Program-made: the position numbers and the translations under genes
Assembly: GCA_022684035.1 (NCBI GenBank)
Contig: JAJHSB010000062.1
Location: 6,054 to 70,053 of the forward strand
Length of the DNA: 64,000 nt
Origin: Candidatus Acetothermia bacterium
GTDB lineage: Bacteria; Bipolaricaulota; Bipolaricaulia; UBA7950
Reading direction: 5' to 3'
Notes under the pieces: model-generated
Told to the model about the DNA's origin: nothing
Seen by the model: only the letters and a program-made list of their open reading frames with translations
Databases searched by the model: none
Shown here: piece by piece, positions 1 to 64,000 of the stretch
Numbering within the stretch: position 1 is the first letter of the stretch
How the letters are laid out: the number at the start of each line of letters is the position of its first letter

Positions 1-1
1 C

Positions 2-799
2 AAGACACTTGCTGCCAAAAGTTTTGCCCGGGTCTTAGGGCTTGATTTTAAGCGGATTCAATTTACACCTGATCTGCTGCCGAGTGATATCACCGGCACC
101 CATATTTTCGACCGCAACAGTGGAAAATTCTCTCTCCGGCCTGGTCCGATCTTTGCCAATATTATCTTGGCTGATGAGATCAATCGGGCCACGCCCAAGA
201 CACAGGCGGCTCTCCTGGAAGCAATGCAAGAGTTTCAGGTTACATTGGAAGGAGAGGTCCAGTTTTTGTCGTTACCGTTCATCGTTATCGCAACGCAAAA
301 TCCAATCGAGTATGAAGGTACGTTTCCTCTTCCTGAAGCACAGATCGATCGATTCATGCTTCAGCTGAAGATGGGTTATCCAGACTTAGAGTCAGAGATT
401 GAAATCTTAAATAGACGACACACTCGCAAGAAAGACGAAGTAAAGTTATCGGTGATCACCAGTAAAGAACAATTACTGGAAGCGCGGCAGGCAGTGGAGA
501 GCGTCTTCATTGACCCCGACATTGAACGTTATATTGTCCAACTGGTTCAGCGTACGCGGAGCGATGCAAATGTTTATGTTGGCGCCAGTCCGCGCGGGGC
601 ATTGGCTTTGCTTAAGTTATCGCGCGCGTTAGCAGCGATCGAAGGGCGTGATTATGTTCTCCCTGATGACGTCAAAGAGCTGGCTGTGCCTGCTTTGGCA
701 CACCGCTTGATCCTCAGCCCTGATCTCTGGGCCAAAAAACTGACCGCAACAGATGTAATTGAAACGATCATCCGCACTACAGCTGTGCCGAAGATTTGA
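2..799 (+). CDS. MoxR-like AAA+ ATPase, 5'-truncated at window edge
   Basis: The frame is open from nt 2. The C-terminal region ([21 protein letters not shown]...) matches the AAA_3/MoxR lid and C-terminal domain. A DUF58 gene follows immediately, the classic moxR pairing. Confidence 0.85.
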
Positions 800-800
800 T

Positions 801-2099
801 ATGAGCATGCAACTGAAGAAGTTACCGCGGGTGCAAAGCCGCATCGCCATAACGAGCATCATGATTATCTTGCTGGTGATCGCCGGGATAGTAATGCGCC
901 GGGGAGAACTGATCGCCTTAGCAATGCCGCTTTTTGTATATGGACTCGCCTTTATCATCACTGCTTTGACCGAACAGACGACCGGAATCAAAGCGACCAG
1001 AAGAATATCACTGGTCACTCCGACAGAAGGAGAAGTGGTGGAAGCAGTGGTCACACTTGCCAATGAGACCGGTAGTGCCCTTATGATTGCGGCGATAGAT
1101 CTTTTACCGCCGCTGGTAATAACTGATGGAGAGGCAACGACGCTCATTGAGTTGGCCGGCGGAGAAAGAACGCAAATTACATATTCCTTCTTAACAGAGC
1201 GGGGGAAACATCGCTTCTCTGGAGTGCAGGTAACACAGTGGGACAAGTGGGGAATAGGAAGATGGGAAGAGATCCTGCCGTGTGACAGTACGCTCACTGT
1301 TCTGCCGCGGTACGAAAGACTCAGCAAAATACCGATCAGACCACGACGAACTAAGGTTTACGCTGGTGTAGTTAAATCACTGGAAGGAGGGGAAGGAATC
1401 GAATTCTTCGGCGCACGTGAGTACACTCTCGGTGATGATATCAGACGGATAAACTGGAAGGCTTATGCCCGTCTTGATCGATTGGTTATCAATGAATACG
1501 AACAGGAACGAATCGTCGACGTAACGATTATTCTCGATGCGCGTGCACTGACCAATCAAGACCCTGGTGTCTCGGATCAATTTGCTTACTCAGTCCGGGC
1601 AGCAGCAGCGTTAGCCGATTACTTTCTTGACTTGGGAAATAATGTTGGGCTGTTGACTTATGGTGCTTTTCTCGATTGGATATACCCTGGGTATGGTAAA
1701 CGGCAGCGACAGCGGGTGTTGGAAGCGTTAGCACGTGTTCATATTGCAGATAAAGCCGTATTTCAAGATCTGCGTTTTATGCCAACTCGGTTCTTCCCCA
1801 GCCGTTCTCAACTGGTGATCGTCTCGCCGCTGACCGAAGATGATATCGAGATTCTTGGTATCCTCCATGCACGTGAATATAAAATTATCGTTGTTAGCCC
1901 AAATCCATTGCTGATAGAACGAGCGCAACATACAGATGATCCGGCATGGATTCTCGCATATCGTCTTGCTGCTGCAGAACGTAAGACACTCCTCTCCGCG
2001 TTGATGCGAGTGGGAATACAAGTCGTTGACTGGGACGTTGCGCGGCCATTGTCCCCGCAGATCGAGTGGGCTTTATCTCGGCAAAGGAGCAGAAGATGA
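801..2099 (+). CDS. DUF58 domain protein (vWA-like MoxR partner)
   Basis: The hallmark DUF58 motif FFGAREYTLGDDIRRINWKAYARLDRLVINEYEQE is present. The ORF track starts at 759, but ATG 801 immediately follows the moxR stop; the true start is one of the two. Confidence 0.8.
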   Translation: MSMQLKKLPRVQSRIAITSIMIILLVIAGIVMRRGELIALAMPLFVYGLAFIITALTEQTTGIKATRRISLVTPTEGEVVEAVVTLANETGSALMIAAIDLLPPLVITDGEATTLIELAGGERTQITYSFLTERGKHRFSGVQVTQWDKWGIGRWEEILPCDSTLTVLPRYERLSKIPIRPRRTKVYAGVVKSLEGGEGIEFFGAREYTLGDDIRRINWKAYARLDRLVINEYEQERIVDVTIILDARALTNQDPGVSDQFAYSVRAAAALADYFLDLGNNVGLLTYGAFLDWIYPGYGKRQRQRVLEALARVHIADKAVFQDLRFMPTRFFPSRSQLVIVSPLTEDDIEILGILHAREYKIIVVSPNPLLIERAQHTDDPAWILAYRLAAAERKTLLSALMRVGIQVVDWDVARPLSPQIEWALSRQRSRR

Positions 2100-2656
2100 T
2101 GGGCTACCTCGCACTCGTTCTCTTTACTTTGGCGATGGCGGCAGCAGCGATAGCCGCTTTTCCTGCGCCCATTCTGATGGGGCTCTCGCTTTTGCTCGCT
2201 GTATTGTGGGGTGCGAATGAATTTTATTTTCGTGATGAACGGATAAATTCACTGCTCTTTGTGCTCGGCGCGGGTCTACTTGCTCTCGCTATTCTTATCA
2301 CTGCGATAGATATCCTTGCAATCGGTGGTCTTGCACTTGCACTTGTATCATGGGATATATCTCTCTTTTATCGTGAAATATCACCATATCTTGCCAGCAG
2401 TAAGAACAAGGAGAGCAACGCTTATCAGCAGAGCAATAACCTCGGCAAACGACGGCTGATGACAGTGGCTATGTTAAGCGGAATCGGCCTTTTGATCGGA
2501 GGAGCGGCACGAACAGTGCGCGTTGAACTGCCATTTATTCATGTGCTGCTTGTCATCTGTGTGGCGATAGTCTCGTTGACATTGATCCTCCGCCTGGCCA
2601 GTCGAATATATCCACCTCCACCTGTTACCTCGCGATATCGGCGTAAAAGCAGATAG
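2096..2656 (+). CDS. hypothetical polytopic membrane protein
   Basis: Several hydrophobic helices. The start ATG overlaps the DUF58 stop (ATGATGA), suggesting translational coupling. Confidence 0.5.
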   Translation: MMGYLALVLFTLAMAAAAIAAFPAPILMGLSLLLAVLWGANEFYFRDERINSLLFVLGAGLLALAILITAIDILAIGGLALALVSWDISLFYREISPYLASSKNKESNAYQQSNNLGKRRLMTVAMLSGIGLLIGGAARTVRVELPFIHVLLVICVAIVSLTLILRLASRIYPPPPVTSRYRRKSR

Positions 2657-2691
2657 TAAAACGAGGATAAGGGATTAGAGATTAAGGGAAA

Positions 2692-2724
2692 ACCACGAAC
2701 AACGAACTACGAACTACGAACTCT
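2692..2724. repeat. heptamer tandem array (ACGAACT)x4
   Basis: ccACGAACAACGAACTACGAACTACGAACTc, read directly from the sequence, lying between two convergent gene ends. Confidence 0.8.
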
Positions 2725-3483
2725 TTCTGAATTGCGCAGCAGATGGAGGAGAATCCCTCCACTTACTGCCACGCTTAACGACTCAGCTTGATTACAGAGA
2801 AGAATTGTAATTCTCTTGTTGCAGAGGGCTACCACTGCGCGGTCTAATCCCGCTCCCTCATTTCCAAGCACCAATGCCAGCGGCCGGGTAACGTTTATCT
2901 TCTCTATCGGAACACCGTTGCGTGGTTCTGCGGCGCAGCATGTGAACCCTGTCTGGCGCAATGAGCCGACTAAACCGACCAGGTCATTTACTTCTACTAC
3001 CGGAATATGGAACAGAGATCCCGCTGCAGCGCGAAGTACCTTAGGAGATAATCGATGTGCTGTTCCCGGTCCGAGAATAACGCCTGTTACCCCCATTGCC
3101 CAAGCAGTACGAATCAGTGTTCCTACATTCCCTGGATCTTGTACAGCATCGAGGAGTAAGAGAAAGGCATTGCCTGGTTGCACAATATCTTCTATTGTAT
3201 GCGTACGGATAGCAGCTACAGCGAATACACCAGGGGGAGAGACAGATGAGGCGAGCCGCCTTGCTGTTTGCGCATCAATCTCGATAAATTCCGCATTATG
3301 TCGCGCCGCCCGCGGTGCCCACTCCTCGGCCGAAAGAGCAAATATCGTCTCTACTTGCCAATTTGAGGCAAGGAGTTCATCGACTACTCTTGTGCCCTCG
3401 ACAAGTAATAATCCGCTCTCTTGCCATCCTTCGCAACGTGATAGGCGCCGTAAGCGTTTGATCCTATCCGCTCCCAAGCGCAT
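2707..3483 (-). CDS. TrmH/SpoU family RNA 2'-O-methyltransferase
   Basis: The SPOUT motifs LLLDAVQDPGNVGTLIRTAWAMG and LVLGNEGAGL are present. Confidence 0.8.
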   Translation of the reverse strand: MRLGADRIKRLRRLSRCEGWQESGLLLVEGTRVVDELLASNWQVETIFALSAEEWAPRAARHNAEFIEIDAQTARRLASSVSPPGVFAVAAIRTHTIEDIVQPGNAFLLLLDAVQDPGNVGTLIRTAWAMGVTGVILGPGTAHRLSPKVLRAAAGSLFHIPVVEVNDLVGLVGSLRQTGFTCCAAEPRNGVPIEKINVTRPLALVLGNEGAGLDRAVVALCNKRITILLCNQAESLSVAVSGGILLHLLRNSERVRSS

Positions 3484-3558
3484 CCTACTTCCTCCGTTAT
3501 GACGACAGTTCGTATTATTTCGCCACGAAAATACCTTATTGACACCTGAATGCTGCGT

Positions 3559-4704
3559 TTACGAGCTCGACATGTACTCTTCCGGTGCGCGTAGGGAAGA
3601 AGAGAATTTTTTTAACGCTTCTTTCTGCTCAGCTGTTATCTTTCGCGGCACGACTATCTGTACATTGACCAATTGATCGCCTCGCTTATTGTTGTGCAAT
3701 TCAGGGAACCCTTTGCCCCGCAGGCGGAATATCTTATCAATCTGAGTTCCTGCCGGGATAGTGATCATTTCCTCCCCCCACAGGGTCGGTACTTTGACCT
3801 GATCGCCCAAAACAACCTGATTGTAATGGAGTGGCAGCTTGTACAGAATATCCAGCCCCTGTTTAGTGAACTGGTTATGCGGAATGAGCTCGATTACGAT
3901 ATACAGATCACCGCTCGGGCCGTTGGCTTCTCCGATATTCCCTTGATTACTTAATCGCAGTCGGGATCCGGCATCAACTCCAGATGGAACAGTAATCGAT
4001 ATTTTGCTTTCTTCTTTAACTCGTCCTTTCCCATGGCACCGACTACAAGGTCGCTCGATAATCTCTCCTACTCCTCTGCATTCTGGACATTCCCGGACAT
4101 TGATAAAGCTGCCGAGCAATGATTGCTGGCGATGTTCGACCTGGCCGCTCCCCTTACAGGTAGGACAGAGACGAGCGGAAGATCCCGGTTCCATCCCTGA
4201 ACCGCTGCATGGTTCACAAGCAACATAGCGAGGTACGGTGATCTTCAGCTTCACGCCGAATGCAGCGTCCTCTAATGAGATACGAAGCCGGTATTCAAGA
4301 TTCTCACCTTGCTTGGCCCGGCTTGCACGGCGTGTCGCTGTTGTTGTACCGCCTTGGCGAAAAAAGAGATTGAAGATATCGTCGAACGAATCAGTGCCGA
4401 ACCCAAACTCACTAAATGCCTCTCTACTACGCCGGAAATCAGTCGGTCCGAAATCGACACGTTGGAACGGCGCAGCATGGCCGAATCGATCATATTGAGC
4501 CCGTTTCTCCGGATCAGAGATGATCTCGTAAGCCTCAGTCACCCGTTTGAATTCTTTTTCCGCTTGTTTTTTTGCTTGCGGAGTCATATCCGGATTCATA
4601 TCAGGGTGAAATTGCTTTGCTTTTTTGCGATAGGCACGCTTGATCTCTGCTTGCGAAGCGCTCCGGTCTACTCCTAAGATATCGTAATAATCCTGCTTGG
4701 TCAC
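3559..4704 (-). CDS. dnaJ: molecular chaperone DnaJ
   Basis: A J-domain (DYYDILGV...HPD), CxxCxGxG zinc-finger repeats and a C-terminal domain. It is the last gene of the hrcA-grpE-dnaK-dnaJ operon. Confidence 0.95.
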   Translation of the reverse strand: MTKQDYYDILGVDRSASQAEIKRAYRKKAKQFHPDMNPDMTPQAKKQAEKEFKRVTEAYEIISDPEKRAQYDRFGHAAPFQRVDFGPTDFRRSREAFSEFGFGTDSFDDIFNLFFRQGGTTTATRRASRAKQGENLEYRLRISLEDAAFGVKLKITVPRYVACEPCSGSGMEPGSSARLCPTCKGSGQVEHRQQSLLGSFINVRECPECRGVGEIIERPCSRCHGKGRVKEESKISITVPSGVDAGSRLRLSNQGNIGEANGPSGDLYIVIELIPHNQFTKQGLDILYKLPLHYNQVVLGDQVKVPTLWGEEMITIPAGTQIDKIFRLRGKGFPELHNNKRGDQLVNVQIVVPRKITAEQKEALKKFSSSLRAPEEYMSSS

Positions 4705-4723
4705 ATCTGTCCTTTATTAAAGA

Positions 4724-6553
4724 TCACTCTTCCCGCTCCGCTTCCACATACCCATCTTCTTTTGTCCCTTTCTTAGGATCGGATTCAGGCTTGGCAGCAC
4801 TTTGCGCTTTTTTGTACGCCTCTTCGGCAAGCTGATGCGAAGCCGCTGCCAGTTCATCTATCGCTCGCTTGATCTCTTCGCTGGGCGCCTGTTGCGATAA
4901 TTTCCCCCGCAAGCGACGCACTTTCTCTTCTATCTCGGCGCGTTTATCCTGCGATACCTTCTCTCCAAGCTCATTTAAGCTCTTCTCCACTGAGTATATA
5001 AGCTGATCAGCCTGATTTCGAATTTCAATCTCCTTCGCCCGGCGCTTATCCTCTTCGGCATGCGCCTCTGCTTCGCGCTGCATCGCCTTGATCTCTTCCT
5101 CTGAGAGACGCGAGCTATCTTTGATCGTGATTGAGGCACTCTTTTGTGTTGCTTTATCCTGTGCGGTAACATTGAGTATTCCATCGGTGTCGATACTGAA
5201 GCTGACATCGATCTGCGGAATTCCTCGCGGCGCCGGAGGGATGCCAGAGAGCTGGAATTTTCCCAGCGATTTATTATCAACAGCCATCTTCCGCTCTCCC
5301 TGAACGACATGGATTTCCACACTCGGTTGATTATCTTCTGCCGTGGTAAATGTCTTTGTCTTCTCAGTCGGGATCGTTGTGTTCCGTTCAATGAGTGGAG
5401 TAGCTATACCGCCCAGAGTCTCGATCGAGAGCGTCAGCGGGGTCACATCGAGAAGGACTAACTCATCGACTTCACCGCTTATGATTGCGCCCTGAATCGC
5501 TGCACCGAGGGCGACGACCTCATCAGGGTTGATCTCTTTATTGATCTTTTTGGGAATTATCTTTTCCAATAATGCTTGCACTTTGGGAATGCGGGTCGAT
5601 CCCCCTACCAGCACCAGTTGATCGATTGTAGCAGCATCTTTCCCGGCTGCTTTGAGAGTGGCCTCCACAATATTGATCGTCCGCATAAGAAGATCATCGA
5701 TCATATGTTCCAACTTAGCTCGTGTGAAGCGCTTCTCTAAATGTTTAGGGCCGGTCTGATCTGCGGTGATATAGGGCAGATGGATCGTCGTTTCCATCCG
5801 GGACGAAAGCTCTATCTTTGCGGCTTCTGCAGCATCTTTTAACCGTTGCTTTGCACTGGGATCACTTCGTAGATCGATCCCTGTATCACGTCGGAATTCA
5901 TCGGCAAGCCAATTGAGGATCCGCTCGTCAAAATCGTCTCCGCCTAATTGTGTATCCCCATCAACAGCCAATACTTCGAATACTCCCTCACCGATCTCCA
6001 GAATAGAGACGTCGAAAGTCCCTCCTCCGAGGTCGTAAACAAGGATCGTCTGTTCTCCTTTCCTATCCAGTCCGTAGGCGAGTGATGCAGCTGTTGGTTC
6101 ATTGATGATCCGCTGTACATCTAAGCCGGCGATTTTACCGGCATCCTTCGTCGCCTGACGCTGTGAATCGTTAAAATAAGCAGGGACGGTGATCACTGCT
6201 TTGGATATCTTTCTTCCCAGATGCGCTTCCGCATCCTGCTTTAACTTCTGCAGAATCATCGCTGAAATCTGCTCGGGTGAGTACTGATCAACCTTACCAT
6301 CATGTTCGATTTTGACTCGATAATCCGAGCCCATCTTTCGCTTAATCGAAGCAACAGTACGCTTTGGGTTGGTGATCGCTTGTCGCTTGGCCAATCTTCC
6401 CACCAATCGCTCATTTTTGTCGGTAAATGCAACGACTGAAGGAGTGACGCGTTCTCCTTCGGAGTTGTGAATTACAACCGCCTCACCGCCCTCAACTATT
6501 GCTAAACACGAATTGGTAGTACCAAGATCTATGCCGATTATTTTTTCGCTCAT
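4724..6553 (-). CDS. dnaK: molecular chaperone DnaK (Hsp70)
   Basis: [11 protein letters not shown] and DLGGGTFD motifs; 609 aa. Confidence 0.97.
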
Positions 6554-7092
6554 TATTTATCATCCTCCATCTGCCGTTTACCGACCTTTACTTTACTCGG
6601 TCGGATAACACGGCCGGATCTACAGTATCCCTGTTCAAACTCCTCTAAAATTATCTTATCCTCTTTCTCTGTCGGAACTATAAGGAGTGCTTCATGGCGG
6701 TTAGGATCAAAGAGATTCCCGACCGCTTCAATTGGGGTGATCGCTTTCTGCCGCAATATATCATCAAACTGGGCAAATACCTTCTTCATTCCCTCAATGA
6801 ACGCTTTTGTATCCTCATTGCCATTAAAGGAAGAGAAGGCTCGCCGCATATTGTCGTATAACGGCAGAAAAGAGAGAATTTCCCAATCAGCGACCCTCTC
6901 TTCAAGAACGTGCACCTCTTTTGAGATTCGTTTCTTGTAATTTTCAAAATCAGCCTGCAGTCGCTTGAGCCGATCGACTAACTCTTTCCGTTCTGCCTCT
7001 TTCTTTGCAAGTTCATCTTGCTCAGTTGGGGTAGGTGTATCCCCAAGTTGCGTTTCGTTAACTTGCGGTTGTTGATCACCTGTTATCTTCAT
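6553..7092 (-). CDS. grpE: nucleotide exchange factor GrpE
   Basis: GrpE-like coiled coil and C-terminal domain, sitting between hrcA and dnaK. Confidence 0.9.
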
Positions 7093-7189
7093 TTATTATT
7101 ACCTCCTGGTTTAAATAAAATTATTCTGTCATGCTGATAAAACCTGGCATCCGAACCGTGAACTTCCTTCACCCATAACCGATAATCGT

Positions 7190-8209
7190 TTAAGTTGCGG
7201 TAAATGCTCCTTTCAGTCGTTGCGCGAAATAACTGATTGCTGAAATTGCTTTTGCATAATCCATCCATAACGGTCCGATCGTCCCCAAAACTCCGGCATA
7301 TCTCCCGTAATCAGCCGTTATAATTGCATAATCGCGGAAATTAGCAAGCGGATAATCACCGATAGATGCAACGATACCCGTCTGTCCCTGCCGAACCTCG
7401 GCGATCGCTTTGCTAAACGACTCTGCATCATCTATCGACTCGATCAATCCGGCCAGGTTACGTAACGATTCTTCAGGAGCGCTTCTCTCTGATTTCTTTA
7501 CTATGTTGTAGATACCTTCACAGTAGATACGGCGATACAGTTTCCGTTTCAGTAAATTTCCAAAAAGTATTAGTATACTGCTTACTGCCTTGTTATACCA
7601 ACCATCACGGTCTTTGCTCTCAGCCAAAGTGCGTAAATCTTCCAACTTCATCCCATGGAAATTGTAGTTGATGGCAGCGGTAACTTCATTGATCTCATCG
7701 ATCGACAGGTATTCTTCAAGTTGAGCTATGCCACTTTTAATGATTCCCAGGTCAGTGACAATCACCACCAGCACTGCCCGCGGGCGCCGACTGGTAATAG
7801 TCACGTAATCAAATTTGGCTTCCTCTAACTGCGGCGGGATAACAAACCCTACAACATCTGTGATATTGGCGAGCAGCAGCGCAGTATGTTGTAATAAGTC
7901 ATCGATATCAAAACATTTCATCGGATAAGATTCAATGATCTGAAAAGACTCTTGTCGAATCATATTTGAAAGTTCCAATAACCAGTTTACGAAGAATCGA
8001 TATCCCTTGGGAGTCGGAGTCCGTCCGGCAGATGGATAAGCCTTTTCAATATACCCCTTCTCTTCCAATTCATTCATGTCGTTACGCACTGTGGCGGAAC
8101 TGATCGGTAAGTTATATTCCTGAAGCAGAGTGCGCGAAGATACCGGCTCCTGTTTCTTGACGTAACGATCAACAATCACTTTTAAGATTAGGTTTTGTCT
8201 CTCTTTCAT
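7190..8209 (-). CDS. hrcA: heat-inducible transcription repressor HrcA
   Basis: N-terminal winged helix (VSSRTLLQEYNLPISSATVRNDM) at HrcA length, in the operon-leading position. Confidence 0.9.
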   Translation of the reverse strand: MKERQNLILKVIVDRYVKKQEPVSSRTLLQEYNLPISSATVRNDMNELEEKGYIEKAYPSAGRTPTPKGYRFFVNWLLELSNMIRQESFQIIESYPMKCFDIDDLLQHTALLLANITDVVGFVIPPQLEEAKFDYVTITSRRPRAVLVVIVTDLGIIKSGIAQLEEYLSIDEINEVTAAINYNFHGMKLEDLRTLAESKDRDGWYNKAVSSILILFGNLLKRKLYRRIYCEGIYNIVKKSERSAPEESLRNLAGLIESIDDAESFSKAIAEVRQGQTGIVASIGDYPLANFRDYAIITADYGRYAGVLGTIGPLWMDYAKAISAISYFAQRLKGAFTAT

Positions 8210-8230
8210 AATCCTCTCAATTGAGTCATT

Positions 8231-8257
8231 TTAGCACTCACGACGTCTGTCTGCTAA
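8231..8257. promoter_or_regulatory. CIRCE-like inverted repeat (HrcA operator) upstream of hrcA
   Basis: TTAGCACTC-N9-GTCTGCTAA lies 22 nt upstream of the hrcA start. One arm carries 2 mismatches to the consensus TTAGCACTC-N9-GAGTGCTAA. Confidence 0.6.
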
Positions 8258-8436
8258 TATAATAACGGAGAAGAACTTCCATGTCAAATTATCGCTACTC
8301 AGGTTCAAAATATGCAGATATAATAAACCACAATGATGGAGGTTCTTGCAGGCTCCTCCACCAAATACAACCCATTTTTTGTCTTGACAATGGGGAGGGA
8401 ACTATGTTTATAATCACTCACTAAGAATCAAAAAAT

Positions 8437-8928
8437 ATGGAGAAGAAGATGCAACTAAAGAATGATAAGAACCAGCTATTTGATTTTCTCCTCGGTAGAG
8501 TGGAAGAGATGGTTGAGCAGTCAACTAACATCGAGAAGACTCTTTTAGCCATTTGCAATCTGTTGAAGGATCATTGTACACATTATGACTGGGTGGGATT
8601 CTACCTGGTAGATCAGTCAAGCAAGAGCGAACTTGTACTTGGCCCATTTGTTGGTGAACCGACTGAGCATGTACGAATACCGTTTGGAAAAGGAATTTGC
8701 GGTCAGGCAGCAGCAAGAAAAGAGAGTTTGATTATCCAAGATGTTTCAACAGAGACAAACTATCTCGCGTGCAGTCCAAAGGTGAAAGCTGAAGCAGTGA
8801 TGCCAATTATTAAAGCAGGAAAGATCGTCGGGGAGCTTGACATAGATTCCCATCGTTGCTCAGCGTTTACAAGCAAAGATGAAAAATTCCTCAACCAGGT
8901 CTGTAAAAGTATCTCTAAGCTGTTTTAG
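8437..8928 (+). CDS. GAF domain protein, free methionine-(R)-sulfoxide reductase-like
   Basis: Single GAF domain of about 160 aa (YDWVGFYLVD...GKGICGQAA...). Confidence 0.7.
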   Translation: MEKKMQLKNDKNQLFDFLLGRVEEMVEQSTNIEKTLLAICNLLKDHCTHYDWVGFYLVDQSSKSELVLGPFVGEPTEHVRIPFGKGICGQAAARKESLIIQDVSTETNYLACSPKVKAEAVMPIIKAGKIVGELDIDSHRCSAFTSKDEKFLNQVCKSISKLF

Positions 8929-9039
8929 TCTCTAAAATCTAAAGTCTTACCTGCCCGTTGGTGCATGGGGTCCAGGGCAGTGCGCATGGGGTCTGGTCTT
9001 TACTTTTGATATTTCTCTCTATCATTCAATAATCTGCTT

Positions 9040-10027
9040 ATTGTTGAAAATACTTGTTAGATAACGATACGTTCTATGACAATATTCATTTGCTCTTTCA
9101 AGTATTGAGCCGGGGTTTTGTAGTTCAAAGATTTCAATCTCGTTTCAAAATTGTAACGATTAATAAACTCAATTAGCTTACTATTCATCTCAAATATACT
9201 TTCAAAACGATATTTTGGTAAGGCTTGTTCTCCGGCAGTGCGATTGAATCTCTCAACCATTCCGTTAGTCCAAGGATATTTAAACTTAATTGTGTGGTGT
9301 TTTATCTCATGCTGGCGACAGATTTCTTCAAAGGGATGAATCTTCTTTGTCCGCTTGTCTTTGGGTAAGGCTTTGTAGGTAAACTCAAAGCCACTGTCAG
9401 TTAAGATGTAGTTGATCTTGTAGGGATAGAAATCTAAAACTGCTCTTAAGAACTTAGCTCCAGTCTCTTTTTGCTTATTCTTTCCAATCATAACAAACGC
9501 GATCTTAGCAACTCGGTCAATAGCTGTATAGATGTAGGATCTTTGACCGTTAATCTTGGGTCCATAGAGAAGATCAATGTGCAGATAACCAATGCCATAT
9601 CTCCTGAATTTTTTGATTTTTCTCTCAGCATCGGCAAACTCATTGGGCAAGAGACTGAGATTGTATCTTTTTAGGCAGCGATAGATCTTCATTGGGTAGA
9701 GATTGGGAATCTCACCCTCTAAACTAAAGAAGATATCTTCGATTGTTTTCTTAAACTGTTTCCTTTCAAAACAAATCCGTTCTTCTTCCGCAGGGCTCAA
9801 GGTTGTTTGCAGAACTTTGGGGCGTGAAGATTTATCCTCCAGACTTGTTGCTCTTTTCCACCTTAAAGCAGTAGTCGGAGAGAGACCATACTTTTTAGCT
9901 AAAGCATAAGCAGAAAGGGGCGACTCTTTAATTGCTTTCCTTATCGCCAAAGTTGTGGTAGCATTCTTATGTAATCTTATTTTCATACACTAAGATTATA
10001 CACCTTAATGTCTCGTTAGTCAACAAT
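9040..10027. mobile_element. IS481-family insertion sequence (about 1 kb) abutting the tyrS stop
   Basis: A single transposase ORF in an AT-rich segment. The termini ATTGTTGA...TAGATAACGATAC (left) and, reverse-complemented, ATTGTTGAC-TAACGAGAC (right) form an imperfect inverted repeat. No clear target-site duplication. Confidence 0.5.
9057..9986 (-). CDS. IS481-family DDE transposase (rve integrase core)
   Basis: N-terminal HTH followed by an rve-like catalytic core (HIDL...TDSGFEF...WTNGMVER). Confidence 0.75.
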   Translation of the reverse strand: MKIRLHKNATTTLAIRKAIKESPLSAYALAKKYGLSPTTALRWKRATSLEDKSSRPKVLQTTLSPAEEERICFERKQFKKTIEDIFFSLEGEIPNLYPMKIYRCLKRYNLSLLPNEFADAERKIKKFRRYGIGYLHIDLLYGPKINGQRSYIYTAIDRVAKIAFVMIGKNKQKETGAKFLRAVLDFYPYKINYILTDSGFEFTYKALPKDKRTKKIHPFEEICRQHEIKHHTIKFKYPWTNGMVERFNRTAGEQALPKYRFESIFEMNSKLIEFINRYNFETRLKSLNYKTPAQYLKEQMNIVIERIVI

Positions 10028-11248
10028 TCAAATGAGTTCGACGAACGACCGTTTTCCCACTTTAATAAAGAGTGGGGGTGTAAATTGAATGCTAAGGTCA
10101 ACAGAGGTGATGCGTTCATTATTGATCGTCACTCCCTGTTGGTCGATCAACCGCCGCGCCTCCGAATGGCTCGCGATCAACCCTGTTGCCATCAGTAGAT
10201 TAACCACCCAGATCATTCCTTGCTCATCGAGTAATCTCCGGTCTAGTTTGACCTGCGTCACCTCTGTTGGCCACTTACGTTGGGCAAAGATACGATCAAA
10301 TTCTTCCTGTGCGCGCTGAGCAGCCACGTGGCCATGGTACATTTCTACAAGTGTAAATGCAAGTCGTTGCTTACGCTGTCGCGGATGGAGACTAATGACT
10401 TCCTGGTAAGGAAGATCAGTGAGATATGTAAAATAAGACTCCATTAGCTCATCCGGGATGGACATAACTTTGCCGAATATTTCTCCTGGTGCTTCGTTTA
10501 TCCCGATATAATTCCCTCTGCTTTGACTCATGCTATGCATGCCATCAATACCGATAAGCAGCGGTACAGTTAGTATTACTTGCGGTTCTTGTCCGTATGC
10601 AGACTGTATGTCACGACCGATCAAGAGATTAAATTTTTGGTCAGTACCACCGAGTTCAACATCAGCGCGAATGACGACTGAATCATATGCTTGCGCGAGC
10701 GGGTAGAGAAATTCCAATATACTGATAGGATTATTAGCAGCAAAACGCTGTGCAAAATCGTTTCGTTCCAACATCCGTGCTACTGTATACTTGGAAGCGA
10801 TCTCAATCACATCAGCAAAGGTGAGCGGCGATAGCCATTCAGAATTGTAACGGATTTCTGTTAGATGCGGATCGAGAATCTTAAATACTTGCGTTTCGTA
10901 GGTCGCTAAATTCTGTTTGATCTGTTCAGCGCTCATCCGGGGGCGTGTGGAAGTCTTCCCTGATGGATCGCCAATCAACCGGGTGAAGTCTCCCACAACG
11001 AGGACGGCTGTATGGCCCAGACGTTGGAAATCACGCATTTTACGTAATGGCACTGAATGTCCCAATGTGAGATGCGGAGCAGAGGGATCAATACCTAATT
11101 TGATCCGCAGTGGCTCGTCACGCTCGATTGATCTTGTGAGTTTCTTGTGTAGATCGGTACGAGGAATAAGATCAGCGACTCCACGTTCGATGATCGTCAT
11201 TGCCTCTTCAATTGAATTGTGCATTCTCTCTCCTCGGTTATGCAACAT
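10028..11248 (-). CDS. tyrS: tyrosine--tRNA ligase
   Basis: TyrRS catalytic-core motif PSAPHLTLGH and a C-terminal S4-like domain. Confidence 0.9.
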   Translation of the reverse strand: MLHNRGERMHNSIEEAMTIIERGVADLIPRTDLHKKLTRSIERDEPLRIKLGIDPSAPHLTLGHSVPLRKMRDFQRLGHTAVLVVGDFTRLIGDPSGKTSTRPRMSAEQIKQNLATYETQVFKILDPHLTEIRYNSEWLSPLTFADVIEIASKYTVARMLERNDFAQRFAANNPISILEFLYPLAQAYDSVVIRADVELGGTDQKFNLLIGRDIQSAYGQEPQVILTVPLLIGIDGMHSMSQSRGNYIGINEAPGEIFGKVMSIPDELMESYFTYLTDLPYQEVISLHPRQRKQRLAFTLVEMYHGHVAAQRAQEEFDRIFAQRKWPTEVTQVKLDRRLLDEQGMIWVVNLLMATGLIASHSEARRLIDQQGVTINNERITSVDLSIQFTPPLFIKVGKRSFVELI

Positions 11249-11396
11249 TGCGCCTCCTTATCTTACAAACGAGATTATCGCGTCCCACTTTGCTTTACTC
11301 TGGACTTCGCTCACACCGCTCCTCGCAGTGACAGGACGCAATGAACGAGGTTCGTTTCCGATTACCTTTTGGGGACTGTGAACCGTAATTCTCTGA

Positions 11397-13805
11397 TTAT
11401 ACCTTAATAACTGAAACAATCCTATCTTCGGGTTCTAATTGCATCAACCTTACTCCGCGGGCGTAGCGGCCATAGACATTTATCTCGCTGGCAAGGAGGC
11501 GAATCACTTTTCCGATCTTAGTCATAATGATGATTTCATCTTGATCTGTAACCACTCGAGTCATTATTAGACAGCCGGATGCCTCATCGACTTTGATTCC
11601 CATTACTCCTTTACCTCCCCGCTTTTGCAACGGGAAGTCGATAAATGATACCCGTTTGCCGTATCCATTGGCGGTCACCATAAGGAGCTTCTTCTCCATA
11701 GTGATTCCCTGTTCCAGAGAGATCATACTAACAACATTGTCTCCTTTATCCAAGCGGATACCACAGACTCCCCGAGATGGCCGGCCGGTTAAACGCACAT
11801 CAGAATCGCGAAAACGGATCGATTGTCCTTGTTCAGTGGAAATGATCAATTCTCCATCTCCTGCTGTTTCAATTACCTCGACCAATCGATCGTCAACGTC
11901 GGCATTGAGACTGATAATCCCTTTTGTATGCGTATTAGAATATGCGGTCAATCGATTTTTATTGACGATTCCTTTTGCGGTTACCATTACACAGAAACTA
12001 TCTTCTGATAGACCAAAATCGTGTACCGGGAGGATGGCACACACCGCCTCATCCTGTTTTAACTCGATGATACTGCGCAGGTCCTTGCCGACGGCATCAC
12101 GCCCCATCGACGGCAATCTGTACCCTTGTGTGCGATAGACAGCCCGTTTATCCGTGAAGAAGAGTAATTCATTATGTGTTTTTGCTGTAGTAACGCAACA
12201 TAGGTAATCACCCTCTTTGGCACGGATTCCGATCATCCCTTTTCCCCCCCGACCTTGGCTTTTATATTCGTGCTTCTTGGGTGCATTGACATAACCGCGA
12301 CTGGTCACATTGATCATCAGATCATGGTTCGGAATGAGCGCCGTGAACTCAACCTCACCATCGGCATCACTGATCAGTGTGCGCCGTATATCGCCATGTG
12401 CTTCACTGATCCGGCGTAACTCGGTTTTCAGTCTTTCATCGAGAAGAATTTCATCTTTGAGGATCGCTTTGTATTCACTGATTGCTTGTTTCTTCTCCTC
12501 ATATTCGGCATCAATTTTATTCCGCTCCAGTGCTGTCAATTGCGCGAGACGCAATTTAAGAATGGCGTCGGTCTGCTCAGCAGAGAAGGAGAACTCTTCG
12601 ATAAGGAGTGCTGATGCTTGTTCGGAGTTCTGAACTCCTCTAATTATTTCGATAATTCGATCGATGTTGTCCAGTGCCCGTTGATAGCCAGCTAAAAGAT
12701 GAGCCCGCTTCTCTGCGGCATCGAGTCGATATTCTGTTCGTCGCCTGATAACTTCGCGACGAAACTCAATGAAACAACTTAATATCTCTTTCAGTGAGAG
12801 TACCCGCGGATTGCCGTCCAAGATGACGAGGAAAGAACTACTGAACGTCCACTCCAACGGTGTAAATTCGTACAGCTGGTTAAGGACGAGATTAACATTG
12901 GCCGACCGTGTCAGATCGATCACAATGCGTAGCCCTTCGCGATCAGACTCATCACGTAAGTCAGAGACCCCTTCGATTACACCAGTATGAACCTGGCGTG
13001 CGATCGCTTCGACGATCGTTGATTTATGCACAGAGTATGGTATCTCTGAGATGATAATCTGTTTATCTTCTATTACTGCTTTCCCCCGTATCTTGATCTT
13101 GCCCTGCCCGGTACGGTACATATCTTCGATCCCTCGACGCCCCATAATCAACCCGGCAGTGGGAAAGTCCGGCCCAGGGATACATTCCATCAATTCAGCC
13201 AGACTTGCCGACGGATTATCGATTAATAAGATGATCCCATCAATCAATTCTCCCAGATGGTGCGGTGGAATATGAGTCGTCATCCCGACTGCTATTCCCC
13301 ATGCCCCATTCATCAGTAAGTTGGGGACTTGTGCCGGCAATACCTCTGGTTCTTCCAGTGAGTCATCAAAGTTGAGCGTCCAATCAACTGTCTTTTCGTC
13401 TAATTCAGCAAGGAATTCCATCGCTACTGGTGTCAACTTAGCCTCAGTGTAACGCATTGCCGCTGGTTCATCACCATCAATCGAACCGAAGTTTCCCTGT
13501 CCATCGATCAGGGGGTATCGATAGGAGAAGGGTTGAGCCATATTGACCATTGTATCGTAGATTGCTTGGTCTCCATGCGGATGGAACTTTCCCATCACCT
13601 CTCCCACAATGCGTGCCGCCTTTTTATGTGGTTTACTTGGCACAAGGCCCAGTTCACGCATTCCGTAGAGAATACGCCTTTGTACAGGTTTCAATCCGTC
13701 TCGGACATCAGGAATCGCCCGGCCACGAATTACGCTCATTGCGTAATTGATGTACGATTGCTCCATCTCCTCTTCAATATATGAAGGTTTAATCCTCTCA
13801 TTCAT
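11397..13805 (-). CDS. gyrA: DNA gyrase subunit A
   Basis: [10 protein letters not shown] active-site region and a GyrA-box (QKRGGKG) in the C-terminal domain. The start was reset to ATG 13805 (MNERIKP...), which has an AAGGAG RBS; the ORF-track N-terminal extension is probably not translated. Confidence 0.88.
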
Positions 13806-14081
13806 TAATAGCTCCTTAAGTTTGTTGTTGGCAACACAGAAAAATCTACGATAAAAGATACTAAAAAACTCGTTGAGATGCAAGAAATAAGTTCTTTGTT
13901 GGGTTTGTAAAAAAACCACTGTAAGCGCTGAGAGAGAAAAGGTCAAGAATCATGAGTCATGAGTCAAGGCTGTGCGCTATCTCTTGATCGTGCATTTTGA
14001 TATTGCGTTATCAACCATTGAATACTATAATACTAAATACCAAACAAACGTTCGGTTATTAACGAGCTGACGCGGAGAAAA

Positions 14082-14693
14082 ATGCCTTTGCGAACAGAAA
14101 CAAGAGAGAAGATTCAAAGTGTGGCAGCGGAGATCTTCTCTAAACGTGGGTTTCATAATACAGGTCTACGAGCGATCGCTGCAGACGCGCGCCTATCGAT
14201 CGGTTCCATCTATCACTATTTTAAGAGTAAAGATGATATACTCCTCGCCATACTACGCCGTGAATTAGCTACCTGGAAAGAATTTGTCGCCGATTTAGAG
14301 AGACGCGAACTTCCGGTTTCCAAACAGATCGAAGCGATCGTAGTACAACAAATAAATCGCATCGGCAAAGAGCGAGATCGATCTGCCATCTTTCTTCTCG
14401 GACGTTTAGAACACAGCGCCACTCTCAAAACCAACTTAGTTGAGGTATACGAAGAGATGGCACGTTATCTTGAACGATTGCTCAGAACGGGGATCGAGAG
14501 AAAAGAAATCCGTCCGTGTAACAGCACAGTAGTTGCATATGCAATTTTGGGGATCATTGAGTCGATCAGCACACGCATCTTTTTTCACAATGATAAAATA
14601 ACGGGAATTCTGCGCCATGAAGCACCGGCTGAACTTACTCAATCTCTTAGCAAATGGTTGGCAATTGATCCCCTGCCAGTTAACGGTCGGTAA
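14082..14693 (+). CDS. TetR/AcrR family transcriptional regulator
   Basis: N-terminal TetR HTH (AAEIFSKRGFHNTGLRAIAADARLSIGSIYHYFKSKD). Confidence 0.85.
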   Translation: MPLRTETREKIQSVAAEIFSKRGFHNTGLRAIAADARLSIGSIYHYFKSKDDILLAILRRELATWKEFVADLERRELPVSKQIEAIVVQQINRIGKERDRSAIFLLGRLEHSATLKTNLVEVYEEMARYLERLLRTGIERKEIRPCNSTVVAYAILGIIESISTRIFFHNDKITGILRHEAPAELTQSLSKWLAIDPLPVNGR

Positions 14694-15344
14694 TGGATAG
14701 AACAAAAATCGAATAACGCGAAGGTCATACCGCAAAACCAATAATCCGGAGAAAACCGCAATGAAAATTATGAACCGTAAGAGAATTATAAAAGCGATCA
14801 TCAATCTCTTCACGATAATCATTGCTTTTCTGGGAATTTTGCTCGCTATTTTGGTGGTTACAACGCAGGAGTCTATTGCTTACCTCTCTGTTATGTTGTT
14901 TCAAAAGCGAAAGAAAGAGCCGGAAAAGAAGAAGGAGGAGGAGACGTAAAGGGAAAGGTAATCTGTCACAGGGTTTAACGGTTCACAGTTATTGGCTTAT
15001 TTTTCATTGTCGATGTGTAACTACTCCGCTATTTATGTTGAAGGCCAAAGTATTCTTATCCTCAAGCCTTCTATTTTTAGTCTATTATCCACCGGCATAG
15101 TTACGCAATGCTTTGCTAACCCCATTCTCTGTAATCGGGCTTAGAGACGACTCCGAATAACTGGTTGTGATTCTCAGTAGGGGTACGGCAGGTAGAAAAG
15201 TTAAGGGGTTCACGGTTCATGGTTCAGAAAAACGAGAAATCAATGAAATTTATTAAACCCGCCCCTACGACTTTTCTTAACCCATCACCGCTCGTCCTCG
15301 CTCCCCTTAAGTGCTCTCTGTGGTTTCTTTACGAACTCCACAAA

Positions 15345-15425
15345 CGGGATTGCTTCGCAGACTCGCAATGACGGAGAAAGACGTCTGCAATGCCAGTGAA
15401 AGGCGCTTGCAATGACCTGTCTATT
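15345..15425. repeat. 'gcaatgac' repeat element (copy 1)
   Basis: gggattgcttcgcagactcgcaatgac...cttgcaatgacctgtct recurs at 46536-46592, 55890-55920 and 56896-56990. Confidence 0.7.
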
Positions 15426-15571
15426 ACAGGTAGTGCAACTGTAAGGTCAATCAGGTAGAATCTCTTCGACTATTTCCGCGTCTATTTACACTACTCTGGT
15501 TACGGTCAGTAAAAGGCTAAAACTATTCCGTGTTGGAGTTATCACTGCAAGAGCTAAAGGAGAAGATCAAA

Positions 15572-16609
15572 ATGTTATTTTTCGATGGACATTGCGACAC
15601 AGTAATTAAGGTGTTGGATAAGGAATTTGATTTTATTACTGGAGAGGGAACCGGATCAGTAAGTTTCCCGGATATGGTGCGCGTTGGAGTGTGCACTCAG
15701 CTCTTTGCCTGTTTTGTGTTGAGTAAAACTTATCCTAACCAGACTCGGCAGCGTGCCGAAGCAATGATTGAAACGATCAACAGCATGGCTGCAGCGACAG
15801 AGGGGAAAATGAAGGTCGCACTTACTGCTGATGACGTAAAATCTGCTTGCAGCGGTGGTCCGATAGCCGCAATTATCGGTTTAGAAGGAGCTGATCCTCT
15901 CGAAGGCGAGGTAGAAGCATTACGTCATTTCTTCGCATTGGGAGTACGCAGTCTGATAATCGCTTGGGCTGATAATCCTTTCTCTGGTGCTGTCTTCGGC
16001 TCTGGCTCACCTTTAACCGCTAAAGGAACGAGTTTAGTCGAATTGGCAGAAGAGTTGCGCATTATGATCGATCTGTCTCATATATCTGATCAAGGATTCT
16101 ATGATGTCCTGCAAATCTCCTGCCGGCCGTTTATCGCTAGTCATTCTAATTGTCGTGCAATCTGTCCCAGTACGCGTAATTTAACTGATGATATGATTCG
16201 TAAACTTGCTGATCGTGGCGGTGTAATGGGAATAAATTTCTCTTCAGGATTCCTTTCTCCCCATTTTCATCAGCGAATATCAGCGCTGCGCAAAGAGTTC
16301 TCTGCATACGCTGATGATGATCGCCATTCACAAGAAAAAAGGATTAAAGCAGAAATCGCTGCTTTGGAACGCCCCAAGATCGATTGGATTGCCCAGCATG
16401 TAAAACATGCTATCAATGTGGGAGGAGAAGATTGTATCGCACTTGGCGGAGATTTGGATGGAGTCGCAAGTACACCACAAGGAATTGATAGAATTGGCGA
16501 TTACCCAAAGATCACCCAATTATTGGATAGAGAAGGCTTTACTTTATCCCAAATAGAGAAGATTTGTTTCCGTAACCTTACCCGTGTCTTTACTGAAGTT
16601 TTGCCGTAA
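15572..16609 (+). CDS. membrane dipeptidase (peptidase M19 family)
   Basis: FDGHCDT...HxD motifs of the renal-dipeptidase family. AAGGAG RBS 9 nt upstream of ATG 15572. Confidence 0.8.
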   Translation: MLFFDGHCDTVIKVLDKEFDFITGEGTGSVSFPDMVRVGVCTQLFACFVLSKTYPNQTRQRAEAMIETINSMAAATEGKMKVALTADDVKSACSGGPIAAIIGLEGADPLEGEVEALRHFFALGVRSLIIAWADNPFSGAVFGSGSPLTAKGTSLVELAEELRIMIDLSHISDQGFYDVLQISCRPFIASHSNCRAICPSTRNLTDDMIRKLADRGGVMGINFSSGFLSPHFHQRISALRKEFSAYADDDRHSQEKRIKAEIAALERPKIDWIAQHVKHAINVGGEDCIALGGDLDGVASTPQGIDRIGDYPKITQLLDREGFTLSQIEKICFRNLTRVFTEVLP

Positions 16610-16611
16610 AA

Positions 16612-16700
16612 TTAATGGATCATCTCCCAAAAAGTTGGTAAGATCATGAGTATTCGAGGGATCAAGCCCCGTATCAAGTACGGGGCAAGGATTCGAGGGA
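16612..16700. repeat. hairpin/REP-like element at the 3' end of the dipeptidase gene
   Basis: ggatcatctcccaaaaagttggtaagatcatgag is the inverse of a segment at 53576-53606. A ccccgta...tacgggg hairpin lies at 16667-16685. Confidence 0.6.
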
Positions 16701-16821
16701 AATGCTTTGGAGAAGAACCAAGTTAATTAAATTCCTATTACCTTGCCGCCAACAAATCGCAGTGGCATTGAACAGAACTCATTGTTGCCGAGAGCAAACC
16801 AATGCAAATATAATCTTTAGG

Positions 16822-17331
16822 ATGAACTTAGCCAATACAATCACGATCTTGCGGGGACTGTTAATTCCAGTCGTTATTTATTTTCTCTTCCTCGACAAAC
16901 GGGAGATGGCATTGGCTGTCTTTCTTCTTATCTGTATCAGTGATTCTCTTGATGGGATAATCGCGCGCCGACGAAATACAATTACGACATTAGGCACAAT
17001 CCTCGACCCTGCAGTGGACAAGCTCCTGTACATTTCCGTCCTCACTACGTTAGCCGTTGTTACTAACGATATTCCGGTGGTTTTATTGATTCTCTACGCT
17101 ATTCCTCACATTATTTTGGCGGTCGGTGCCGTAGTCCTTTATCGCACCCAGCGACCAGCGATCGCTGCTCGCTTCAGCGGCAAAGCAGCGGCATGGGTAA
17201 TCATTGGCGGGATCAGTTTCATCTTCATGCAGTGGCCGTATGGATTACTGCTCCTCAGCATCGGCATCGGGCTTTCTTATATCGCCACACTCCATTATGC
17301 ACAAGTCTTTCGCCGCATGCACAGAGATTAA
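16822..17331 (+). CDS. CDP-alcohol phosphatidyltransferase (PgsA-like)
   Basis: DxxDGxxAR motif (DSLDGIIARRR...DPAVDKLL). Start taken at the internal ATG 16822. Confidence 0.75.
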   Translation: MNLANTITILRGLLIPVVIYFLFLDKREMALAVFLLICISDSLDGIIARRRNTITTLGTILDPAVDKLLYISVLTTLAVVTNDIPVVLLILYAIPHIILAVGAVVLYRTQRPAIAARFSGKAAAWVIIGGISFIFMQWPYGLLLLSIGIGLSYIATLHYAQVFRRMHRD

Positions 17332-17463
17332 TAACAAAGCTCAGACTGAAGTTCCCCGGGACTTACACAATCGAATGATTCCCCTAACAAACTCGAGGGT
17401 TCTTTTAGATTATAGCTTTTCTGTTTGAGATTTTGGTGATTGGAATTTGTGATTTCAAATCCT

Positions 17464-18012
17464 TTAAGCCATTGCACTTATCTCCCGCTCTCCCTGAGTA
17501 ATGAACTCGCGTAGCCAATCGCGCACTGTTGGATGTGATATAGGTACATCACCCAGCTCGGTACGAATCTCGGCTGTATCAAACTCAAACCGGCGATCGT
17601 TCACCGTGTGGAGATAGTGCAGATCAACCTGGCTCTCTGACAGCAGCACGGTGAGTAGGCTGCTACAAATATCTCCAATTGGCGCGCGGTCAATATGACT
17701 ATGCTGAAAGACAACCTGAAGCTTGGTCCCTTTGCCCAATTCGGACTCAAGCGTAAGACTACCGCTACACTGCTCAGCGGCAGCAGCAAAGAGAGGCAAT
17801 CCCAGACCAACATGGCGAGTCCTGCGGGTGGTATAAAAAGGATCCACTGCTCTCTTCACTCTCTCTTTATCCATTCCTCGCCCGTTATCTTCAACGATAA
17901 TAGTCAACCGGTCAGCGATCATATCTTCGCTAATCGTTAGTTTTATCCGCGATGCCCCTGCCTCGACAGAGTTTTGCAGAACATCAAGGATATGCAGAGA
18001 GAGTTCACGCAT
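17464..18012 (-). CDS. GHKL/HATPase_c-only ATP-binding protein (anti-sigma/HfsC-like kinase module)
   Basis: N-, G1- and G2-boxes of a histidine-kinase-like ATPase (DNGRGM...GLGLPL) with no sensor or HisKA domain. Confidence 0.7.
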   Translation of the reverse strand: MRELSLHILDVLQNSVEAGASRIKLTISEDMIADRLTIIVEDNGRGMDKERVKRAVDPFYTTRRTRHVGLGLPLFAAAAEQCSGSLTLESELGKGTKLQVVFQHSHIDRAPIGDICSSLLTVLLSESQVDLHYLHTVNDRRFEFDTAEIRTELGDVPISHPTVRDWLREFITQGEREISAMA

Positions 18013-18078
18013 TAGCCAGCTCGCGCACTACCACTAACATACATTCCAGCACCAGATGGTCATTGATCTTAGAGTCCA

Positions 18079-18255
18079 CTATGGTTGCTGGCACCAGTCC
18101 CCATATCTTAAGAATGCAGCCAGCCGCAAATATCTGGCGCTTTCTGACGAACAGGGATCACCGCTCCTTCTTCCCTTTTCTCCTCCGCCGAGAATCTCGT
18201 GTAATGGAGTCAAATCCAGAGCTTCTTGCTCAACTAAGACTTTGCCTTCAGTCAT
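18079..18255 (-). CDS. hypothetical 58-aa protein with strong RBS
   Basis: GAAGGAGGT sits 6 nt upstream of ATG. The product MTEGKVLVEQEALDLTPLHEILGGG... matches no family I recognise. Confidence 0.3.
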   Translation of the reverse strand: MTEGKVLVEQEALDLTPLHEILGGGEKGRRSGDPCSSESARYLRLAAFLRYGDWCQQP

Positions 18256-18317
18256 TGCTGTACCTCCTTCTCGTTCTTATCTTATACTAAACGCACTGGA
18301 GAATTGGTTAAGTTTAT

Positions 18318-18468
18318 CAAATCCTAAGCAAAAACAAATCCTAAATTCTAAGCACCAAATTCCAAACAAATTCAAAATCCGAATGTTCAAAACGTTTTGC
18401 ATTTTGAGTTTTGGTCATTTGGATTTGTTTAGGATTTAGAATTTAGGATTTAGGATTTCGTGCTTCGA
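18318..18468. repeat. MITE-like inverted-repeat element, family 2
   Basis: Arm aaatcctaaattctaagcaccaaattccaaacaaattc pairs with arm ttgagttttggtcatttggatttgtttaggatttagaatttaggatttaggattt. Confidence 0.7.
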
Positions 18469-18501
18469 GTTTCTCCTTAAATTTGCAAATCTGGAGTTCG
18501 C

Positions 18502-19242
18502 TCAGTATATCTCTACCCAACGGCCATCCTCCCCCCGCATTGCCAACACCAACTCAGCCACCGTCGGTGCGGCTATCTTAAAGATTGTCCGCGCCACCAT
18601 CTCGCTTAAACGATGGGCATCGCCACTGGAGACCATGGTAAACCCCCTGATCTGCGGAAATCGCTGGCGTACCTCTGACTCCTGACTGGAGCAAAGAATC
18701 TCCACCGCGGGTAGATCGAGATCCGGTGGTACAAATCCCAGGTTGGCGAGCAGACTGAAAGATGGCCGGTCCACATGGGCTGGTAAAGCCAACCCACCTA
18801 AGTCCTGTACCATCGCCACGACCATCTCCAGTGACATATCCGTCGAGGTCGCAAGAAGCCGTTCGTTGCGGCGTATATATTCACCACTGGCGTCAACGAC
18901 GAACTGGGCACCAAAATGATCCTCGTTATTCTTAAGATTAGGCAGGTGATTAAATACCTCCATCTGCCAGACTAATGCCTGCTGCGCTGTGTCGAAAAGA
19001 GTTACCACGTGCACTTCCTCGCGGGTTTGCACCTCAATGCCTGGTAAAACAGTGATCCCACTTCCCTGAGCAGCCTCGATCACCGCGGCCACATTCTCGG
19101 CGGAATTATGATCCGTAATCCCAATCAGTCCCAAACCCAACTCACGCGCCCGGCGAATGATGAGCGGTGGTATCATCTCCACTTCGGCACAAGGACTGAG
19201 CACCGTGTGGATGTGTAAATCTGCAAGCACATACTGGAACAT
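18502..19242 (-). CDS. PHP (polymerase/histidinol-phosphatase) domain protein, HfsA-like
   Basis: PHP metal-binding motifs LHIHTVLS...ITDHN. Confidence 0.8.
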   Translation of the reverse strand: MFQYVLADLHIHTVLSPCAEVEMIPPLIIRRARELGLGLIGITDHNSAENVAAVIEAAQGSGITVLPGIEVQTREEVHVVTLFDTAQQALVWQMEVFNHLPNLKNNEDHFGAQFVVDASGEYIRRNERLLATSTDMSLEMVVAMVQDLGGLALPAHVDRPSFSLLANLGFVPPDLDLPAVEILCSSQESEVRQRFPQIRGFTMVSSGDAHRLSEMVARTIFKIAAPTVAELVLAMRGEDGRWVEIY

Positions 19243-19255
19243 TCCGTAGTCTGAC

Positions 19256-19627
19256 TCAGTCAGTGCCCTGAATGCCCAACGCCGCCAGCTTACTGACCAC
19301 CGTGAACGTGGGGAGCGGCGTAGTCAGAATCGGAATATGCTCCTCATTGGCCTTCTCAATTGTTGCTTCTTCCAGCCTGCTTCCCTCGGTAATGATGATG
19401 CCGGTTAAGTTAAGTAGAGAGGCCACGGCTACAATGTTGACGTGGGCTTGCAAGGTTACCCAGATGTTGCCCGCTTGCGCCTTGGCCATCACGCAACTGA
19501 GTAAATCCGAGGCATATCCACCGGTGATCGTTTGGTCAAGAGTATCGCTTGCGGAAGCGACCCCCAGGTTCAAGGAGCTAACCACTTCCCGAAGTTTCAT
19601 TTCGCCCTCCCGGTCCATCTTTGCCAT
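19256..19627 (-). CDS. DRTGG domain protein
   Basis: A DRTGG fold of about 120 aa, commonly paired with CBS domains and GHKL ATPases. Confidence 0.7.
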   Translation of the reverse strand: MAKMDREGEMKLREVVSSLNLGVASASDTLDQTITGGYASDLLSCVMAKAQAGNIWVTLQAHVNIVAVASLLNLTGIIITEGSRLEEATIEKANEEHIPILTTPLPTFTVVSKLAALGIQGTD

Positions 19628-19643
19628 CGTAATAGTTTAGTTT

Positions 19644-19900
19644 TCCTAAATCTTTTACTTATTCACCAAATCCTAACTCCTAAACTCTAAATTCTAAATC
19701 CTAAATTCTAAATCCTAAATTCTAAACAAATTTAAATGTTCCAAATCCAAATAACCAAAACTATGTTTTTCTACTTTCTGCATTTTTCTATTATTATTTC
19801 TCTTGCAAACTCCTCTGTTCTTCTCTCTAAATCATAAAGTTTTGAATTTTGGTCATTTGAGTTTTGAGTTTGTTTGGAGTTTAGAGTTTCGGATTTAGAC
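19644..19900. repeat. MITE-like inverted-repeat element, family 2 (larger copy)
   Basis: A tandem 14-mer (taaattctaaatcc)x3 arm, an AT-rich centre, then the inverse arm ttttgaattttggtcatttgagttttgagtttgtttggagtttagagtttcggatttag. Confidence 0.7.
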
Positions 19901-19943
19901 TTTTCCATAATTATTCCCTCTTCTTCTCAGAAAGACTGAACTG

Positions 19944-20867
19944 TTACTTGCCATCTGGCTGTAAATATATGATAATTTGCAGCCTCGTCCCCCCGCCGAG
20001 CGTTGACTGTAGGTCCATCTTGTCAGCGCACTTCTGAATGTTATTTAAGCCGACTCCCGCACCAAAGCCCATCTCCCGCGCCCACTCTGACGCGGTAGAG
20101 AAACCAGGTTGCATAGCTTGTGCAATATCGGCGATGCCCGGTCCGTCGTCCAATGCCACTATCCGTACTCTTTCGGGATTGATCTCAGCCATGATCTCCC
20201 CGCCGCGGTCGGTGTGAATGATAATATTTATCTCCGCCTCGTAGACGGCGATAGCAACACGACGGGTGATCTGCGGATTGCCACCTAAGCGAGTCAGCGC
20301 TCGCTTGATCTTGCTGGACGCTTCTCCACCCCGATCGAAGTCTCTCGGACGCACATCGTAGCGCAGCAGCAGGCTGGTGTGGTCAGAGATAATGTCCTCA
20401 AAGATATGGCTGGCGCGATAGCGGCTGATCTCCTCCGCATGATAGTCCTTCTCAATCGCCTTAAGTAGACCATGCGTGATGTCCCCCCGCGTGATGATGC
20501 CGACTAAATTGCCATCTTCGTTCACCACCGGCAGCCGCCCCACTCCCGTCTTTGAGAAGATCTTGACCGCCGCGATCGCTGATTCGTGAGTCGAGATAGT
20601 ATATACATCGCGGGTCATCCGGTCGCTGACTGGTGATTCCATGTCTCCCTCCGAGAGAGACTTGATCAGGTCTTCCAGGCTGATTATGCCTACCATTCGG
20701 CCATTCTCCACCACCGGTGTGCCCGAGATCCTATTTATGCGTAGCTGTTCCCGCAGCTCGGCCATTGAAGTATCAGGAGTAACAGTAACAATCCTCTTGG
20801 TCATCACCTGCTCGATCTTCAGTTCATAGATTAACTCTTGAACCCTGGTGATCTCGACGCGCTTCAC
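19944..20867 (-). CDS. CBS-pair + GHKL ATPase fusion protein
   Basis: Two CBS domains (N-terminal half) followed by an HATPase_c domain (IHTDRGGEIMAE...DDGPGI...GFGAGVGL). Confidence 0.75.
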   Translation of the reverse strand: MKRVEITRVQELIYELKIEQVMTKRIVTVTPDTSMAELREQLRINRISGTPVVENGRMVGIISLEDLIKSLSEGDMESPVSDRMTRDVYTISTHESAIAAVKIFSKTGVGRLPVVNEDGNLVGIITRGDITHGLLKAIEKDYHAEEISRYRASHIFEDIISDHTSLLLRYDVRPRDFDRGGEASSKIKRALTRLGGNPQITRRVAIAVYEAEINIIIHTDRGGEIMAEINPERVRIVALDDGPGIADIAQAMQPGFSTASEWAREMGFGAGVGLNNIQKCADKMDLQSTLGGGTRLQIIIYLQPDGK

Positions 20868-20935
20868 TATATGCTGTCTCTCCTCTTCTCTCTGGGAGAT
20901 ATGATAAGGGGTGATTTAGATCATTCACCTCATCG

Positions 20936-21286
20936 TTATACGTCACAGCTATTCATCCCAGCCTGAAACAAACAGCCGCATGCTTTGAACATAGTGGATT
21001 TGGTAGTAACTAACGGAATGCCTTTTTCCTCGGCGAGGAGAATGGTCTCCAGCGGGGGACGCTTACCACGAACAAAGACGATGGCCACGATCTCGGCCAT
21101 CTCCGCTGTTCGTACCACCTGTGGGTTTGTCAACCCAGTCAGCAGCACTGCCCCTGATCTGGCATGAGTCAAAACATCGCTCATTAAGTCTGCTCCACAC
21201 GCACTGGAGATGTCCATGTCTAAATCAGCGTTCGCAGTAATAAGCGCGCCATCTACAATCGAGATGACCTCACTCAACTTCATCAT
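20936..21286 (-). CDS. DRTGG domain protein (second copy)
   Basis: DRTGG-like sequence after MMKLSEV. The ORF-track extension to 21355 runs into the MITE fragment. Confidence 0.65.
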   Translation of the reverse strand: MMKLSEVISIVDGALITANADLDMDISSACGADLMSDVLTHARSGAVLLTGLTNPQVVRTAEMAEIVAIVFVRGKRPPLETILLAEEKGIPLVTTKSTMFKACGCLFQAGMNSCDV

Positions 21287-21293
21287 CCCCTCC

Positions 21294-21345
21294 CCTAACC
21301 CGGACAAGCCGGAAATTCCAATGACCAAATCCCAATAACGAAAAT
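21294..21345. repeat. family-1 MITE terminal fragment
   Basis: cccggacaagccggaaattccaatgaccaaatcccaataac matches the family-1 MITE terminus. Confidence 0.6.
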
Positions 21346-21523
21346 TAAATATCAAAGTTTAAATATCAAAATTACATATAAAAATACAAAAATTATTTCC
21401 CCAAACCCCTATACTTCCAATCATTGTTCAACTGATAACGTCGACTTGTTCTTGAGCTTATCATCTCTCACAGAGGTTGTCAAGGAATATCTTTGTTCCG
21501 AGCGATCTTTCTCCTGAAAGAAA

Positions 21524-21572
21524 AAAACACTTGAACCCTTGCACCCTTGAATCCTTTTTAGTAACTAAATTG
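21524..21572. repeat. 'aatttagttgctaaaaagg' 3'-end hairpin element (reverse orientation)
   Basis: Reverse complement ccaatttagttactaaaaaggattcaagggtgcaagggttcaagtg, immediately downstream of the dinB stop. Confidence 0.65.
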
Positions 21573-21584
21573 GAGAAGAACCTC

Positions 21585-22742
21585 TTATTTGTACTGCCAG
21601 CGAATCTTATCATCACCAAATCGTTGCGTTAGGCCATCCACCTCTTCATTCTTCTGTAACTCATCTTGGTCATCGAATAATGATAATTGCCGGAAATGGG
21701 CTTCTACTAGCGAGCTCACTCCCACTCCCACCAGACGGACACCGTCTTCTCCCAGGGCAACGCGATGGCGGAATAGATGAACGACGAAGCTCTGAATAAG
21801 ACGAAACGAATCGACGCCGGAAGCAACGGTTATTTGACGGGTAATCGTACGAAAATCATGGAAGCGAATTTTGATGCGAATAGTACGGGCGAGGAGGCCT
21901 GCTTTACGTAAATCTGCTGCTACTTGTTTTGATAGTCGCTGCAATAAATCTTCAATCTTATCGAGATCGTATAGATCTTCCGGAAGAGTGACTTCACGGG
22001 AGATCGTCTTTGTTTCGCGGGACGGAATGACTGGACTATCATCTCTGCCACGGGCAAGCCGATAGAGAGAGCGGCCATGACGGCCGAACTCAAGGATAAG
22101 TAATTTGAGCGATGCGCGCCGCAAGTCTCTGATCGTGGTCAGACCTAACTTGTTGAGCCGCTGCTCTGTTACTTTTCCTACTCCGATTATTTTGCCCACC
22201 GGAAGAGGATCTAATATCTGTTGCATGTTGTGGTCATCGACTACAACAAGACCAGCCGGTTTTTTTAAATCAGAAGCTAATTTAGCGAGGAATTTGTTGC
22301 TTGCCACTCCAATCGAACATGAGAGTCCGGTGGTGTTCATTATCTCCTCCTGGATCCGGAGTGATAGCGCTTTTGCACTCTCCCAGGAGTGATCGCTGCT
22401 ACTAACATCGAGGAAAGCTTCATCTAATGCAACAACTTCCACCAGCGGTGTAAATGTGCGTAATATTTCCATCACTCGATCGGATATCTCTTTGTACCGG
22501 GAGAAACGCGGGGCAAGAAATATCCCGCGGGGGCATAAATGGCGTGCCTTTGTCATTGGTAAAGCACTGTGAATACCAAATGAACGTGCTTCATACGAAG
22601 CAGCCGCGACGACTCCTCTCTGATGGATACCTCCGACAATCACCGGTTTATTACGGTAGTGGGGATGGTCGAGCTGTTCCACTGCAGCGAAGAATGCATC
22701 CATATCAACATGGAAGATTAGGCGTGATTCTTGGGCACACAT
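21585..22742 (-). CDS. dinB: DNA polymerase IV (Y-family)
   Basis: HVDMDAFFAAVE...KPVIVGG...SIGVASNKFLAK. Confidence 0.9.
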   Translation of the reverse strand: MCAQESRLIFHVDMDAFFAAVEQLDHPHYRNKPVIVGGIHQRGVVAAASYEARSFGIHSALPMTKARHLCPRGIFLAPRFSRYKEISDRVMEILRTFTPLVEVVALDEAFLDVSSSDHSWESAKALSLRIQEEIMNTTGLSCSIGVASNKFLAKLASDLKKPAGLVVVDDHNMQQILDPLPVGKIIGVGKVTEQRLNKLGLTTIRDLRRASLKLLILEFGRHGRSLYRLARGRDDSPVIPSRETKTISREVTLPEDLYDLDKIEDLLQRLSKQVAADLRKAGLLARTIRIKIRFHDFRTITRQITVASGVDSFRLIQSFVVHLFRHRVALGEDGVRLVGVGVSSLVEAHFRQLSLFDDQDELQKNEEVDGLTQRFGDDKIRWQYK

Positions 22743-22859
22743 TATTTAATAGTCCAGAGTCGTCCAACGTCCAATGTCGATAGTCAAGAGTCAAGACGCC
22801 TCTTTTTCTTAACCTATTACCTGGTACCTAGTTCCTCGTACTCTCACCTCATTATCGAT

Positions 22860-22932
22860 TGGGCGAAGCAGGGCTCGAACCTACGACCTTTCGGATGTGA
22901 CCCGAACGCTCTTCCAGCTGAGCTATTCGCCC
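22860..22932 (-). tRNA. tRNA-Val (anticodon CAC)
   Basis: Reverse complement GGGCGAATAGCTCAGCTGG...TTCGAGCCCTGCTTCGCCCA folds as a cloverleaf. The anticodon loop is gtCACat. Confidence 0.7.
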
Positions 22933-23070
22933 GTTGGTCTTAGCGACACAGAAGCAAGGCGAAAGAGTGCAAACTTAGCCTCTTACTTCACTATAGTTTT
23001 GCCAACTGATAGTCTCACTACCAAGGATAATCCATAACGTTTAATTTCGCAAGCAGGCACTAACTGCAAG

Positions 23071-24225
23071 TCAAGCCTTAAAATCAGCATGTTCCAACAT
23101 ATCCGCCAGGCTTTCTCCTTCACGTTTGCGGGTGATTTCTACTAACCCGAGCGCGGTGGTATCAATATAATTAGCCGGCATGCGGTCTCTGTTTAATCCT
23201 TCTCGTAGTCGCGTAATCACTTTATTCATATCACTTTCGTTTTCGACATCGACAAAATCGACGATGATAATTCCGCTGATTTTACGAAGTTGGAGTTGAC
23301 GAGGAATCTCTTCGGCAGCTTCGATGTTGGCGTTTAGAATCGCCGCCGCTTGGTTGCGATAGCGAACATCGCCGCCGGTATTGACATCAATTGCCGTTAA
23401 GGCCTCTGTTTCGTCGATCGTCAGATATCCTCCTCCTTTCAAGTCAACTCGGCGAGAAAAGGTCTGTTGAATCTGGCGCTCCACATCGTACATCTCAAAT
23501 AGAGAGACTTTCCCTTCATAGAGGCGTATATTTTCCGCATACTCATCCATCTTCATGTAATTAAGAAATTGAAGGATTTTTTCATAGAGTCGCGCCGAAT
23601 CGACGACCACTTCGCTAACGTCCGGCAGGAGGCGATCACGCAGAATACTCTGAATCAATCCCATCCCGCGGTAGAGCAGACGCGGTACTGATCCGCTTGC
23701 TGCTGTCTCTTCGATCCCCTGCCAGGTACTGGTGAGAAAGCGATAATCCCGCTCCAGATCATCGCGACTTGCTTGTTGAGCTGCGGTGCGAATGATCAGT
23801 CCTTCGGAAGATTGCTTGAGACTCTGGGCGATTTTACGCAATCGTCTCTCTTCTTTTTCATCTACAATTCGACGTGATACGCCCAGCCGGTCATCAGTCG
23901 GTAGGAAGACCCAAAATCGGCCTGGCAGGCTGATCTTCGTCGTCCCTTGTGGGTTTTTCGTGCCGATTCCTCCCCTCCGTACTTGAATGATCAATGTTTC
24001 GCCGCGTCGTAATATTTTGTCGATCGAGATTGTGCTGCGCTGCGCCTTGATCTTTTTCTTTTCCAGAATAACCTCACTGATTTCACTCTGCGAGAGAAAG
24101 AGGCTCTGCTTTTCACCTATGTCAATGAATGCCGATCCTAACCCAGGCAGGACATCTTCCACCCGACCATGGTAGATATTGCCAACGATCTTTTCCTGTG
24201 CCGGATGGCCATAATATATCTCCAT
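23071..24225 (-). CDS. rng: ribonuclease E/G family protein (short RNase G-like)
   Basis: S1 domain (IVGNIYHGRVEDVLPGLGSAFIDIG) and DNase I-like catalytic region (GIIIVDFVDV). Shorter than E. coli Rng at both ends. Confidence 0.8.
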   Translation of the reverse strand: MEIYYGHPAQEKIVGNIYHGRVEDVLPGLGSAFIDIGEKQSLFLSQSEISEVILEKKKIKAQRSTISIDKILRRGETLIIQVRRGGIGTKNPQGTTKISLPGRFWVFLPTDDRLGVSRRIVDEKEERRLRKIAQSLKQSSEGLIIRTAAQQASRDDLERDYRFLTSTWQGIEETAASGSVPRLLYRGMGLIQSILRDRLLPDVSEVVVDSARLYEKILQFLNYMKMDEYAENIRLYEGKVSLFEMYDVERQIQQTFSRRVDLKGGGYLTIDETEALTAIDVNTGGDVRYRNQAAAILNANIEAAEEIPRQLQLRKISGIIIVDFVDVENESDMNKVITRLREGLNRDRMPANYIDTTALGLVEITRKREGESLADMLEHADFKA

Positions 24226-24293
24226 TAGCGTGCTATCCTCGAGGATTGCTACTCTGGTACGGCGATCTAGCCCTTCATTCTTGTCAATCGATA

Positions 24294-24800
24294 TCAGTAG
24301 GGTAGTAATTCTTTTGTTAATTTTTGCACCTTCTTTTGCTTGTTAAGTCTTCTTAATTTATCACTGAATGCGACGTTATCACGGGGATCGATCAACTGAG
24401 GCTCTATCTCCAATAGCGGCAGGAGCATAAATCGCCGCTCGGTCAGCCGGGGATGGGGAATGATCAGATCATCGGTATTGATGATTGCATTGTCAAATAG
24501 GAGAATATCAATATCTATCTGGCGTGGGCCGAATCGCGGCCCTGGCTTACGGCCGAGACGGAATTCGATCTCTTTGCAACGGGAGAGAAGAGCAAGAGGA
24601 GAAAGATCGGTCTTCACTCGGATAACCATGTTTAAAAACCACGGCTGATCTTCCTGCTCAACCGGCTCTGTCTCATACATTGCAGAGCGAGCAACGATTT
24701 TAACCTTATTTTCTGCCAAGTTGACTTCAGCTCGGTGAATATTTGCGGCGCGATCGCCGATATTAGCTCCTAAAGACAGAAATACACGTTCAGTCTCCAT
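24294..24800 (-). CDS. folK: 2-amino-4-hydroxy-6-hydroxymethyldihydropteridine pyrophosphokinase
   Basis: HPPK motifs (LSLGANIGD...DIDILLF...PHPRL). Confidence 0.9.
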   Translation of the reverse strand: METERVFLSLGANIGDRAANIHRAEVNLAENKVKIVARSAMYETEPVEQEDQPWFLNMVIRVKTDLSPLALLSRCKEIEFRLGRKPGPRFGPRQIDIDILLFDNAIINTDDLIIPHPRLTERRFMLLPLLEIEPQLIDPRDNVAFSDKLRRLNKQKKVQKLTKELLPY

Positions 24801-25173
24801 TTCGTTCTTTCACCAATTCCACTGTTGCGTTGCAGGACGCAGCAAGACCAGGAGGGTCGATCTTCGTGACTCGTACCGCTATCCGTCTTGCCCGCGGAGA
24901 GCGTGTTAAAAGACTATCGGCGATATCATTGGCGAATGATTCGATGAGCTTATATCTGTTAATTGCATTTAATTCGCAGACAGTCTCTGCTGCTATGCTA
25001 TAATCGACTGTATCCTCCAGAGAGCCACTTGCCAGGGCAGTTGCAAAATCACCTTCGATCTGTAGATCAATCCTGAACCGGTTTTTCTGTTGGCGTTCTT
25101 GCTCTGTATAGCCGTGAAATCCTGTCAGTTCCAGCCCTGTGAGGCTAATCTTTATCTCTTTTAAAATAACCAT
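24790..25173 (-). CDS. folB: dihydroneopterin aldolase
   Basis: FolB fold of about 120 aa directly upstream of, and overlapping, folK. Confidence 0.85.
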   Translation of the reverse strand: MVILKEIKISLTGLELTGFHGYTEQERQQKNRFRIDLQIEGDFATALASGSLEDTVDYSIAAETVCELNAINRYKLIESFANDIADSLLTRSPRARRIAVRVTKIDPPGLAASCNATVELVKERNGD

Positions 25174-25244
25174 TAGACGATTGATATTGATTATATCCCA
25201 AGTTGCACGCCATTTTTAGGTTATACAACTACACCATCTTTAAG

Positions 25245-27338
25245 CTAAGAATTCGTATCGACTGTTATCGTGGAGAGATCGCCAATATTAAAGAAGAGAT
25301 CGGATAGATTGGTCAGAAAGGCGAGACGATTAGATCGCTGCGTCTTATCATCCGTCATAACCAGCACTTTATCGAAAAACCGATCGATCGGACCTCGGAG
25401 ACCGATGAGATATCCGATCACTCCACAATAATCCTTCTCCTCTGTCAATCGCTTTATCTGTCCTGCTGCCTTAAGGTACTCGCGCCACAATTCTTTCTCT
25501 TCTGCCTCGATGAAGAGTTGTGGATCAAACTGGCGCGTCTTATATCCTTTTGTAATGTTCCTTACACGCGCAAAAGCAATCACCAGCGAGTCAAACCCTT
25601 CGCTATTGCGCGCATTGACCAGTGCCTTTCCTTTCGCTAATATTCGATAAAAGTTACCTTGATTCATCACACTGCCGGCCATATTGCTTTCAGCCAGGAT
25701 ACAATTGACGACATCATAGGTCAGACCGTATTCATGTAGCAGAATCTGCTCTAAGCGGTCGGAAAGGAATCTAAGCACACCATCGAGGCTGCGTTGGTCG
25801 GTGATCGACGCATATAATTCGTTGAGATCAGTCAGTAAGACGAAGAGATTAATATCGATCTCTTGTTCCAATATAAGTCGTATCATCCCATTTGCTTGTC
25901 GTCTTATTCCATAGGGGTCACGGGAACCAGTCGGTTCCTCTCCGATTGATATTGCACAAACGACTGTATCGAGTTTATCAGCCAAACTGAGGACTACGCC
26001 GATCTCATTTACCGGCAAGGCATCTCCCTTAAACCGTGGTCGGTATTGGTCTTCAATTGCACAAGCAACTGATTCTTTCTCCCCAGCGCAGCGAGCGTAA
26101 ATTTTTCCCATCGTCCCTTGTAACACAGGAAACTCCCGTACCATCTTTGTGACAAGATCACTCTTACATAAGAAAGCGGCGCGGTCGATATCATCTAAAT
26201 TAGGTTGCTTGTTCCGCTGCGCAATTTCACCTGCTAAGCGGCGAATCCTTGCTACCTTCTCCCACAATGAACCGATTCGCTCCTCATAGATTACTGCCCG
26301 CAATTGGTATGTCCATTCAGCTAAAGTGCGTTTGGTATCTTCAGCAAAGAAGAACTGTGAATCGCGTAACCGGGCTTGTACCGCCCGTTCATAACCGGCT
26401 TTTACGATACCGTAACTCTCTTCAGGACCATTACGAAATCCGAGAAAATAGGTGGAAAACTTATCACCGCAAGTGAATGTAATGAACTTCCCTTCTTCGT
26501 ATAGTGTAGTCGAGATTACTTCGCGTGGCAGCGAGAGGAATTCTACCGGGAATTTTCCGAGGATCGCGGTCGGATACTCTGTGCTGTGAACGATATGCGC
26601 GATCAATTCATCATTGGCGATTGAAGTTACTCCCTCTCTTTCTTCCACTGCCGCGATCGCCTTCTGTACACGCTGGTATCTCATTTGTGGATCGACAATA
26701 ACCAGTTGCTCCGCCAATCTCGCTTCATATTCGTCGACGGAGCTTAGCTTTATATCATTGGCAAAACGGTGTCCCCGCGTGCAGTTGGATGAGGCAAGTC
26801 CGTCCCTTCCCACTGTAAAGGGAATAATTGCATTACCGTATAGACAAACGATCCAGCGAATTGGACGGACAAACTCCAGCCCTGATGAGTCCCACCGCAT
26901 CGATTTACCAGCCCGAATCGAAACGATCAATTCAGGGAGGAGAGAGGTCAATACTACCGAAGTCGCCAATTGCGGCAGAGCACGGTGGAGAACGAGGTAC
27001 TCTTTACCACCCATCTTTTGTCGCAATAGATCGCTCACTCTCTTTCCATGGCTCGTTGCAAATCCGGTCGCTGCTGCGGTCGGGTTGTTGTGGGCATCAA
27101 ATGCGACTGCGACTGGTGGTCCTTTGATCTCTTCCGTCATCACGGATTGTATCTCTGATAGGTTATAACAGATTAGCGATAATCGTCGCGGGGTGGATAA
27201 GACCTTGATTCGATCATAGACGAGTCTATGATCCTTAAGTAAGACAGCAGCTTTACTGTGCACTTGCTGCATCAAATCAGGGATCTCTGCTGCCGGCATC
27301 TCTTCTATTCCAATTTCCAGTAGTAGATCAGCGTTCAT
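25245..27338 (-). CDS. glyS: glycine--tRNA ligase beta subunit
   Basis: GlyS N-terminus MNADLLLEIGIEEMPA. The start overlaps the glyQ stop. Confidence 0.92.
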   Translation of the reverse strand: MNADLLLEIGIEEMPAAEIPDLMQQVHSKAAVLLKDHRLVYDRIKVLSTPRRLSLICYNLSEIQSVMTEEIKGPPVAVAFDAHNNPTAAATGFATSHGKRVSDLLRQKMGGKEYLVLHRALPQLATSVVLTSLLPELIVSIRAGKSMRWDSSGLEFVRPIRWIVCLYGNAIIPFTVGRDGLASSNCTRGHRFANDIKLSSVDEYEARLAEQLVIVDPQMRYQRVQKAIAAVEEREGVTSIANDELIAHIVHSTEYPTAILGKFPVEFLSLPREVISTTLYEEGKFITFTCGDKFSTYFLGFRNGPEESYGIVKAGYERAVQARLRDSQFFFAEDTKRTLAEWTYQLRAVIYEERIGSLWEKVARIRRLAGEIAQRNKQPNLDDIDRAAFLCKSDLVTKMVREFPVLQGTMGKIYARCAGEKESVACAIEDQYRPRFKGDALPVNEIGVVLSLADKLDTVVCAISIGEEPTGSRDPYGIRRQANGMIRLILEQEIDINLFVLLTDLNELYASITDQRSLDGVLRFLSDRLEQILLHEYGLTYDVVNCILAESNMAGSVMNQGNFYRILAKGKALVNARNSEGFDSLVIAFARVRNITKGYKTRQFDPQLFIEAEEKELWREYLKAAGQIKRLTEEKDYCGVIGYLIGLRGPIDRFFDKVLVMTDDKTQRSNRLAFLTNLSDLFFNIGDLSTITVDTNS

Positions 27339-28179
27339 CTTCCTCCATTGCCATATACCCTTTAGCACAATCTTTAGTTAACTTGCGGATGCGCGTGATA
27401 TAACGTTCACGTTCTGTGACGCTAATTGCTCCGCGCGAGTCAAGAAGATTGAAGAGATGCGAGCATTTAAGCGCATAGTCGTAGGCGGGAAAGATCAGTC
27501 CTCTAACGCAGTTCGCCTGAGATTCCTCTTCACAAGCAGCAAAGATCTTTTGAATCCTCTCTACCGATGCATGCTCAAAGTTATAAATTGAAAATTGGCG
27601 TTCCTTCTCCCACCACAGTTCGCGATAGGTGGTCTCTTTGTTCCATTTGAGATCGAATACATTCTCTTTGCCTTGCAGTAAGATTGCGATCCGTTCCAAT
27701 CCGTAAGTTAACTCGACTGATATCGGATCGAGCGAGATCCCCCCCATCTGCTGAAAATAGGTGAATTGGGTGATCTCCATCCCATCAAACCATATTTGCC
27801 AGCCGACTCCAGCTGCAGCGAGTGTCGGTGATTCCCAATCATCTTCGGTAAATTTTAGATCGTGCTCGGCGAGGGTAAAGCCGATCTCCTCCAAACTTGA
27901 TAAATAGATATCCTGTATCTGGGCGGGTGCTGGTTTAAGGATCACCTGGTACTGATGGTGGAGATGAAGCCGGATCGGATTATTACCGTAACGGCCATCG
28001 GTCGGCCGGCGGCTCGGTTCTACATAAGCAACACGCAGTGGTTTGACGGAGAGTGTGCCGAAGAAGGTCACCGGGTTAAACGTTCCCGCACCAGTCTCCA
28101 CATCGTATGGGTGGGTGAGCATGCATCCGCGTCTCTGCCAAAAAGAATGCAAAGTAAGGACAATATCCTCAAAATACAT
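27328..28179 (-). CDS. glyQ: glycine--tRNA ligase alpha subunit
   Basis: FQDIVLTLHSFW-type N-terminus, highly conserved across GlyQ. Confidence 0.95.
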   Translation of the reverse strand: MYFEDIVLTLHSFWQRRGCMLTHPYDVETGAGTFNPVTFFGTLSVKPLRVAYVEPSRRPTDGRYGNNPIRLHLHHQYQVILKPAPAQIQDIYLSSLEEIGFTLAEHDLKFTEDDWESPTLAAAGVGWQIWFDGMEITQFTYFQQMGGISLDPISVELTYGLERIAILLQGKENVFDLKWNKETTYRELWWEKERQFSIYNFEHASVERIQKIFAACEEESQANCVRGLIFPAYDYALKCSHLFNLLDSRGAISVTERERYITRIRKLTKDCAKGYMAMEEDER

Positions 28180-28184
28180 TTTAC

Positions 28185-28547
28185 TTACGCGTCAGTCCGT
28201 TCTTGTGTTGCCATCTCCGCAATACAGGCAAAAGTCTCTTTATCACGCACTGCAATATCAGCAAGCATTTTGCGATTGAGTAAGACTCCGCACCGCTGCA
28301 AGCCATTGATCATCCGGGAGTATGAAGTGCCATTCTGCTGCGCTGCTGCACCAATCCGCATAATCCATAATTCCCGAAAATCACCTTTCCGTCTACGTCG
28401 ATCATTATAGCTATGCACAAGTGCTTTCATCACTGCTTGGTTGGCAATTCTTTTGCAAGTACTTCCTTTTCCCCGAAACCCTTTTGCCATTGATAAAATC
28501 TTTTTCCGTTTCTCTGCTCCTCTTGTTCCTCGATGTACACGCGGCAT
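28185..28547 (-). CDS. rplT: 50S ribosomal protein L20
   Basis: MPRVHRGTRGAEKRKKIL... Confidence 0.95.
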   Translation of the reverse strand: MPRVHRGTRGAEKRKKILSMAKGFRGKGSTCKRIANQAVMKALVHSYNDRRRRKGDFRELWIMRIGAAAQQNGTSYSRMINGLQRCGVLLNRKMLADIAVRDKETFACIAEMATQERTDA

Positions 28548-28722
28548 TTCATTTGCCTCCTGTTAAAGTATTCAACCTCAGCGACACGTACGTTGTACGT
28601 TTGTAGAATTCACTATCGTTTACAGCCTTCATCTTGCCGTTTAACCACTTAGCTATGGCTCTCTTATCTTCTTTAAATAGCATCTGGAGATCTTATTCCT
28701 TGATCTCTTCTGTGGCCTCTCC

Positions 28723-28914
28723 TTACTTAATCATTCGGTTGATCGTTTTTGCCTGTGCTGCGGGCAAGCTTTTGTCCTGTCGGGCTTGTCGCTTTGCTTT
28801 TCCTGTCTTTTTTACCATCTTATGGAAATAACCGGAAACCTTGTGCAGCAATTTTCCGCTCTTTGTTATCTTAAACCGTTTGCTTACTCCTTTATGTGTC
28901 TTTTTCTTTCCCAT
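28723..28914 (-). CDS. rpmI: 50S ribosomal protein L35
   Basis: MGKKKTHKGVSKRFKITKSGK... Confidence 0.95.
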   Translation of the reverse strand: MGKKKTHKGVSKRFKITKSGKLLHKVSGYFHKMVKKTGKAKRQARQDKSLPAAQAKTINRMIK

Positions 28915-29458
28915 CTGTCTCCCCTTTGCTGCTGCGTCTTCTCACTTCTTCCTCTATGGGGACTAAAAGCATTTGCAGTATTTTCCCCTTGATATTAGGC
29001 GCAGTACCTGTTTGGGCAATATCTTTTGTTTGTTCTACGATACGCTCCAGCAATTGTTCTCCTCGGTTGAGATGAATAATTTCACGCCCGCGGAAGAATA
29101 TCGTCACTCGGACCTTATCTCCTTTAAGAAGAAACTTACGCATCTGGTTAAGTTTGGTTTCAAAATCGTGATCATCAATTCTTATACTGAATTGCAGTTC
29201 TTTCAGCGATCGCTTCTGCTGTAGTTTGCGCTTTCGTTTTTCTTGTTGATACCGGTACTTTCCATAGTCGACGATTTTACAGACTACTGGATTAGCGGTT
29301 GTAGTTACTTCTACCAGATCCAGCCCTTTCTCTTTCGCAATGACTAATGCTTCATCTGATGTCATTTCTCCTAACTTAACACCGGTATCATCGATAACTA
29401 ACACTCTCCTTGCTCGTATTTGTGAGTTTATCCGCGGTTCTCGTTCAATCCTACTGAT
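28892..29458 (-). CDS. infC: translation initiation factor IF-3
   Basis: IF3 N- and C-terminal domains. Homology extends upstream of the ORF-track start (…RINSQIRARRVLVIDD). The likely start is a non-AUG AUC at about 29458, 8 nt from a GGAGGT RBS (alternatively AUU at about 29449). Confidence 0.85.
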   Translation of the reverse strand: MSRIEREPRINSQIRARRVLVIDDTGVKLGEMTSDEALVIAKEKGLDLVEVTTTANPVVCKIVDYGKYRYQQEKRKRKLQQKRSLKELQFSIRIDDHDFETKLNQMRKFLLKGDKVRVTIFFRGREIIHLNRGEQLLERIVEQTKDIAQTGTAPNIKGKILQMLLVPIEEEVRRRSSKGETDGKEKDT

Positions 29459-29539
29459 ACTGCTTTACCTCCTGTCTCTATCCATAAAAACGGTTGTATC
29501 TGTAAACGATGGTCTCTTCAGCTCGAGAATTATCTCCCT

Positions 29540-30136
29540 TCACCGGTAAATATCTTTCTCCTCAATATACGCTGCAACTCCTGCTGGCACTAATCCATCA
29601 ATATTCTCTCTTTTCCGGTAGGTTTCCCTGACGATGGAAGAAGAGAGTTCCATCTCCTCTATGTCGAGAAAATAGATCTCACCGCGAGAGAATGGAAGAC
29701 GCTCAAACTCCTCTTTCTTAATTCCATTTCGCGGTGCGAGGATGAACGGACAGCTGGTAATAAGATCCTCTGGATCTTTCCATGTTTCGATCTTTTTGAA
29801 GAGGTCTGCCCCGACGATGAAGCAGACTCCTTGTGGATAGAGTTCTTTCATGCTGTTGATCGTATCAATAGTATAAGACGGACCTGGCCGATCGATCTCC
29901 ACGCGTGATACTTCAAAGTGCGGATACCCAATGAGCGCGCGGCGGACCATCTCATACCGACAGTGAGCGGTGGCTCTTTCGATAATCTGCTTGTGAGGCG
30001 GATGTCCACTCGGAATGAAGATTACTTTTGCAAGTGCAAATTGCGTCAGAGCTCGCTCGGCGATAACAATATGAGCGTTATGCACCGGGTTGAATGTCCC
30101 TCCAAACAGACCGACTCGGTTGTAGAGCGGTGACAT
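29540..30136 (-). CDS. nadD: nicotinate-nucleotide adenylyltransferase
   Basis: GLFGGTFNPVHNAH...IPSGHPPHK. Start taken at the internal Met 30136; ORF-track start 30178 is the alternative. Confidence 0.85.
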   Translation of the reverse strand: MSPLYNRVGLFGGTFNPVHNAHIVIAERALTQFALAKVIFIPSGHPPHKQIIERATAHCRYEMVRRALIGYPHFEVSRVEIDRPGPSYTIDTINSMKELYPQGVCFIVGADLFKKIETWKDPEDLITSCPFILAPRNGIKKEEFERLPFSRGEIYFLDIEEMELSSSIVRETYRKRENIDGLVPAGVAAYIEEKDIYR

Positions 30137-30143
30137 CTCTCTA

Positions 30144-31421
30144 TCAGGCACCACCATCACAGATCTCCATAGTTTCAAATTCCATCTCTCCGATTACAAG
30201 CCTGTCACCGTCTTTGTATCCGGCTTTGACAAGTTTCTGTATCACTCCCATCTTCTCTAGTTGCTCATATAGGTAGGCGTGTGCATCTCGACTATCGAGA
30301 ACCAACTTGGTCACCAATTTTTCTACCTTCTCTCCTGAGACGACAAATTTCTCTTCGTCTCGTCTTACCGTAACGCTGGCTACATCTCCTTGAGATCGAT
30401 ATATTCGCCGCCTCGTTACCTGGATACTCTCTCGCTCGCGCATCGTAGCGAGGAGGTAATAAGTCTGTTTTACCAAATTCCGCACGTTTGCCCCTGTAAC
30501 GACCGATATCGGCAACAGATCAATTCCCTGTTCTTTAAACCTCATGCAGACTTCATCGACTCTCTTCTCGTCCACCAGGTCGATTTTATTCCCAACGACA
30601 AGCTGCGGCTTATCCGCTAAGCGGCTGTTAAAAGCTGATAGTTCAGCGTTGATTCGCATGTAGTCGTCAAGCGGATCATCCCTCTCTAAAGCAGTGATAT
30701 CCACAATATGAATCAACACTCGTGTCCGTTCAATATGTTTGAGAAACTTATCTCCTAACCCTTTACCGGCGTGCGCTCCTTCGATCAATCCTGGTATGTC
30801 AACGGCAACAAATTGATTGATTCCATCTACATCAACGACACCGAGATTCGGAACCACCGTTGTGAATGGATAAGGGGCTATTTTAGCTTTACGCGCGGAA
30901 ATTGCAGAGATCAAGCTCGATTTACCGACATTAGGAAAGCCGATTATCCCAACGTCAGCCAGGAGCTTTAACTCTAAGTCGATCGATCGTTGCTCGCCGG
31001 GTAAGCCGCGTTCGCAGATCCGCGGTGCCTGCCTAACCGAAGTAACAAAACTGGCATTACCCCGTCCTCCTTCCCCGCCCCTCGCCAGCAGGATCTCTGC
31101 TCCGCTGTGGGAAAGGTCGGCTAATATCTCTCCAGTGACGGAATCACGCACTACTGTTCCGATAGGAACATGGATTATTGTATCATCTCCGCTATATCCC
31201 TGACGTTTATTCTTTCCCCCGGGTTGGCCGTCCTTACCACGAAACCTGCGTTGATCTTTGAACGAAGACAACGTAGTGATATGCGGTGATGCTTGTATCA
31301 CTATATCGCCGCCATTGCCGCCATTACCACCTGCCGGCCCGCCTTTATAACTATAAAAGCAGATGATGCCGTTTCCACCTCGACCGGCTTGGACGTGAAT
31401 CTTCGCCTCATCTATAAACAT
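30144..31421 (-). CDS. obg: GTPase Obg
   Basis: Glycine-rich Obg fold, G1-G4 motifs (GFPNVGKSS) and a C-terminal OCT-like domain. Confidence 0.95.
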   Translation of the reverse strand: MFIDEAKIHVQAGRGGNGIICFYSYKGGPAGGNGGNGGDIVIQASPHITTLSSFKDQRRFRGKDGQPGGKNKRQGYSGDDTIIHVPIGTVVRDSVTGEILADLSHSGAEILLARGGEGGRGNASFVTSVRQAPRICERGLPGEQRSIDLELKLLADVGIIGFPNVGKSSLISAISARKAKIAPYPFTTVVPNLGVVDVDGINQFVAVDIPGLIEGAHAGKGLGDKFLKHIERTRVLIHIVDITALERDDPLDDYMRINAELSAFNSRLADKPQLVVGNKIDLVDEKRVDEVCMRFKEQGIDLLPISVVTGANVRNLVKQTYYLLATMRERESIQVTRRRIYRSQGDVASVTVRRDEEKFVVSGEKVEKLVTKLVLDSRDAHAYLYEQLEKMGVIQKLVKAGYKDGDRLVIGEMEFETMEICDGGA

Positions 31422-31459
31422 CGGATTGCAATGGTCATCCGTAACATAAACTTGATCAT

Positions 31460-31714
31460 CTAATCAGTAATCGGGAGGACATCGACATATTTTTGTTCCC
31501 GTCCGACAAACTGCACGTAACCTTTAACCGTAGCAAAGATTGTGTGGTCACGTCCCATACCGACATTCTTTCCGGGCTTGAACTTCGTTCCCCTCTGTCG
31601 AACAATAATCGTTCCCGCATTGACCATTTGACCACCAAAGCGCTTCACACCCAATCGCTGTCCCGGAGAATCTTTGAGGTTACGTGTCGATCCACTACTC
31701 GTCTTATGTGCCAT
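31460..31714 (-). CDS. rpmA: 50S ribosomal protein L27
   Basis: [28 protein letters not shown]. There is no N-terminal propeptide extension. Confidence 0.95.
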
Positions 31715-31770
31715 ATTTCAATCACTTCCTGCTAACCAAATCCAATATAATCGTTCTTTCTCTATCTCGT

Positions 31771-32103
31771 TTACGAAAGACTCACCGCGGCTGTCATATC
31801 TTGCACGACAAATTCGGCCTGGTAATCGCGCTCAAGGAGCTTAAGTCCACAGAGCACAGTCTCTAAAATCGCATCAATCTCCCTGTTTAAAGAAGCAGTA
31901 GCAGCGCTACGGTTGATCAACCAGGAGAATTCGCCGTTCTTTGCGCGAAAGGTTGACTCAACATACAAGTAGCTGGCTAAGCCGGTAACAGCAGCCTGAA
32001 CAAGATAACGAGAGGCTATCCCTGGACTATTATTCTCTATTTGGCGTCCTTGGAACCTACAAATACGATTCTCCTCGTCTCTCTCTACAATAATTTCAGC
32101 CAA
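31771..32103 (-). CDS. Prp (YsxB/DUF464)-like protein, probably catalytically inactive
   Basis: 110 aa, sitting between rplU and rpmA, with Prp-like blocks. The catalytic His (GHAG) is replaced in GRQI, the catalytic Cys (IVCAAVS) is replaced in LVQAAVT, and the protein has no histidine at all. Confidence 0.55.
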   Translation of the reverse strand: MAEIIVERDEENRICRFQGRQIENNSPGIASRYLVQAAVTGLASYLYVESTFRAKNGEFSWLINRSAATASLNREIDAILETVLCGLKLLERDYQAEFVVQDMTAAVSLS

Positions 32104-32131
32104 ATTCTCTCCTCTGGCATCTACTCATATC

Positions 32132-32452
32132 TTATGCCACTACTTCGATCGTCTTTATTAATGTAGACATGTAAGGTTGCCGGTGACCTCGTTTACGCCG
32201 GTATCCCTTCTTTGGTTTATACTTGTAGATGATCACCTTCTCATCCAAACCCGCTTCACTGATTACCCCGGTTATCGTGGCGCCTTTGAGGTAGGGAGTG
32301 CCGATCTGAGGACCATTCTCATCGACTACAAGGAGAACTTTGTCGAATTTGATTGCCTCCCCGACTCTATATCCATCAATTTTCTCATGGACTACCACTG
32401 CGCCTGGTTCAACACGATACTGCTTTCCGCACGTTTCAATTATTGCATACAT
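32132..32452 (-). CDS. rplU: 50S ribosomal protein L21
   Basis: MYAIIETCGKQYRV... Confidence 0.95.
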   Translation of the reverse strand: MYAIIETCGKQYRVEPGAVVVHEKIDGYRVGEAIKFDKVLLVVDENGPQIGTPYLKGATITGVISEAGLDEKVIIYKYKPKKGYRRKRGHRQPYMSTLIKTIEVVA

Positions 32453-32501
32453 CTTTATTTCACCAATTTAAGATAAATTTTAACGTCACTCGATAATGAT
32501 T

Positions 32502-34169
32502 TCAACCGACCCGATTCTTCATCTCATTATACCTTCTCTCCAATTCAATGACATCAATCTTAGCGAGCAAAAAAGCTTCGGAAGAGATCTTTCTGCCTCC
32601 CGCAATCATATTGATTTCATCCCATCTGTTTTTAGACGCACCCATCCGGGTGAGAATCACTGTCGCAAACCGTGGTATAAATGGCTGCAGCAAAACAGCG
32701 ATTGCCTTGACAAGATGAAACCCGGCGATTACTCCTTGCGGATCCTTCGTCTGCCAGGGACGTTGCTGCTGGAAATACTCATTTCCGAAAACGGCCAACG
32801 AGGCGACGATGCGTGCAGCAGCAGCGATGCTCCCCTCTTCCATTGCACGTTCGTATTCCATGGTAGCTACTTTTACACGCTCTGCGACCTTGGAATCAAG
32901 GTCGCCACTCGGGACAATTCCGTCGTAATTACGGGTGATAAAGGATAAGACCCGATTGATCAGGTTGCTGATATTGTCAATCAGTATTCCGTTTATCACC
33001 CGATCAAGCTCAGCCCATGAGAAGTTAACATCCTGCGTTTCAGGACGTTCATACAAGAGGTAAAAACGCCAATATTCAGGATCAAGGAGCTTGATCGCCT
33101 CATCCGCATAGATCCCTTTACCCTCACTCTTTGAAAACCGTTCGCCTCCGGTCCAATTTAGGTATTCACTGGCCGCAATCTGATCAGGAAGATGGTACCC
33201 CTCCCCTGAGGCAATCAGTTGCGCCGGAAAGATAATTACATGGAACGGAATATTATCCTTGCCTTGAGTATAAACTTGTTTTACATCATCTCCGAACCAG
33301 AACTTTCGCCACTTATCTTCTTGACCCTCGTTACGAAAATATTCGATCGTTGCAGAGAGATAACCGAGTGCTGCTTCTGCCCAAACATAGATCACTTTCC
33401 CCTCCGCGCCAACGAACGGAGCAGGAATTCCCCACTCTAAATCACGGGTAATTGCGCGTGGGCGCAGTCCATCTTCGATCATTTGCTCAGCAAATAGGTT
33501 CACATTACTACGAAAGTTACGTGAAGCGATATACTCGCGTAATTTGGGGGAGAGCTTCACCAAATCAAGATACCAATGGCGTGTACGTTTACGCACGATC
33601 ATCCCTTTGCCACAAAAACTGCACTTGGCATCGCTCAACTCTTCCGGTTCAAGCATAAGACCACACGCATCACATTGGTTCCCCTTTGCGCGTTCGTTCC
33701 CACACTTCGGACAGCGGCCGATGATGAACCGATCAGCCAGAAAAGAGTTACAGAGAGTACAGAAAACCCGTTCCTCCTCTGCCGTAGTAATATAGCCGTT
33801 GGCATCCATTTTGCGATAGATGTCAACAACGAACTCCTTGTGCACCGGTGATTCGGTAGTTGTGTAATTATCGATGGCGATATCAAAGGCTTTAATTATC
33901 GCGAGGATTTGCGAATGAATCTGTTCGACCAGCTTTGCTGGAGATACTTTGATGCGCGCTGCTTCATATTCAATCCGTGTGCCATGAGCATCAGTCCCTG
34001 AGACATGGAGTGTCTCATAGCCGCGCAGACGGTAGTAAGAGGTAAGCGCCCCTCCGGAAAGTAGGCACCCGATAAGATTTCCCAAATGAGGGATACCTGA
34101 ACCGTAGGGCCAAGCGCTACATATCAAGATACGGCTTGGGCGTGTATCTTTACTATTTTTAATCTCCAT
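32502..34169 (-). CDS. metG: methionine--tRNA ligase (short form, no C-terminal tRNA-binding domain)
   Basis: HLGN (HIGH) motif, a zinc-knuckle cysteine cluster and KMSKS-class anticodon-binding helices; 555 aa. Confidence 0.92.
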   Translation of the reverse strand: MEIKNSKDTRPSRILICSAWPYGSGIPHLGNLIGCLLSGGALTSYYRLRGYETLHVSGTDAHGTRIEYEAARIKVSPAKLVEQIHSQILAIIKAFDIAIDNYTTTESPVHKEFVVDIYRKMDANGYITTAEEERVFCTLCNSFLADRFIIGRCPKCGNERAKGNQCDACGLMLEPEELSDAKCSFCGKGMIVRKRTRHWYLDLVKLSPKLREYIASRNFRSNVNLFAEQMIEDGLRPRAITRDLEWGIPAPFVGAEGKVIYVWAEAALGYLSATIEYFRNEGQEDKWRKFWFGDDVKQVYTQGKDNIPFHVIIFPAQLIASGEGYHLPDQIAASEYLNWTGGERFSKSEGKGIYADEAIKLLDPEYWRFYLLYERPETQDVNFSWAELDRVINGILIDNISNLINRVLSFITRNYDGIVPSGDLDSKVAERVKVATMEYERAMEEGSIAAAARIVASLAVFGNEYFQQQRPWQTKDPQGVIAGFHLVKAIAVLLQPFIPRFATVILTRMGASKNRWDEINMIAGGRKISSEAFLLAKIDVIELERRYNEMKNRVG

Positions 34170-34401
34170 CCAAACTTCCTCGTATCACAAATTATGTAAA
34201 GCCAGAGTATATCGCCTTATGCGAAGTGTTACAAGATACCGCATTGCCTCATCAAAAAAGTACTCCAAATCGTATCGTTGCCTTAAATGAAAAATGTACT
34301 TAAATTTGGCGGTAAAGGAAGAGATGGTTGTCTCCTACCATGGTGTGCAGTTACGCCTCGCCTCGTGGAATAGACTATTCCCATGGAGCCTGTCATCTAT
34401 T

Positions 34402-34480
34402 AAAATTTAGTTGCTAAAAAGGATTCAAGGATTCAAGTATTCAAGTATTCCGCTTGACTCCTTGACCCCTTGACCCCTGG
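34402..34480. repeat. 'aatttagttgctaaaaagg' hairpin element between the hydA 3' end and metG
   Basis: A (gattcaag)x3-4 array followed by an inverse (ccttgacc)x3 array forms a long imperfect hairpin. The same family occurs at 53500-53606 and 21524-21572. Confidence 0.7.
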
Positions 34481-34490
34481 AATTGTCCTG

Positions 34491-36533
34491 TCAGTCTTTG
34501 ACGCACGAGATACTTTGTAAAGATAGCTGCGCCAACTTCTTCACCACCATCTCCTCAAAGATCGCTGGAAGGCGCTCTTCGGTCACTCCTTCAAGTATTT
34601 GTCCATCAATAACTGCTGATGGTCCACGATCGCATTGCTCAAGACAGAAAGTGGCTTGCACGTTGACGCGATCGGATAGTCCCTGCTTTTCAATCAAGGC
34701 TGCCAATTCTTGTATCACACCATAAGACCCTCGCAGATAGCAACTAGTGCCGACACAAACCTGGATCTCCATCGTAGGCCGCTCAGCGGCTACAACTGGG
34801 ATGAATTGTTCAAATACGCGCCGGCGTGAGGCGTAGGTAGTATGCAAGGCGTGGTGGGCAACATCGCTTCCTGGCTCCTTCAGCCATTGCTGGTAAAGTT
34901 CGCTAATGAATGGATTATCCTGTACTGTTCGTATCTGCTTCAGCCGGTCTGCTGCTCGCATACCTCCTGCTCGCTGCTGCCGGACCTGGATATTGTTGAT
35001 TAGGGGTTGTCCACCGCCAGCGACACATCCTCCTGGGCAGGCCATTACCTCCACCAGATGGTATGAGAGTTCTCCCGCGCGCAGGGCAGCGATCAACTTC
35101 TTGGCTGCCCCCAAAGTGTGTACCGTAGCGATGCGAATTACCCTGTTACCTACGGGTACGATAGCCTCATTCACATTGGGGAATCCCTCCACCGGAGTAA
35201 AGGCAAAATCAACCGGCGGCCTTTTCCCGGACAACTTATAGATCGCGGTTCGTATTACTGCCGTGCTCACTCCGCTGAAGACGCCGAAGATGGTGCCCGC
35301 ACCGCTAGCAAATCCAAATGGCAAATCGAAGGAGTCATCTTCAAGTTCCGCAAAGACGATTCCCATCTCGCGAATCATCCGCGCCAGTTCGTGAGTGGAA
35401 ATAACGGCGTCGACATCAGGACTTCCCTCTGTAGTGAGTTCCGGCCGCCTGGCCTCAAACTTCTTGGCTGTGCAGGGCATCACCGAAACCACAAAGATAT
35501 CCTGTGGGGAGAGCCCTTGTTCTTTGGCATAGAACTTCTTGAGCAGTGAGCCGAGCATCTGTTGGGGAGAACGGCAAGTTGAGAGTTGAGGCAGAAGATC
35601 AGAGTGGAAGTGTTCAGCATACTTTACCCACGCTGGACAGCAACTGGTAAATTGCGGTAGATGCTCCCCTGTTTCGAGATGATGCAAGAATTCGGTCGTT
35701 TCCTCCATCGTTGTCAAATCAGCAGCAAAAGAGGTATCGTAAATCTCGTGAAATCCCAGCCGACGCAGAGCAGCGACCATCTTACCGGTACTGATTGTGC
35801 CTGCTTTCTCCCCGAACTCTTCGCCCAGGGCGACGCGCACCGCCGGGGCTGTCTGAACGATCACTCGCTTATGTGGGTCGCTTAGAGCTGCCCAGACAGC
35901 ATCAATCTCGAATTTTATCGTCAGCGCAGCAGTAGGACAGGCCTGGATACACTGACCGCATCCCACACATTCCCCCTCAGCCAGAGATTTATTGAATGCC
36001 GGTATTACTTGTACTGCCGCACCCCGGTAGGCAAAGTCCAGCACTCCGATTCCTTGAATCTCGGAACAGTTGCGCACGCAGTTCCCACACAGCACGCACT
36101 TATTCGGATCGCGTACCAGGCTAGGGCTCGATGTGTCGCGCGGCAGTGGTTCTCGATCTTTACCAAAGCGAATATTGCCAATGCCGAAGCGGAGTGTTAA
36201 TTCCTGCAGCCGGCACTGGCCGCTCTTCTCACAGATAGTGCAATCACGATCGTGATCAGCGAGGAGCAGCTCCAGAATGGTGCGGCGCATTCGTTGCAAA
36301 CGAGGAGTAGTGGTGCGAATGACCATTCCGTCGGCTGGCGGGGTGGAGCAGGAAGCAATAAAGCCCAGTTTTTCTTCCTCTACTATACACATGCGGCATG
36401 CTCCGAAGTCCGATAACTCGAAGTGGTAACAGAAGGCCGGGAGATCCACACCGGCTTTGCGAACTAGCTCCAGGATGTTTGTTTCTCCATCGATGGGTAA
36501 GACTTTTTTGTCAATCGTGATTGTACCACTCAC
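34491..36533 (-). CDS. hydA: [FeFe]-hydrogenase catalytic subunit HydA (group A3, Thermotoga-type, with C-terminal thioredoxin-like 2Fe-2S domain)
   Basis: N-terminal 2Fe-2S and 4Fe-4S ferredoxin domains. H-cluster motifs L1 TSCCPAWV, L2 MPCTAKKFE and L3 EVMACPGGC. C-terminal NuoE-like CVGTSCY...CLEQCDRGP. GTG start with a GGAGGT RBS. Confidence 0.9.
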   Translation of the reverse strand: MSGTITIDKKVLPIDGETNILELVRKAGVDLPAFCYHFELSDFGACRMCIVEEEKLGFIASCSTPPADGMVIRTTTPRLQRMRRTILELLLADHDRDCTICEKSGQCRLQELTLRFGIGNIRFGKDREPLPRDTSSPSLVRDPNKCVLCGNCVRNCSEIQGIGVLDFAYRGAAVQVIPAFNKSLAEGECVGCGQCIQACPTAALTIKFEIDAVWAALSDPHKRVIVQTAPAVRVALGEEFGEKAGTISTGKMVAALRRLGFHEIYDTSFAADLTTMEETTEFLHHLETGEHLPQFTSCCPAWVKYAEHFHSDLLPQLSTCRSPQQMLGSLLKKFYAKEQGLSPQDIFVVSVMPCTAKKFEARRPELTTEGSPDVDAVISTHELARMIREMGIVFAELEDDSFDLPFGFASGAGTIFGVFSGVSTAVIRTAIYKLSGKRPPVDFAFTPVEGFPNVNEAIVPVGNRVIRIATVHTLGAAKKLIAALRAGELSYHLVEVMACPGGCVAGGGQPLINNIQVRQQRAGGMRAADRLKQIRTVQDNPFISELYQQWLKEPGSDVAHHALHTTYASRRRVFEQFIPVVAAERPTMEIQVCVGTSCYLRGSYGVIQELAALIEKQGLSDRVNVQATFCLEQCDRGPSAVIDGQILEGVTEERLPAIFEEMVVKKLAQLSLQSISCVKD

Positions 36534-36587
36534 TTTTTACCTCCGATGATAAAATTAACCACGAATATACGCGAATTGACACGAATG

Positions 36588-36986
36588 TTATAAAACTATT
36601 CTTTCATATTCTAACTTCGGTCTTGCAAAATTTATTATTATTCCTAACTTTAACCCAGTTGCTTTAAGATAATTTATTACTTGAGCACGGTGAATATCAG
36701 TAATCTTCTCAACACACTTCATCTCTAAAATTATTTCATCCTCTACAAGTATATCAGCAAAATATTCGCCGACTATTTCTCCCTCAAAATGCACTTTGAG
36801 CGGTGCTTGCTGAACTACCTTCATCCCATTTTTATTCAATTTTATTATTACTGCATTTTCATACACTTTCTCTAAAAATCCTGCTCCAAGAGTATTATGC
36901 ACCTCCATTACTGCGCCTATCACTTTATAGGAAAGTTCTTTATGCAGTATTTTTTCGTGTTCATTAGTGTTCATTCGTGGTTTCAT
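36588..36986 (-). CDS. GxxExxY family protein (PD-(D/E)XK-like) inserted between hydB and hydA
   Basis: The family signature reads GAGFLEKVYENA; 132 aa. Its first 11 codons are encoded by a 30-bp repeat that also occurs intact directly after the hydB stop. Confidence 0.8.
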   Translation of the reverse strand: MKPRMNTNEHEKILHKELSYKVIGAVMEVHNTLGAGFLEKVYENAVIIKLNKNGMKVVQQAPLKVHFEGEIVGEYFADILVEDEIILEMKCVEKITDIHRAQVINYLKATGLKLGIIINFARPKLEYERIVL

Positions 36987-37116
36987 TAGGTAATTCGGTA
37001 ATTCGGGGTCAGGTCTTGAATTTTAACATTTATCTTAAGCCACGAATTAACACGAAAAGTTATAAAACAAGCTCTTTATAAATAATTTCGTGTTCATTAG
37101 TGTTCATTCGTGGTTT
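36954..37116. repeat. duplicated intergenic segment flanking the GxxExxY gene
   Basis: The 30-mer ttcgtgttcattagtgttcattcgtggttt is identical at 36954-36983 and 37087-37116. cgaattNacacgaaNNgttataaaac is also present at 36572-36596 and 37043-37068. Confidence 0.85.
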
Positions 37117-37119
37117 TAT

Positions 37120-38943
37120 CTATTTAAGTCGTCCCGGAATGCATGTCACCGCGGCAAATCGCTCCGGGCATACACTCAAGCATATCCCACATCTGTTACA
37201 CTTATCCTGGTCTATAACGTGAACCTCTTTCTTACCACCTGTAATCGCTCCGATAGGGCACTTCCGCAGACAGATCATACAGGCTTTACATTTATCCGGC
37301 GCGATATAGTAAGAGATAAGCGGCGGGCACACCCTTGCGGGGCATTTTTGTTCACAGATATGAGCGATGTACTCATCATGGAAGTAGCGAAGCGTTGTGA
37401 GCACCGGGTTGGGAGCTGTTTTCCCCAGTTGACAGAGTGATCCATCCTTGACGGTAGTAGCTATTTCTTGTAGCAAATCGAGGTCCTCTTCCCGCCCATC
37501 TCCGCTGGTGATTCGGGTGAGAATCTCCAGCATCCGCTTCGTCCCCTCGCGACAGGGCACGCACTTACCACAGGATTCATTCTGGGTAAACTTCATAAAG
37601 TAGCGAGCTACCTCTACCATGCAATCATCCTCACTGAGAACTACCAGCCCGCCCGAACCCATGATCGCTCCTGCGGAGGTTAAAGATTCATAATCTATAC
37701 CATAATCCAGGTGTGTCGCCGGAAGGCATCCCCCAGAAGGGCCGCCTATTTGCACCGCCTTGAACTTTTTGCCGCCTTCTACACCTCCTCCGATATCAAA
37801 GATGATTTGGCGTATGGTGAGGCCAAATGGTATTTCGACCAATCCAGTGTTATTTACCTTTCCGGTCAAAGCGAAGGTCTTTGTCCCGGGATTAGTAGGT
37901 GTACCAAAGCTGCGAAACCAATCCGCCCCGTTTAATATGATTCCTGGTACATGGCCTAAAGTCTCGACGTTATTGATGACTGTCGGATTACCCCGCAGCC
38001 CTGAAGTTGCCGGAAAAGGAGGTCGCTGCCGTGGCATTCCACGTCTGCCTTCCATGGCAGCAATCATCGCCGTCTCTTCGCCGCAGACAAAGGCACCTGC
38101 CCCTTCCATGATATCGATCTGACAGGAGAAATCGCTTCCGAGAATCCCATCGCCAATCAAACTATATCCTTGGGCATCATCTATCGCCTGCTGCAAGCGC
38201 TTTACGGCGAGTGGGTACTCAGCTCGTACGTAATAAATATATCCCTGCCGAGCTCCAATCGCATAGGCGGCAATCAGCATTCCCTCTAATACCCGATGGG
38301 GATCGCCCTCAAGTAAGCTGCGGTTCATAAATGCCCCTGGATCACCCTCATCACCGTTACAGACCACATACTTCACCTCTCCGGGAGCGCGGTAAGCAAA
38401 CTCCCACTTCCGCCCAGTGGGGAACCCGGCACCGCCACGGCCGCGCAGGATTGAGCGTTTGATCTCTTCAATAACATCTTCCGGGTTCATTTCAAAGAGG
38501 GCTTTACCGAGAGCCTCATATCCACCCCGAGCGATATACTCCTCGATGTTCTCCGGATTAATCACACCGCAGTTGCCGAGAACAATACGCTGCTGCTTGG
38601 CGTAGAAGGGCATCTCGCTGTAGTGCGGCAAGGCCTGATGAGAGATCGGTTCTTTATAGGTAAGGGCTTCCACCACCCGACCTTTCACAAAGGTCTCCTC
38701 CACCAGATGAGGGATGTCTTTCTCCTGAACACGGCAGTAAAGAATTCCCTCGGGATAGATGATCACCAACGGGCCCATTTCGCAGAGCCCGTGACAACCG
38801 GTGAAAATTACCCGCACCTCATCTTCAAGGCCGCGGCGTGCAATCTCTACCTTCAGGAGATTGAATATCTTGTCCGCACCGGAGGCAACACATCCGGTAC
38901 CTCTACATACCAGGGCATTTGCTCGATAAAAAGCTTCAGTCAT
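37120..38943 (-). CDS. hydB: [FeFe]-hydrogenase beta subunit HydB (NuoF-like NADH/FMN-binding flavoprotein with 2Fe-2S and 2x4Fe-4S)
   Basis: NuoF motifs (GRGGAGFPTG, C-x2-C-x2-C-x3-CP pairs). Start reset to ATG 38943, which has an AAGGAGGT RBS; the ORF-track extension to 38988 runs into the MITE. Confidence 0.9.
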   Translation of the reverse strand: MTEAFYRANALVCRGTGCVASGADKIFNLLKVEIARRGLEDEVRVIFTGCHGLCEMGPLVIIYPEGILYCRVQEKDIPHLVEETFVKGRVVEALTYKEPISHQALPHYSEMPFYAKQQRIVLGNCGVINPENIEEYIARGGYEALGKALFEMNPEDVIEEIKRSILRGRGGAGFPTGRKWEFAYRAPGEVKYVVCNGDEGDPGAFMNRSLLEGDPHRVLEGMLIAAYAIGARQGYIYYVRAEYPLAVKRLQQAIDDAQGYSLIGDGILGSDFSCQIDIMEGAGAFVCGEETAMIAAMEGRRGMPRQRPPFPATSGLRGNPTVINNVETLGHVPGIILNGADWFRSFGTPTNPGTKTFALTGKVNNTGLVEIPFGLTIRQIIFDIGGGVEGGKKFKAVQIGGPSGGCLPATHLDYGIDYESLTSAGAIMGSGGLVVLSEDDCMVEVARYFMKFTQNESCGKCVPCREGTKRMLEILTRITSGDGREEDLDLLQEIATTVKDGSLCQLGKTAPNPVLTTLRYFHDEYIAHICEQKCPARVCPPLISYYIAPDKCKACMICLRKCPIGAITGGKKEVHVIDQDKCNRCGICLSVCPERFAAVTCIPGRLK

Positions 38944-38956
38944 CAGATTACCTCCT

Positions 38957-39200
38957 TCCCCGGACAAGCCGGAAATCCCAATAACCAAATCTCAATTTCC
39001 AAACAATAATCAAATTTCAATAATCAAACTTCTATTGCGATTTGTCGATAATCGAGGAGAAGACTCCGGCCTTTCTGTTTGAGATTTTGGTCATTGGTCA
39101 TTGAGCTTTGTTTGGAAATTGGTGCTTGGAATTTGTGATTTCAACTCCTTGCCATTCCCCGCCTTCGCGAGGACAAGTTTGCGTCAGATTTCAGATTTTG
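38957..39200. repeat. family-1 MITE-like element, about 245 bp, complete, inside the hyd operon
   Basis: Left arm ccggacaagccggaaatcccaataaccaaatctcaatttccaaacaataatcaaa. Right arm tttgagattttggtcattggtcattgagctttgtttggaaattggtgcttggaatttgtgatttcaa. About 90% identical, as reverse complement, to 55611-55865. Confidence 0.85.
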
Positions 39201-39215
39201 GGGACTTATAGATGA

Positions 39216-39590
39216 TCAGTCTCGTTCCACTCGGCCAAACGCCCATTCCTGGACCACGTTGCCCTTGACCAGATGCTCCTCGATCAGGCGAGAGACCATA
39301 TCGGGATGGACATTTCCATAGGTGATCCGCGGGTGACCGGCCTGTTCGATATCTACCAGTGGCTCCTTGTAGCACATTCCAATACAGCCCACAGTAGTCA
39401 CATGAGCATCGATCTCTCGCCGACGCAGCTCCTCCAGAATGGCGAGCATCGTCTCCCGTGCGCCGGCAGCGATCCCGCAGGTTCCCATACCCACGGTGAT
39501 CGTCGTTCCCGTTTTCAGCCGTACTTTAATATTCTTCTGAGCTTCTTCTCGGATTCGCTTCAGATCCTCCAAACTTTTCATCCGGGGCAT
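39216..39590 (-). CDS. thioredoxin-like [2Fe-2S] ferredoxin (NuoE-like fold) of the hydrogenase cluster
   Basis: CGIAAG...CIGMC cysteine pattern. ATG 39590 with an AAGGAGGA RBS. Confidence 0.8.
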   Translation of the reverse strand: MPRMKSLEDLKRIREEAQKNIKVRLKTGTTITVGMGTCGIAAGARETMLAILEELRRREIDAHVTTVGCIGMCYKEPLVDIEQAGHPRITYGNVHPDMVSRLIEEHLVKGNVVQEWAFGRVERD

Positions 39591-39647
39591 TCTCAAATCC
39601 TCCTTCCCTACTTCAATTTCTTTCCATTTCGCGCACGACTTTAGATT

Positions 39648-39890
39648 TTAGACCTTAAGCCCTTCCTTAAAATTCATTACATCAACGGTAACGCGGGAAA
39701 AGGGCTTTCCCTCTCTTTGAACCATGCTCTCCATTTCCTTATAAACTTCAGAGCTGAAGAACTTCTCGCCACACTGTTGACATACCTTTGCCGGAACATC
39801 CTCAAAAATAACCAGCTTCTCACCCTACCAGAAATCTACATTGACCTCCTCTTTCACCTTCCCCCCACAGAAATAGCACTTAGTTAACAT
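39648..39890 (-). pseudogene. YgiT-type zinc-finger (MqsA-like) antitoxin with in-frame TAG at codon 22
   Basis: MLTKCYFCGG...DFW*GEKLVIFEDVPAKVCQQCGEKFF shows the two CxxC pairs of the YgiT zinc finger. The in-frame amber codon sits at 39825-39827 and the frame stays open to 39648. The start is 3 nt after the DUF4258 stop. Confidence 0.6.
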
Positions 39891-39892
39891 TT

Positions 39893-40195
39893 CTATCTTC
39901 TCCTTGTTCTTAAATCCTCTTCCCATTCGGCGGGCTGTGGTTCGTACGCTATTATAATCTCCTCTTCTGCTTTACCGCAAACCACATGTAACGGTCTTCC
40001 TTCGTGAGTGAAGCCCAGGATCAGACAACTTGGTCCTCTATGATCACGTGGATAATCCTCGATTATCTCGCCTTTAGAAATAGCTTCTTCAATCTCCCGA
40101 ACGCCTATCCTTCTCCTTCGAATCTTTTCAGTATGTGTAAACGACCCATGATACTTCCCCTCTTTAACCTTCTGCCTAATTTCGTTTAAAGTCAC
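39893..40195 (-). CDS. DUF4258 protein (putative toxin of a DUF4258/YgiT-ZnF pair)
   Basis: The motifs GEIIEDYPRDHRGPSCLILGF...GRPLHVVCG...IIIAYEPQPAEWEEDLRTRRR match the DUF4258 consensus. GTG start. Confidence 0.8.
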   Translation of the reverse strand: MTLNEIRQKVKEGKYHGSFTHTEKIRRRRIGVREIEEAISKGEIIEDYPRDHRGPSCLILGFTHEGRPLHVVCGKAEEEIIIAYEPQPAEWEEDLRTRRR

Positions 40196-40276
40196 TCTCG
40201 ACCCCCTTTACGCACTTAAGAACCTTATGCCCAATGATGAAGTCAAATACTACATAGGGTTCTCATTGCAATCCTC

Positions 40277-40396
40277 CTAACCCGAACAAGCCGGAAATCC
40301 CAATGACCAAATCTCAAATTCCAAACAATAATCAAATTCCAATAACCAATCCCTGCCTTCGGCTCGTGGCTCGTGGCTCGTGGCTCGTGGCTCGAA
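40277..40396. repeat. family-1 MITE half-element plus (GGCTCGT)x5 heptamer array
   Basis: cccgaacaagccggaaatcccaatgaccaaatctcaaattccaaacaataatcaaattccaataaccaa followed by ggctcgtggctcgtggctcgtggctcgtggctcg. Confidence 0.8.
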
Positions 40397-40451
40397 GGAT
40401 TTGATTAAAGACCTTTTCCTCCAGCCTCCAGCCACCAGTCACCAGCTACTT

Positions 40452-40982
40452 TCAACTTTCCTTGCGACTGGCCAGCGTGTCGATAATAGTTACCGCCGCA
40501 TCCGGACTCATGTGAGCGTGTACCTGGCCGTTGATTGTCATTACCGGCGCCAGAGCGCAGCATCCAACACAAGCGACTGTCTCTAAGGTAAAGAGCATAT
40601 CTGAGGTGGTCGAGTCTCCCTCTTTGAGGTCATACTTACGGCAAATAGCGTCATAGATAGACATAGAGCGCTTGACGTGACAGGCTGTGCCATCGCATAC
40701 AGTCACCAAATAACGACCTTTGGGCTTAAGTGAGAACTGGGCGAAGAAAGTGGCCACCCCAAAGACAGTAGCTGGGGAAAGATCCAGTGCAGTAGCGATG
40801 TAGGTAAGAACCTCCTCAGGTAGGTAGCGATACTCTTCCTGCACCGCCTGCAAAATGGAGATCAGAGACTGATTGCGGCTAGTTTGCTCGGCGATTATCT
40901 CGTTCAAGCGGAAAAACCGGCGGCGCCTCCTGTCTCCATCTGGGGAGACTCGTATTTGCTGTTTACCCTGCTCAGTGCTCAT
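40452..40982 (-). CDS. hydC: [FeFe]-hydrogenase gamma subunit HydC (NuoE-like 2Fe-2S)
   Basis: CDGTACH...CVGCCALAP motif of the NuoE family. Confidence 0.9.
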   Translation of the reverse strand: MSTEQGKQQIRVSPDGDRRRRRFFRLNEIIAEQTSRNQSLISILQAVQEEYRYLPEEVLTYIATALDLSPATVFGVATFFAQFSLKPKGRYLVTVCDGTACHVKRSMSIYDAICRKYDLKEGDSTTSDMLFTLETVACVGCCALAPVMTINGQVHAHMSPDAAVTIIDTLASRKES

Positions 40983-41002
40983 AGATGAATCTCCTCTTAT
41001 TT

Positions 41003-41038
41003 TCGTTGCTCGTGACTTGTGACTTGTGACTCGTTGCC
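41003..41038. repeat. heptamer array (GTGACTT/GTGACTC) in the hydC 5' leader
   Basis: tcgttgctcgtgacttgtgacttgtgactcgttgcc lies about 20 nt upstream of the hydC start and abuts its RBS on the coding strand. Confidence 0.75.
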
Positions 41039-41151
41039 ACCAGCACCGAGCCTAAGTCAGTTTAGCTTAAAGTAGTTTCATCTGCAAGTTTACCCCTCTT
41101 CTCATCTTTCTGATTTTCTGCTGCGCTGGCAGTGAACCTGACATTTAGTAC

Positions 41152-41385
41152 CTAAATTCTGAAGTTTTGCGCAAAATGGCAAGGAATTGAAATCTCAAAT
41201 CCCAAGCACCAATTTCCAAACAAAGCTCAATGACCAATGACCAAAATCTCAGACAGAAAAGCCAGAGTATTTTTCTCGCTTAGGGACAAATTGCTCATAG
41301 AAGTTTGGTTATTGGGATTTGGTTATTGTTTGGAAATTGAGATTTGGTCATTGGGATTTCCAGCTTGTCCGGTTTAGGGACAGAA
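41152..41385. repeat. family-1 MITE-like element (complete copy)
   Basis: ctaaattctgaagttttgcgcaaaatgg...aatgaccaatgaccaaaatctca [about 50-bp core] tttggttattgggatttggttattgtttggaaattgagatttggtcattgggatttccagcttgtccgg. Confidence 0.85.
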
Positions 41386-41475
41386 CAAACTTTGTCGATT
41401 ACCGAACAAAAAATAGCCGGTCTGGACTTACGTGATCGCAATCCAGCCCGGCTATAAAGAGTTATCTTTTATCGT

Positions 41476-42444
41476 TTACCAGTTCGGGAACAACTCTCCC
41501 AATGCGAACTCAGCTGAAATAATCAGCGTATGATTGCCTACCAGGCCGCCAAACGCTACTCCGCCGAGGCCGTGTAATAGGTATGCTACATCAACCCGCA
41601 ATCCGGCGATGCTGATCCCAGCTCCGACGCTGAAGAGGCTCTGTTCGCCGATCAGGGTTATACCGGCACGGAGAGCCAGTTCTTCGATTACCGCGACTTC
41701 CAATCCGACACGGATGTCACCGAGCGCAAGATCGCCGAATGCGAGTCCAGTGCCGGCAGTGACATCGACATCCACCGTAGCGAGGAGCCGACCCTCAAGT
41801 GCGGTAAGTGCGCCGCCGATCGTAAAGACTCCAGTTACGATGCCAAAATCACCGACCGTTGTTCCGCCGATATCAGTGGCGCGAAACCCGAGTGTAAAGA
41901 CCTCGCCGATTGGGACAAGTAGACCGAGATCGAATCCGAAACCAGTATCACCGCCGGCGATGGTTGGCGCCATGTAGAATTTAAAGTTAAGGCCAGCAAG
42001 CCCGAAATCAAGGTCGGTAGCGAGACTGGCAGTGATCACTGATTCTTCCCAATGGATTGGAGCAGCAATGGGGATACGACGAATATCTGCGCCACGTCCT
42101 CCCTCGAGGAAGTGCGTTATCGTCATCCTCTGCCAACTGGCACCGAGAGCAAACCCATTGAGCGGGATACTGGCATGGGCAAATTGGTGTGTCGCTCCGA
42201 TGCCGAACAGATTGGTCGACATTCCGCCGAGCCGGATATCAGGCAGAGTTGCCAGACCTGCTGGATTCCAAAATCCGGCTGTGCCGTCATCTGCGACAGC
42301 GACGAATGCGCCGCCCATTGCCAGCGCTCGCGCACCGATTCCGTGCCGGAAGGCAAGGAAAGCATCTCGGCCAAGACCAGTGGCACCAGCAACAGCAGAG
42401 AGTGCCAAAGTAAGGGCCAGCGTCAATATTATTACTCGTTTCAT
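41476..42444 (-). CDS. FadL/PorV-like outer-membrane beta-barrel protein
   Basis: Signal peptide, then an N-terminal LAMGGAFVAVADDGTAGFWNPAGLA (FadL/PorV-type NPA) motif, a Gly/aromatic-rich beta-strand pattern and a C-terminal aromatic residue. Confidence 0.55.
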   Translation of the reverse strand: MKRVIILTLALTLALSAVAGATGLGRDAFLAFRHGIGARALAMGGAFVAVADDGTAGFWNPAGLATLPDIRLGGMSTNLFGIGATHQFAHASIPLNGFALGASWQRMTITHFLEGGRGADIRRIPIAAPIHWEESVITASLATDLDFGLAGLNFKFYMAPTIAGGDTGFGFDLGLLVPIGEVFTLGFRATDIGGTTVGDFGIVTGVFTIGGALTALEGRLLATVDVDVTAGTGLAFGDLALGDIRVGLEVAVIEELALRAGITLIGEQSLFSVGAGISIAGLRVDVAYLLHGLGGVAFGGLVGNHTLIISAEFALGELFPNW

Positions 42445-42520
42445 CTTAAGTTTTAACCTCCTATTTCATACCCGTAGATCAGCGAAGCCAGCTAGGCCTC
42501 GCTGATCATTACAGGTCAAT

Positions 42521-45500
42521 TTACTTACGAAAGACCGTGCCACGGAAGGTGTAGATTATAGCACCATCGCGCAACACAGCAACGAAGATATACGGCCCTT
42601 TAGCAAGTAGAACGCCGGCTTCATCCCGACCGTCCCAGACGACTTCCTCTCCAGGACCGACATCGTGCGCTATGATATCCCGTACCTCACGTCCGAGCAT
42701 ATTGAAGATCCTTATGGTAAACGTCTCGGCAACACCGACTCCTTTAAAGGAGAAGCGCGACCCCCGCTCATGGACGACGATGAACTCGTCAATCTCGAGG
42801 GGTGGTGGTACCACTACTACTGGTTTGACAGTGATCGTTACCGTAGTTATATCTGATATGCCGCCACGGTCATCCAGCGCACGGTAGGTAAAAGTAACGA
42901 TGCCGTGCCACCCAGCAGGCGGCGTAAAGGTGAAGGAGCCGTCAGGACGCAGATCCAACACGCCGTGGACAGGTGCTGTTACCAGTTGCGCTCGCAGTGG
43001 GTCATTATCCGGGTCAGTGTCATTTGCCAGTACTCCTGGCGCAGGAACAGTGAGAACCGTGTCCATAAGGACTGGATAGGTATCAGCTACTGCGACTGGC
43101 GGACGGTTGACGACTGCCACGACTCGTGTGGCGATCAATGCCGCATCACCAGGATCAGATGGATCCTGGAAAAAGGCGAGGATCGTATCACCGGTCCGTG
43201 CCCCAAGGTGCTCTACAAGTCTAATCGGCGTAACGCTGCGGAAAAGCCCGCTGCCAATCTCGGTCTCCCAGAGCACTACCCGCACCCTCACATTTGTGCG
43301 TGAGTTGAAGACTTCAATTAGTATTGAAGGGTGTTCTACCTCTGGAACTGAAACGAGCGATTCACGTCGGTAATTATCTTCGTTCTGATCCGGGTCATAG
43401 ACCTCGATAAAGGCCGCTTCAGCGATCGTATAGCCGATGACCGGCACGCCGGCAGCATCGACAAATCGCATATTGAGACGACCGGTTTTACCATCAAAGA
43501 CCAGTGTGCGACTGACTTCCATCTCCGCGAATGCGACCCGGTAATGAGCATACCAGTAGGTGATCCGCTCGGGTTCAGCAGGATAACTTGCAACCTCTAC
43601 CGCGTTAAACTGGACAATCACTGCACTCCGATTGAACGTCTCAAGGTCCTTATTACCCAGATCGAACGGAGCCCATGGAGGTTCAGCGATGCCACCAGCC
43701 CATACCACTGGATAGAGACCCAGACCGGTTCGAGCGCGAAAGATCGGTGCGTTGACTCCAACCTCATCGAGGATGATCCATTCCCGGTCAGTAGATTGAG
43801 GGCTAAATATCTGCACCACGACCGCGTCGCGTGCTCGACGGTTGCGATTGAGAGGAGAGTACATTACCTCAACATTGATCCGGTCACGACCGAGGTCAAA
43901 TTCCTCTGGGCGAGTCCAATCTGCGGCAGCAAAGTAAATTTGAGGACTTACCACCGGCGTGCGTATTGCATATGCAGTGTCAAACGCCACATCACTGAAG
44001 TCATTCGGATCAACGTAAAACGCAGCAAGGACATATTCTACCCGCAGGCGCGTAAATCCGAGCGCTCTCTGAATATCGATAAGCCTGAGCTCAAATATAC
44101 CGGTATTGGCACCTGTCTCCTGAGCAAAGAAGACGATGCGAGTTAGTCCGGGTCCGGCCGGATCTCCGGGGAGCGGAGCACCGGCAACATTTAGTGTGTC
44201 AAAGCCATACCCACGCCCTTCGTTATTGATAAGACGCATAGGTTCACCAGGCCGAGCCATATCGACAACATAGACGATAAAGCGATCCGGATCATAGATA
44301 TTGTACCAGCGGATCGGTTCGCCGCGACAGACCCAGCTCTTTATCGGGGGAGGCACATCAGGCGCAGTGACAGTGATCGTTACCGTTGCCGGTCCTGATA
44401 CACCGCCTCTAACATCTCTTGCGTGGTAGGTAAAGGTGACGATGCCGAAGAACCTGACCGGCGGCGTGAAGGTAAAGGAGCCGTCAGGACGCAGATCCAA
44501 CACGCCATGGGCAGGTCTTTCTACCAGCACTGCGCTCAGTGGGGCAGCAACCGGAGCCACGGTGTCATTTGCCAGTACTCCTAGCGCAGGAACAGTGAGA
44601 ATTTCCCCCCATGGTATAGTATAAGTATTAGGGAGCGCGACCGGCGGAGTAAATCCAAGGGGATGAGCAACAGTGATTGTTACCGTTGTCTCTGGTATTG
44701 TAACCAATCCTGATACGCCGCCTGTAGAATCTACTGCGCGGTAGGTAAAGGTGACGATACCGAAGAACCCGCGTGGTGGGCTAAAGGTAAAGGAGCCGTC
44801 AGGACGCAGATCCAACACGCCGTGGGATACCGGACGTACCAGCACTGCTCTCAGTGGGAAGTTACCGTCCGGGTCAGTGTCATTTGCCAGTACTCCTGGT
44901 ACTCCTGGTACTCCTGCAGTGAGAACCAGGTCCATAGGGACTGTATAGAAGAGATCAGCTACTGCGACTGGCAACAGAAAGCCGGCACGCAGAACAGTGA
45001 TCGATACCGTTGCCGGTTCTGATACACCGCCTCTAATATCTTCTTCTGCGCGGTAGGTAAAGGTGACAACACCGTGAAAGTCGGGCGGTGGCGTGAAGGT
45101 AAAGGAACCGTCAGGACGCAGATCCAACACGCCGTGGCATACCGGACGTACCAGCACTGCTCTCAGTGGGGCACCATCCGGAGCCACGATGTCATTTGCC
45201 AGTACTCCTGCTGGCAGCGCAGCAACGCGGAGAATTCCCCTCCATTGTATTGTATAAGTATTAGGGAGCGCGACCGGCGGAGTCTGGAGTGCCGGATCCA
45301 CAGAGATTCCTTCTACTCCGCCTGATTCAAACAACATCTGGAAATTTGTGGCGCTTCGCCCTCGCGCGGCAGGAAATTGAATTGGCTCAGGACCAGCAGC
45401 AGATATCTCAACTGGATTCCACGACCCTGGATTGACGATGATAAATATTGGTACCTCTTCTACTTCCATCGGGTCCAGGTTCTCATCAGGATCAGTAATC

Positions 45501-46246
45501 CTGATCAGAGCATCGTCCTCCTCTATGTCAGGGTAATGCGTTTTGTCCCAGGTAATTGTGGCTTCAGTCCGGATGATCTGCACCATTGCACTGGCAGCAT
45601 CAGCCTGATCTATCGCCGATATATAGAACCCGATCAGCGTATCGCCATCGACAAACCGGCCAAGACGTGGCGGGTAAGGAGAAAGGGTAGGGCGTGCGAC
45701 ATCCCTTTGGCCTGCGCCACCTAAGCGAAATGTGTCGCCCAGCGCGAATTCCAGTGGGATTATCCACATTTCTGGCAGCGGCGGCACTTGCAACGGCCGC
45801 AGCGGCGCTGGAATGTGCGTTCCGAGTGGAAGCCTTGTTCTGATTACATCCTCAGGATGCAGCACACGTGCACCGATGATGATCGCTTCTGAAAGGACAA
45901 AGTAGCCGGTATTAGGTCCGGTCTCCTCCAAATAGCGCTTAGGTGCGCCGTCCTTTAGTTCTGCAAGCCAGGCAGGGTTAAGCTCAAGGCGGGTATTAGG
46001 GTTAAAAACGCTGATCTCTATGGCAGCTATTCTATCAGGTTCAGCAGAATCGATATTACGGTCTGGATCAAAGACAACGATCCAGAGCCTATCTCCTGCT
46101 CTGACCTCTGTCACCCTGTCTCCGCGCTGGCCCAAAGGACACCGGGAAAACCATATCTCAGGTGCACTTGCCAGCGCATCGCCGGAAAAAACCGCGATGA
46201 AGAGAAGGGTTGCCAGACCGATTATATGAAACTTCTTGTTATTCAA
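42521..46246 (-). CDS. giant cell-surface protein with about 95-aa cadherin/VCBS-like repeats and a T9SS type-A C-terminal sorting domain
   Basis: Signal peptide. At least 4 repeats of the pattern VLANDTDPDG..LRAVLV.P.HGVLDLRPDGSFTFTPP..F.GIVTFTYRA.D..GG.S. The last about 70 aa (IRIFNMLGREV...VWDGRDEAGVLLAKGPYIFVAVL...FRGTVFRK) resemble Por_Secre_tail/FlgD-Ig. The gene contains near-identical DNA repeats of about 45 bp and longer. Confidence 0.75.
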   Translation of the reverse strand: MNNKKFHIIGLATLLFIAVFSGDALASAPEIWFSRCPLGQRGDRVTEVRAGDRLWIVVFDPDRNIDSAEPDRIAAIEISVFNPNTRLELNPAWLAELKDGAPKRYLEETGPNTGYFVLSEAIIIGARVLHPEDVIRTRLPLGTHIPAPLRPLQVPPLPEMWIIPLEFALGDTFRLGGAGQRDVARPTLSPYPPRLGRFVDGDTLIGFYISAIDQADAASAMVQIIRTEATITWDKTHYPDIEEDDALIRITDPDENLDPMEVEEVPIFIIVNPGSWNPVEISAAGPEPIQFPAARGRSATNFQMLFESGGVEGISVDPALQTPPVALPNTYTIQWRGILRVAALPAGVLANDIVAPDGAPLRAVLVRPVCHGVLDLRPDGSFTFTPPPDFHGVVTFTYRAEEDIRGGVSEPATVSITVLRAGFLLPVAVADLFYTVPMDLVLTAGVPGVPGVLANDTDPDGNFPLRAVLVRPVSHGVLDLRPDGSFTFSPPRGFFGIVTFTYRAVDSTGGVSGLVTIPETTVTITVAHPLGFTPPVALPNTYTIPWGEILTVPALGVLANDTVAPVAAPLSAVLVERPAHGVLDLRPDGSFTFTPPVRFFGIVTFTYHARDVRGGVSGPATVTITVTAPDVPPPIKSWVCRGEPIRWYNIYDPDRFIVYVVDMARPGEPMRLINNEGRGYGFDTLNVAGAPLPGDPAGPGLTRIVFFAQETGANTGIFELRLIDIQRALGFTRLRVEYVLAAFYVDPNDFSDVAFDTAYAIRTPVVSPQIYFAAADWTRPEEFDLGRDRINVEVMYSPLNRNRRARDAVVVQIFSPQSTDREWIILDEVGVNAPIFRARTGLGLYPVVWAGGIAEPPWAPFDLGNKDLETFNRSAVIVQFNAVEVASYPAEPERITYWYAHYRVAFAEMEVSRTLVFDGKTGRLNMRFVDAAGVPVIGYTIAEAAFIEVYDPDQNEDNYRRESLVSVPEVEHPSILIEVFNSRTNVRVRVVLWETEIGSGLFRSVTPIRLVEHLGARTGDTILAFFQDPSDPGDAALIATRVVAVVNRPPVAVADTYPVLMDTVLTVPAPGVLANDTDPDNDPLRAQLVTAPVHGVLDLRPDGSFTFTPPAGWHGIVTFTYRALDDRGGISDITTVTITVKPVVVVPPPLEIDEFIVVHERGSRFSFKGVGVAETFTIRIFNMLGREVRDIIAHDVGPGEEVVWDGRDEAGVLLAKGPYIFVAVLRDGAIIYTFRGTVFRK

Positions 46247-46264
46247 TTTACGACCTCCTTAAAT

Positions 46265-46285
46265 TTCGTGGTTCGTGGTTCGTAG
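46265..46285. repeat. heptamer array (TTCGTGG)x3
   Basis: ttcgtggttcgtggttcgtag, immediately upstream of the adhesin start codon. Confidence 0.8.
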
Positions 46286-46445
46286 CTTACAATACATTTT
46301 CCGTCGTTTGTCGTTTATTATCATATTTTTTGCTCCGTATGGCGCTGGTTGTGATCCTCCCTGATCATATACGGAAAACTGTCAAGGAGTATAGTGTTTT
46401 TTCTGCGTGATGTCAAGTGGTTTCGTTCGGAAATACAATACTAAC

Positions 46446-46640
46446 CACAGAGAACACAGAGAACTCAGAGAAGAGAAGAACAGAAGTCAGGAGCCAGGAG
46501 CCAGAATCCGCCTGCCTGTGCGTCTCCGCACGTAGACAGGTCATTGCGAATTACCTTCCTTTGTCATTGCGAGTCTGCGAAGCAATCTCGTTCGTAGAAG
46601 AGAGGTGGCTGGTGGCTGAATCCTGGCTACTGTCTACTGT
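46446..46640. repeat. composite repeat: purine-rich heptamer-like array + 'gcaatgac' element + GGTGGCT array
   Basis: Homologous, as reverse complement, to 56896-57005 and 50300-50400. Confidence 0.7.
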
Positions 46641-46647
46641 CTTTTGC

Positions 46648-47553
46648 TTAACGCTTCAGGCGGGGATCGAGTGCGTCACGGAGGCCGTCACCGAGGAAAT
46701 TATACCCCAATACGCAGAGGAAGATTGCGATACCGGGAAAGAGAGGCAGCCACCACGCAGTACGGAAAAAGGGCATTCCGAGGTTAATCAGTGTCCCCCA
46801 GCTCATCTGGGGCGGCATCACTCCCAAACCGAGGAAACTGAGTGCACTTTCGCCCAGAATCACACTGGGGATTCCCAGTGTCACGGCAACGATGACCGGC
46901 GCCATAGTGTTGGGCAGAAGATGGCGGAAGATGATCCGCGCATTTCCTACTCCGAGAGCACGGGCCGCTTCAGTAAATTCTTGTGCGCGCAGTTTCAAAA
47001 ACTCGGCGCGCACAATACGAGATATCCCTGTCCACCCCAATCCGCCCATTATGAGAATCAATACCCAGATGGACGGTCCGAGCAGCGCCACCAGAGACAA
47101 GATGAGGAACAGACTGGGAAAGGAAAGTAAGATATCGACAAATCTCATTGCGAGACTATCGATAATACCGCCGTAATAGCCGGCCAGCGCACCGATCAGC
47201 ACACCGATTGTGACCGAAAGTGCTACTGCCAGCAGGGCGATCAGAAGTGAGATGCGTGATCCATAGATGATCCGACTGAGCATATCTCGTCCTAATGAAT
47301 CGGTGCCGAGCCGATGCTCTTGACTCGGTGGTTGCAACCGATTACGCACATTTGTTTTTAATGGATCTTGCGGAGTGAGAAAGGAAGCGAATATAGCGAC
47401 CAGCGTAAAGAAGAGAACGAGGATTGCGCCGCCAACTGCCAGCCGGTTGCGACGAAATCGGCGACAAAAAGAGGCAAAGAAAGTCTGACGCTGCTCATTA
47501 ATCAATTCTTCTGCTGGTTTAGTCATATCTGATTCTCGGGTCGAGGAATGCAT
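46648..47553 (-). CDS. peptide ABC transporter permease (OppC/DppC-like)
   Basis: BPD_transp_1 EAA loop (SRIVRAEFLKLRAQEFTEAARALG). Confidence 0.9.
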   Translation of the reverse strand: MHSSTRESDMTKPAEELINEQRQTFFASFCRRFRRNRLAVGGAILVLFFTLVAIFASFLTPQDPLKTNVRNRLQPPSQEHRLGTDSLGRDMLSRIIYGSRISLLIALLAVALSVTIGVLIGALAGYYGGIIDSLAMRFVDILLSFPSLFLILSLVALLGPSIWVLILIMGGLGWTGISRIVRAEFLKLRAQEFTEAARALGVGNARIIFRHLLPNTMAPVIVAVTLGIPSVILGESALSFLGLGVMPPQMSWGTLINLGMPFFRTAWWLPLFPGIAIFLCVLGYNFLGDGLRDALDPRLKR

Positions 47554-48490
47554 ACGCTACATCGGCCATTAGATTGCCGAGGACAACCAAGGCGGCGGTT
47601 ATCATGTTAATTCCCATTACGAGCGGAAAATCACGCGCAAAGACAGCTGCAACAAAGAGTCTTCCCATTCCTGGCCAGGCAGAGATGACCTCAGCGATCA
47701 TCGCTCCACCGAGGAGGAACGGAACCCATAGTCCGAGAATCGTTACTACCGGCAGTAATGAATTGCGGAGCGCGTGTTTCCAAATAACTATTTGCTGGCC
47801 CAGTCCTTTTGCTTGTGCGGTACGGATGTAATCCTGATTGATGACCTCAAGCATGCTGCCGCGCATATAGCGGATGAGCCCGGCGGTAAAGCCTAACCCG
47901 AGCACGATACCACCGGGAATGACCAGATGGCGCAATCGATCGATAAAGATTGTCCACCAGGTGGGGTCGCGCAGCCCAACGGTGCTCATCCCAGATAGCG
48001 GCAGCCACCCTAAATGGACGGAAAAGATAATAATCGCAATTATTCCTAAAAAGAACGAAGGGGTGGAGACAAAGAGAAATGCGGATAAGGTCGCAATATT
48101 ATCAGCGATAGAATACTGTTTGACAGCAGACAGAATCCCGATTGGAATCGCAACGATGACGCTCACCAAGACCGCCGGTATGGTAAGTTGTAGTGTCGCC
48201 GGAATACGTTCGGCAATCATCTCGAGTACCGGTCGCCGATGCACGAGCGAGTGGCCAAAATCACCTTCTAATATTCTTCCCAACCAACGCACATAGCGAA
48301 TATGGAAAGGTTGATCGAGACCGAAGTGTCTGATAATGGCCATCCGGTCCTCTTCCCGGCGCACACGGGCACCGATAAATACGGTTGAGAGACCTCCTGG
48401 AGCAAGATGCATCATGCTGAAGGTAATAAAGGTAATGACTAGCAACAACGGCAACGCAACAGCGCTGCGGCGGATTATGTATGTCAGCAT
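47519..48490 (-). CDS. peptide ABC transporter permease (OppB/DppB-like)
   Basis: MLTYIIRR-type N-terminus and an EAA motif (RTAQAKGL). Confidence 0.9.
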   Translation of the reverse strand: MLTYIIRRSAVALPLLLVITFITFSMMHLAPGGLSTVFIGARVRREEDRMAIIRHFGLDQPFHIRYVRWLGRILEGDFGHSLVHRRPVLEMIAERIPATLQLTIPAVLVSVIVAIPIGILSAVKQYSIADNIATLSAFLFVSTPSFFLGIIAIIIFSVHLGWLPLSGMSTVGLRDPTWWTIFIDRLRHLVIPGGIVLGLGFTAGLIRYMRGSMLEVINQDYIRTAQAKGLGQQIVIWKHALRNSLLPVVTILGLWVPFLLGGAMIAEVISAWPGMGRLFVAAVFARDFPLVMGINMITAALVVLGNLMADVAYAFLDPRIRYD

Positions 48491-48561
48491 CTCTAAGTCA
48501 CCTCCCGATAGGTTAAGACCGGGGAGCAGATCAGCCTCGACCCGCTCCCCGATAGTAGTCT

Positions 48562-50133
48562 TTAGTACCGCTGCAGATCCTCAGGGACCCACCAGTACTC
48601 AACGTTCCATAAGAAGCCGACCGGTGAAGGAACTACTCCACGGAAGCGGCGGCTGATTCCCATTATCGCCTCAACGTGGAACATGAAGCTCAGCGGCTGC
48701 AGTTCGTTCAGCCGTTCATGCAGCTCCCAATAGATCGCTCTTCTAGCCTCAAAATCCAACTCACGGCGACCGGCCTCGATCAATTGGTCCACGCGGGCAT
48801 CGACGAAGTTGGTGTCGTTGAACCCCCATTCCGCTTGACTGGAATGGAAGTAGATGTGAGGATCAGGTTCAACACCAACGCCAAAGCCGAGGAAGAAGGC
48901 TTCAAAGGCACGGCGCGGCGGATCGAGCCGGCTGACAAAGTCGCCCCACTCTAAAAAGAGAGGATTGAGACGGACACCGATCGCTGCATAGTGCTCCATT
49001 GCCAATTCGATGATCATCATTGCTACAGCATCACCGCTAAGGCCGAGGAACTCAAACTCAAAGATTACCCCATCTCGATCGAGCCAGCCGTCGCCATCAG
49101 TGTCTCGCCAGCCTGCTTCAGCGAGGAGCCTTCTCGCTTGTTCTGGATCGTAGGGCAACGGCTTTACTTCCGGGTTGAATGCCCAGGAGATGGGAGGGAA
49201 GGAGCTACTGGCCACTACAGCCAATCCTTCATAAACAACTTCGGCCATTGTTTCACGGTCGATCGCCAGAGTGAGCGCCTTTCTTACCCGGTCATCGTCG
49301 AACTTTGGAATACGTTCGTTCCAACCAAAGTAGTTGAAACTTAACGATGGGTAGCGATGGACATAGATGTGTTCCACTCTCAACATGCGCTGATAATGGA
49401 TCGGCGGGATACCAACCAGATCGATCGTACCGGCCTCAAGTTCGAGCATGCGCACCTCAAGGTCAGGGATTATTCTCCACATAATGCTATCAAGATAGGG
49501 AACTTGTCCAAAGTAGTTTTCGTTCCGATCAACGATGACATGGACATCGCTGATCCACTCACGGAAGATGAACGGCCCGGTCCCCACTGGGTTGTGGTTG
49601 AACGGAGCAACATTGACATCTACACCCTCAAGCAGGTGCCTGGGAATAATCCCCATCGCAAAGGCCTCCAATGCCGGAGCGAACGGCTCACGGAAGGTAA
49701 CTTGGAAAGTATAGGGATCGACAACCTTCCATTCTGTTACCTTTTCGTAATCACCGCGACGGATGGTGATCGTATGCGGGTCCATAATTGTTTCAAAGGT
49801 GAAGAGGAGATCTTCGGCCGTAAGTGGAACTCCGTCGTGCCAATAGACATCATCACGCAGGTGAAAAGTCCACACTAATCCGTCTTCTGAAACTTCCCAC
49901 GAACGCGCCAGATTTGGTTCAAATTCCAACCTGTCATTTATCTTAACCAATCCGCTGAATATCGTTCCGATTATCATCCCTGATGGAGTGTCTGTAAAGA
50001 GAATCGGATTGAGTACCATCGGGCTGACCATACCAATAATCAATGTGTCTCCACGGACTGGAACCTCCGCGGATGCGCTTGCAGCGAAGCTGACCAATAT
50101 TATCATTAATACCCAACTGATAACGATTTTCAT
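48562..50133 (-). CDS. ABC transporter substrate-binding protein, family 5 (OppA/DppA-like)
   Basis: Signal peptide plus an SBP_bac_5 fold; 523 aa. Confidence 0.88.
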   Translation of the reverse strand: MKIVISWVLMIILVSFAASASAEVPVRGDTLIIGMVSPMVLNPILFTDTPSGMIIGTIFSGLVKINDRLEFEPNLARSWEVSEDGLVWTFHLRDDVYWHDGVPLTAEDLLFTFETIMDPHTITIRRGDYEKVTEWKVVDPYTFQVTFREPFAPALEAFAMGIIPRHLLEGVDVNVAPFNHNPVGTGPFIFREWISDVHVIVDRNENYFGQVPYLDSIMWRIIPDLEVRMLELEAGTIDLVGIPPIHYQRMLRVEHIYVHRYPSLSFNYFGWNERIPKFDDDRVRKALTLAIDRETMAEVVYEGLAVVASSSFPPISWAFNPEVKPLPYDPEQARRLLAEAGWRDTDGDGWLDRDGVIFEFEFLGLSGDAVAMMIIELAMEHYAAIGVRLNPLFLEWGDFVSRLDPPRRAFEAFFLGFGVGVEPDPHIYFHSSQAEWGFNDTNFVDARVDQLIEAGRRELDFEARRAIYWELHERLNELQPLSFMFHVEAIMGISRRFRGVVPSPVGFLWNVEYWWVPEDLQRY

Positions 50134-50299
50134 ATTTATAACCTCCTGAAATATTTTCTTGTTCTTGCTTTGCTGATACTGGCTGCGATCTAATTACTCC
50201 ATAATCTCACCTCCCACAATTATACAGTATAACATTGCGAGCGATCGTTTGCAAGGTCGAGAGAGCCGAGAAATAATCAGGGCTCACGGTCTGGAAAGG

Positions 50300-50400
50300 G
50301 TTCGGAGAAGAGAGGTTGCTGGTGGTTGGTCGCTGTCTCCTGTCTCCTGTTTCCTGTCTCCTGGCTACTGGCTCGACTCGCAATGACAAGAAAGCGAAGG
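50300..50400. repeat. composite repeat with (TGTCTCC)x4 heptamers and 'ctcgcaatgac'
   Basis: gttcggagaagagaggttgctggtggttggtcgctgtctcctgtctcctgtttcctgtctcctggctactggctcgactcgcaatgac. Confidence 0.7.
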
Positions 50401-50530
50401 CACGGCGCATCTCTTAACGAATCGCGCTTGAATATAACTTAGATCACCTCTTTTCCGAACATACATCTTCTTGCTCTGGAAGTTAGATCCTTCGTTGCGG
50501 ACGCCAATGCGTGTATTATCCTCTGCAAAG

Positions 50531-53476
50531 ATGATCAGAAAAGAATCTCTGCGGCGCATGGATGGAAGAGCAGTGGCTATTCTCTTGGTAGTAGTTGGCG
50601 CGTTATTGCTCGGTTGGGGATGTACTGCTTACTCATCCGGCGAAATCGTTGTTCAAGTCCTCTCTCCTCCTAAGGATGCCGAGCCAGGTGACTTTGTCTC
50701 GCATGTATTTAGTGTGACCAATCTGGGAGAAGTAAGAGAATCAATCCTTATTACCACTGAAATTCCTGCTGGTTGGCGTCTACTTGGAGTGCCGCCGGTA
50801 CTGAGGATCGATGCGGGTGAGGAAGAAGTTATCTTTCTTACAGTGATCATACCGCCGGTGGCGCTCGCTGGTGAATATACGATTACACTCACCGCTAAAT
50901 TAGAACGTGATCCTGCTGTGAGAGACAGCGCCGTAGCAATGGTAACAGTGCTCCCTGTCGTTGGAGTGCAGGTCATTCCTCCAGAAGGAGCGTATGTCGA
51001 TCCCGGCGAGAGAGTCTATTACGAATTTATCGTCGTCAATACAGGAAACGCGCCGGATGCTTTCCAGATCGAGGCAACATCAGGACATCATTGGGATGTA
51101 AATCTTCCCGTCACTCTGATCAGTCTCGCGCCAGGGGAGAGAGGATCGATCAAAGTGGTGCTTACTGTTCCTCCCGATGCTCTCCCTAGTCGTGACCCTT
51201 TGCGATTCAGCGCGCGTTCGATTATTACTGTGATGGTCTTGGCAGAGACATTTCTCTTCACGACTATCCTCCCTCCTCCTCCGCACCTAATCGGTGGGAC
51301 ACTATTCGAAGATGTACTGGCAACGCTGCGTCTCTCATTAGGACAAGATATGATAATCGGTGATATTAGAAGCGATCTTTTGTTCTCACTACGGGGAATC
51401 GTTAAAGAAGGACTCTTTACTTTCGCGATGCGGGGAGCTCCTCTGTTTGGGCCTGACCCATTTCAGCTTGCAGCGATAACTGCCCGCTACCAATACGGTG
51501 TCACTGATTTCGCTGTAGGCGATGTATCACAGAGATTTACAAGGTTACTTAGCCTCTCTGGTCGCGGCGGAAGTGTACGAATAAACAAAGAGATGTTCCG
51601 TCTGGGCTTTCTCGCTGCTCAAGCAGCCGATGAGTTACGCAGTGGCGGGGTAATTAATATCGGCCCGGCAATCCTTAACTTTGGCCTCGCCTACATGGAA
51701 CAGACTGGTAATAAGGAACAAAGGAGGAGTTGGAGCATCACAGGTCGTCTGTTCCCCTTACCAGAATGGGAGCTGTCAGTTGAAGGCGCGCTGGGAAAGG
51801 TAGATGAATTACCAAGTCGGGCATTATGGTTCAACACAACCATCGATACTGGCAATTATGATCTTATTGCTGACCTCTTTTCCGTGGGCAGCCATTTCCC
51901 CGGGGCGATGCGCGATAGAGAGGGAGTTCGGATTACACAATGGATACGCTTCGGAGATTTTGCTCTGCGTTCTAATTTTAACCATGTACGTGATAATGTC
52001 GATCGTAACCCACTCGTTGCTACCTCTGTCTCTGATCAAGTGCGCCTGAACGTCTCACTTATTCCTTGGGAAGATGCCCCCCGGGTCATCGCTGGAGTTG
52101 AATTTGATCGAGACAGAACCACAGAGCCCTTGCCGGCTGATGAACATCGACGTGTCTTCTTCCTTACCATCTCTCACCCGGTTGATCCTCTGCCATATTC
52201 ACTCGGTATGCGGATCTCCGACCAACGAGATCTGATCGCCGACACTCACTTCCGTACCTTTAGCTTTACTCAAGGAGTCGGATTCTCTATCGACGAACAT
52301 GACTTTTTCCTTTCTCTGTCACAAAGACGGAGATTGGATCTTCTGACCAACGAGATCATTAGTCGTGAGGTCGATACACACCTTCGATTTCGTCCTCGCG
52401 GTGTACTGCACTCAGCAATCTTCTCTCTCTTTATAAATGAAGGTGAATTTTCGCTTGCCGGCAGCGCGACGATCAGACTGACTCCCAGGCAGAGCATCAT
52501 ACTTAGCGCTCGTTGGGCATGGGATGAGGATGATCGAGATGTTGATTTCTCAATACTTGTGACAGCAGACATCTCTTTCGATCTGCCGATTCCGTTCTTC
52601 TTGACAAGAGGACGGATCGAGGGACGGGTATTTATCGATCGAAATGGCAACTTCGTCTTTGATGAAGGAGATGAAGGAGTGCCAGGGGCAGTCGTATGGA
52701 GCGAAAGAAGCGAGGTTTCAACCGGCGAGACAGGTTTCTTCCGCTTCCTTCCCTTTCAACCGGGGATTCATCCGGTCAACGTACGCCTCTTGCCGCATGG
52801 AACAACACCGGCAATTCCATTACCGGTGCAGGTCGCTCTCCAAGCAGGCGAGACGGTGTGGGTCGATATACCGCTGCGCCCGATCTTATCAGTCAGTGGG
52901 TATCTCTTTAATGATCTTGACCAGGATGGACTACATGATCCAGGAGAAGGAGGATTCGCTACAGTTAGAGCATTACTCACCGACAGAGATAGAGAACTGA
53001 TTGCTGTCACCCATACTGCTGCATTGGGTCGATTCGATTTCTGGGATGTCTTGCCCGGGCAATACATCGTCTCAATCGATCCTGCCACTTTGCCGGAGCG
53101 ATTCGTCTTTACCACCCCCGAGACAGCGGCAGTGGAAGTTGTGATCGATATTGCAGTCACAGAGGTGATCTTCGGCGGCTATATCGCTCCACCAGTGATT
53201 ATCATTCCGTTGATACCTCCCACAGCTGATTTTGTCTTTACGCCGCAGGTGCCGCGGGTTGGCGAAGTGGTTCAATTTGATGGCGGGTATTCGTTCGACC
53301 TTGACGGCTGGATCATCTCTTTTGAATGGGATTTTGATGACGACGGAGTGATCGATATTGTCGGCGAAATTGTCGAACATACTTTCACTGCTGTGGGTCA
53401 GTTTCCTGTTACATTGATCGTTACGGATAATGACGGTCTTAGTAATTCGATCACCCTTATCGTCGTTGTGCAGTAG
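50531..53476 (+). CDS. large secreted/surface protein with CARDB-like N-terminal domains and a C-terminal PKD domain
   Basis: Signal peptide (MIRKESLRRMDGRAVAILLVVVGALLL). Repeated beta-sandwich modules (VFSVTNLGEV..., FIVVNTGNAPDAF). A C-terminal PKD-like stretch (FDGGYSFDLDG...WDFDDDGVID...TLIVTDNDG). The central 500 aa match no family I recognise. Confidence 0.6.
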   Translation: MIRKESLRRMDGRAVAILLVVVGALLLGWGCTAYSSGEIVVQVLSPPKDAEPGDFVSHVFSVTNLGEVRESILITTEIPAGWRLLGVPPVLRIDAGEEEVIFLTVIIPPVALAGEYTITLTAKLERDPAVRDSAVAMVTVLPVVGVQVIPPEGAYVDPGERVYYEFIVVNTGNAPDAFQIEATSGHHWDVNLPVTLISLAPGERGSIKVVLTVPPDALPSRDPLRFSARSIITVMVLAETFLFTTILPPPPHLIGGTLFEDVLATLRLSLGQDMIIGDIRSDLLFSLRGIVKEGLFTFAMRGAPLFGPDPFQLAAITARYQYGVTDFAVGDVSQRFTRLLSLSGRGGSVRINKEMFRLGFLAAQAADELRSGGVINIGPAILNFGLAYMEQTGNKEQRRSWSITGRLFPLPEWELSVEGALGKVDELPSRALWFNTTIDTGNYDLIADLFSVGSHFPGAMRDREGVRITQWIRFGDFALRSNFNHVRDNVDRNPLVATSVSDQVRLNVSLIPWEDAPRVIAGVEFDRDRTTEPLPADEHRRVFFLTISHPVDPLPYSLGMRISDQRDLIADTHFRTFSFTQGVGFSIDEHDFFLSLSQRRRLDLLTNEIISREVDTHLRFRPRGVLHSAIFSLFINEGEFSLAGSATIRLTPRQSIILSARWAWDEDDRDVDFSILVTADISFDLPIPFFLTRGRIEGRVFIDRNGNFVFDEGDEGVPGAVVWSERSEVSTGETGFFRFLPFQPGIHPVNVRLLPHGTTPAIPLPVQVALQAGETVWVDIPLRPILSVSGYLFNDLDQDGLHDPGEGGFATVRALLTDRDRELIAVTHTAALGRFDFWDVLPGQYIVSIDPATLPERFVFTTPETAAVEVVIDIAVTEVIFGGYIAPPVIIIPLIPPTADFVFTPQVPRVGEVVQFDGGYSFDLDGWIISFEWDFDDDGVIDIVGEIVEHTFTAVGQFPVTLIVTDNDGLSNSITLIVVVQ

Positions 53477-53499
53477 ATTCTTATTTTTGGTTCTTTTCC

Positions 53500-53606
53500 A
53501 ATTTAGTTGCTAAAAAGGATTCAAGAATTCGAGGGTTCAAGTATTCCCCTTGACTCCTTAACCCCTCGAATCCTCATGATCTCACCAACTTTTGGGGAGA
53601 TGATCC
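53500..53606. repeat. 'aatttagttgctaaaaagg' hairpin element, 24 nt after the stop codon
   Basis: aatttagttgctaaaaaggattcaagaattcgagggttcaagtattccccttgactccttaacccctcgaatcctcatgatctcaccaacttttggggagatgatcc. Confidence 0.7.
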
Positions 53607-53896
53607 TTATTTATTAAAAGATAATGATACATTCTATATAAAATCTATCTTCCATGTTTTCTGCTTCTTTTTAATTCTTACTGTGTCGCCACTAAAATGA
53701 AGTATCCACTTGACTTTTGCAAAGAGATATATATAATTAATTTAATGTCTATGTTGTTGTGGGCAACTTGGCGAGACAGTTGTACAACTCTTCTTTGCCT
53801 GCTGCTCGGCAACTGAAAAGAAAATCGACAATAGCAAGAGGTGGTCGGTCGAGTAAGTTGATTATAGATTAATCATAGTTAAAATAGACGTTAAAA

Positions 53897-54340
53897 GCCA
53901 GATAAACCTAACGGAGGTAAATGCGATGACCGGAAAAAAGGACATCAAAAAGCCAGATAAGCCTAATGTCGGCAAGAGCGATGCCCAGAAAAAAGGGCCA
54001 GCAAAAAGATAGATAAACCTAATGGAGGTAAATGCGATGACCGGAAAAAAGGACATCAAAAAGCCAGATAAGCCTAACGGCGGCAAGAGCGATGCCCAGA
54101 AAAAAGGGCCACAAAAAGCTAGATAAGTATAGCTAACGTAGGAGCGATGCCCAGAAAAAAGGGCAAAAACAAAAGAACAGATAACAATAGCGGAGGTAAG
54201 AGCGATGGCCGAAAAAAAGGGCAGCAAAAAGCCAGATAAGTCTAGCCAACGTAAGAGCGATGCCCAGAAAAAAGGGCAAAAACAAAAGAACAGATAACAA
54301 TAGCGGAGGTAAGAGCGATGGCCGAAAAAAAGGGCAAAAA
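53897..54340. repeat. tandem array (about 8 units of 50-60 bp) duplicating the RBS, start codon and first codons of the downstream beta-CA gene
   Basis: Units follow the form gccagataaRcctaaYgg(a/c)gg(t/c)aa(a/g)Ngcgatg(a/c/g)ccNgaaaaaaggNc...aaaaa. Each unit carries GGAGGTAA-N-GCGATG and short Lys-rich ORFs (for example MTGKKDIKKPDKPNVGKSDAQKKGPAKR*). The last unit is the real gene start at 54318. Confidence 0.85.
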
Positions 54341-55373
54341 CAACAAAAAGCCTGATAAGACTATCGGTATACTTCTGGTTGTAGTCGTTGGTTTAGCGCT
54401 ATATTCTGCTCTATTTATGTCATTTACTCTGCCGGGAATTGGCGGTCGATTAGCAGAGCTCCGCGATGATGTAGGAGCGATTGTCGCCAATGTCGCTGGC
54501 TTAGTAGCACCGATAAGAGCAGAAGTAACAGGTGTACGCGCAGAAGTAACTGGTGTACGCGCAGAAATGGCAGCTGTGGGAGATGCTGTAGCAGTAACCC
54601 GCACTCAAATAATAGCCCAAATAGAAGCTTTGGAAGAAGCGCTAACCCCAGAATACTATCTCCGTCCCGCTGATCTAACGCAAAATCCGGAGGCAGCATG
54701 GCAGGAACTGACGGTAGGTAACGCACGGTTCATTGCCGGTGCAACAGTAGTACGGGATTGGGCCGCATTGCGAAAAAAGCATGCAGTTGGACAATGGCCG
54801 TTTGTTTCCATTGTCTCTTGCTCCGACTCCAGATTCTCTCCGGAAGTAATCTTCGATCAGGGGATCGGCGATGTATTTAGCGTCCGTACCGCGGGCAATA
54901 TAGTTGATGAGATAGCATTAGGCTCGCTCGAATTTTCAGTCAATGTGCTTGGAGCTCCATTGATAGTTGTGCTCGGGCACGAGGGTTGTGGTGCGGTATT
55001 TTCTACTGTCGATGCTCTGAAAGAAGTACTTAAGCTTCCGCCTGGGTTTGAGCCCGACAAGTTGATGTATGTTGTCGGTGAGATCATCCCTGCAGCGGAA
55101 GAAGCAATCGCAACAGGAAAAACCGGGATTGAACTCAGAGAATATGCGACGACAGTGAACGTCCGTATAGTCGCAGCAGAAATCATCATCGACGCATTTG
55201 GGATTGCCGACGCTATCCGAAGGGGAGATGTTATCGTCATTGGCGCTAAGGTCATGTTCGATGGCACCGTCACCGAACTATTTCGGGTAGATGAAGCTAA
55301 TATCGACGAGTTTATCGCCGCAATGGTTTATCTCAGAGATATTGCCGGACAACCATGTGAATGTTGCAGCTAA
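54318..55373 (+). CDS. membrane-anchored beta-class carbonic anhydrase with Lys-rich N-terminus, a TM helix and RAEVTGV heptad repeats
   Basis: Beta-CA motifs CSDSR and HEGCGAV in the C-terminal 200 aa. The N-terminus is MAEKKGKNNKKPDK followed by a hydrophobic helix and RAEVTGVRAEVTGVRAEMAAV. Confidence 0.8.
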   Translation: MAEKKGKNNKKPDKTIGILLVVVVGLALYSALFMSFTLPGIGGRLAELRDDVGAIVANVAGLVAPIRAEVTGVRAEVTGVRAEMAAVGDAVAVTRTQIIAQIEALEEALTPEYYLRPADLTQNPEAAWQELTVGNARFIAGATVVRDWAALRKKHAVGQWPFVSIVSCSDSRFSPEVIFDQGIGDVFSVRTAGNIVDEIALGSLEFSVNVLGAPLIVVLGHEGCGAVFSTVDALKEVLKLPPGFEPDKLMYVVGEIIPAAEEAIATGKTGIELREYATTVNVRIVAAEIIIDAFGIADAIRRGDVIVIGAKVMFDGTVTELFRVDEANIDEFIAAMVYLRDIAGQPCECCS

Positions 55374-55610
55374 TATCAATGCGTTTACCAAAGTAGGGCA
55401 GTCCGAAGAGACCGTCCGGTAGCTGTACAAGTAGAAGTAGGGGCGATCTGCACACCGCCCCTACTTTTTATTAGATAGAGCTTGTCTAAAAACTCCAATG
55501 ACGATTTCCTATGGAAGCAGCAGTTTTTAGACAGCCTCAATAGATAGAGGTGTTTGACACCATAAGAATTTCAAAGTGCAGAATAAAGTAGATAGACTAG
55601 ACTATTAGGG

Positions 55611-55920
55611 TCTAAAATCTAAAGTCTTGCGCAAACTTGTCCTCGCGAAGGCGGGGAATGGAAAGAAGTTAAACTCACAAATTCCAAGCACCAATTTCCA
55701 AACAAATCTCAATGACCAATGACCAAAATCTCAAACAGAAAGGCCGGAGTCTTTTCCTCGATTGTCGACAAATCGCTCATAGAAGTTTGGTTATTAGGAT
55801 TTGGTTATTGTTTGGAAATTGAGATTTGGTCATTGGGATTTCCGGCTTGTCCGGGTTAGGGGCAAAACAAACTCTGTAGGATTAAGCAACGGGATTGCTT
55901 CGCAGACTCACAATGACAAA
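55611..55920. repeat. family-1 MITE-like element (complete) plus 'gcaatgac' tail, 5' of the tRNA cluster
   Basis: ggtctaaaatctaaagtcttgcgcaaa ... aatgaccaatgaccaaaatctcaaacag [core] tttggttattaggatttggttattgtttggaaattgagatttggtcattgggatttccggcttgtccgggttagg, then gggattgcttcgcagactcacaatgac. Confidence 0.85.
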
Positions 55921-55988
55921 GGGGAGAGAGGGCTATTTTGTATTCTCCTTGACCGATAGAACAGAACTTGGTAATATTCATTAGAGTT

Positions 55989-56060
55989 GCGGGAGTAGCT
56001 CAGTGGTAGAGCACTGCCTTGCCAAGGCAGACGTCGCGGGTTCGAATCCCGTTTCCCGCT
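55989..56060 (+). tRNA. tRNA-Gly (GCC)
   Basis: GCGGGAGTAGCTCAGTGGTAGAGCACTGCCTTGCCAAGGCAG...TTCGAATCCCGTTTCCCGCT, with anticodon loop ttGCCaa. Confidence 0.85.
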
Positions 56061-56099
56061 TAGCCTCGTTAATCGATATTACGTTAGCGTACTACGATC

Positions 56100-56185
56100 G
56101 CCGGGGTGGCGGAATTGGCAGACGCAAGGGACTTAAAATCCTTTGAGGGTATCCCCTCGTGCGGGTTCAAGTCCCGCTCCCGGCA
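56100..56185 (+). tRNA. tRNA-Leu (TAA)
   Basis: 86 nt with a long variable arm; anticodon loop ctTAAaa. Confidence 0.8.
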
Positions 56186-56204
56186 AAGAGAAAGATAAAG
56201 ATAT

Positions 56205-56278
56205 CGCGGGGTGGAGCAACCTGGAAGCTCGTCGGGCTCATAACCCGGAGGTTGTCGGTTCGAATCCGACCCCCGCAA
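56205..56278 (+). tRNA. tRNA-fMet initiator (CAT), copy 1
   Basis: C1:A72 mismatch and three G-C pairs in the anticodon stem (gggCTCATAAccc). Confidence 0.8.
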
Positions 56279-56302
56279 CTAGTTGCAATATTTAGTATTT
56301 AC

Positions 56303-56376
56303 CGCGGGGTGGAGCAACCTGGAAGCTCGTCGGGCTCATAACCCGGAGGTTGTCGGTTCGAATCCGACTCCCGCAA
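56303..56376 (+). tRNA. tRNA-fMet initiator (CAT), copy 2
   Basis: Near-identical to copy 1, differing by 1 nt in the acceptor 3' strand. Confidence 0.8.
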
Positions 56377-56388
56377 CTATGTCAAGTC

Positions 56389-56463
56389 GGCGACGTAGCT
56401 CAACCGGCTTAGAGCGCTCGGCTCATATCCGAGAGGTTCAGGGTTCAAGTCCCTGCGTCGCCA
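56389..56463 (+). tRNA. tRNA with CAT anticodon (elongator Met or lysidine-modified Ile2)
   Basis: GGCGACGTAGCTCAACCGGCTAGAGCGCTCGGCTCATATCCGAG...TTCAAGTCCCTGCGTCGCCA. I cannot tell Met from Ile2 by eye. Confidence 0.7.
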
Positions 56464-56467
56464 TATC

Positions 56468-56541
56468 GGGGGTGTAGCTCTAACTGGGAGAGCGCTGCGT
56501 TCGCATCGCAGAGGATGGCGGTTCGAATCCGCTCACCTCCA
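56468..56541 (+). tRNA. tRNA-Ala (CGC)
   Basis: G3:U70 in the acceptor stem; anticodon loop ttCGCat. Confidence 0.75.
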
Positions 56542-56605
56542 TTCTCTGTCATTGCGAGAGTTCGCAGAACTCGTGGCAATCTCAAAGAGATAATTCTCGT
56601 TTAGA

Positions 56606-57005
56606 TGCTAAAATCTGAAGTCTTGCGCAAAATGGAAAGGAATTGAAATCACAAATTCCAAGCACCAATAACTAACTACCAGAAAGAGTGACTCGTGACT
56701 CGTGACTGGTAACTGGAGGGGAAGATCCCACGAGCCACGAGTCACGAACCACGAGTCACGAACCACGAGCCACGAGCCGAAGGCAGGGATTGGTTATTGG
56801 GATTTGGTTATTGTTTGGAAATTGAGATTTGGTCATTGGGATTTCCGGCTTGTCCGGGTTAGGGGCAAAACAAACTCTGTAGGATTATAAGGAATGAGAT
56901 TGCTTCGCTGACTCGCAATGACAAAGGAAGGTAATTTGCAATGACCTGCGAAGAGACTCGCAATGACCTGTCTGCGTGCGGGAGACGTACAGGCAGGCGG
57001 AATAG
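56606..57005. repeat. family-1 MITE-like element with internal heptamer arrays plus 'gcaatgac' tail, 3' of the tRNA cluster
   Basis: The core contains gactcgtgactcgtgactggtaactgg and the inverse array cacgagccacgagtcacgaaccacgagtcacgaaccacgagccacgagcc. Arms as in the other family-1 copies. The tail gagattgcttcgctgactcgcaatgacaaaggaaggtaatttgcaatgacc is about 95% identical, as reverse complement, to 46541-46592. Confidence 0.85.
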
Positions 57006-57028
57006 AAGTTGCGGCGCGTCTTGTTATA

Positions 57029-57916
57029 TTAAAGCCACCACAATAGCAACCCCAATAGACTGGAAAAAAGGCTTATAGTAGCGAGAATAATTACCGCGCG
57101 AATCGGTCCGAATCGGCGGTAGAGACGATGGTGTATATGGTCTTGGTCTCGGCAAAATATTGAACGCTGTTGTCGCTTACGCCGCACAACTGCGAAGATC
57201 GTATCAGCAAGTGGTAGTCCGGCAATCAACAGCGCCGGCATGAGATGCCAGGATTCGTTTTTCCCTGCGCCAAATGCTGTTAAGGTAAGAATAGCCAGTA
57301 AATACCCGAGTAACTCACTGCCGCTGTCTCCTAATAGGAGCTTGGCCGGATAATGATTCCATCGATAAAAAGCGATGATTGCTCCCAGGCCGACGACTGA
57401 TAAAATAACTATTTCCTCATTCCTTCCTGCCAGCGCGGGGATGATCACTACTACCAAGGCGGGAATCAGAACCAAGGAGAGCAGTCCGTCAAGTCCATCG
57501 ATGAGATTGGCAGCATTGACCAGACCCACGATCCACAGCACCGCAAAGAGATAGCCACTGGGTCCCAGGGATATCTCCACTCCTACAGTCACTGTGTATA
57601 TAACGACGCCACCGGCAACCGGGGGAATAGCAGCCAAGAACTGACCGAATAGTTTTTGTCGTGGTGAGAGAGAGATAAGATCATCAACGAGTCCAACGAT
57701 GAAGATTAGTGATAGACCAATAATAATCAATACCAGTTGCGGGTCCACCATACCCAAAACGATTAACCCACTGATAATTCCGATGAAGACTGCTGGTCCA
57801 CCGATCTGTCGGCCATCGGCGCGGTCGACAAACTTAGCTTTCAAGTGTGCCAAAAGCCAGCTACTGATACTGCATATCAAAGCTGCTGTCAGAACGGGCA
57901 AGATTATAAATCGCAT
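57029..57916 (-). CDS. undecaprenyl-phosphate N-acetylhexosamine-1-phosphate transferase (WecA/TagO-like, MraY family)
   Basis: VGLVDDL...NAANLIDGLDGL motifs and about 10 TM segments; 295 aa. Confidence 0.8.
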   Translation of the reverse strand: MRFIILPVLTAALICSISSWLLAHLKAKFVDRADGRQIGGPAVFIGIISGLIVLGMVDPQLVLIIIGLSLIFIVGLVDDLISLSPRQKLFGQFLAAIPPVAGGVVIYTVTVGVEISLGPSGYLFAVLWIVGLVNAANLIDGLDGLLSLVLIPALVVVIIPALAGRNEEIVILSVVGLGAIIAFYRWNHYPAKLLLGDSGSELLGYLLAILTLTAFGAGKNESWHLMPALLIAGLPLADTIFAVVRRKRQQRSIFCRDQDHIHHRLYRRFGPIRAVIILATISLFSSLLGLLLWWL

Positions 57917-58132
57917 TATGCGTTGATTGTAATCTCCAACTGTTGATTAGGCGAATTATACCAGTTCTGTGTCCAGTTATCTATGAGATGCCCCCCAATT
58001 ACAATTGAGAGGAGCATGATTCCTACGGCACAATTAATGTCACTGATCCTATGGTTGAATCCGAGTCTTTCGTAAGATAGCTATTCATCCACTTCATACA
58101 ACCTTGGTTGCGTAGACTCCGACAAAGCACAG

Positions 58133-59026
58133 TCAGAGCAGAAGGGAGAGCAGGATGCCGATTGTGATCAAGCTTCCAACGGTGGTAAGGAGAACGATTG
58201 CCGCGACAAGGTCGGCACGGCGGTTGTAACGCAGAGTGAGAATTAATATGTTTACTGCAGTAGGGGTGCTCGCCTGGATGATCAGAACGGCGCGTAGCAG
58301 TCCTTCGATTCCGAGCGCGGCTGTCAATCCCCAAGCCAGCAACGGTGGGATTATTACCTTGGTCAATGCGATCGGCACGGCTAACCGGAAGAGGCTCCCA
58401 ATCTTGACCCAAGATAATTCAACTCCCAAAACAAGCAGCTGGATCGGGATTGCTGCCTGGGCAAGGAGTTCGATCGGGCGGATGAGCCACGCAGGGATAA
58501 TGACTGCTGTTGTACGTAAAAGTAAGGCGATTATAAATGCGTACACCCATGGAACTGACAGCAAGGCGGTGATAAAGGTGAGCAATGAGCGACCTTTTGA
58601 CCAAACTGCAAGTCCTACTCCTAGCGTTGCCTGTATCGTGATCTGAGAGACCATATAGATAATCCCGAGGACGAGCCCTGGTTCACCGAACGCAAAGAGA
58701 AGGAGCGGTAATCCATAATTTCCAACATTGTTGAACGACAACGATAGAGTTGTAGCGATGCGTAAATCTTCATCTAACCGCATAATTCGTGTCCCGATCA
58801 TCCCAAGGGTTATCAGAGTAAGGTGCAGAATAATGACGAAGAGAATCACTGTGCCGACCTCTCCGCCCACGAATCTACGTGCATAAATGGAGTGGAAGAT
58901 GAGCGCTGGGGTGAGGAGGTAGAAGACGATCTTGGTCAATGGTTGTGAATCAAGGCGTAACAGACGCCCAATCCCGTACCCACTCCCTGCTACCAGAAAG
59001 ACCGGTAGTAAAATATTAATCAACAC
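58133..59026 (-). CDS. AEC (auxin efflux carrier) family transporter
   Basis: MLINILLPVFLVAGSGYGIGR N-terminus and a polytopic pattern typical of AEC proteins. Confidence 0.85.
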   Translation of the reverse strand: MLINILLPVFLVAGSGYGIGRLLRLDSQPLTKIVFYLLTPALIFHSIYARRFVGGEVGTVILFVIILHLTLITLGMIGTRIMRLDEDLRIATTLSLSFNNVGNYGLPLLLFAFGEPGLVLGIIYMVSQITIQATLGVGLAVWSKGRSLLTFITALLSVPWVYAFIIALLLRTTAVIIPAWLIRPIELLAQAAIPIQLLVLGVELSWVKIGSLFRLAVPIALTKVIIPPLLAWGLTAALGIEGLLRAVLIIQASTPTAVNILILTLRYNRRADLVAAIVLLTTVGSLITIGILLSLLL

Positions 59027-59044
59027 AAGTAATTCCTCAGGAGT

Positions 59045-59192
59045 CAGAAGTCAGGAGCCAGAATCCAGAATAGAGGATAAAACGAATTGATGAGCCTTTT
59101 GCCAAACAATTAAGTCTTGAAAATGCTTGGCTGAGTTTCTCTTCATTCTGACTCCTGAATTCTGGCTCCTGGCTACTGAGTAGTTACGCGTA
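59045..59192. repeat. long inverted repeat (arms of about 37 bp with a 65-bp loop) between the PNP 3' end and the AEC start
   Basis: cctcaggagtcagaagtcaggagccagaatccagaat ... attctgactcctgaattctggctcctggctactgagtag. Confidence 0.8.
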
Positions 59193-59397
59193 ATCTATGT
59201 CGATGCTCAAATATAAATGGGACTATGCGGTATGGAAGGTGAAGCCAACATGACTTGAAATTCAAGCGGAATGCTTGGCCCTTGTTGCTTACTATCTTCA
59301 TACCTTAAAGTCGCAATCGTAAACTTTAATTGGGAAGAAAAATACCGGAAATTAAGGTCTTACTATGACCTCATTCCACTACTTGTGCCACTGATAT

Positions 59398-60240
59398 TCA
59401 GCTCGGTAATCTTTGCAGAATGCTTGTGATGAGTTTTCCCAATTCCTGCTCCTTTCTTTTTGTTACCTTGATCACTTCTTTATGCGACAGACGAGCTTGC
59501 GGATCGATCCCTGCTGCCATATTCGTTGCGCAAGAGATGCCTAATACTTCTATACCGGCATGAACCGCAGTGATCACCTCAGGGACGGTGGACATTCCAA
59601 CTAAATCAGCGCCGAGAGTGCGGAATGCTCTGATCTCCGCCGGAGTTTCATAGGATGGTCCAAGGACAGCTATATAGACTCCTTCTTTGAGAGTAATCTT
59701 TGTCGAAGAGGCTACTTCTTTAGCTAACGTACGTAAACGAGAACTGTATGCGTCGGACATATCAGGAAAACGTGGTCCTAAACGATCAAAGTTCTCTCCT
59801 CGCAGTGGATTATCGCCAAGAAAATTGATGTGGTCGGTGATTAATACCAATTCCCCCACCGCAAAGTCGGAGTTGATCGCGCCGGCAGCATTGGTGATGA
59901 TCAACGTCTTTATTCCGAGCAAGGCGAACATCCGTACCGAAAATGATACTTCATCAATTGTGAATCCTTCATAACAATGGACGCGACCACGTTGGAGTAG
60001 TATTTTGCGACCGTTGATCTCTCCTGCCCAGAAATCTCCTCGATGGCCGGCCACAGTGGAAAGGGGAAAGTGGGGAATTTCATTCCAGGTGATCGTCTCA
60101 CCATCTTCTGTCGGCAGAATTTGGGATAACCCACTGCCGCAGATGATTGCAACCTCAGGTTCGATACGGATTCGCCTTTGCACCATAGCAGTTGCTTCTT
60201 CTATCTTCTGTAGTAATTCTTCACGACAACTCGCATTCAT
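59398..60240 (-). CDS. purine nucleoside phosphorylase (PNP/MTAP family 2, PunA-like)
   Basis: ICGSGL...GHRGDF...QRGRVHCYEG...ITNAAG. Confidence 0.85.
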   Translation of the reverse strand: MNASCREELLQKIEEATAMVQRRIRIEPEVAIICGSGLSQILPTEDGETITWNEIPHFPLSTVAGHRGDFWAGEINGRKILLQRGRVHCYEGFTIDEVSFSVRMFALLGIKTLIITNAAGAINSDFAVGELVLITDHINFLGDNPLRGENFDRLGPRFPDMSDAYSSRLRTLAKEVASSTKITLKEGVYIAVLGPSYETPAEIRAFRTLGADLVGMSTVPEVITAVHAGIEVLGISCATNMAAGIDPQARLSHKEVIKVTKRKEQELGKLITSILQRLPS

Positions 60241-60350
60241 AATAATCTCCTCGTTAAGTTTATTGAGTTCATTGGATTCCTATTACAACATCAACTTTCG
60301 CATGAACGTTGCATTTGCAGCTCCTTACAACTCACTGGTGATCACTTCGT

Positions 60351-61340
60351 TTATTCTCGTTTCAGTGGCCTAGTCATCAATGCATCTACTATAGTGGCAG
60401 GATCACCTTTTTTATATAGTAAGTGATAAACCGCTTCGGTTATCGGCATTTCGAGTTCCTCTCTTATTGCCAAGCGATGGATAATCTCCGTGGCATACAC
60501 CCCTTCGGCGACCATCGTCATTTGCCGCAGGATGTCGGCAATCGGTTCACCTTGTCCGATTTGATATCCCACACGACGATTACGGCTATGGTTGCTTGTA
60601 CAGGTAGCAACGAGATCACCAAGACCAGAAAGGCCGAACAGAGTCTCTTCTCGTATATCAAAGACTCGGCCGAACAGGACCATCTCTGCCAAACCGCGGG
60701 TAACCACTGCCCCCCGACTATTATCGCCATAACCGAGGCCATCGGCAACTCCGGTGGCAATAGCGATAATATTCTTTATTGTGGAGCAATATTCCACTCC
60801 TTTGATATCGTCGGAGAGGTAGATACGGAATCTCGGCGTGGAGAGTGATCTTTGGAGCTCTTTTCCTAACGCAAGATCCTTCCCTGCAAGGACGACTGCT
60901 GTCGGCATATCCCTCCCCACCTCTTCGGCATGGCTCGGTCCTGCGAGGGTGAAGACGGCTTTTGGACCAGCGGTTTCTTCAATCACAGTCGAGAGTCTCT
61001 TGCCGGAAGTGCGATCAAGTCCTTTTGCTAAATTGATAAAGATCTTACGATCGCGTGATGCCGGCAGAGCAGAGATCTTCTCCACCATTTCTCGGACAGC
61101 AAAGGAAGGGACCGCAAGAACAAGGATTTCACTGCCAATGGCCTCCTTTAAAGAGGCGGTTATTCTCAGATTATCTGGGAGAATCACTCCTGGAAGATAC
61201 CGCCGATTTTCGCGTAATCGATCGATTGCCGATGCATTGACCGGATCGCGGACCCACAAAATCACATTGTGACCACTCTTAGCCGTTACACGGGCAAATG
61301 CGCTACCCCATCCCCCTGCTCCGATCACTGAGAGGTGCAT
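60351..61340 (-). CDS. gpsA: NAD(P)H-dependent glycerol-3-phosphate dehydrogenase
   Basis: VIGAGGWGSAFA Rossmann motif and a GpsA C-terminal domain. Confidence 0.92.
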   Translation of the reverse strand: MHLSVIGAGGWGSAFARVTAKSGHNVILWVRDPVNASAIDRLRENRRYLPGVILPDNLRITASLKEAIGSEILVLAVPSFAVREMVEKISALPASRDRKIFINLAKGLDRTSGKRLSTVIEETAGPKAVFTLAGPSHAEEVGRDMPTAVVLAGKDLALGKELQRSLSTPRFRIYLSDDIKGVEYCSTIKNIIAIATGVADGLGYGDNSRGAVVTRGLAEMVLFGRVFDIREETLFGLSGLGDLVATCTSNHSRNRRVGYQIGQGEPIADILRQMTMVAEGVYATEIIHRLAIREELEMPITEAVYHLLYKKGDPATIVDALMTRPLKRE

Positions 61341-61355
61341 TCTTCTATTTACCCT

Positions 61356-62498
61356 TTACCGCAACGGCATTAGGTGGCCAACGCGTGCTAAGAGCCATTC
61401 AATCGCCACTGCAAGTGGATCTTCATCCTCTGTCAGTTCAATATTCGGAGTCAATCCATACTTATTGACAGGATGGCCGAGCGGGGTGAAGTATTCACCT
61501 GTAGTAAGCCGTAATACCGATCCGTCAGCGAATTCGATCATCCGCTGGATGACTCCTTTGCCGAATGAACGTTCACCGATGAGCACTCCCATCCGGTGGT
61601 CTTGAATCGCGCCAGCAACGATCTCAGCTGCGCTGGCTGTTCCTCTGTTGATCAATACAACCAAAGGAAGATTAGGAATATTATTACCCGCTGAGCGGAA
61701 CGGTGGTCTCGGTACACCACGTTCGTTGATCGAAACGATCACTCCTGAATCGACAAACTGACTCGCTATTGAGACTGCCGCTGATAAAAATCCGCCCGGA
61801 CTGTTACGCAAATCAATAATCAACCCATCTAACTCCTCTGGATTAAGAGAAGCGAGCGCTGCATTAAGTGCAGTGACCGCCCCGAGGCTGAAACGCATAA
61901 TGCGGATGTATCCGATGCGCCCCTCGGCAAGGAGTTCATAGCGTACAGGCTCAATATGGATGATATCACGAATGATCGTGATATCTTTTTCCACTCCGTC
62001 TGCACGAAGAATGCGGAGAATCACCGGCGTCCCTACTTCACCGCGAATCCGCATTACTGCCCCTTTTAATGTGATCCCTTCCGTGGTTTCACCGTCGATA
62101 GCAATAATAAAATCACCTGCTCGTATACCAGCGTAATAGGCCGGTGTCCCTTCGATCGGCGCAACTACCATCAATCGCCCGTCTTGAAGCGTAATCTCAA
62201 TTCCTATTCCACTGAACCGTCCCTCGAGTCTCTCCTGCCATTGCCGGTTCTCTTCCGGCGTAAGAAATTCACTGTAAGGATCATTCAGTTCCTGTACCAT
62301 GCCTCGCAGCGCTCCGTGCAGTAATCTTTGCGAATCTATGCGATCAGACCAATGAAAGTGATTGCGGATCAGGCGGTATATCTCAATTACCGGTGTAAAT
62401 ATCTCTGATTCATTACGCTGTGCGCCACTGACCCCAATTACCAATATGGCCAAGATTATGACCATCAATAATGCTTTAGTGCCTTTTCTTATTATCAA
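61356..62498 (-). CDS. carboxy-terminal processing protease (S41A)
   Basis: PDZ domain plus an S41 catalytic region (LIIDLRNSPGG...). Confidence 0.9.
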   Translation of the reverse strand: MIIRKGTKALLMVIILAILVIGVSGAQRNESEIFTPVIEIYRLIRNHFHWSDRIDSQRLLHGALRGMVQELNDPYSEFLTPEENRQWQERLEGRFSGIGIEITLQDGRLMVVAPIEGTPAYYAGIRAGDFIIAIDGETTEGITLKGAVMRIRGEVGTPVILRILRADGVEKDITIIRDIIHIEPVRYELLAEGRIGYIRIMRFSLGAVTALNAALASLNPEELDGLIIDLRNSPGGFLSAAVSIASQFVDSGVIVSINERGVPRPPFRSAGNNIPNLPLVVLINRGTASAAEIVAGAIQDHRMGVLIGERSFGKGVIQRMIEFADGSVLRLTTGEYFTPLGHPVNKYGLTPNIELTEDEDPLAVAIEWLLARVGHLMPLR

Positions 62499-62712
62499 CT
62501 TCGATCACCCCGTTACTGATTTTCTCTATTATTCTATCTGATTACGCTGGAAAATGAAAGGGTGAGTTGTGAGTATCGTGTGTGCTTCTAAGGCCAAGCA
62601 ATAAAATTTAAGATTCTTCGCGGTGCTACTAAAAAAGCAACCCGCTTAAGAATCAGCGAGAAAAGGTTTAGAGTTTTGCGTATTAACGAAAAGATCTTCT
62701 CTGTATCTTCTC

Positions 62713-63804
62713 TTACTCCTCTTGTTGCGAGTTCTCTTCGTGCGGTTCAACGAACAACATTCGCCCTGCTTCAGTTTGCAAGGCACTCGTCACCGTTGTT
62801 TTTATCCTTTGCCCGATGAAGCGACGGCCGTTCTTCACTACAACCATTGTTCCATCATCGAGGTAACCGATTCCTTGGTCGATCCCTTCTCCGCGATCGA
62901 TGACATTTAATAGTAATTCTTCTCCCGGAATAAATCGTGGTTTCACTGCATTAGCCAATTCGTTGACATTAAGAACTTTGATGTTTTCTACGCTAGCAAC
63001 CCGATTTAAATTGTAATCGGTGGTGATGAGACTGCCCCCGATGTCTTTGACTAATTGAATCAATTTCCGATCAACTTCTTTGATCGCGGGATAGTCCTTC
63101 TCCAGCACCTGAGCTTGTGTATTCCGATTGGACATGAGTTCATTTAAAATTTCCAGGCCACGCCGCCCTTTACGCCGCCGCAAATTATTTGAGGAATCAG
63201 CTATTCCATGCAACTCCGTGAGGATAAAGCCGGGAATAATGATCGGGCCATCGATAAATCCGGTGTTAACCAAATCACCGATTCTTCCGTCGATGATCGA
63301 GCTGGTGTCGATAATCTTGTCTGTCTTACCTCCTACTTGCCGATTAATTTGAGCTGCAGTCGTCCGTTTGGAAGAGAATAATGATCCTTTATATCCATAT
63401 CCCAAGCGAAAACCGAACAACGTGCCACTGAGCAATATGACTCCTTGAACGATTTTCAGCCAATGCCCGGTGAAAAAGATAAAATCCAAGCCCACACAGA
63501 CGATAATTCCAAGCACTGCGCCGCCAATTGCCGCTGCTCCTCCGTTTATAATCTTTAGCGATTCGCCTTCTTTGGCTGCTATTTGCCCCATGAACCGCCA
63601 CCCAATAAGAAGAACCCCACCGATCAAAAGACCACTTCCACCTCCGATAAAGACGTTTACCGCCCATACTGGCAATCCAAATATTGAAGAAAGAAGCTGC
63701 CCTTGATATGAGAATACAACAACTATGCCAATACCCATCACGGCCAGGAAAAATAAATAAATTTGCACACTACTCACCTCTAATATAAGTTGAAAAACTA
63801 ACAC
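62713..63804 (-). CDS. PIN/TRAM domain membrane protein (YacL-like)
   Basis: N-terminal TM helices, a PIN domain (IIDTSSIIDGRI...) and a C-terminal TRAM domain. Confidence 0.8.
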   Translation of the reverse strand: MLVFQLILEVSSVQIYLFFLAVMGIGIVVVFSYQGQLLSSIFGLPVWAVNVFIGGGSGLLIGGVLLIGWRFMGQIAAKEGESLKIINGGAAAIGGAVLGIIVCVGLDFIFFTGHWLKIVQGVILLSGTLFGFRLGYGYKGSLFSSKRTTAAQINRQVGGKTDKIIDTSSIIDGRIGDLVNTGFIDGPIIIPGFILTELHGIADSSNNLRRRKGRRGLEILNELMSNRNTQAQVLEKDYPAIKEVDRKLIQLVKDIGGSLITTDYNLNRVASVENIKVLNVNELANAVKPRFIPGEELLLNVIDRGEGIDQGIGYLDDGTMVVVKNGRRFIGQRIKTTVTSALQTEAGRMLFVEPHEENSQQEE

Positions 63805-64000
63805 TTAAGTTCTGTAGTACGTCAATCACTCATTGAGTCACCGCCCATGAGAAGGGGGATTCTCTCCTCTTACCGGCTATTTTCTTATTTAATTGTATAC
63901 AACACTTGACTCTCGTACAATATTCTGCTATCCTCTACATCGGTTGTGATAGCGCGAGGGGGGTGATAGCACTGGGAGATAATTGGACGGTTAGGAAAGT

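Follow-up and report, generated by a model that had tools for sequence, protein, structure and literature searches.

A GxxExxY nuclease gene and a gene-less MITE-like unit bounded by inverted decamer-array arms at a hydB/hydA junction: a candidate very small mobile element

The described arrangement that appears closest to the locus reported here, which lies in a 64-kb stretch of DNA from a Candidatus Acetothermia bacterium (the window, meaning the whole stretch analysed), is that of the REP sequences and REPINs with their RAYT enzymes. In both cases inverted copies of a short repeat enclose one small enzyme gene, gene-less copies of this repeat are dispersed over intergenic regions as hairpins or doublets that often form clusters, and the type of repeat matches the clade of the enzyme. 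The arrangement is analogous only, as the enzyme encoded at this locus is a PD-(D/E)XK nuclease and not a HUH/Y1 (IS200/IS605-like) transposase. In addition, the repeats at this locus (hereafter arms) are arrays of two to three ten-base units rather than one palindrome, the start codon of the gene is supplied by the arm and, whereas REPs are, as far as is known, species-specific, one arm sequence spans phyla.

MITEs and their parent transposons share with this locus terminal inverted repeats at the limits of the homologous unit, gene-less deletion derivatives in which both ends are retained, amplification in a single genome (here in a Ratteibacteria MAG) and the existence of a filled and an empty site (here at hydB/hydA). 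In contrast to MITE parents, the only gene present encodes a nuclease of about 128 residues that does not resemble the DDE, serine, tyrosine or HUH transposases, the complete autonomous unit would measure only about 430 bp, and no target-site duplication was recognised at the window junctions. Homing endonucleases, which include PD-(D/E)XK types such as I-Ssp6803I and target one conserved host sequence, are comparable in that a very small selfish nuclease gene is located between or within conserved host genes that are left undestroyed. In contrast, the elements considered here are found at unrelated junctions (hydB/hydA, gatA/gatB and others) and have their own conserved inverted termini; the flanks of the window locus and of the homologous loci L115-L117 and L033 are mutually unrelated, with no single conserved target.

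The intervening sequences (IVS) of 23S rRNA also carry a small ORF, and the inverted repeats around it can pair into a long stem within the transcript of the host. They invade a transcribed host unit, are sporadically distributed and encode a protein without known function, the 23S_rRNA_IVP/four-helix-bundle family being mentioned as uncharacterised (PMC11270868). However, the host is here a protein-coding operon and not an rRNA helix, the protein belongs to PF13366 and not to PF05635, and the inverted repeats lack a strand-specific G.U signature of RNA pairing. The function of the GxxExxY family itself (TIGR04256/PDDEXK_3) is listed as unknown (PMC3424549), and the window gene matches it with a high score over the full length and has an intact motif and intact catalytic residues. 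Literature searches with the family names, accessions, arm sequences and arm-derived peptides yielded only lists that call the family "unknown", with no description of it and no mention of decamer arms, an arm-encoded start or gene-less derivatives of GxxExxY. The family is very large, with 18,332 representatives at 50% identity (E <= 0.001) and at least about 8,000 clusters at 90% identity among the matches listed.

The insertion at the hydB/hydA junction

The hydA and hydB genes are separated in the window by a gap of 586 bases, which the original prediction had interpreted as a GxxExxY gene inserted between both genes with duplication of the target intergenic region. A comparison of this spacer in four relatives has confirmed the insertion. 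In three of them, L026 (Ca. Hakubella thermalkaliphila), L030 and L111, with HydA proteins 85%, 87% and 89% identical to that of the window, the site is empty and hydB and hydA overlap by 4 nt, and in the fourth (L112, HydA identity 80%) only 25 extra bases, which form a hairpin, are present at the same point. In all four the hydC, hydB and hydA genes are translationally coupled. The empty sites of L026, L030 and L111 read GACGACT(C/A)AATAA(T/C) followed, across the junction, by GGAGGTGAAAAATGAGTGG, and the filled site of the window reads GACGACTTAAATAG followed by ATAAAACCACG at one junction and CGTGGTTAATTTTATCATC followed by GGAGGTAAAAAGTGAGTGG at the other. Relative to these empty sites, the segment 36545-37120 is an insertion. 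The relatives have neither an intergenic region nor any A or B sequence at this point, so the claim of a duplicated target does not hold, and the repeated blocks are instead the inverted termini of two adjacent elements. The features of the locus, listed in the sense (minus-strand) direction, are the following:

37120-38988, minus strand: hydB.
36545-37120 (boundaries +/- 2 nt), minus strand: whole insertion at the hydB/hydA junction, about 575-576 bp, delimited with the empty sites L026, L030 and L111.
37037-37119, minus strand: unit 1, gene-less, with both arms, about 20 nt of the 5' end of the gene and 10 nt of its 3' end.
37087-37116, minus strand: arm B', 5' arm of the gene-less unit, identical to B and beginning 4 nt past the hydB stop codon.
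37057-37086, minus strand: interior of the gene-less unit, with remnants of the gene ends.
37037-37056, minus strand: arm A', 3' arm of the gene-less unit, two decamer units, forming inverted repeats with B' (85-88%).
36989-37008, minus strand: degenerate arm-like repeat, sense CCCCGAATTACCGAATTACC, in the 53-nt spacer between the units.
36557-36986, minus strand: unit 2, complete gene-bearing form, with the GxxExxY gene tightly between two inverted arms.
36954-36982, minus strand: arm B, 5' arm of the gene-bearing unit, three decamer units, sense AACCACGAATGAACACTAATGAACACGAA, matching the consensus of 90 arms.
36588-36986, minus strand: GxxExxY/PDDEXK_3 nuclease gene, 132 codons from the first ATG.
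36557-36585, minus strand: arm A, 3' arm of the gene-bearing unit, three decamer units, plus strand AACCACGAATATACGCGAATTGACACGAA, forming an inverted repeat with 36954-36982 (79% complementary).
36531-36544, minus strand: retained hydA ribosome-binding site GGAGG (36540-36544) and start codon.
34491-36533, minus strand: hydA.

The order on the sense strand is thus hydB stop codon, B', 30 nt, A', the 53-nt spacer, B, gene, A and the ribosome-binding site of hydA. With 32% GC, the insertion is the minimum of the window for any stretch of about 573 nt (window mean 48%). The last six residues of HydB (NNGGEK) are gone and its stop codon is now at the junction (37120-37122), and hydA starts with GTG (36531-36533) instead of the ATG found in L026, L030 and L111. 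The insertion would have been tolerated because hydB gained this junction stop codon and hydA kept its own ribosome-binding site, a model of operon invasion in which a translationally coupled hydrogenase operon was entered and both genes were left intact. Direct repeats are absent from the two sides of the 576-bp insertion. Its outermost bases are inverted (GATAAAA...TTTTATC) and the arm consensus ends in TTA(A/G)CC...GG(C/T)TAA, so a palindromic TA or TTAA duplication would be indistinguishable from an extension of the inverted repeat. The junction sequence and the filled state are identical in a second assembly (L024), and with both assemblies in the same state polymorphism gives no evidence of recent movement at this site.

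The arms, the gene and the gene-less unit

The B block, a 30-mer (TTCGTGTTCATTAGTGTTCATTCGTGGTTT), has exactly two copies in the window (36954-36983 and 37087-37116), as had been predicted, and none is expected in shuffled sequences. Both copies are identical over 31 nt, and the repeat reaches 34 nt with one mismatch (36953-36986 and 37086-37119). The A block, which had also been described as duplicated, is present in two copies (36559-36596 and 37040-37068), although it really consists of two sub-blocks, CCACGAATnnAC(A/G)CGAA and GTTATAAAAC, with a spacing that differs by 1 nt between the copies and with three units in the first copy against two in the second. A and B are mutual inverted repeats, 79-89% complementary, a relation that the earlier description had missed. 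The period of the arms is 10 bases and not the tandem 9-mer initially proposed for B, each arm being composed of two to three ten-base units (CCACGAATnnACACGAAT...) with the core CACGAAT. This heptamer, which was said to occur throughout the window, is not enriched there overall, with 12 occurrences against 9.3 expected, five of them inside the hydB-hydA locus. CCACGAATNNACACGAA (up to 3 mismatches) gave 9 matches in the window against 1.6 expected, 7 of them in the locus, and no further copies of the blocks or arms were detected in the 64-kb window beyond it. The degenerate repeat of the spacer (TRF period 8, 2.8 copies, 36985-37006) forms an inverted repeat with 37040-37049 and is possibly the remnant of a third arm.

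Both candidate start codons of the gene are located in arm B. The N-terminus of the ORF from the first ATG (MKPRMNTNEHE) is encoded by the B block, and the claim that the repeat encodes the first codons was not only verified but extends to the family, since an arm-frame N-terminus (M-x-T-N...) is found in 83 of the 114 closest homologues with complete N-termini. Because of this prevalence, translation probably starts at the in-arm ATG at 36974-36972, which yields a 128-residue protein (MNTNEHE...) and is also the start used in the NCBI annotation (P0122). At the other end, the last codons (V-L-stop) are inside the GTTATAAAAC part of A, and the 3' arm starts 2 nt past the stop codon.

The protein matched TIGR04256 with 147.9 bits (cut-off 35) over profile positions 1-116 of 116, and PF13366 with 142.2 bits (cut-off 22; E 1.2e-41). 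PF13366 was its only match in Pfam, and no transposase family of Pfam or NCBIfam matched the ORF. The motif G36-F-L-E39-K-V-Y42 and the catalytic residues D78 and E88-M-K90 occupy columns invariant in 30 homologues. An AlphaFold2 model (pLDDT 90) displayed a PD-(D/E)XK core, with the first six residues of the 128-residue form (MNTNEH) predicted to be disordered, and its closest structural neighbours were Cas4/RecB-type nucleases and not transposases. From the invariant D-ExK residues and the modelled fold, the nuclease looks active. No DNA-binding domain is evident in the 128-residue protein. Two GxxExxY domains are fused in a single protein in about 30 of the best 150 of the 18,332 representatives, a hint of a dimeric active form. 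A sequence search of the PDB gave no meaningful match to the protein, and PADLOC and PHROGs gave no match, which leaves the protein unconnected with known defence systems or phage families. Among 2.9 million viral contigs there was one match to the arm and one to the protein, which indicates that the element is not typically phage-borne.

The gene-less unit had been regarded as a MITE-like remnant of the gene-bearing one, and its sequence supports a MITE-like, internally deleted relative of that unit, with both arms and fragments of the gene ends retained. GTTTTATAAC (37059-37068) coincides in 10 of 10 positions with the last two codons and the stop codon of the gene, and the approximately 20 nt at 37069-37088 resemble codons 12-18, with 75% identity to the resident gene and 18 of 20 positions shared with L115 (alignment read by eye). 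The resident gene has an extra codon and resembles the interior AAATTATTTATAAAGAGCTT less closely than the L115 element from another metagenome does (AAATAATTTATAAAGAACTT). Together with the two-unit 3' arm (three units in the gene-bearing form), this L115-like interior points to two separate arrivals or to an old event, and not to a recent local duplication. That B' equals B does not support a recent duplication either but reflects constraint on the arm, as the same 27-mer is present in L115 and in unrelated genomes. The 37035-37120 segment can form a hairpin of -20.3 kcal/mol as RNA (z -4.4) and -16.0 kcal/mol as DNA (z -5.1), both compared with shuffles.

Arms and genes in other genomes

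The mobility attributed to the blocks was corroborated outside the window. The exact 27-mer of the arm (TTCGTGTTCATTAGTGTTCATTCGTGG) was located at 21 other places in about 10 phyla, with unrelated flanks in every case, whereas the chance expectation in 596 Gb, according to our own calculation, is below 1e-4. The matches belong to Bacteroidota, Chloroflexota, Spirochaetota, Ratteibacteria, Planctomycetota, Latescibacterota, Verrucomicrobiota, Acidobacteriota and Myxococcota, and another one is in a MAG of the archaeal Methanotrichaceae, which could be due to contamination of the bin. At these loci the arm arrays have two to three units, CCACGAATnnACAC(G/T)AATnnACACGAA, and are mostly convergent inverted pairs with 15-220 nt inside, or about 400 nt where they contain the GxxExxY gene (L007 and L004). 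The consensus of 90 arms is tTtA(A/G)CCACGAATgAACAC(G/T)AAT(g/a)AACACgAA. The 27-mer is exact in both the window and L007 though their proteins are only 46% identical, and the arms are conserved far beyond the gene.

A GxxExxY gene is located within 8 kb at only 4 of the 21 exact-27-mer loci. The gene-less units adjoin leuS, rpsJ, ribBA and other genes in ordinary intergenic spots. In the Ratteibacteria MAG, 7 exact arms are distributed over 7 contigs in units with common ends and variable interiors, including two near-identical gene-less units of 246 nt separated by 1.5 kb, and the asymmetry of one three-unit and one two-unit arm is also present in these gene-less copies. Judged from these common ends and variable interiors, the copies are a MITE-like amplification.

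An analysis of 80 metagenome loci encoding GxxExxY relatives has been carried out, with statistics of flanking repeats for 74 of them. Periodic repeats (8-12 nt) were detected upstream in 59 and downstream in 52 of the 74 loci, compared to about 11 in shuffles. The inverted-repeat score of the flanks exceeded the 95th percentile of the cross-locus controls in 37 of 74, a control that is inflated because the loci share arm types. A strict test of exact 6-mers in inverted periodic arrangement gave 21 of 74 against 3.3 in the controls, but it is too strict for imperfect arms and the alignment score was used instead. By hand count of the listing, convergent arm pairs surround the ORF in about 55 of the 80 loci, with a gap that typically equals the gene length. 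Among these loci the arm core type was shown to track the protein clade: CACGAA or CACAAA cores are present in all 17 members of the window clade and in none of the 21 members of the ITYKINGAVFEV clade, which mostly have CACAGA or CGCAGA, and the remaining clades have CACGGA, CGCGGA, CACTGA or CACCGA. The gene has the same orientation as both neighbours in 18 loci and the opposite one in 4.

In the elements L115-L117, with proteins 77-84% identical, the DNA similarity extends from arm to arm and not beyond, in different contexts, which defines the mobile unit; in the window, homology with these elements stops at the outer edge of arm A. At L033 one arm pair, between gatA and gatB, encloses an unrelated ORF of 195 residues without a Pfam family. 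When distant arms were compared with the resident arm type in 22 long loci, 7 were the same and 17 different, a count that is uninformative because the two-unit detector also catches chance matches in GC-rich coding DNA. In this comparison only L064 and L087 were clean cases.

Proposed mechanism and alternative explanations

The hydB-hydA insert is best explained, from the comparisons of its sequence, as two neighbouring elements that belong to a single family of very small units with terminal inverted repeats. How such elements would move is a more tentative matter. The reading favoured here, at slightly less than even odds, is that the GxxExxY unit is a gene-carrying mobile element that acts through its own nuclease on the arms and that the gene-less units are moved in trans. 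According to this proposal, the nuclease, as a probable dimer, would recognise the decamer units of both arms and cut at or near the ends of the element, so that its own unit and, by action in trans, also the gene-less units with matching arms would be mobilised. The gene, without an evident promoter of its own, would be expressed by read-through from the host operon, with the 5' arm providing the start codon and the first seven residues or so. Read-through is consistent with the predominance of co-oriented genes and with the promoter and terminator scan of the window locus, where nothing exceeded the shuffled expectation. Several direct repeats of the core in each arm at the spacing of a helical turn, conserved beyond the gene and switching with the clade, suggest sequence-specific recognition by a protein, and the nuclease is favoured as that protein because it is the only one that always travels with the arms. 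The link between protein and arms consists only of adjacency and co-diversification, and plain co-inheritance would give the same pattern.

A different possibility, less probable than the preceding one but still appreciable, is that the arms are REP-like sequences spread or maintained by another enzyme or by host recombination or replication, the GxxExxY gene being a passenger or a domesticated partner. The nuclease would then act on something else, such as foreign DNA or RNA, and the insertion and the MITE-like unit would still be real. The lack of the gene at most exact-arm sites, the gene-free tandem arm arrays in L002 and L004, the unrelated ORF inside the L033 arm pair and the Cas4/RecB-type structural neighbours of the protein agree with this view. 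On the contrary, the arms lie within a few bases of the ORF in most loci and supply its start codon, which is hard to reconcile with an occasional passenger, the GxxExxY clade is tracked by the arm core type, and no other candidate enzyme gene recurs beside the arms in the loci inspected.

It is improbable that the units are RNA cassettes similar to the rRNA intervening sequences, with an arm stem in the hydB-GxxExxY-hydA transcript that RNase III cleaves or that masks the start codon, and with their spread as a secondary matter. The minimum free energy structure of the sense transcript encloses the ORF in a stem of B with A, which contains both candidate start codons, and places a stem of B' with A' directly behind the hydB stop codon; the solo hairpin is significantly stable as RNA and the gene is usually co-oriented with its neighbours. 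However, the fold of the whole 596-nt segment is unexceptional (z -1.4), and the arm mismatches of 48 elements have no sense-strand G.U bias (57 of G.U type against 59 of A.C type). A plain stem needs neither two to three direct core repeats per arm nor exact conservation of 27 nt across phyla, and a search of Rfam with the 36300-37400 region at a permissive threshold found no family, the only match being a chance snoRNA.

Two further candidates failed direct tests. A local tandem duplication of an old hydB-hydA spacer, with loss of the gene from one copy and no mobility, is very improbable: the units are adjacent and in the same orientation, B equals B' over 31 nt and the window has no other copy, but the relatives have no spacer whatever, so that the empty sites already contradict this reading, the same arm is present at 21 places in unrelated genomes, the units are only about 75% alike beyond B and differ in the unit number of the 3' arm, and the solo interior is nearer to L115 than to the neighbouring gene with its extra codon. 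Least probable of all are integron-like gene cassettes moved by a site-specific recombinase acting on attC-like hairpin sites, because, in spite of the small promoter-less ORFs tightly bounded by imperfect palindromes, the side-by-side units in the window, L033 and L002 and the co-orientation of the genes with their neighbours, the gene is inside one inverted pair and not between two complete hairpins, the arms end in TTA(A/G)CCAC without a GTTRRRY/RYYYAAC core, no integrase gene is present in 20 kb around the window locus, and the insertion sites are scattered intergenic junctions instead of an array at attI.

The locus ties a GxxExxY gene to a defined element with inverted decamer-array arms, an arm-encoded start and gene-less hairpin derivatives, and it provides a clean test case with a filled and an empty site side by side. 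With regard to the proposal that the nuclease itself is the mobility enzyme, its 128 residues are, to our knowledge, far below the size of known transposases. The broader idea that one of the smallest and most widespread autonomous elements in prokaryotes owes its mobility to GxxExxY proteins, as a new class of transposase or homing nuclease, is possible but doubtful on the present comparisons. In that case the autonomous unit of about 430 bp would consist of one nuclease of about 125 residues between iteron-built inverted arms, and the nuclease would recognise its own decamer arms, their sequence co-evolving with the protein, and would drive MITE-like hairpin families in bacteria and possibly in archaea. 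A new class of minimal mobile elements would be defined, a function would be given to a very large family that has none listed, and the repeat-derived "hypothetical proteins" of metagenome annotation (MNTNEHE..., ...FISVHSWF) would be explained. The same would apply to assembly breaks at the repeats, as in the Logan contig L025, whose first base falls exactly on arm B, a break of the kind that a repeat is expected to cause.

A possible second insertion in the hyd operon

In the minus-strand hyd operon of the window, hydC and hydB are separated by 1.3 kb, whereas in relatives the two genes overlap by 4 nt. The separating segment is bounded by two copies of a ~70-nt repeat (...ttgattattgtttggaa(a)ttgagatttggt(t/c)attgggatttccggcttgt...) that is present at least five times in the window, and it contains a toxin-like DUF4258 gene and a 126-aa ORF, both of them absent from the hyd operons of the relatives. 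The ORF has revealed a weak match to a thioredoxin-like 2Fe-2S family (E 4.4e-4, under the Pfam cut-off). This segment looks like a second insertion in the operon, distinct from the one found between hydB and hydA.

Repeat copies and genes of the hydC/hydB segment, and further repeat copies in the window
38970-39040, ~70-nt repeat, bounding the segment
39216-39596, minus strand, 126-aa ORF
39893-40195, minus strand, DUF4258 gene, toxin-like (5.6e-21)
40285-40351, ~70-nt repeat, bounding the segment
41303-41359, ~70-nt repeat
55786-55841, ~70-nt repeat
56786-56844, ~70-nt repeat

Small insertions may occur preferentially at the hydB/hydA junction itself. In L112, a relative with a HydA 80% identical to that of the window, a 25-nt GC-rich hairpin (CTTGCCCCGTACTTGATACGGGGAC, ~2965-2990) is located at the exact junction that is occupied in the window.

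Cargo and gene arrangements between the arms

The arms, inverted period-10 arrays that bound the GxxExxY elements, can carry other cargo, since in locus L033 (3957-5088) an unrelated 195-aa ORF was found between them. This locus is a further insertion between adjacent genes, here gatA and gatB, in the order arm, GxxExxY gene, arm, ORF and arm. The ORF has its start (MNTNKHKE) within an arm, showed no match in Pfam and, as read from its sequence, has a putative hydrophobic stretch near the C-terminus.

In a Spirochaetaceae chromosome (L004, 361-742), an arm plus the first ~50 GxxExxY codons is repeated in three tandem copies, with 122-nt spacing, that precede the complete gene, an arrangement that points to the arms as sites of recombination or slippage. 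Proteins of 250-290 aa with two GxxExxY domains make up about 30 of the best 150 family representatives (e.g. P0241-P0243, P0248-P0254), and these may be natural tandem fusions or adjacent genes merged in calling.

Arm arrays and nested repeats in other genomes

Ten CACGAAT-type arms form a tandem array in a Chitinophagaceae MAG (L002, 2390-3009), where a loop and then an opposing arm of variant sequence (CTTTGTGATACTTAGTGCCCTTGTGGC) come after several of them. This pairing tolerates G.T on one strand only. In Ratteibacteria (L013, L019, L020 and L005), the interiors of the gene-less units are composed of a different hairpin module that is likewise widespread (GTCATTGCGAGG...CCTCGCAATGAC), so that one cross-genome repeat family is nested within another.

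Other repeats of the window

Tandem heptamers, which recall the cyanobacterial STRR repeats, are abundant in the intergenic regions of the window and differ from the period-10 arms. The heptamer core (TTCGTG) that the original prediction placed throughout the window probably corresponds to them.

Intergenic tandem heptamers of the window
19668-19726, (AAATCCT)x8.4
39087-39103, TTGGTCA
40361-40394, (GGCTCGT)x4.9
40421-40446, (CCAGCCA)x3.7
41228-41244, CAATGAC
46265-46283, (TTCGTGG)x2.7
50333-50374, (CTGTCTC)x6
56728-56778, (CCACGAG)x7.3

A 55/113-nt tandem repeat of about eight copies (75-87% matches) was also observed at 53893-54337, possibly encoding a lysine-rich repeat protein.

Follow-up and report, generated by a model that had tools for sequence, protein, structure and literature searches.

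A composite intergenic repeat family in Candidatus Acetothermia, with an end motif that recurs in bacteria labelled as other phyla

The window, by which we mean the whole 64,000-nt stretch of Candidatus Acetothermia DNA analysed here, contains several similar intergenic sequences with inverted arms, and the question is whether they are mobile DNA, a conserved RNA element or heptamer arrays that arose in place. The explanation that we favour, with a probability of about 0.6, is that these sequences, referred to as family 1, are copies of a widespread, composite and non-autonomous repeat family that has spread as mobile DNA. The family is apparently undescribed; literature on heptamer repeats, on MITEs of these taxa, on GxxExxY proteins and on the end motif yielded nothing describing it.

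Copies and parts of the element in the window

The copies are real. The 22-nt motif at the right end occurs six times in the 64 kb (with up to three mismatches) compared with 0.00 times in 100 shuffles, and a 24-mer from the left end occurs four times, again compared with 0.00 in shuffles. Positions and identities were obtained by BLAST with copy C as query against the window, and the complete copies, half-copies and fragment that a sequence-only reading of this DNA had reported are borne out, far beyond chance. The pieces beginning at 39628 and 17415 are absent from that reading.

38954–39208, minus strand: complete copy A (BLAST match 38954–39211, 90.0% over 259 nt); the right end (38954–38975) reads ...TTTCCGGCTTGTCCGGGGAAGG and is 10 nt from the hydB ATG (38943); the left end (about 39150–39208) is preceded by TAAG
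41145–41401, plus strand: complete copy B (BLAST match 41175–41401, 88.6% over 228 nt); TTAG at 41145–41148, right end at 41357–41378, then a 23-nt extension common to C and D
55605–55887, plus strand: complete copy C; TTAG at 55605–55608, right end at 55839–55860, extension up to 55887
56601–56887, plus strand: copy D, with the family left end, right arm and right end (56842–56863)
40276–40394, minus strand: half-copy with CACGAGC words, right arm and right end (40276–40297)
21292–21371, minus strand: half-copy with right arm and exact 22-mer (21294–21315), 79% identical to C by BLAST
39628–39665, minus strand: left-end-only copy, joined to GTAGGGAAGGAGG and the ATG of a 2Fe-2S gene
8925–8955, plus strand: left-end fragment (TTTAGTCTCTAAAATCTAAAGTCTTA), in which 22 of 24 bases match C over 8925–8948 by BLAST
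17415–17465, minus strand: internal fragment, left arm and core edge, 85% over 41 nt
18336–18465, minus strand: looser relative with the same arm words and without the 22-mer, in a spacer of the DRTGG/PHP/HATPase operon
19650–19918, minus strand: looser relative of the same kind, also without the 22-mer, ending about 25 nt from the ATG of the second DRTGG gene

The full element has three parts, namely a left end of about 45 nt, a long word hairpin and a 22-nt right end. The left end begins with TTAG, which may itself belong to the element, and includes a small hairpin of the TTGC..GCAA type whose position shifts between subfamilies; in the window copies it reads TTAG-nnn-CTAAAATCTGAAGTCTTGCGCAAAATGG. 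The right end, TTTCCGGCTTGTCCGGGTTAGG, has the nearly invariant 22-nt consensus TTTCCGG(C/T)TT(G/A)TCCGGGTTAGG. The hairpin between them is imperfect, with arms of tandem 7-nt words that vary between lineages yet stay complementary, and copies A and C, not B and D, have an optional 22-nt stem-loop (CTTGTCCTCGCGAAGGCGGGGA). The elements are 230–290 bp long in the window, contain stops in all six frames and are strictly intergenic.

This anatomy departs in several respects from the sequence-only reading. Inverted arms of 60–70 bp had been proposed, and arms do exist, but they are 57 nt long, internal and only 70–72% complementary; the proposed ccggacaagccgg end with its inverse at the opposite end is contradicted, as the window copies contain no such inverse and their two ends differ. 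The cores had been described as different, whereas A, B and C share one core (88–90% identical) and only D departs from it, with a nested GTGACTC/CACGAGC heptamer hairpin in place of its centre, at approximately 56684–56778 (z = -5.05). By BLAST, D matches C at 99% over the last 98 nt of D and at 89.7% over 39 nt in the left part, while the half-copy is 93% identical to C over 40276–40349 and, over 40276–40394, 94% identical to the right half of D (119 nt). The doubled TTGGTCA, reportedly the STRR2 heptamer of Mazel et al. (1990), is present at 39087–39100, but the identity with STRR2 looks incidental, the arms of relatives using quite different words.

The copies are placed as had been claimed, filling the intercistronic spacers of the hyd operon and flanking the tRNA cluster, and the N-terminal extension of hydB is indeed spurious, the database gene call being 607 aa with its start at 38943. 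Copy B is antisense to both flanking genes and sits between the terminator of a 322-aa gene and hydC, copy C lies upstream of a promoter-like site (55949–55977) of the tRNA cluster, and copy D is directly 3' of tRNA-Ala. Four pieces (A and those beginning at 40276, 21292 and 39628) each lie right at the Shine-Dalgarno sequence of a co-directional gene; the right end of the 40276 half-copy has GGAGG and an ATG within the next 9 nt, and the GGAGGGG-ATG of the first DRTGG gene directly follows the 21292 half-copy. The fragment at 8925–8955 is on the stop-codon side of an IS481-like transposase gene (9057–9986).

Several other identifications were set aside. Consensus scans for promoters and terminators were at background, and the tRNA promoter-like site is downstream of C rather than within it. 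The elements match no rRNA or tRNA model, and a resemblance to 23S segments was not colinear and was dropped. Four-helix-bundle genes have a DLIVWQKA coding start that looks like the left end (CTTAATTGT...TGGCAAAA), a likeness judged coincidental.

The ends in other organisms

The right end has at least 120 exact matches in metagenome contigs, where an estimated 0.4–9 or so would be expected by chance for 0.2–5 Tb of sequence, and it has none in 1.29 Mb of unrelated control loci. Among the matches listed, contigs carrying the 22-mer range from 35 to 65% GC, and protein clusters (at least 90% identity) on them are named as Desulfobacterales/Syntrophobacterales, Anaerolineae, Nitrospirota and Planctomycetota/Brocadiaceae. 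As judged from these sequences, the 22-base end hardly differs between the Ca. Acetothermia of the window and bacteria labelled as Desulfobacterota, Chloroflexota, Nitrospirota or Planctomycetota, five phyla in all by taxon labels that come from MAG bins.

The motif is sharply bounded. In the 120 pattern-selected matches listed, information content drops to around 0 bits just outside the 22-mer in both directions, and the three positions left degenerate each favour one base (G in 114, C in 116 and G in 103 of the 120). Copies found without using the last six bases mostly still end in GTTAGG, a sequence that is too constant to be simply target-derived. The genes neighbouring the 22-mer are functionally unrelated among the matches listed.

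The left end was recognised at 26 places, or 15.9 per Mb compared with 1.6 per Mb in controls, and at 22 of these a right end lies within 400 nt. Window copies could be aligned over their full length with elements of other organisms (L179, L177, L165, L107 and L155); at another locus, L097, left and right ends are joined without a hairpin (about 66 nt), and there are also inverted doublets (L107, L113) and tandem mosaics (L103). Long exact patterns that include the arm had no match (34 nt in genome contigs, 29 nt in metagenome contigs); relatives were found with the shorter end motif alone, the arms being specific to each lineage. A plasmid collection gave only chance matches to the motif, viral contigs gave seven, mostly near contig ends, and the spurious ORFs translated from the element had no match in a set of 5.8 billion proteins.

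These comparisons bear on the simplest alternative, that STRR-like tandem heptamer arrays arose in place by local slippage and that nothing was transposed. The arms are indeed made of 7-nt words, the doubled TTGGTCA included, many other heptamer arrays occur in the window, and both Beggiatoaceae and cyanobacteria are known to carry heptamer repeats 5' of start codons (PMC4679880). However, copies at unrelated loci are 88–90% identical over 230–260 nt with their non-repetitive ends and core included, the same ends occur in other phyla, and a shared 22-mer cannot come from slippage. Already contradicted by copy identity, cross-phylum ends and full-length homology, slippage is scarcely credible as the origin of these elements.

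Pairing, neighbouring genes and mobility

Among the matches listed, the 150 nt upstream of the 22-mer fold with a mean z of -2.1, with 46% below -2, compared with a mean of -0.4 and 9% in the downstream control. When window copies are aligned with metagenome relatives, 89.2% of cells pair as against 77.6% in shuffles (0 of 500), changes are seen on both sides in 15 of 30 pairs, and slid controls pair at 26–58%. The long hairpin is kept by compensatory change, and simple decay of transposon ends is no explanation for such a pairing constraint.

This finding raises the possibility of a conserved cis-acting RNA module, in which left end, hairpin and 22-mer form a functional 5'-UTR or intercistronic element under selection in each host, the 22-mer being a putative ribosome or protein binding site that supplies or controls the Shine-Dalgarno sequence and the hairpin a signal for processing or stability, for instance by serving as a substrate of RNase III, as rRNA intervening sequences do. 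Besides the covariation and the invariance of the 22-mer across phyla, which could instead reflect a host function, the position of start codons is consistent with such a module. A start codon lies 0–20 nt downstream of the 22-mer in 35 of the 120 matches listed (about 30%) compared with 3 of 120 in the antisense control (Fisher p = 6e-9), at a spacing of mostly 7–11 nt and most commonly 8–9 nt; nine of ten such predicted starts are also database gene calls. The four window pieces at Shine-Dalgarno sequences point the same way.

Against an RNA module, we see no strand-specific signal of the RNA type. Folding energy does not differ between the sense and antisense strands (p = 0.27), and 14 G-U cells compared with 7 A-C cells (p = 0.19) give no strand asymmetry. 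Of 101 copies among the matches listed, 43 point towards the 3' end of a convergent gene, and B is antisense to both its neighbours; the downstream genes are functionally unrelated, promoter-like enrichment is absent, and truncated and nested copies are typical of mobile DNA. With Rfam 15, only seven tRNAs match in the window at the gathering threshold, and the four complete copies and the 40276 half-copy give only chance-level matches at E-values up to 5. The sequence-only reading had set mobile DNA against a structured RNA family with covariation, and the outcome is divided, as compensatory pairing was found with neither a strand-specific signal nor an Rfam match. We consider an RNA module unlikely.

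We return to spread as mobile DNA, on which the hyd operon provides further insight. The elements are absent from two closely related hyd operons, L083 and L084 (HydB 82–86% and HydC 85–86% identical), in which the hydC stop overlaps the hydB Shine-Dalgarno sequence, GAAGGGAGGTAATCTGATG, and homology with the window resumes immediately after the ...TTGTCCGGG of copy A. The difference amounts to a 1.5-kb composite insertion, and a clean empty site was not encountered for any single element. HydB matched no relative at more than 65% identity in a set with one genome per species, and that set therefore offers no orthologous empty site. In other organisms homologous elements adjoin unrelated genes.

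Target-site duplication receives mixed support from the flanks. Concordant flanks of 3–6 nt are seen in A (TAAG left, GAAG right) and, with the same sequence on both sides, in B (TTTAG), C (TTAGGG), L102 (TTAGG) and L204 (TTGGGG), but concordance fails in two of seven informative cases (L085 and L118). The proposal of recent activity is not supported, as the copies differ by 8–12% and an assembly of the same organism (99.94% identical) has all of them, with no internal differences; that the two assemblies do not differ in the presence or absence of copies counts against mobility, as does a merely weak overall orientation to the downstream gene among the matches listed (58 co-directional and 43 convergent, p = 0.16).

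As had been noted, the window has no transposase for the elements; its only such gene is the IS481-like one, which is present at one place and for that reason was of no use as a lead to other contigs. No transposase, recombinase or Y1 gene recurs near the 22-mer among the 120 matches listed, and no unit of left end, ORF and right end was found. Inverted 22-mer pairs 2–5 kb apart were considered as full-length insertion sequences, but the three examined (L167, L165, L118) enclose housekeeping genes such as those for MetK, YicC-like and RnfC-like proteins. A link to Y1/RAYT proteins was also rejected: jackhmmer with the Y1 protein of L083 found none in the motif loci listed, and the L083 Y1 gene is flanked by a different repeat, GGGACAGCGACCATT.

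A possible source of such an enzyme is the GxxExxY (PD-(D/E)XK) gene at 36588–36986 of the window, which lies between arms CCACGAATGAACACTAATGAACACGAA and TTCGTG...GTGG and is adjoined by an ORF-less twin hairpin. Family 1 might then consist of ORF-less derivatives of cassettes in which inverted word arms enclose a GxxExxY or four-helix-bundle gene, the cassette nuclease mobilising full and empty versions alike. Homologues (64–73% identity) named as Planctomycetota, Brocadiia and Deltaproteobacteria have CACGAAT words on both sides and ORF-less twins adjoining, words of the same kind are found in many metagenome arms, and a GxxExxY remnant lies in the loop of a left/right-type element (L174). 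However, the 22-mer and left end are absent from all GxxExxY loci examined, only two of the 120 motif loci listed have a GxxExxY homologue (one of them inside an element), the family-1 arm words (AAATCNC/TTGGTCA) are unlike any ORF start, and the function of PF13366 is unknown (PMC3424549). We regard descent from these cassettes as quite unlikely.

A plausible scheme for mobile DNA is that the units spread as DNA within genomes and between phyla, that an enzyme supplied in trans recognises the ends, and that the elements probably pass through a single-stranded hairpin form. They would land at T(T/A)AG(G)-like (TTAG/AAGG-like) sites, and because these are common in the purine-rich ribosome-binding region just 5' of starts, the Shine-Dalgarno sequence would often be made up of the element end and its flank. 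A second, nested module is probably what the word hairpin represents, as the ends are joined without it in L097 and D holds a different hairpin inside the first. Once in hyd spacers or tRNA flanks, elements may be co-transcribed and either tolerated or used as intercistronic RNA hairpins. A bolder version, which we offer as speculation with the odds well against it, is that left end and 22-mer (about 66 nt) are the recognition unit of an undescribed cross-phylum mobile system that homes to Shine-Dalgarno-like sites, with interchangeable word hairpins of which some hold GxxExxY nuclease genes, and so supplies unrelated genes, in five phyla or more, with portable translation-initiation regions or intercistronic RNA hairpins.

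A near letter-perfect 22-base non-coding sequence in five labelled phyla is very unusual, and implies either that a small mobile element often spreads horizontally among anaerobes or that conserved machinery recognises the sequence. Because the elements often end at a ribosome-binding site and sit in operons, they may reshape translation or mRNA processing of core metabolic genes, here those of the electron-bifurcating hydrogenase (hyd). They also give false N-terminal extensions and spurious ORFs, and break metagenome assemblies; near 19.7 kb of the window, one JGI contig stops within a related element. As a probe, the 22-mer offers an easy way to find the family and eventually its enzyme.

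Comparison with known systems

Heptamers are also the basis of cyanobacterial STRR sequences and of the intergenic TAACTGA repeats of marine Beggiatoaceae (PMC4679880). As in those repeats, the family-1 heptamers are intergenic, often directly 5' of starts and overlapping the ribosome-binding site, and occur in distant phyla. Those are direct arrays without inverted arms or conserved ends, however, whereas family-1 words form a hairpin bounded by the left end and 22-mer; TTGGTCA itself occurs only twice, the arms mixing several words and pairing with an inverted arm.

In integron attC sites, an imperfect hairpin brings R'' (RYYYAAC) and R' (GTTRRRY) together as a pair, and the sites lie in arrays of cassettes next to an integrase. 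The GTTAGG of family 1 fits GTTRRR, but the left end has CTTAA/CTAAA and not CCTAAC, and the window elements have housekeeping operons as neighbours and no integrase nearby.

With REP, REPIN and BIME sequences, mobilised by RAYT/Y1 proteins, the family shares palindromic units, a short conserved tag beside a hairpin, a stem kept by compensatory change, and an occurrence as singlets, inverted doublets (L107, L113) and tandem mosaics (L103). The REP tag is GTAG or CGTC (PMC3733652), and the reverse complement of the right end, CCTAAC-CCGGACAAGCCGG, has neither. Further differences are a right-end hairpin of only 4 bp, units of 140–390 nt compared with 20–40 nt for REP, and the absence of a RAYT nearby.

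The arrangement of the ends is reminiscent of PATEs derived from IS200/IS605, with two different ends that each have a subterminal hairpin. The geometry is of the PATE type (TTAG, about 18–22 nt, left hairpin; right hairpin, then G, then TTAG), with TTAG fixed at the left boundary and a sharp right boundary a few nt past the right hairpin. However, the left and right hairpins of family 1 are dissimilar, TnpA/TnpB were not found, there is no omega-RNA-like Rfam match, and flanks look duplicated in several copies. The IS200/IS605 family inserts without flank duplication.

Unlike 23S rRNA intervening sequences and the hairpin-flanked GxxExxY/four-helix-bundle genes, family 1 lies outside rRNA and is ORF-less, and the cassettes examined are without the 22-mer. 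It resembles both in having a long imperfect hairpin in transcribed DNA, with or without an ORF in the loop, and in its sporadic cross-phylum distribution.

Bacterial MITEs such as Correia/NEMIS of Neisseria, ERIC/IRU of enterobacteria and RUP/BOX of pneumococci are co-transcribed and found next to genes. Most known MITE families do not extend beyond one genus or family, whereas one end of family 1 is invariant across phyla; its ends are moreover asymmetric and its arms hypervariable word arrays. The sequence-only reading had called the copies MITE-like, which holds in that they are shorter than about 600 bp, non-coding, multi-copy, intergenic and hairpin-forming, often just upstream of genes, with truncated and mosaic copies and no transposase of their own. 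It does not hold for terminal inverted repeats, as the left end (TTAG..CTAAAATCTGAAGTCTTGCGCAAA) is unrelated to the right end and only internal arms pair, although inverted right ends do occur in a few relatives (L107, L113). The family is thus MITE-like in behaviour and outside the classical definition of a MITE.

Family-1 repeats and their place in the window

BLAST with copy C as the query against the window recovers the repeats reported in the sequence-only reading, and a repeat finder concurs; a search with the left-end 24-mer adds a left-end-only copy that had been overlooked. The pieces (copies A, B and C complete, copy D with a replaced centre; identities are to copy C) are as follows.

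38954-39211, minus strand: copy A, 90.0% identity over 259 nt
Copy B: 88.6% identity over 228 nt
Copy D: 99% over the final 98 nt, plus 89.7% over 39 nt towards the left end
40276-40349: half-copy, 93% identity
21292-21371: half-copy, 79% identity
39628-39665: left-end-only copy
17415-17465: internal fragment

The 22-nt right-end motif has six matches in the window at ≤3 mismatches (0.00 in 100 shuffles), the left-end 24-mer has four (0.00 in shuffles), and every copy carries stops in all six frames. Taken with the BLAST and repeat-finder results, the Family-1 repeats are therefore real and non-coding.

The end CCGGACAAGCCGG, said to be matched by its inverse at the other side, has no inverted partner there; inverted arms do exist internally, but they are 57 nt long and merely 70-72% complementary. 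The cores, described as unique in two copies, are instead one core common to A, B and C, and the centre is replaced in D alone, by a GTGACTC/CACGAGC heptamer hairpin. By the repeat finder, the right half of D is 94% identical over 119 nt to the half-copy at 40276-40394. Copies A and C have a GC-rich 22-nt stem-loop that B and D lack. Folded singly, A and C are modestly stable (z = -1.5 to -2.9), whereas D folds strongly (z = -5.05).

Every Family-1 piece in the window is intergenic. Copies do occupy spacers of the hyd operon, as had been claimed: on the minus strand the order is copy B (antisense, past the 322-aa gene's terminator), hydC, half-copy 40276, a DUF4258 gene and its zinc-finger partner, the left-end-only copy, a 2Fe-2S gene, copy A, hydB, a GxxExxY gene and hydA. 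The next co-directional gene has its ATG 7-21 nt away from the right ends of A, 40276 and 21292 and from the left-end-only piece, with a GGAGG-type sequence directly after each. The hydB extension into copy A is, as suspected, spurious, the database gene being 607 aa. The reported bracketing of the tRNA cluster also holds, with copy C upstream of its promoter-like site (55949-55977) and copy D immediately past tRNA-Ala.

The cluster itself reads Gly-Leu-Met-Met-Met-Ala, with three tRNA-Met (CAT) genes in a row at 56205-56463, the first two 98% identical. The DUF4258 gene and its small CxxC...CxxC zinc-finger ORF (39680-40195, minus strand), inserted in the hyd operon and not present in the sister operons L083 and L084, look like a toxin-antitoxin pair. 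Nearly every intergenic spacer of the window holds some word repeat, a word being one of the short tandem 7-nt repeats that build hairpin arms.

Other repeats in the window
59038-59178, minus strand: CAGGAGC-word hairpin whose loop encodes ...HFQDLIVWQKAHQFV..., which resembles an N-terminal stub from the four-helix-bundle protein family (23S rRNA IVS type)
15337-15380, 46537-46598, 55883-55922, 56888-56948: separate family GATTGCTTCGC-N-GACTCGCAATGAC with a GCGAAGC mini-hairpin motif, sitting directly after copies C and D
34388-34486, 53489-53606, 21526-21582, 16617-16666: word-hairpin family of GGATTCAAG / CTTGACCCC words with the common piece AATTTAGTTGCTAAAAAGG
46481-46653, 50326-50370: CAGGAGC/CTGGCTC heptamer arrays in other spacers
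53890-54348: 55-58-nt unit eight times in tandem, each with GGAGGTAAATGCGATG and AAAAAAGG; on the opposite strand a 121-aa ORF with no Pfam match spans most of the array

Conserved ends and the hairpin between them

Long patterns that include the arm have no match in genome or metagenome collections; the 22-mer alone, TTTCCRGCTTGTYCGGNTTAGG, is found at no fewer than 120 metagenome loci, where we estimate a chance expectation of ~0.4-9 matches for 0.2-5 Tb of sequence; unrelated control loci totalling 1.29 Mb have no match to it at ≤4 mismatches. The 120 matches listed are pattern-selected; among them, information content is about zero right beside the motif on both sides, and each of the three degenerate positions strongly favours one base: G in 114, C in 116 and G in 103 of 120. 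Copies on the same contigs, found without requiring the last six bases, mostly still have GTTAGG, and this constancy argues that at least part of GTTAGG belongs to the element. Among the matches listed, motif contigs have a GC of 35-65%, 17 contigs carry at least two copies, and no recurrent family is found among the neighbouring proteins. Taxon names come from exact look-up of adjacent proteins (19 of 20 queried were found) and are those of 90%-identity clusters.

Deltaproteobacteria / Desulfobacterales / Thermodesulfobacteriota: L099, L129, L203
Syntrophobacterales: L134
Anaerolineae / Anaerolineales: L086, L204
Nitrospirota: L093
Planctomycetota / Brocadiaceae: L155

With the window counted, and provided that the MAG bins are reliable, the 22-mer thus occurs in five phyla.

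Upstream of the 22-mer the sequence shows no conservation and nearly always consists of copy-specific 7-8-nt tandem words (such as ttcgtca, ctctgtg, tttaggc, cttcgcg and ccttggtg), to which an inverted arm is complementary. Among the matches listed, folding of the 150 nt upstream of the motif is more stable than that of shuffles (mean z = -2.1, 46% below -2; downstream controls, mean z = -0.4, 9% below -2). Farther upstream, at a TTAG-to-22-mer length of 138-388 nt, is a moderately conserved left end, TTAG-K-NN-CTTA(A/G)...GC(A/G)nAAAA(T/C)GGCAA(A/G)AAtaTTT, which is matched by that of the window copies, TTAGATGCTAAAATCTGAAGTCTTGCGCAAAATGGAAAGGAATTG. A loose form of this pattern occurs at 15.9 per Mb in motif loci versus 1.6 per Mb in controls, and 22 of its 26 matches have a right end within 400 nt. 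Within the left end is a small hairpin with compensatory changes in its stem in the examples seen (TTTGCA..TGCAAA, GTGC..GCAC, CTTGC..GCAAG, CTTGT..ACAAG); its loop is a hot spot of nested GC-rich mini-hairpins (A, C, L116, L151, L204).

A few variants have right ends inverted on both sides (L107, L113), others have tandem right-left junctions (L103, L120, L134, L151), and at L097 (2800-2895) a left end is fused to a right end (variant TTCCGGTTTATCCAGGTTAGA) in a unit of ~66 nt that lacks the hairpin; this unit points to the word hairpin as a nested module in its own right, or to its loss there by slippage. From these variants, therefore, the element is a composite of a ~66-nt left-plus-right unit and an interchangeable hairpin. 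Element loops at L165 (4608-4990) and L182 (2105-2425) hold a further nested repeat, GTCATTCC..GCGAAAGC..GGAAT...CCGGAGTGACG...TTACGAGACCGTCA; small palindromic elements thus insert into one another.

The arm words of Family-1, as well as its ends, are present in L179, L177, L165, L107, L155, L087 and L197 (for example CAAGCACCAAATTACAAACAAATCTCAAT). With three window copies aligned to seven metagenome relatives, RNAalifold predicts the long hairpin and a small CCGG-N5-CCGG hairpin. Paired cells amount to 89.2% versus 77.6 ± 1.5% in shuffles (0 of 500 reach it), both sides change in 15 of 30 pairs (8.0 expected), and the covariation score of 0.302 drops to ≤0.067 if partners are shifted by 1-3 columns; this shows constraint on the pairing. 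The sequence-only reading had named covariation as a sign against mobile DNA, and compensated pairing is indeed seen in the long hairpin, yet with no strand preference, either in folding energy (sense = antisense, p = 0.27) or in G-T versus A-C cells (14 to 7, p = 0.19). A role at the RNA level is conceivable.

Boundaries, gain and proximity to start codons

TTAG is found at both boundaries, and departures on one side are often mirrored on the other, although the flanks are discordant in L085 and L118.

A: left TAAG, right GAAG
B: TTTAG left and right
C: TTAGGG left and right
L102: TTAGG left and right
L204: TTGGGG left and right

Deleting A plus one AAG rebuilds a normal junction, TGA-tcatctat-AAGGAGG-taatctg-ATG. 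These flanking sequences suggest, short of proof, either that a target of 3-6 nt was duplicated or that T(T/A)AG(G) was the site of insertion.

The sister hyd operons L083 and L084, from one JGI sample, encode HydB 86% and 82% and HydC 85-86% identical to those of the window, and carry no Family-1 copies. There the hydC stop overlaps the hydB Shine-Dalgarno, ...GAAGGGAGGTAATCTGATG, whereas in the window the homologous GAAGGAGGTAATCTGATG picks up directly after ...TTGTCCGGG of copy A, with 1.5 kb between the hydC 3' end and the resumed homology at hydB. This comparison places the right boundary of copy A and shows that the window lineage acquired the block between, as a composite insertion; it does not offer a clean empty site for one element.

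The window is 99.94% identical to contig JAPDMH010000002.1 of GCA_025994725.1 (NCBI protein name 'Candidatus Acetothermia bacterium'), with 13 substitutions over 20.4 kb, none of them in elements. Because all elements are in place in both assemblies without internal differences, there is no evidence of recent movement, and the description 'recently active' is not upheld. Ten of the 13 differences cluster at 42952-43081 in an internally repeated Big_9/cadherin gene, likely through gene conversion or repeat collapse in assembly. A JGI contig from the same organism terminates inside a related element at ~19.7 kb of the window, which shows that assemblies break at repeats of this kind.

In 35 of the 120 matches listed, the start of an ORF (≥60 aa) lies 0-20 nt past the motif on the same strand, versus 3 of 120 in the mirror-image control (Fisher p = 6e-9), and nine of ten predicted proteins of this kind are identical to database gene calls. 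The spacing is mostly 7-11 nt (8-9 commonest), and the flank often goes on AGG or GAG, so that terminal TTAGG plus flank resembles TAAGGAGG. Overall, orientation among the matches listed is 58 co-directional versus 43 convergent (p = 0.16), and copy B runs antisense to the genes on either side. The elements thus seem to prefer Shine-Dalgarno-like sites, or to be retained there, and do not seem to have an obligatory sense-strand function.

Candidate movers and known families

The sole transposase in the window is IS481-like and single-copy, with a left-end fragment on its stop-codon side, in agreement with the earlier statement that no matching transposase is present. Near the 120 listed motif loci we find no recurring transposase-like family, no Y1 gene and no left end-ORF-right end unit. 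Inverted 22-mer pairs were considered as full insertion sequences and rejected, as the pairs examined enclose housekeeping genes. Separately, between hypC and hypF in L083, inverted GGGGACAGCGACCATT repeats and CCTTATC heptamer arrays (1660-1680 and 2385-2440) flank a 221-aa Y1_Tnp (RAYT-like) gene.

One lead is the GxxExxY gene (TIGR04256, PF13366) between hydB and hydA (region 36560-37115, minus strand). It is enclosed by arms CCACGAATGAACACTAATGAACACGAA and TTCGTG...GTGG, inverted CACGAAT words identical to the 5' end of its coding sequence (MNTNEHE), and has an ORF-less twin hairpin next to it. Homologues of 64-73% identity, named Planctomycetota, Brocadiia and Deltaproteobacteria (L212, L218, L220, L223, L226), have the same words on both sides, termini TTAGCCACGAA...TTCGTGGCTAA and adjoining ORF-less twins, and L174 holds a GxxExxY remnant within the loop of a left/right-type element. 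The layout is shared but the GxxExxY loci fetched lack the 22-mer; the link to Family-1 is therefore architectural and not yet mechanistic.

Family-1 is most likely a composite non-autonomous mobile repeat family, with asymmetric conserved ends and a constrained, fast-evolving hairpin, that spread between phyla, mostly among anaerobes, often landing at ribosome-binding sites; its mode of movement and choice of target we infer from these patterns. It has no Rfam match at gathering or permissive thresholds, a literature search finds the motif string in no relevant paper, and keyword searches yield general studies alone, of REPs, REPINs, MITEs and TAACTGA repeats. Its heptamer words are reminiscent of STRR and TAACTGA repeats; those are direct arrays without conserved ends (PMC4679880). 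IS200/IS605 derivatives have a similar end geometry, although the two hairpins of Family-1 are unlike each other. The mosaic behaviour is like that of REPIN/BIME elements, but Family-1 has neither a GTAG or CGTC tag nor a cognate enzyme. The label 'MITE-like' fits in behaviour and not in anatomy: Family-1 is gene-proximal as are Correia and ERIC, but differs from them in its asymmetric ends, without terminal inverted repeats or a cognate enzyme.

Follow-up and report, generated by a model that had tools for sequence, protein, structure and literature searches.

Probable recent decay of a DUF4258/YgiT-type zinc-finger toxin-antitoxin cassette in a Candidatus Acetothermia lineage

The cassette and its surroundings

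Two small genes on the minus strand of a 64-kb stretch of Candidatus Acetothermia DNA (the window, meaning the whole stretch analysed) make up a putative toxin-antitoxin (TA) cassette, with the ORF of a DUF4258 toxin first and that of a zinc-finger antitoxin second (Table 1). The GTG start of the toxin ORF has an AGGGGG Shine-Dalgarno sequence upstream, and the frame runs to its own TAG stop at 39893–39895. The predicted protein matches the Pfam family DUF4258 (PF14076) with an E-value of 5.6e-21 and 75.1 bits, against a cut-off of 25, in agreement with the family assignment made in the initial annotation. That annotation also placed the antitoxin start tightly behind the toxin stop. The proximity is real, but the distance of 3 nt needs correction: the intergenic gap is 2 nt ('aa'), with the ATG beginning at the third base after the stop.

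From this ATG at 39890 the antitoxin frame opens MLTKCYFCGGKVKEEVNVDFW*GEKLVIFEDVPAKVCQQCGEKFFSSEVYKEMESMVQREGKPFSRVTVDVMNFKEGLKV*, or, in abbreviated form, MLTKCYFCGGKVKEEVNVDFW*GEKLVIFEDVPAKVCQQCGEKFF...GLKV*, with asterisks for the stops. Translation bears out the interruption described initially, in that 21 codons are followed by a TAG at codon 22 (39825–39827) and then by 58 open codons, ending in a TAA at 39648–39650. The zinc ligands are four Cys residues at codons 5, 8, 37 and 40, arranged as two CxxC knuckles, and the TAG falls between the two. When the conceptual product, with X at codon 22, is compared with the NCBIfam profile TIGR03831 (YgiT_finger), it scores 51.8 bits (E=7e-14; cut-off 20.2), and the earlier identification of a YgiT/MqsA-type double-CxxC zinc finger stands. 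The full-length MqsA profile TIGR03830, which comprises the zinc domain and a helix-turn-helix (HTH) domain, gives 22 bits against a cut-off of 61.8.

Table 1. Features of the cassette and its immediate surroundings, followed by decayed loci among its relatives
Feature	Position	Strand	Description
DUF4258 (BECR-fold, MqsR/RelE-like) toxin ORF	39893..40195	-	100 aa, GTG start, open, 6-nt in-frame deletion
YgiT-type (MqsA N-terminal-domain-like) zinc-ribbon antitoxin pseudogene	39648..39890	-	80 codons, interrupted at codon 22
6-nt deletion site in toxin	39950..39958	-	codons I80-I81-I82; from DNA alignment with relatives
In-frame TAG at antitoxin codon 22	39825..39827	-	conserved Trp codon TGG, one G>A transition; 'cta' on + strand
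3-nt in-frame deletion in antitoxin	39846..39854	-	one Glu codon lost: KVK-EEV vs KVKEEEV in relatives
Only canonical in-frame restart product after TAG	39648..39734	-	28 aa from ATG M53; from ORF list and translation
MITE-like intergenic repeat copy	40273..40394	.	between hndA-like gene and toxin start; ends in GGCTCGT x4.9 heptamer array
Relative L036			toxin in-frame stop
Relatives L044, L046			large internal toxin deletions
Relative L045			toxin frameshift
Relatives L053–L057, L068 (1150–1457)			intact 'orphan' antitoxin after just the last 20–25 toxin codons
Relatives L048–L050 (about 2960–3192)			deletion joins toxin LHVVCGKAD to antitoxin WGEKL, directly at W22; integrase fragment adjoins

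The cassette is located between an hndA-like gene (NuoE-like, 40452–40982) and hndB (39216–39590), which is followed by hndC (37120–38988). It is flanked by copies of a MITE-like repeat that are rich in heptamer arrays; the copy at 40273..40394 is context and has no part in the function of the module. Relatives, defined here by an HndB that clusters with that of the window at 90% protein identity (90% for the L062 copy), carry the genes PHP-hndA-HATPase_c-hndB-hndC in contiguous order (L059–L067). In the window, PHP, a decayed hndA remnant and HATPase_c are instead found at 17479–19323, 21 kb from hndB-hndC and 72–83% identical to the relatives, and hndB-hndC are now preceded by the divergent hndA-like gene (36% identical), by a repeat copy and by the TA cassette. 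Because the PHP, hndA remnant and HATPase_c genes are displaced by 21 kb relative to these loci, the comparison of gene order puts the cassette at a rearrangement junction, in a genome with other gene decay. No terminator-like site was found on the coding strand between the cassette and its flanking genes, so that read-through transcription of the predicted kind across the cassette is plausible. A scan for sigma-70 promoters and terminators around the cassette was uninformative.

Several other features of the window were observed in passing. The MITE-like repeat family is dispersed and intergenic, with copies of about 120–280 nt, 89–94% identical and in both orientations, at 38954–39211, 40273–40394, 41175–41395, 55602–55884 and 56601–56927, with further copies at 17415–17455, 18336–18459, 19668–19904 and 21291–21367. 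Its sub-units are 7, 14 and 25 nt long (for example TTGGTCA, GGCTCGT and AAATCTCAATAACC), and it matches no Rfam family. In the hydrogenase cluster most intergenic spaces are filled by copies, which also lie on both sides of a tRNA cluster at 55989–56541 (+). This tRNA cluster has the order Gly-Leu-Met-Met-Met-Ala, and two of its three adjacent tRNA-Met(CAT) genes share 98% identity. The remnant of hndA (NuoE-like 2Fe-2S), at 18017–18300 on the minus strand, is a second pseudogene of the window, in which only residues about 27–47 and 135–162 are recognisable, in different frames, and a MITE-like repeat fills part of the slot. A PDDEXK_3-family gene of 132 aa (36588–36986, minus strand) is wedged between hndC and an hndD-like gene for the [FeFe]-hydrogenase large subunit (34491–36533), and represents another small insertion inside the operon. 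A tandem array at 53890–54348 consists of eight units of 55–58 nt, 64–93% identical and rich in AAAAAG and GCGATG, and overlaps ORFs on both strands.

Lesions in the two genes

The initial annotation regarded the toxin as intact. Its ORF is indeed open, but the DNA alignment reveals a lineage-specific 6-nt deletion, with GAGATTATAATCATTACAGCATATGA (EIIIITAYE) in relatives and GAGATTATAAT------AGCGTACGA (EIIIAYE) in the window. At the protein level EEIIIITAYEP becomes EEEIIIAYEP, and an Ile now occupies the column of a Thr. This Thr belongs to a motif, (I/V)(I/V)T(A/V/L)YEP, and is kept in 118 of 120 toxin homologs, which are 45–80% identical to the window toxin except for one 99%-identical copy from the same lineage (P0040); it is a position conserved across the subfamily rather than a published defining residue. 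The two homologs that do not have it are P0040 itself, from the JAPDMH01 assembly, and one sequence that is gapped there. More distant genomic loci in which the motif region is preserved have Thr or, once, Ser. The Pfam match of the window toxin covers positions 8–66 of the 71 in the profile, and those of seven close homologs reach 71/71; it is the sole match that is cut at the C-terminal end of the profile.

A structure model of the toxin has the alpha+beta topology expected of the BECR (Barnase-EndoU-ColicinE5/D-RelE) fold, and places the position of the lost Thr within the last β-strand (E78–84). In a survey of BECR proteins, the terminal strand bears conserved residues in several groups, namely Ser or Thr in the EndoU-like proteins and, in the colicin-like and RNase T2 proteins, a further conserved His (10.64898/2026.08.28.747851, a 2026 bioRxiv preprint). 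From this location in the model, together with the terminal-strand residues of the surveyed families, we infer that the lost Thr may well be functionally important. All nine residues that are invariant in a 44-sequence alignment (E46, S56, L58, G61, H70, C73, P86, W91 and R98) are nevertheless retained. Two of these, H70 (120/120 homologs) and R98 (119/120, the other being gapped), correspond to the conserved His and [KR] that form the signature of Ntox49 (Zhang et al. 2012, PMC3482391), a family equated with DUF4258 by the 2026 preprint (10.64898/2026.08.28.747851). A phmmer search detected no sequence-level relative of the toxin in the PDB, and a profile search gave spurious matches to Kelch repeats through a YePxxxeW motif.

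For the antitoxin, a search of a 5.8-billion-cluster protein database yielded 19 homologs. The best is 84% identical (E=3.6e-38) and the top eleven are 74–84% identical; most are 79–93 aa long, commonly 81, the exceptions being one of 129 aa and one truncated at 63 aa. The 17 of the 19 that reach across codon 22 are all uninterrupted there, and both CxxC knuckles lie within one uninterrupted sequence in 16; P0018 is without the first knuckle, and P0010 and P0015 have one substitution each in it. None ends naturally at codon 22, so that the refuting case named initially, homologous pairs with a zinc-finger protein that stops there and a second ORF behind it, does not apply. The open 58-codon tail is not a matter of chance, since full-length homologs align on both sides of the TAG, with up to 84% identity.

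The identity of the codon that the TAG replaced is evident from the comparison with homologs that had been proposed earlier. Trp occupies the codon-22 column in at least 90% of the antitoxin homologs (FWWGEK; consensus VDFWWGEKLVIF), and a stop in none. The DNA of the nearest relatives reads TTTTGGTGGGGTGAG, against TTCTGGTAGGGTGAG in the window, and L058, L052 and L001 all have TGG at this codon, as do all four matches obtained when metagenome contigs were scanned with a TRG-degenerate DNA pattern. We conclude that the stop arose by a single TGG>TAG transition. A further lesion lies just upstream, where the window sequence alone has a gap in a Glu column of the antitoxin alignment; the DNA alignment also shows this deletion. 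The 21-aa N-terminal product retains just two zinc ligands out of four, C5 and C8, and, judged by its sequence and by that of the 28-aa M53 product, neither piece of the antitoxin is able to form a zinc ribbon.

Three lineage-specific lesions (6 nt in the toxin, 3 nt in the antitoxin, and the TAG) are therefore distributed over the 181 codons of the cassette. All three are real; they are fixed throughout the available assemblies of the lineage and absent from all relatives. The same TAG and the same toxin are found in GCA_025994725.1 (contig JAPDMH010000002.1), which is 99.88% identical to the window over 10.4 kb; none of the 13 differences lies within the cassette. The Logan assembly of SRR35810028 likewise has the same TAG and toxin (99.83% identity, its two mismatches falling in the upstream repeat), the TAG of these two records being the one read in L047 and L051. 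An assembly error, one of the explanations offered initially, is effectively excluded by the identical TAG in three concordant assemblies. No intact antitoxin allele was found in the 5.8-billion-cluster protein database, where the nearest match is 84% identical. In the NCBI protein records of the source genome (locus tags LM599_) the accessions of HndB (MCI2425485), DUF4258 (486) and NuoE (487) are consecutive, and the antitoxin has no record.

Ten of the 13 differences from GCA_025994725.1 cluster within 130 bp (42952–43081) of a cadherin-like gene. This cadherin/Big_9-repeat ORF (42521–46258) has 1246 codons and is internally repeated at 42826–45283 (minus strand), which suggests repeat-copy variation or assembly collapse as the origin of the cluster.

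Relatives and the probable course of decay

The DUF4258 (PF14076)-MqsA/YgiT-type bicistronic modules listed by Gerdes 2025 (PMC11980606) combine the same two families in the same tight toxin-then-antitoxin order. Modules of this kind at L052 and L058 have a gap of a few nucleotides, like that of the window cassette, and the closest relatives are 76–80% identical to the window in the toxin and 84% in the antitoxin. Unlike all the DUF4258-YgiT relatives examined, the window has a TAG in the antitoxin and a two-codon toxin deletion that removes the Thr. The E. coli MqsR/MqsA pair (YgiU/YgiT; PDB 3HI2) is more remote: MqsR has no detectable sequence similarity to the window toxin, and the window antitoxin is a short form, from a family of just ~81 aa, without the C-terminal HTH-XRE DNA-binding domain of MqsA, so that MqsA-style autoregulation is not possible. 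The Ntox49/colicin-like BECR RNase domains (PMC3482391; 10.64898/2026.08.28.747851) appear to have in common with the window toxin the H70/R98 signature and, as far as the model goes, the alpha+beta BECR topology. Most of them form the C-terminal part of secreted polymorphic toxins that are paired with Imm proteins, whereas the window toxin is free-standing. No relatives of the cassette were found in viral contigs, and PADLOC gave no defence-system match.

A broken antitoxin beside an open toxin is atypical, as first supposed. The zinc-finger ORF, with both CxxC knuckles, is uninterrupted in all of the ~37 related loci that have an intact toxin and enough downstream sequence. The decayed members of the subfamily that were found have all lost the toxin, and two groups have also lost part of the antitoxin (Table 1). 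Such a bias is expected of a toxin that does harm when its partner is missing, and it makes the window configuration atypical unless the window toxin was already disabled. The loci L048–L050, L053–L057 and L068 are independent decay products, in Chloroflexota and Dehalococcoidia MAGs and in metagenomes.

The time since constraint was lost appears short. Between the window and its relatives, dN/dS is 0.10–0.24 for the toxin and 0.15–0.21 for the antitoxin, comparable with the 0.12–0.32 seen among intact relatives of similar divergence (dS at least 0.2). No long-term relaxation of the window genes is detectable in these values, which speaks against ancient decay. On this evidence constraint would have been lost recently relative to the divergence from known relatives, in keeping with the clean 58-codon tail.

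We consider it likely that the locus is a recently pseudogenised type II DUF4258/YgiT-zinc-finger TA cassette, with the toxin gene first, that has undergone ordinary gene decay. In intact relatives, a BECR-fold toxin of roughly 100 aa, a predicted RNase, would be held in check by an 81-aa zinc-ribbon antitoxin that presumably binds it directly, as the N-terminal domain of MqsA binds MqsR. In the window lineage, the 6-nt deletion would have shortened the last β-hairpin and removed the Thr of the ITAYEP motif, so that the toxin was probably disabled or weakened first. Selection on the antitoxin would then have gone, and because the toxin was probably already harmless or nearly so, the antitoxin could be lost by the TGG>TAG change at Trp22. 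Both genes would now be neutral relics, probably carried on a read-through transcript of the hydrogenase gene cluster. Among the explanations proposed initially, that of an inactive toxin is thus the one favoured, through the loss of the motif Thr by the 6-nt deletion.

Several observations favour this account. The TAG exchanges a conserved Trp codon through one transition, and is present with the identical toxin in assemblies that carry SNPs elsewhere (GCA_025994725.1 and that of SRR35810028). The Thr is missing in this lineage only, from a terminal β-strand on which BECR RNases carry conserved residues (10.64898/2026.08.28.747851). Recent decay is also consistent with dN/dS values like those of intact relatives, with the common decay of the subfamily elsewhere (L036, L044–46, L048–50, L053–57 and L068), with the hndA remnant as another pseudogene of the same window, and with the orphan or degenerate TA genes with altered active sites that have been documented (PMC7354431). 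These include a parE pseudogene of Caulobacter, a frameshifted yacB of Shigella and VapC orphans of M. tuberculosis (PMC7354431). As in the window, such loci are chromosomal, one partner has been lost by point mutation, and altered toxin residues cast doubt on activity. They differ in that the disrupted ORF is usually that of the toxin, as it is in L036, L044–46, L053–57 and L068, whereas in the window the overt stop is in the antitoxin and the toxin lesion is an easily missed in-frame deletion.

Some observations do not sit easily with this account. The toxin keeps the nine invariant residues, including the His and [KR] that define Ntox49/DUF4258 (PMC3482391), and with 75 bits against Pfam and a modelled BECR topology it may retain activity. 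The Thr is a candidate essential residue, and the toxicity of DUF4258 is itself predicted, its function being listed as unknown (PMC11980606). The order of the lesions rests on inference: an intermediate allele, either the toxin deletion with TGG or the TAG with an intact toxin, was not found in the TRG-degenerate scan of metagenome contigs, the four matches of which are at most 84% identical and all keep ITAYEP or ITSYEP intact.

Other readings and the meaning of the locus

If the toxin were still active, its persistence could be explained by neutralisation in trans by a paralogous YgiT/MqsA-type antitoxin, or by expression too weak to do harm. The retention of all invariant residues, H70 and R98 included, and a good Shine-Dalgarno sequence and start codon agree with an active protein, and other families offer documented cases of cross-neutralisation and of orphan toxins (PMC7354431). 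Against this, a tblastn search of the 64-kb window detects a paralog of neither gene, none of the 19 antitoxin database matches is labelled as Acetothermia, and the toxin lesion is unique and falls at a position that is 98% conserved. Silence is also not obviously guaranteed, given that the gene strand lacks a terminator-like site from the hndA-like gene to the toxin. We regard an active toxin as unlikely.

A related proposal, which we hold to be improbable, is that the DUF4258 protein is still functional as a solitary RNase that the two-residue deletion has attenuated, leaving the antitoxin dispensable, and that it shares a transcript with the rearranged [FeFe]-hydrogenase (hnd) genes. If true, the locus would be a case of natural toxin domestication, and the Thr of ITAYEP would tune toxicity in an uncharacterised family. 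It is also rather improbable, in our judgement, that DUF4258 proteins of this kind are harmless alone or only conditionally harmful, in which case loss of the partner would be costless whatever the toxin lesion does. No member of the family has an experimentally shown activity or toxicity, and DUF4258 is entered with unknown function and without references in Table 1 of Gerdes 2025 (PMC11980606).

Decoding of the TAG, by an amber suppressor tRNA, by pyrrolysine insertion or by leaky read-through, would allow full-length antitoxin still to be made, and would account for the 58 codons past the TAG being open and conserved. A young nonsense mutation predicts an open downstream frame equally well. 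Among the 60 ORFs in the window with 150 codons or more, TAG ends 9, including that of the NuoF-like hndC; it also shows no enrichment where one open frame adjoins the next, and on these grounds genome-wide reassignment of TAG is rejected. The search for an amber suppressor that had been recommended, carried out with ARAGORN and Rfam over the 64-kb window, returned seven tRNAs, none with a CUA anticodon, and no tRNA-Pyl. Nothing hints at programmed recoding either: no homolog has a TAG at or near the site, and an in-frame TAG at codon 22 occurs in none of the 19 proteins and at none of the genomic or metagenomic loci from outside the lineage. TAG is a normal stop in the window, and the suppression or read-through envisaged initially is without support and very unlikely.

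An error of sequencing or assembly, or a minority variant within the population, is extremely unlikely as the origin of the TAG. The window does come from a metagenome-assembled genome; the same base is nevertheless present in three separately assembled records that differ elsewhere, five further Logan contigs with the identical toxin are grouped with L047 as similar places, and the protein database holds no intact allele. Re-initiation, also raised at first, would let translation restart past the TAG and yield a C-terminal fragment that is functional, or one half of an antitoxin made in two pieces. This reading, which rests on the open frame, is scarcely credible and is rejected, since no ATG, GTG or TTG is present in frame between the TAG and M53 (from the ORF list and translation), this first canonical start lies past the second CxxC, its 28-aa product is Cys-free and so lacks both knuckles, any fragment would miss two of the four zinc-site Cys residues (C5 and C8), and no homolog is split at codon 22.

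Read as recent decay, the locus is one more decaying chromosomal TA cassette in a metagenome-assembled genome, and as it stands matters little in itself. It does illustrate that where an intact toxin ORF seems to stand beside a broken antitoxin, conservation across the family should be checked before the arrangement is called paradoxical, for an in-frame toxin lesion such as this is invisible to gene callers and to a reader without tools. What is new here, and an addition to the initial annotation, is the toxin lesion. The DUF4258 family numbers about 6,000 proteins, and experiments have yet to assign an activity, a target or a catalytic residue to any of them. As a candidate essential residue of this family the lesion singles out the Thr of the (I/V)(I/V)TxYEP motif, and the natural allele offers a ready loss-of-function hypothesis, with the testable prediction that the ITAYEP Thr would be needed for DUF4258 toxicity.

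Follow-up and report, generated by a model that had tools for sequence, protein, structure and literature searches.

A tandem array of diverged start-region copies upstream of a β-carbonic anhydrase gene in a Candidatus Acetothermia bacterium

Bacterial intergenic repeats of the MIRU/VNTR type have units of 40–100 bp, which are arranged head-to-tail between genes on one transcript and differ in copy number from strain to strain. MIRU insertions are reported to be tolerated via coupled small ORFs (PMC12548453), and this coupling was reported to be insensitive to spacing between −4 and +25 nt (PMC12548453). Bacterial upstream ORFs (uORFs) with ribosome-binding sites of their own often modulate downstream genes (PMC13285730). 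The array described here, found in a stretch of 64,000 nucleotides (the window) from a Candidatus Acetothermia bacterium, resembles the former in unit size, head-to-tail placement between two genes (on a transcript that is predicted) and strain-to-strain copy-number differences. It is located between a PKD-domain gene (ending at 53476) and the gene for a β-class carbonic anhydrase (CA).

The array spans positions 53891–54340 and consists of eight head-to-tail units of 55–58 bp each. Such an array had been proposed in the initial annotation and was confirmed by Tandem Repeats Finder (53893–54337, period 55 × 8.0 copies, score 428) and by GCGATG anchors at 53923, 53978, 54034, 54089, 54144, 54202, 54257, and 54315, which are spaced 55/56/55/55/58/55/58 bp apart. 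A period of 113 × 4.0 copies fitted equally (score 431–458); what actually repeats is a super-unit composed of two units, and the array is organised as four double units of 110–113 bp each (Table 1). Identity between units of like type is 91% (u1 and u3), 95% (u2 and u4), 93% (u5 and u7), and 93% (u6 and u8), that between unlike types ∼70–80%, and both B-type double units have an 82-bp exact tract in common. The last unit, u8, is the genuine CA initiation region (ATG 54318). The initial annotation was right in tracing the units, as diverged copies, to the start region of the gene itself. The claim that every unit has a GGAGG ribosome-binding site was wrong, as the motif is kept only in u1, u3, u6, and u8 (i.e., in units of alternate type), always with a spacer of 8 nt to the ATG. 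At its position, the SD-less units carry GTCGGCAAG (u2), GGCGGCAAG (u4), AACGTAGGA (u5), and AACGTAAGA (u7), and a derived ATGCCCAGAAAAAAGGGC is common to the SD-less units of both the A and the B type. A run of six to seven A residues (A6–A7) is present in every unit. The units are contiguous, without spacers, and every base lies within a repeat unit; that the array is not a CRISPR array was, thus, correctly stated at the outset, and nor is it of low complexity. The 31-mer GGAGGTAAGAGCGATGGCCGAAAAAAAGGGC occurs in the 64-kb window at 54192 and 54305 only (chance expectation 0), no second comparable array was found elsewhere in the window, and the repeat unit was met there at a single locus, not dispersed at many loci as for a MIRU proper. 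In a background survey covering 0.9 Mb of loci, no other array with a period of at least 30 exceeded 4.1 copies, and periods were mostly multiples of 3. By unit size, head-to-tail layout, and non-coding position, the array is a real intergenic VNTR/MIRU-like minisatellite. The two ORFs called on its minus strand had rightly been dismissed as artefacts: they have no Pfam match, a search of 5.8 billion proteins turned up no homolog other than the antisense call in L163 (a near-identical strain; see below), and exact look-up of the 121-aa antisense ORF returned no record.

Table 1. Coordinates of the array, its predicted leader elements, and the downstream gene within the window
Feature	Position	Strand	Remarks
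Sigma-70-type promoter candidate	53710..53737	+	TTGACT-16 nt-TATAAT; 11/12 consensus match
A-type half of array	53891..54111	+	Two double units, 111 + 110 bp; SD+ unit first and SD-less unit second in each
A-type units	u1 53891-53945; u2 53946-54001; u3 54002-54056; u4 54057-54111	+	
B-type half of array	54112..54340	+	Two 113-bp double units; each an SD-less unit followed by an SD+ unit
B-type units	u5 54112-54169; u6 54170-54224; u7 54225-54282; u8 54283-54340	+	
Antisense ORFs (53862-54227 and 54242-54604)	53862..54604	-	Phe/Leu-rich complements of the A-rich repeat, not genes
uORF1	53926..54012	+	28 codons, MTGKKDIKKPDKPNVGKSDAQKKGPAKR; GGAGG 53913-53917, 8-nt spacer
uORF2	54037..54126	+	29 codons, MTGKKDIKKPDKPNGGKSDAQKKGPQKAR; GGAGG 54024-54028
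uORF3	54205..54297	+	30 codons, MAEKKGSKKPDKSSQRKSDAQKKGQKQKNR; GGAGG 54192-54196
β-class carbonic anhydrase (CA)	54318..55373	+	351 aa; Pfam PF00484, E = 6e-27

The CA is composed of a Lys-rich N-terminal tail, a single hydrophobic helix, a repetitive stalk, the Pro_CA domain (residues 165–312), and a C-terminal CECCS. Across the aligned orthologs, the zinc-site motifs CSDSR (C168-S-D170-S-R172) and HEGCG (H221-E-G-C224) do not vary; the alignment also fixed the start codon, as the orthologs begin with MAEKKG... and have no extension. The protein is a member of a subfamily that was described from Lost City serpentinite MAGs and is considered relevant to the supply of inorganic carbon at high pH (PMC9469722). 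Neither its reading frame nor its N-terminus differs between the alleles (eight units, 12 units, and the shorter contig L001; see below). Variation of the N-terminal tail length through the repeat, which had been considered, is excluded by this constancy, by unit lengths that are not multiples of 3, and by stop codons that break all three frames across the array.

In the sister species (L002 and L165–L174; eleven loci, CA 78% identical), only one start region without tandem repeat is present at each locus, the glycosyltransferase downstream of CA being syntenic in all eleven, and the more distant ortholog in L003 (CA 67%) also has a single start region and no tandem repeat. A CA-alignment scan of species-representative genomes, from which the species of the window is missing, yielded 80 loci with a best partial identity of 63–78%; a protein-based scan of a metagenome collection yielded distant CAs only (≤53% identity over most of the domain), and an array-specific 23-mer had no exact match in that collection, which evidently lacks the JGI sample holding L163. 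Judged from these comparisons, the array is lineage-specific. The data show it to be the product of repeated tandem duplication of the CA's own initiation region, the duplicated piece consisting of ∼22 nt of GGAGG-bearing leader, the start codon ATG, and the initial 12–13 Lys-rich codons. A-rich direct repeats around the start are already present in the single-copy orthologs and, thus, provide microhomology for slippage. A single unit gave rise to two, with one copy losing the SD and gaining ATGCCCAG; this double unit was then duplicated and diverged into the A and B types, followed by recent amplification within each type. The oldest unit types are ∼25–30% diverged, so that the array must be of some age, which could hint at selective maintenance instead of neutrality.

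With the promoter candidate upstream of the array (Table 1), the 5′ leader of the CA mRNA would be ∼570 nt long and enclose the whole array. The promoter region is identical in L163; as judged by eye, the sister species L165 has a conserved block, CCACTTGAYWTTTGCAAAGAGAT, at the equivalent position. There, the promoter site reads TTGATA...TTAAAT, and an automated scan gave no promoter on the plus strand; the region upstream of CA in L003 contains a TTGACT-17-TACAAT site. Between 53737 and 54318, no terminator-like hairpin or site was found on the plus strand, and the MFE fold of the leader contained small local hairpins only (3–5 bp, closing A-runs), which argues against the attenuation leader that had been put forward. 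The Rfam scan of the whole window returned tRNAs only and no leader RNA family. Sequestration of the SD was considered, as the CA's GGAGG (54305–54309) seems, by eye, to be paired with CUUCU of codons 19–20 in the MFE fold; it was rejected because the complement is not conserved (CUGCU in L002). A programmed −1 frameshift of the dnaX type was likewise rejected: A_AAA_AAG is in frame at 54326–54332, but the downstream region is unstructured and the shifted frame ends after 12 codons.

All eight unit ATGs open short Lys-rich ORFs of 11–31 codons, as initially annotated, except that not all of them end with TAG or TAA, the ORF at 54260–54355 stopping at a TGA (as read from the sequence). Of the proposed stack of upstream small ORFs, three SD-led mini-cistrons (GGAGG-8 nt-ATG) remain instead of eight; they are arranged in series, and Lys makes up about one third of their codons. 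An SD and start upstream combined with a stop near the main start, the arrangement expected for uORF coupling, was found in the sequence at three sites. The stop codon of uORF1 (TAG) lies 24 nt and that of uORF2 (TAA) 78 nt ahead of the following uORF's ATG; that of uORF3 (TAA) precedes the CA's GGAGG by 7 nt (8 nt from start to start) and its ATG by 20 nt. The latter distance differs from the −4 typical of MIRUs but is inside the range reported for coupling, translation of uORF3 being putative. uORF3 is among the genes called in the JGI assembly, and its database look-up returned the L163 contig only; exact look-up of the 34-aa ORF at 54022–54126 returned no record, and a Pfam scan of the uORF peptides no match. 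Recent copies of the uORFs differ at too few sites for a selection test, and the SD has been lost in half of the units.

Transcription of the array would start from the conserved promoter candidate and include it in the long 5′ leader. Because the period of 55 bp is 3n+1, an ORF begun in one unit runs on until it meets the AGA-TAA two units further downstream; given, in addition, one GGAGG-8 nt-ATG per double unit, the leader would be translated as a chain of 28–30-codon mini-cistrons, three in the window and five in L163. In two of three cases, the stop precedes the next ATG by 20–24 nt, and the last stop, 20 nt ahead of the CA ATG, is placed in a way compatible with termination–reinitiation coupling. 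Each insertion would, thus, supply its own start and stop, so that ribosomes could stay on the longer leader and arrive beside the true ribosome-binding site. Expansion may be tolerated for the very reason that each double unit carries its own start and stop.

That the array might be a recombination-prone cassette is supported, as three assemblies of one species, all of them metagenomic, have three copy numbers; the exact number in any one could be under-called. The near-identical strain L163 (JGI assembly) has 12 units instead of the window's eight, with four A-type double units versus two, whereas its CA is identical in 350 of 351 residues, its left flank has one mismatch in 2316 bp, and the flanks are ∼99.9% identical. 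The window array equals that of L163 minus 121 bp and minus 135 bp, with no mismatch over the other 501 bp; the former difference is inside a 67-bp exact tract, the latter inside a 30-bp exact tract. The Logan contig L001 is one 113-bp double unit shorter than the window and breaks inside the array. The existence of a strain with essentially identical flanks and two more double units shows that change of the array is still under way, and copy number appears to vary between near-identical strains. Short-read mis-assembly as the source of the array, or of its copy-number differences, is very unlikely. Every source is a metagenome assembly, L001 could in full be the outcome of a k=31 collapse, the window contains every one of its k-mers up to k=83, and the 121-bp difference does sit in a long exact tract; however, the units are 70–95% identical with type-specific substitutions, beyond what collapse or expansion creates, and the extra copies in L163 carry unique insertions. 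Furthermore, two long contigs from different assemblies (81 and 53 kb) fully agree across the shared 501 bp. As the array sequence is reproduced base for base in two independent assemblies, it is not sequencing noise. At k ≥33, the window array has k-mers absent from the L163 allele, so that de Bruijn collapse of the latter at that k cannot yield the former, and the window junction at 54080 requires real reads; the difference between the 8-unit and the 12-unit allele, both taken from metagenome assemblies, is, thus, probably real.

It is rather likely that the array represents a lineage-specific, recombination-prone minisatellite within a long translated 5′ leader, which is tolerated and most likely near-neutral. 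It would then be a by-product, most likely tolerated, and its effect on CA translation would at most be quantitative and copy-number-dependent. Slipped-strand phase variation, as suggested in the initial annotation, is not supported in its classical form. The promoter candidate precedes the array, and a different copy number does not alter the CA frame; both stay intact when units come or go, so that no on/off switch is to be expected, and the constancy of the CA frame and N-terminus across the alleles excludes on/off variation. An adaptive expression rheostat of the contingency type is unlikely; here, unequal recombination would alter the number of SD-led mini-cistrons and tune the membrane-anchored CA, with selection keeping the start sites. 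Copy number does differ between near-identical strains despite nearly identical flanks, the A-type SD+ units, though ∼27% diverged from the true start, have retained an open frame along with its ATG, 8-nt spacer, and GGAGG, and a role in inorganic-carbon supply at high pH is assumed for the CA subfamily (PMC9469722). Yet none of the orthologs examined has the arrangement, the SD is gone from half the units, substitutions are too few to reveal purifying selection, and two or three alleles only are known. Unlikely, too, is the notion of a selected minisatellite-based translational rheostat by which populations of this uncultured acetogen could quickly adjust the synthesis of an exported CA to inorganic-carbon supply; such a rheostat would be a contingency locus working on translation via the number of uORFs rather than on frame or promoter. 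It is most improbable that the array encodes, or formerly encoded, a Lys-rich N-terminal extension of CA beginning at 53926, either through frameshifting at A-runs or because errors broke the frame: unit lengths of 55, 56, and 58 bp, repeated interruptions in all three frames, A-runs of identical length in three assemblies, orthologs starting with MAEKKG, and the lack of a stimulatory hairpin after the A-runs contradict it, even though uORF1 and uORF2 share one frame with nothing but a short spacer and a TAG stop between them, every unit contains an A6–A7 run, A_AAA_AAG (read from the sequence) occurs in frame within u6 and u8, and shifting by −1 at the G_AAA_AAA of u7 would link uORF3 to an open stretch of 21 codons before the CA ATG. 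Just as remote is a leader peptide or decoy, with the uORFs sensing charged tRNA-Lys or the GGA/GGAGG motifs titrating a CsrA-like protein or 30S subunits. The Lys content of the uORFs and the three GGA motifs per A-type SD+ unit (one of which is in the loop of a small hairpin) would fit, but such composition follows from copying a Lys-rich N-terminus together with an SD; moreover, there is no terminator/antiterminator pair and no plus-strand terminator, CA is unconnected to lysine supply, the arrangement is absent in orthologs, and Rfam matches are confined to tRNAs.

If copy number sets the output of CA, the array would constitute a natural, gene-dosage-like tuning that operates purely in the 5′ leader via start-site duplication, and the tuned enzyme would be one that is considered important for supplying carbon in high-pH habitats poor in CO2. 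If neutral, the array still indicates that an existing start region can give rise to new SD-led small ORFs instantly, and it illustrates why such expansions can be tolerated. It also serves as a warning that gene callers put spurious antisense ORFs on arrays of this kind and that short-read assemblies may mis-count their units.

A literature search for a tandemly duplicated bacterial start region found no direct precedent. The small ORFs of MIRU units pass translation on to the gene that follows, which presumably renders insertion harmless (PMC12548453), and those of the array may be placed to the same effect. In contrast to the array, MIRUs form one family over many loci and behave like mobile insertions at start codons with a −4 nt stop/start overlap, whereas the array was seen at a single locus, its unit was copied from the start of the adjacent gene, and its stops precede the next ATG by 20–24 nt (once 78). 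As in coupled bacterial uORFs (the natural equivalent of "bicistronic design" leaders), an SD-led short ORF ends just before the main ribosome-binding site, uORF3 being 20 nt away from the CA ATG; the known cases, however, are single and conserved, whereas three to five are stacked here, born of duplication of the main start and not conserved in orthologs. Simple-sequence-repeat contingency loci likewise have a tract beside a gene start that gains and loses units far faster than the flanks change, but their units measure 1–9 bp instead of 55–58 bp, and the array is outside the ORF and outside the −35/−10 gap, leaving promoter and frame intact. With the leader-peptide attenuators of trp and his, finally, the array shares short upstream ORFs rich in one amino acid, but unlike these it is devoid of a terminator/antiterminator, of a metabolic link between amino acid and gene, and of conservation.

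Anchored on an invariant GCGATG, the tandem array upstream of the β-carbonic anhydrase (CA) gene resolves into eight units (u1 to u8, starting at 53891, 53946, 54002, 54057, 54112, 54170, 54225, and 54283) with anchor spacings of 55, 56, 55, 55, 58, 55, and 58 bp. The last unit, u8, is the genuine start of the CA gene; the same MAEKKG..., with a Lys-rich tail and a hydrophobic helix, opens the orthologs. Within the 64-kb window, the motif is unique to the array (chance expectation, 0 matches), and no second array of comparable kind was found there. Unit periodicity, the ortholog-confirmed start in u8, and the uniqueness of the motif thus bear out the core of the initial annotation, that is, a tandem array of copies of the CA start region; as the units lack spacers, its statement that this is not a CRISPR array is also correct. 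That every unit carries a GGAGG ribosome-binding site was not confirmed: GGAGG is present only in u1, u3, u6, and u8, always with a spacer of 8 nt to the ATG, while u2, u4, u5, and u7 have in common the derived start ATGCCCAGAAAAAAGGGC. The array is a two-unit super-repeat, with identities of 91% (u1 and u3), 95% (u2 and u4), 93% (u5 and u7), and 93% (u6 and u8), compared with only ~70–80% between different unit types.

Features at the array locus (window positions)
Feature	Position	Remarks
Large PKD-domain surface protein gene	end 53476	left neighbor of the array
Candidate near-consensus promoter	53710–53737	TTGACT-16-TATAAT, 11/12 match
Tandem array	53893–54337	Tandem Repeats Finder: 55-bp unit × 8.0 copies, equally 113-bp unit × 4.0
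uORF1	53926–54012	28 codons, opened by intact ribosome-binding site
uORF2	54037–54126	29 codons, opened by intact ribosome-binding site
uORF3	54205–54297	30 codons, opened by intact ribosome-binding site
CA gene	54318–55373	right neighbor of the array; Pfam Pro_CA, E = 6e-27

Because all three frames are interrupted along the whole array and its periods are not multiples of three, an N-terminal coding repeat was rejected. Instead, the four intact ribosome-binding sites open three short ORFs (uORF1 to uORF3) and CA itself. The uniform length of the uORFs (~30 codons) follows from the geometry of the 55-bp (3n+1) period, the first AGATAAG motif being read as GAT-AAG and the second as AGA-TAA. 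The spacing from stop codon to next ATG is +24 (uORF1), +78 (uORF2), and +20 nt (uORF3), and the GGAGG of CA begins 7 nt beyond the stop codon of uORF3, the last uORF. A classic −1 slippery heptamer, A_AAA_AAG, lies in frame at CA codons 3–5 (54326–54332) and again in uORF3; a −1 shift at the former would lead to termination after 12 codons, and the ortholog has A_AAA_AAA. The heptamer in CA probably represents just Lys codons. The two minus-strand ORFs are the Phe/Leu-rich complement of the A-rich repeat. Neither matches a Pfam family or is recorded as a gene, and a search of 5.8 billion proteins gave a single homolog, the corresponding antisense call in a near-identical strain (L163), in agreement with their initial dismissal as artefacts.

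The host is an uncultured Candidatus Acetothermia/Bipolaricaulota bacterium (NCBI protein MCI2425494.1). In the nearest other species, for which eleven loci from many samples were compared, CA is 78% identical and the same glycosyltransferase lies downstream; 11 of 11 loci have a single start region and no tandem repeat, and a 67% ortholog is likewise single-copy. The same arrangement, which the initial annotation had proposed to look for upstream of orthologous CA genes, is therefore absent there, and the array is confined to one species-level lineage. A second assembly of this lineage, L163 (a 53-kb contig from JGI sample 3300045482), is identical to the window at 350 of 351 CA positions and has one mismatch in 2316 bp of the left flank. 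Its array comprises 12 units, that is, four double units of the A type (as u1–u4) and the same two of the B type (as u5–u8). Some of its A-type double units contain small nested insertions (e.g., GATGCTGATAGAT). Nested micro-duplications, GATAGATGCTGATAGAT and GATAGATGCTGCTAAGATAGATGCTGATAGAT, were also seen at double-unit junctions (L163 2430–2450 and 2655–2700), showing that slippage within the array also takes place at a second, smaller scale.

By global alignment, removing two blocks (121 and 135 bp) from the L163 array yields the window array, the other 501 bp aligning without a mismatch. Both deletions lie within tracts of exact homology (67 and 30 bp, respectively), as would be expected for unequal recombination or slippage of in-register units. 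With the second tract no longer than 30 bp, k-mers occur in the window at k ≥ 33 that the L163 allele lacks and that a de Bruijn assembler at k ≥ 33 could not have invented; thus, the allelic difference is probably real. A third assembly (L001, a 1.3-kb Logan contig beginning inside u4) has one B-type double unit (113 bp) fewer than the window. Up to k = 83, it has no k-mer that the window does not contain; it may therefore be a collapse at k = 31 and was not counted as independent evidence. None of the alleles alters the CA ORF.

The origin of the array by serial tandem duplication of the CA gene's own initiation region can be regarded as settled. Judged from the units themselves, its history is one of at least three duplication rounds. 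A single unit gave rise to two, one of which then decayed; loss of the Shine-Dalgarno (SD) sequence dates to the common ancestor of the SD-less units, as all four share the derived start. Duplication of this double unit and divergence yielded the A and B types, followed by recent amplification within each. The SD order along u1–u8 (+,−,+,−,−,+,−,+) shows that a unit also went missing at the u4/u5 junction or that this junction is recombinant. Single-copy orthologs already have A-rich direct repeats in or around the start region (e.g., AAAAAAAAGGCAG/AAAAAAAAGACAG, 17 nt apart), and their leader contains a CAGACAAGC...-like motif resembling CAGATAAG of codons 12–14; it is plausible that such repeats provided the microhomology for the first slippage.

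The candidate promoter block is identical in L163 and, read by eye, conserved at the equal position in the sister species; an automated scan of the sister-species locus reported no + strand promoter at this block. Its conservation suggests that long leaders are the rule for the CA gene. Between candidate promoter and CA gene, no + strand terminator-like hairpin was found. Folding of the leader yielded only 3–5-bp hairpins, one closing each A-run; that this small hairpin recurs largely explains the low z-scores (−3.6 and −5.5). An Rfam scan of the window returned tRNAs only. In the sister species, which lacks the array, the ~320-nt leader upstream of CA contains a different SD-led 45-codon ORF with a TTG start (L165, 1742–1879); the CA gene may generally have a translated leader.

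CA belongs to a distinctive β-class subfamily described in Lost City MAGs (Methanosarcinaceae, NPL-UPA2, and Bipolaricaulota) and a Hakuba Happo hot-spring MAG, where it was taken to reflect adaptation to fluids of high pH that are poor in CO2 (PMC9469722); judging by MAG naming, the sister-species loci L165 and L007 stem from the same data set. This ecology gives some reason to care about CA expression and is not evidence for its regulation by the array. The stalk between membrane helix and catalytic domain contains an in-frame 21-bp tandem repeat (54519–54566, 2.3 copies, AEVTGVR AEVTGVR), present in L163 and missing in the 78% ortholog, a second lineage-specific tandem duplication in this gene. 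At the C-terminus (55356–55370), a conserved Cys-rich motif, CxCC[S/G/R] (e.g., CECCS, CGCCS, CDCCR), was seen in the window CA and orthologs P0002, P0004, P0005, P0009, P0013, and P0016; it might bind metal or act as an anchoring signal on an exported enzyme.

Just downstream of CA lies a tight six-tRNA cluster (55989–56541; Gly-GCC, Leu-TAA, three tRNA-Met-CAT, and Ala-CGC), in which two tRNA-Met-CAT genes stand in tandem and share 98% identity. The cluster is bracketed by two direct copies, ~1 kb apart, of a dispersed ~300-bp repeat (core TTGGAAATTGAGATTTGGTCATTGGGATTT; present at least five times in the 64 kb: 55605–55922, 56601–56927, and near 38973, 40295, and 41330), which may be a mobile or recombination-related element. 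Heptamer microsatellites (CCACGAG ×7 and GGCTCGT ×5; 56688–56778 and 40361–40394) adjoin copies of this repeat, and the heptamers at 56688–56766 form a 32-nt imperfect inverted repeat.

The array is read here as a tolerated, unstable minisatellite in a putatively translated leader. As each double unit supplies SD, ATG, and stop codon, the lengthened leader would stay covered by ribosomes, with termination beside the next ribosome-binding site. Within −4 to +25 nt, spacing is reported to have no influence on translational coupling, and the same rationale has been put forward for MIRU insertions (PMC12548453); in bacteria, modulation by uORFs that have ribosome-binding sites of their own is common (PMC13285730). 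The effect of unit number on CA output is expected to be graded at most. On/off phase variation is excluded, as frame, promoter, and N-terminus do not change, and so is variation of the CA tail length, as frame and N-terminus are constant across alleles; an attenuation leader finds no support in RNA structure. The observation made in the initial annotation holds, and its interpretation does so in part. That the oldest unit types are 25–30% diverged, yet A-type units keep perfect SD, spacer, ATG, and open frame, hints weakly at an adaptive "rheostat," against which stand the few independent lineages and the decay of half of the units.

In ~0.9 Mb of prokaryotic loci surveyed, no other array with a period of at least 30 bp exceeded 4.1 copies, and most of the few arrays found have a period that is a multiple of three, suggestive of coding repeats. 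The array is unusual, though within the known class of bacterial intergenic minisatellites, in which it resembles MIRU/VNTR loci; it differs from these in having been made locally from the start of the adjacent gene, yielding a stack of SD-led uORFs.
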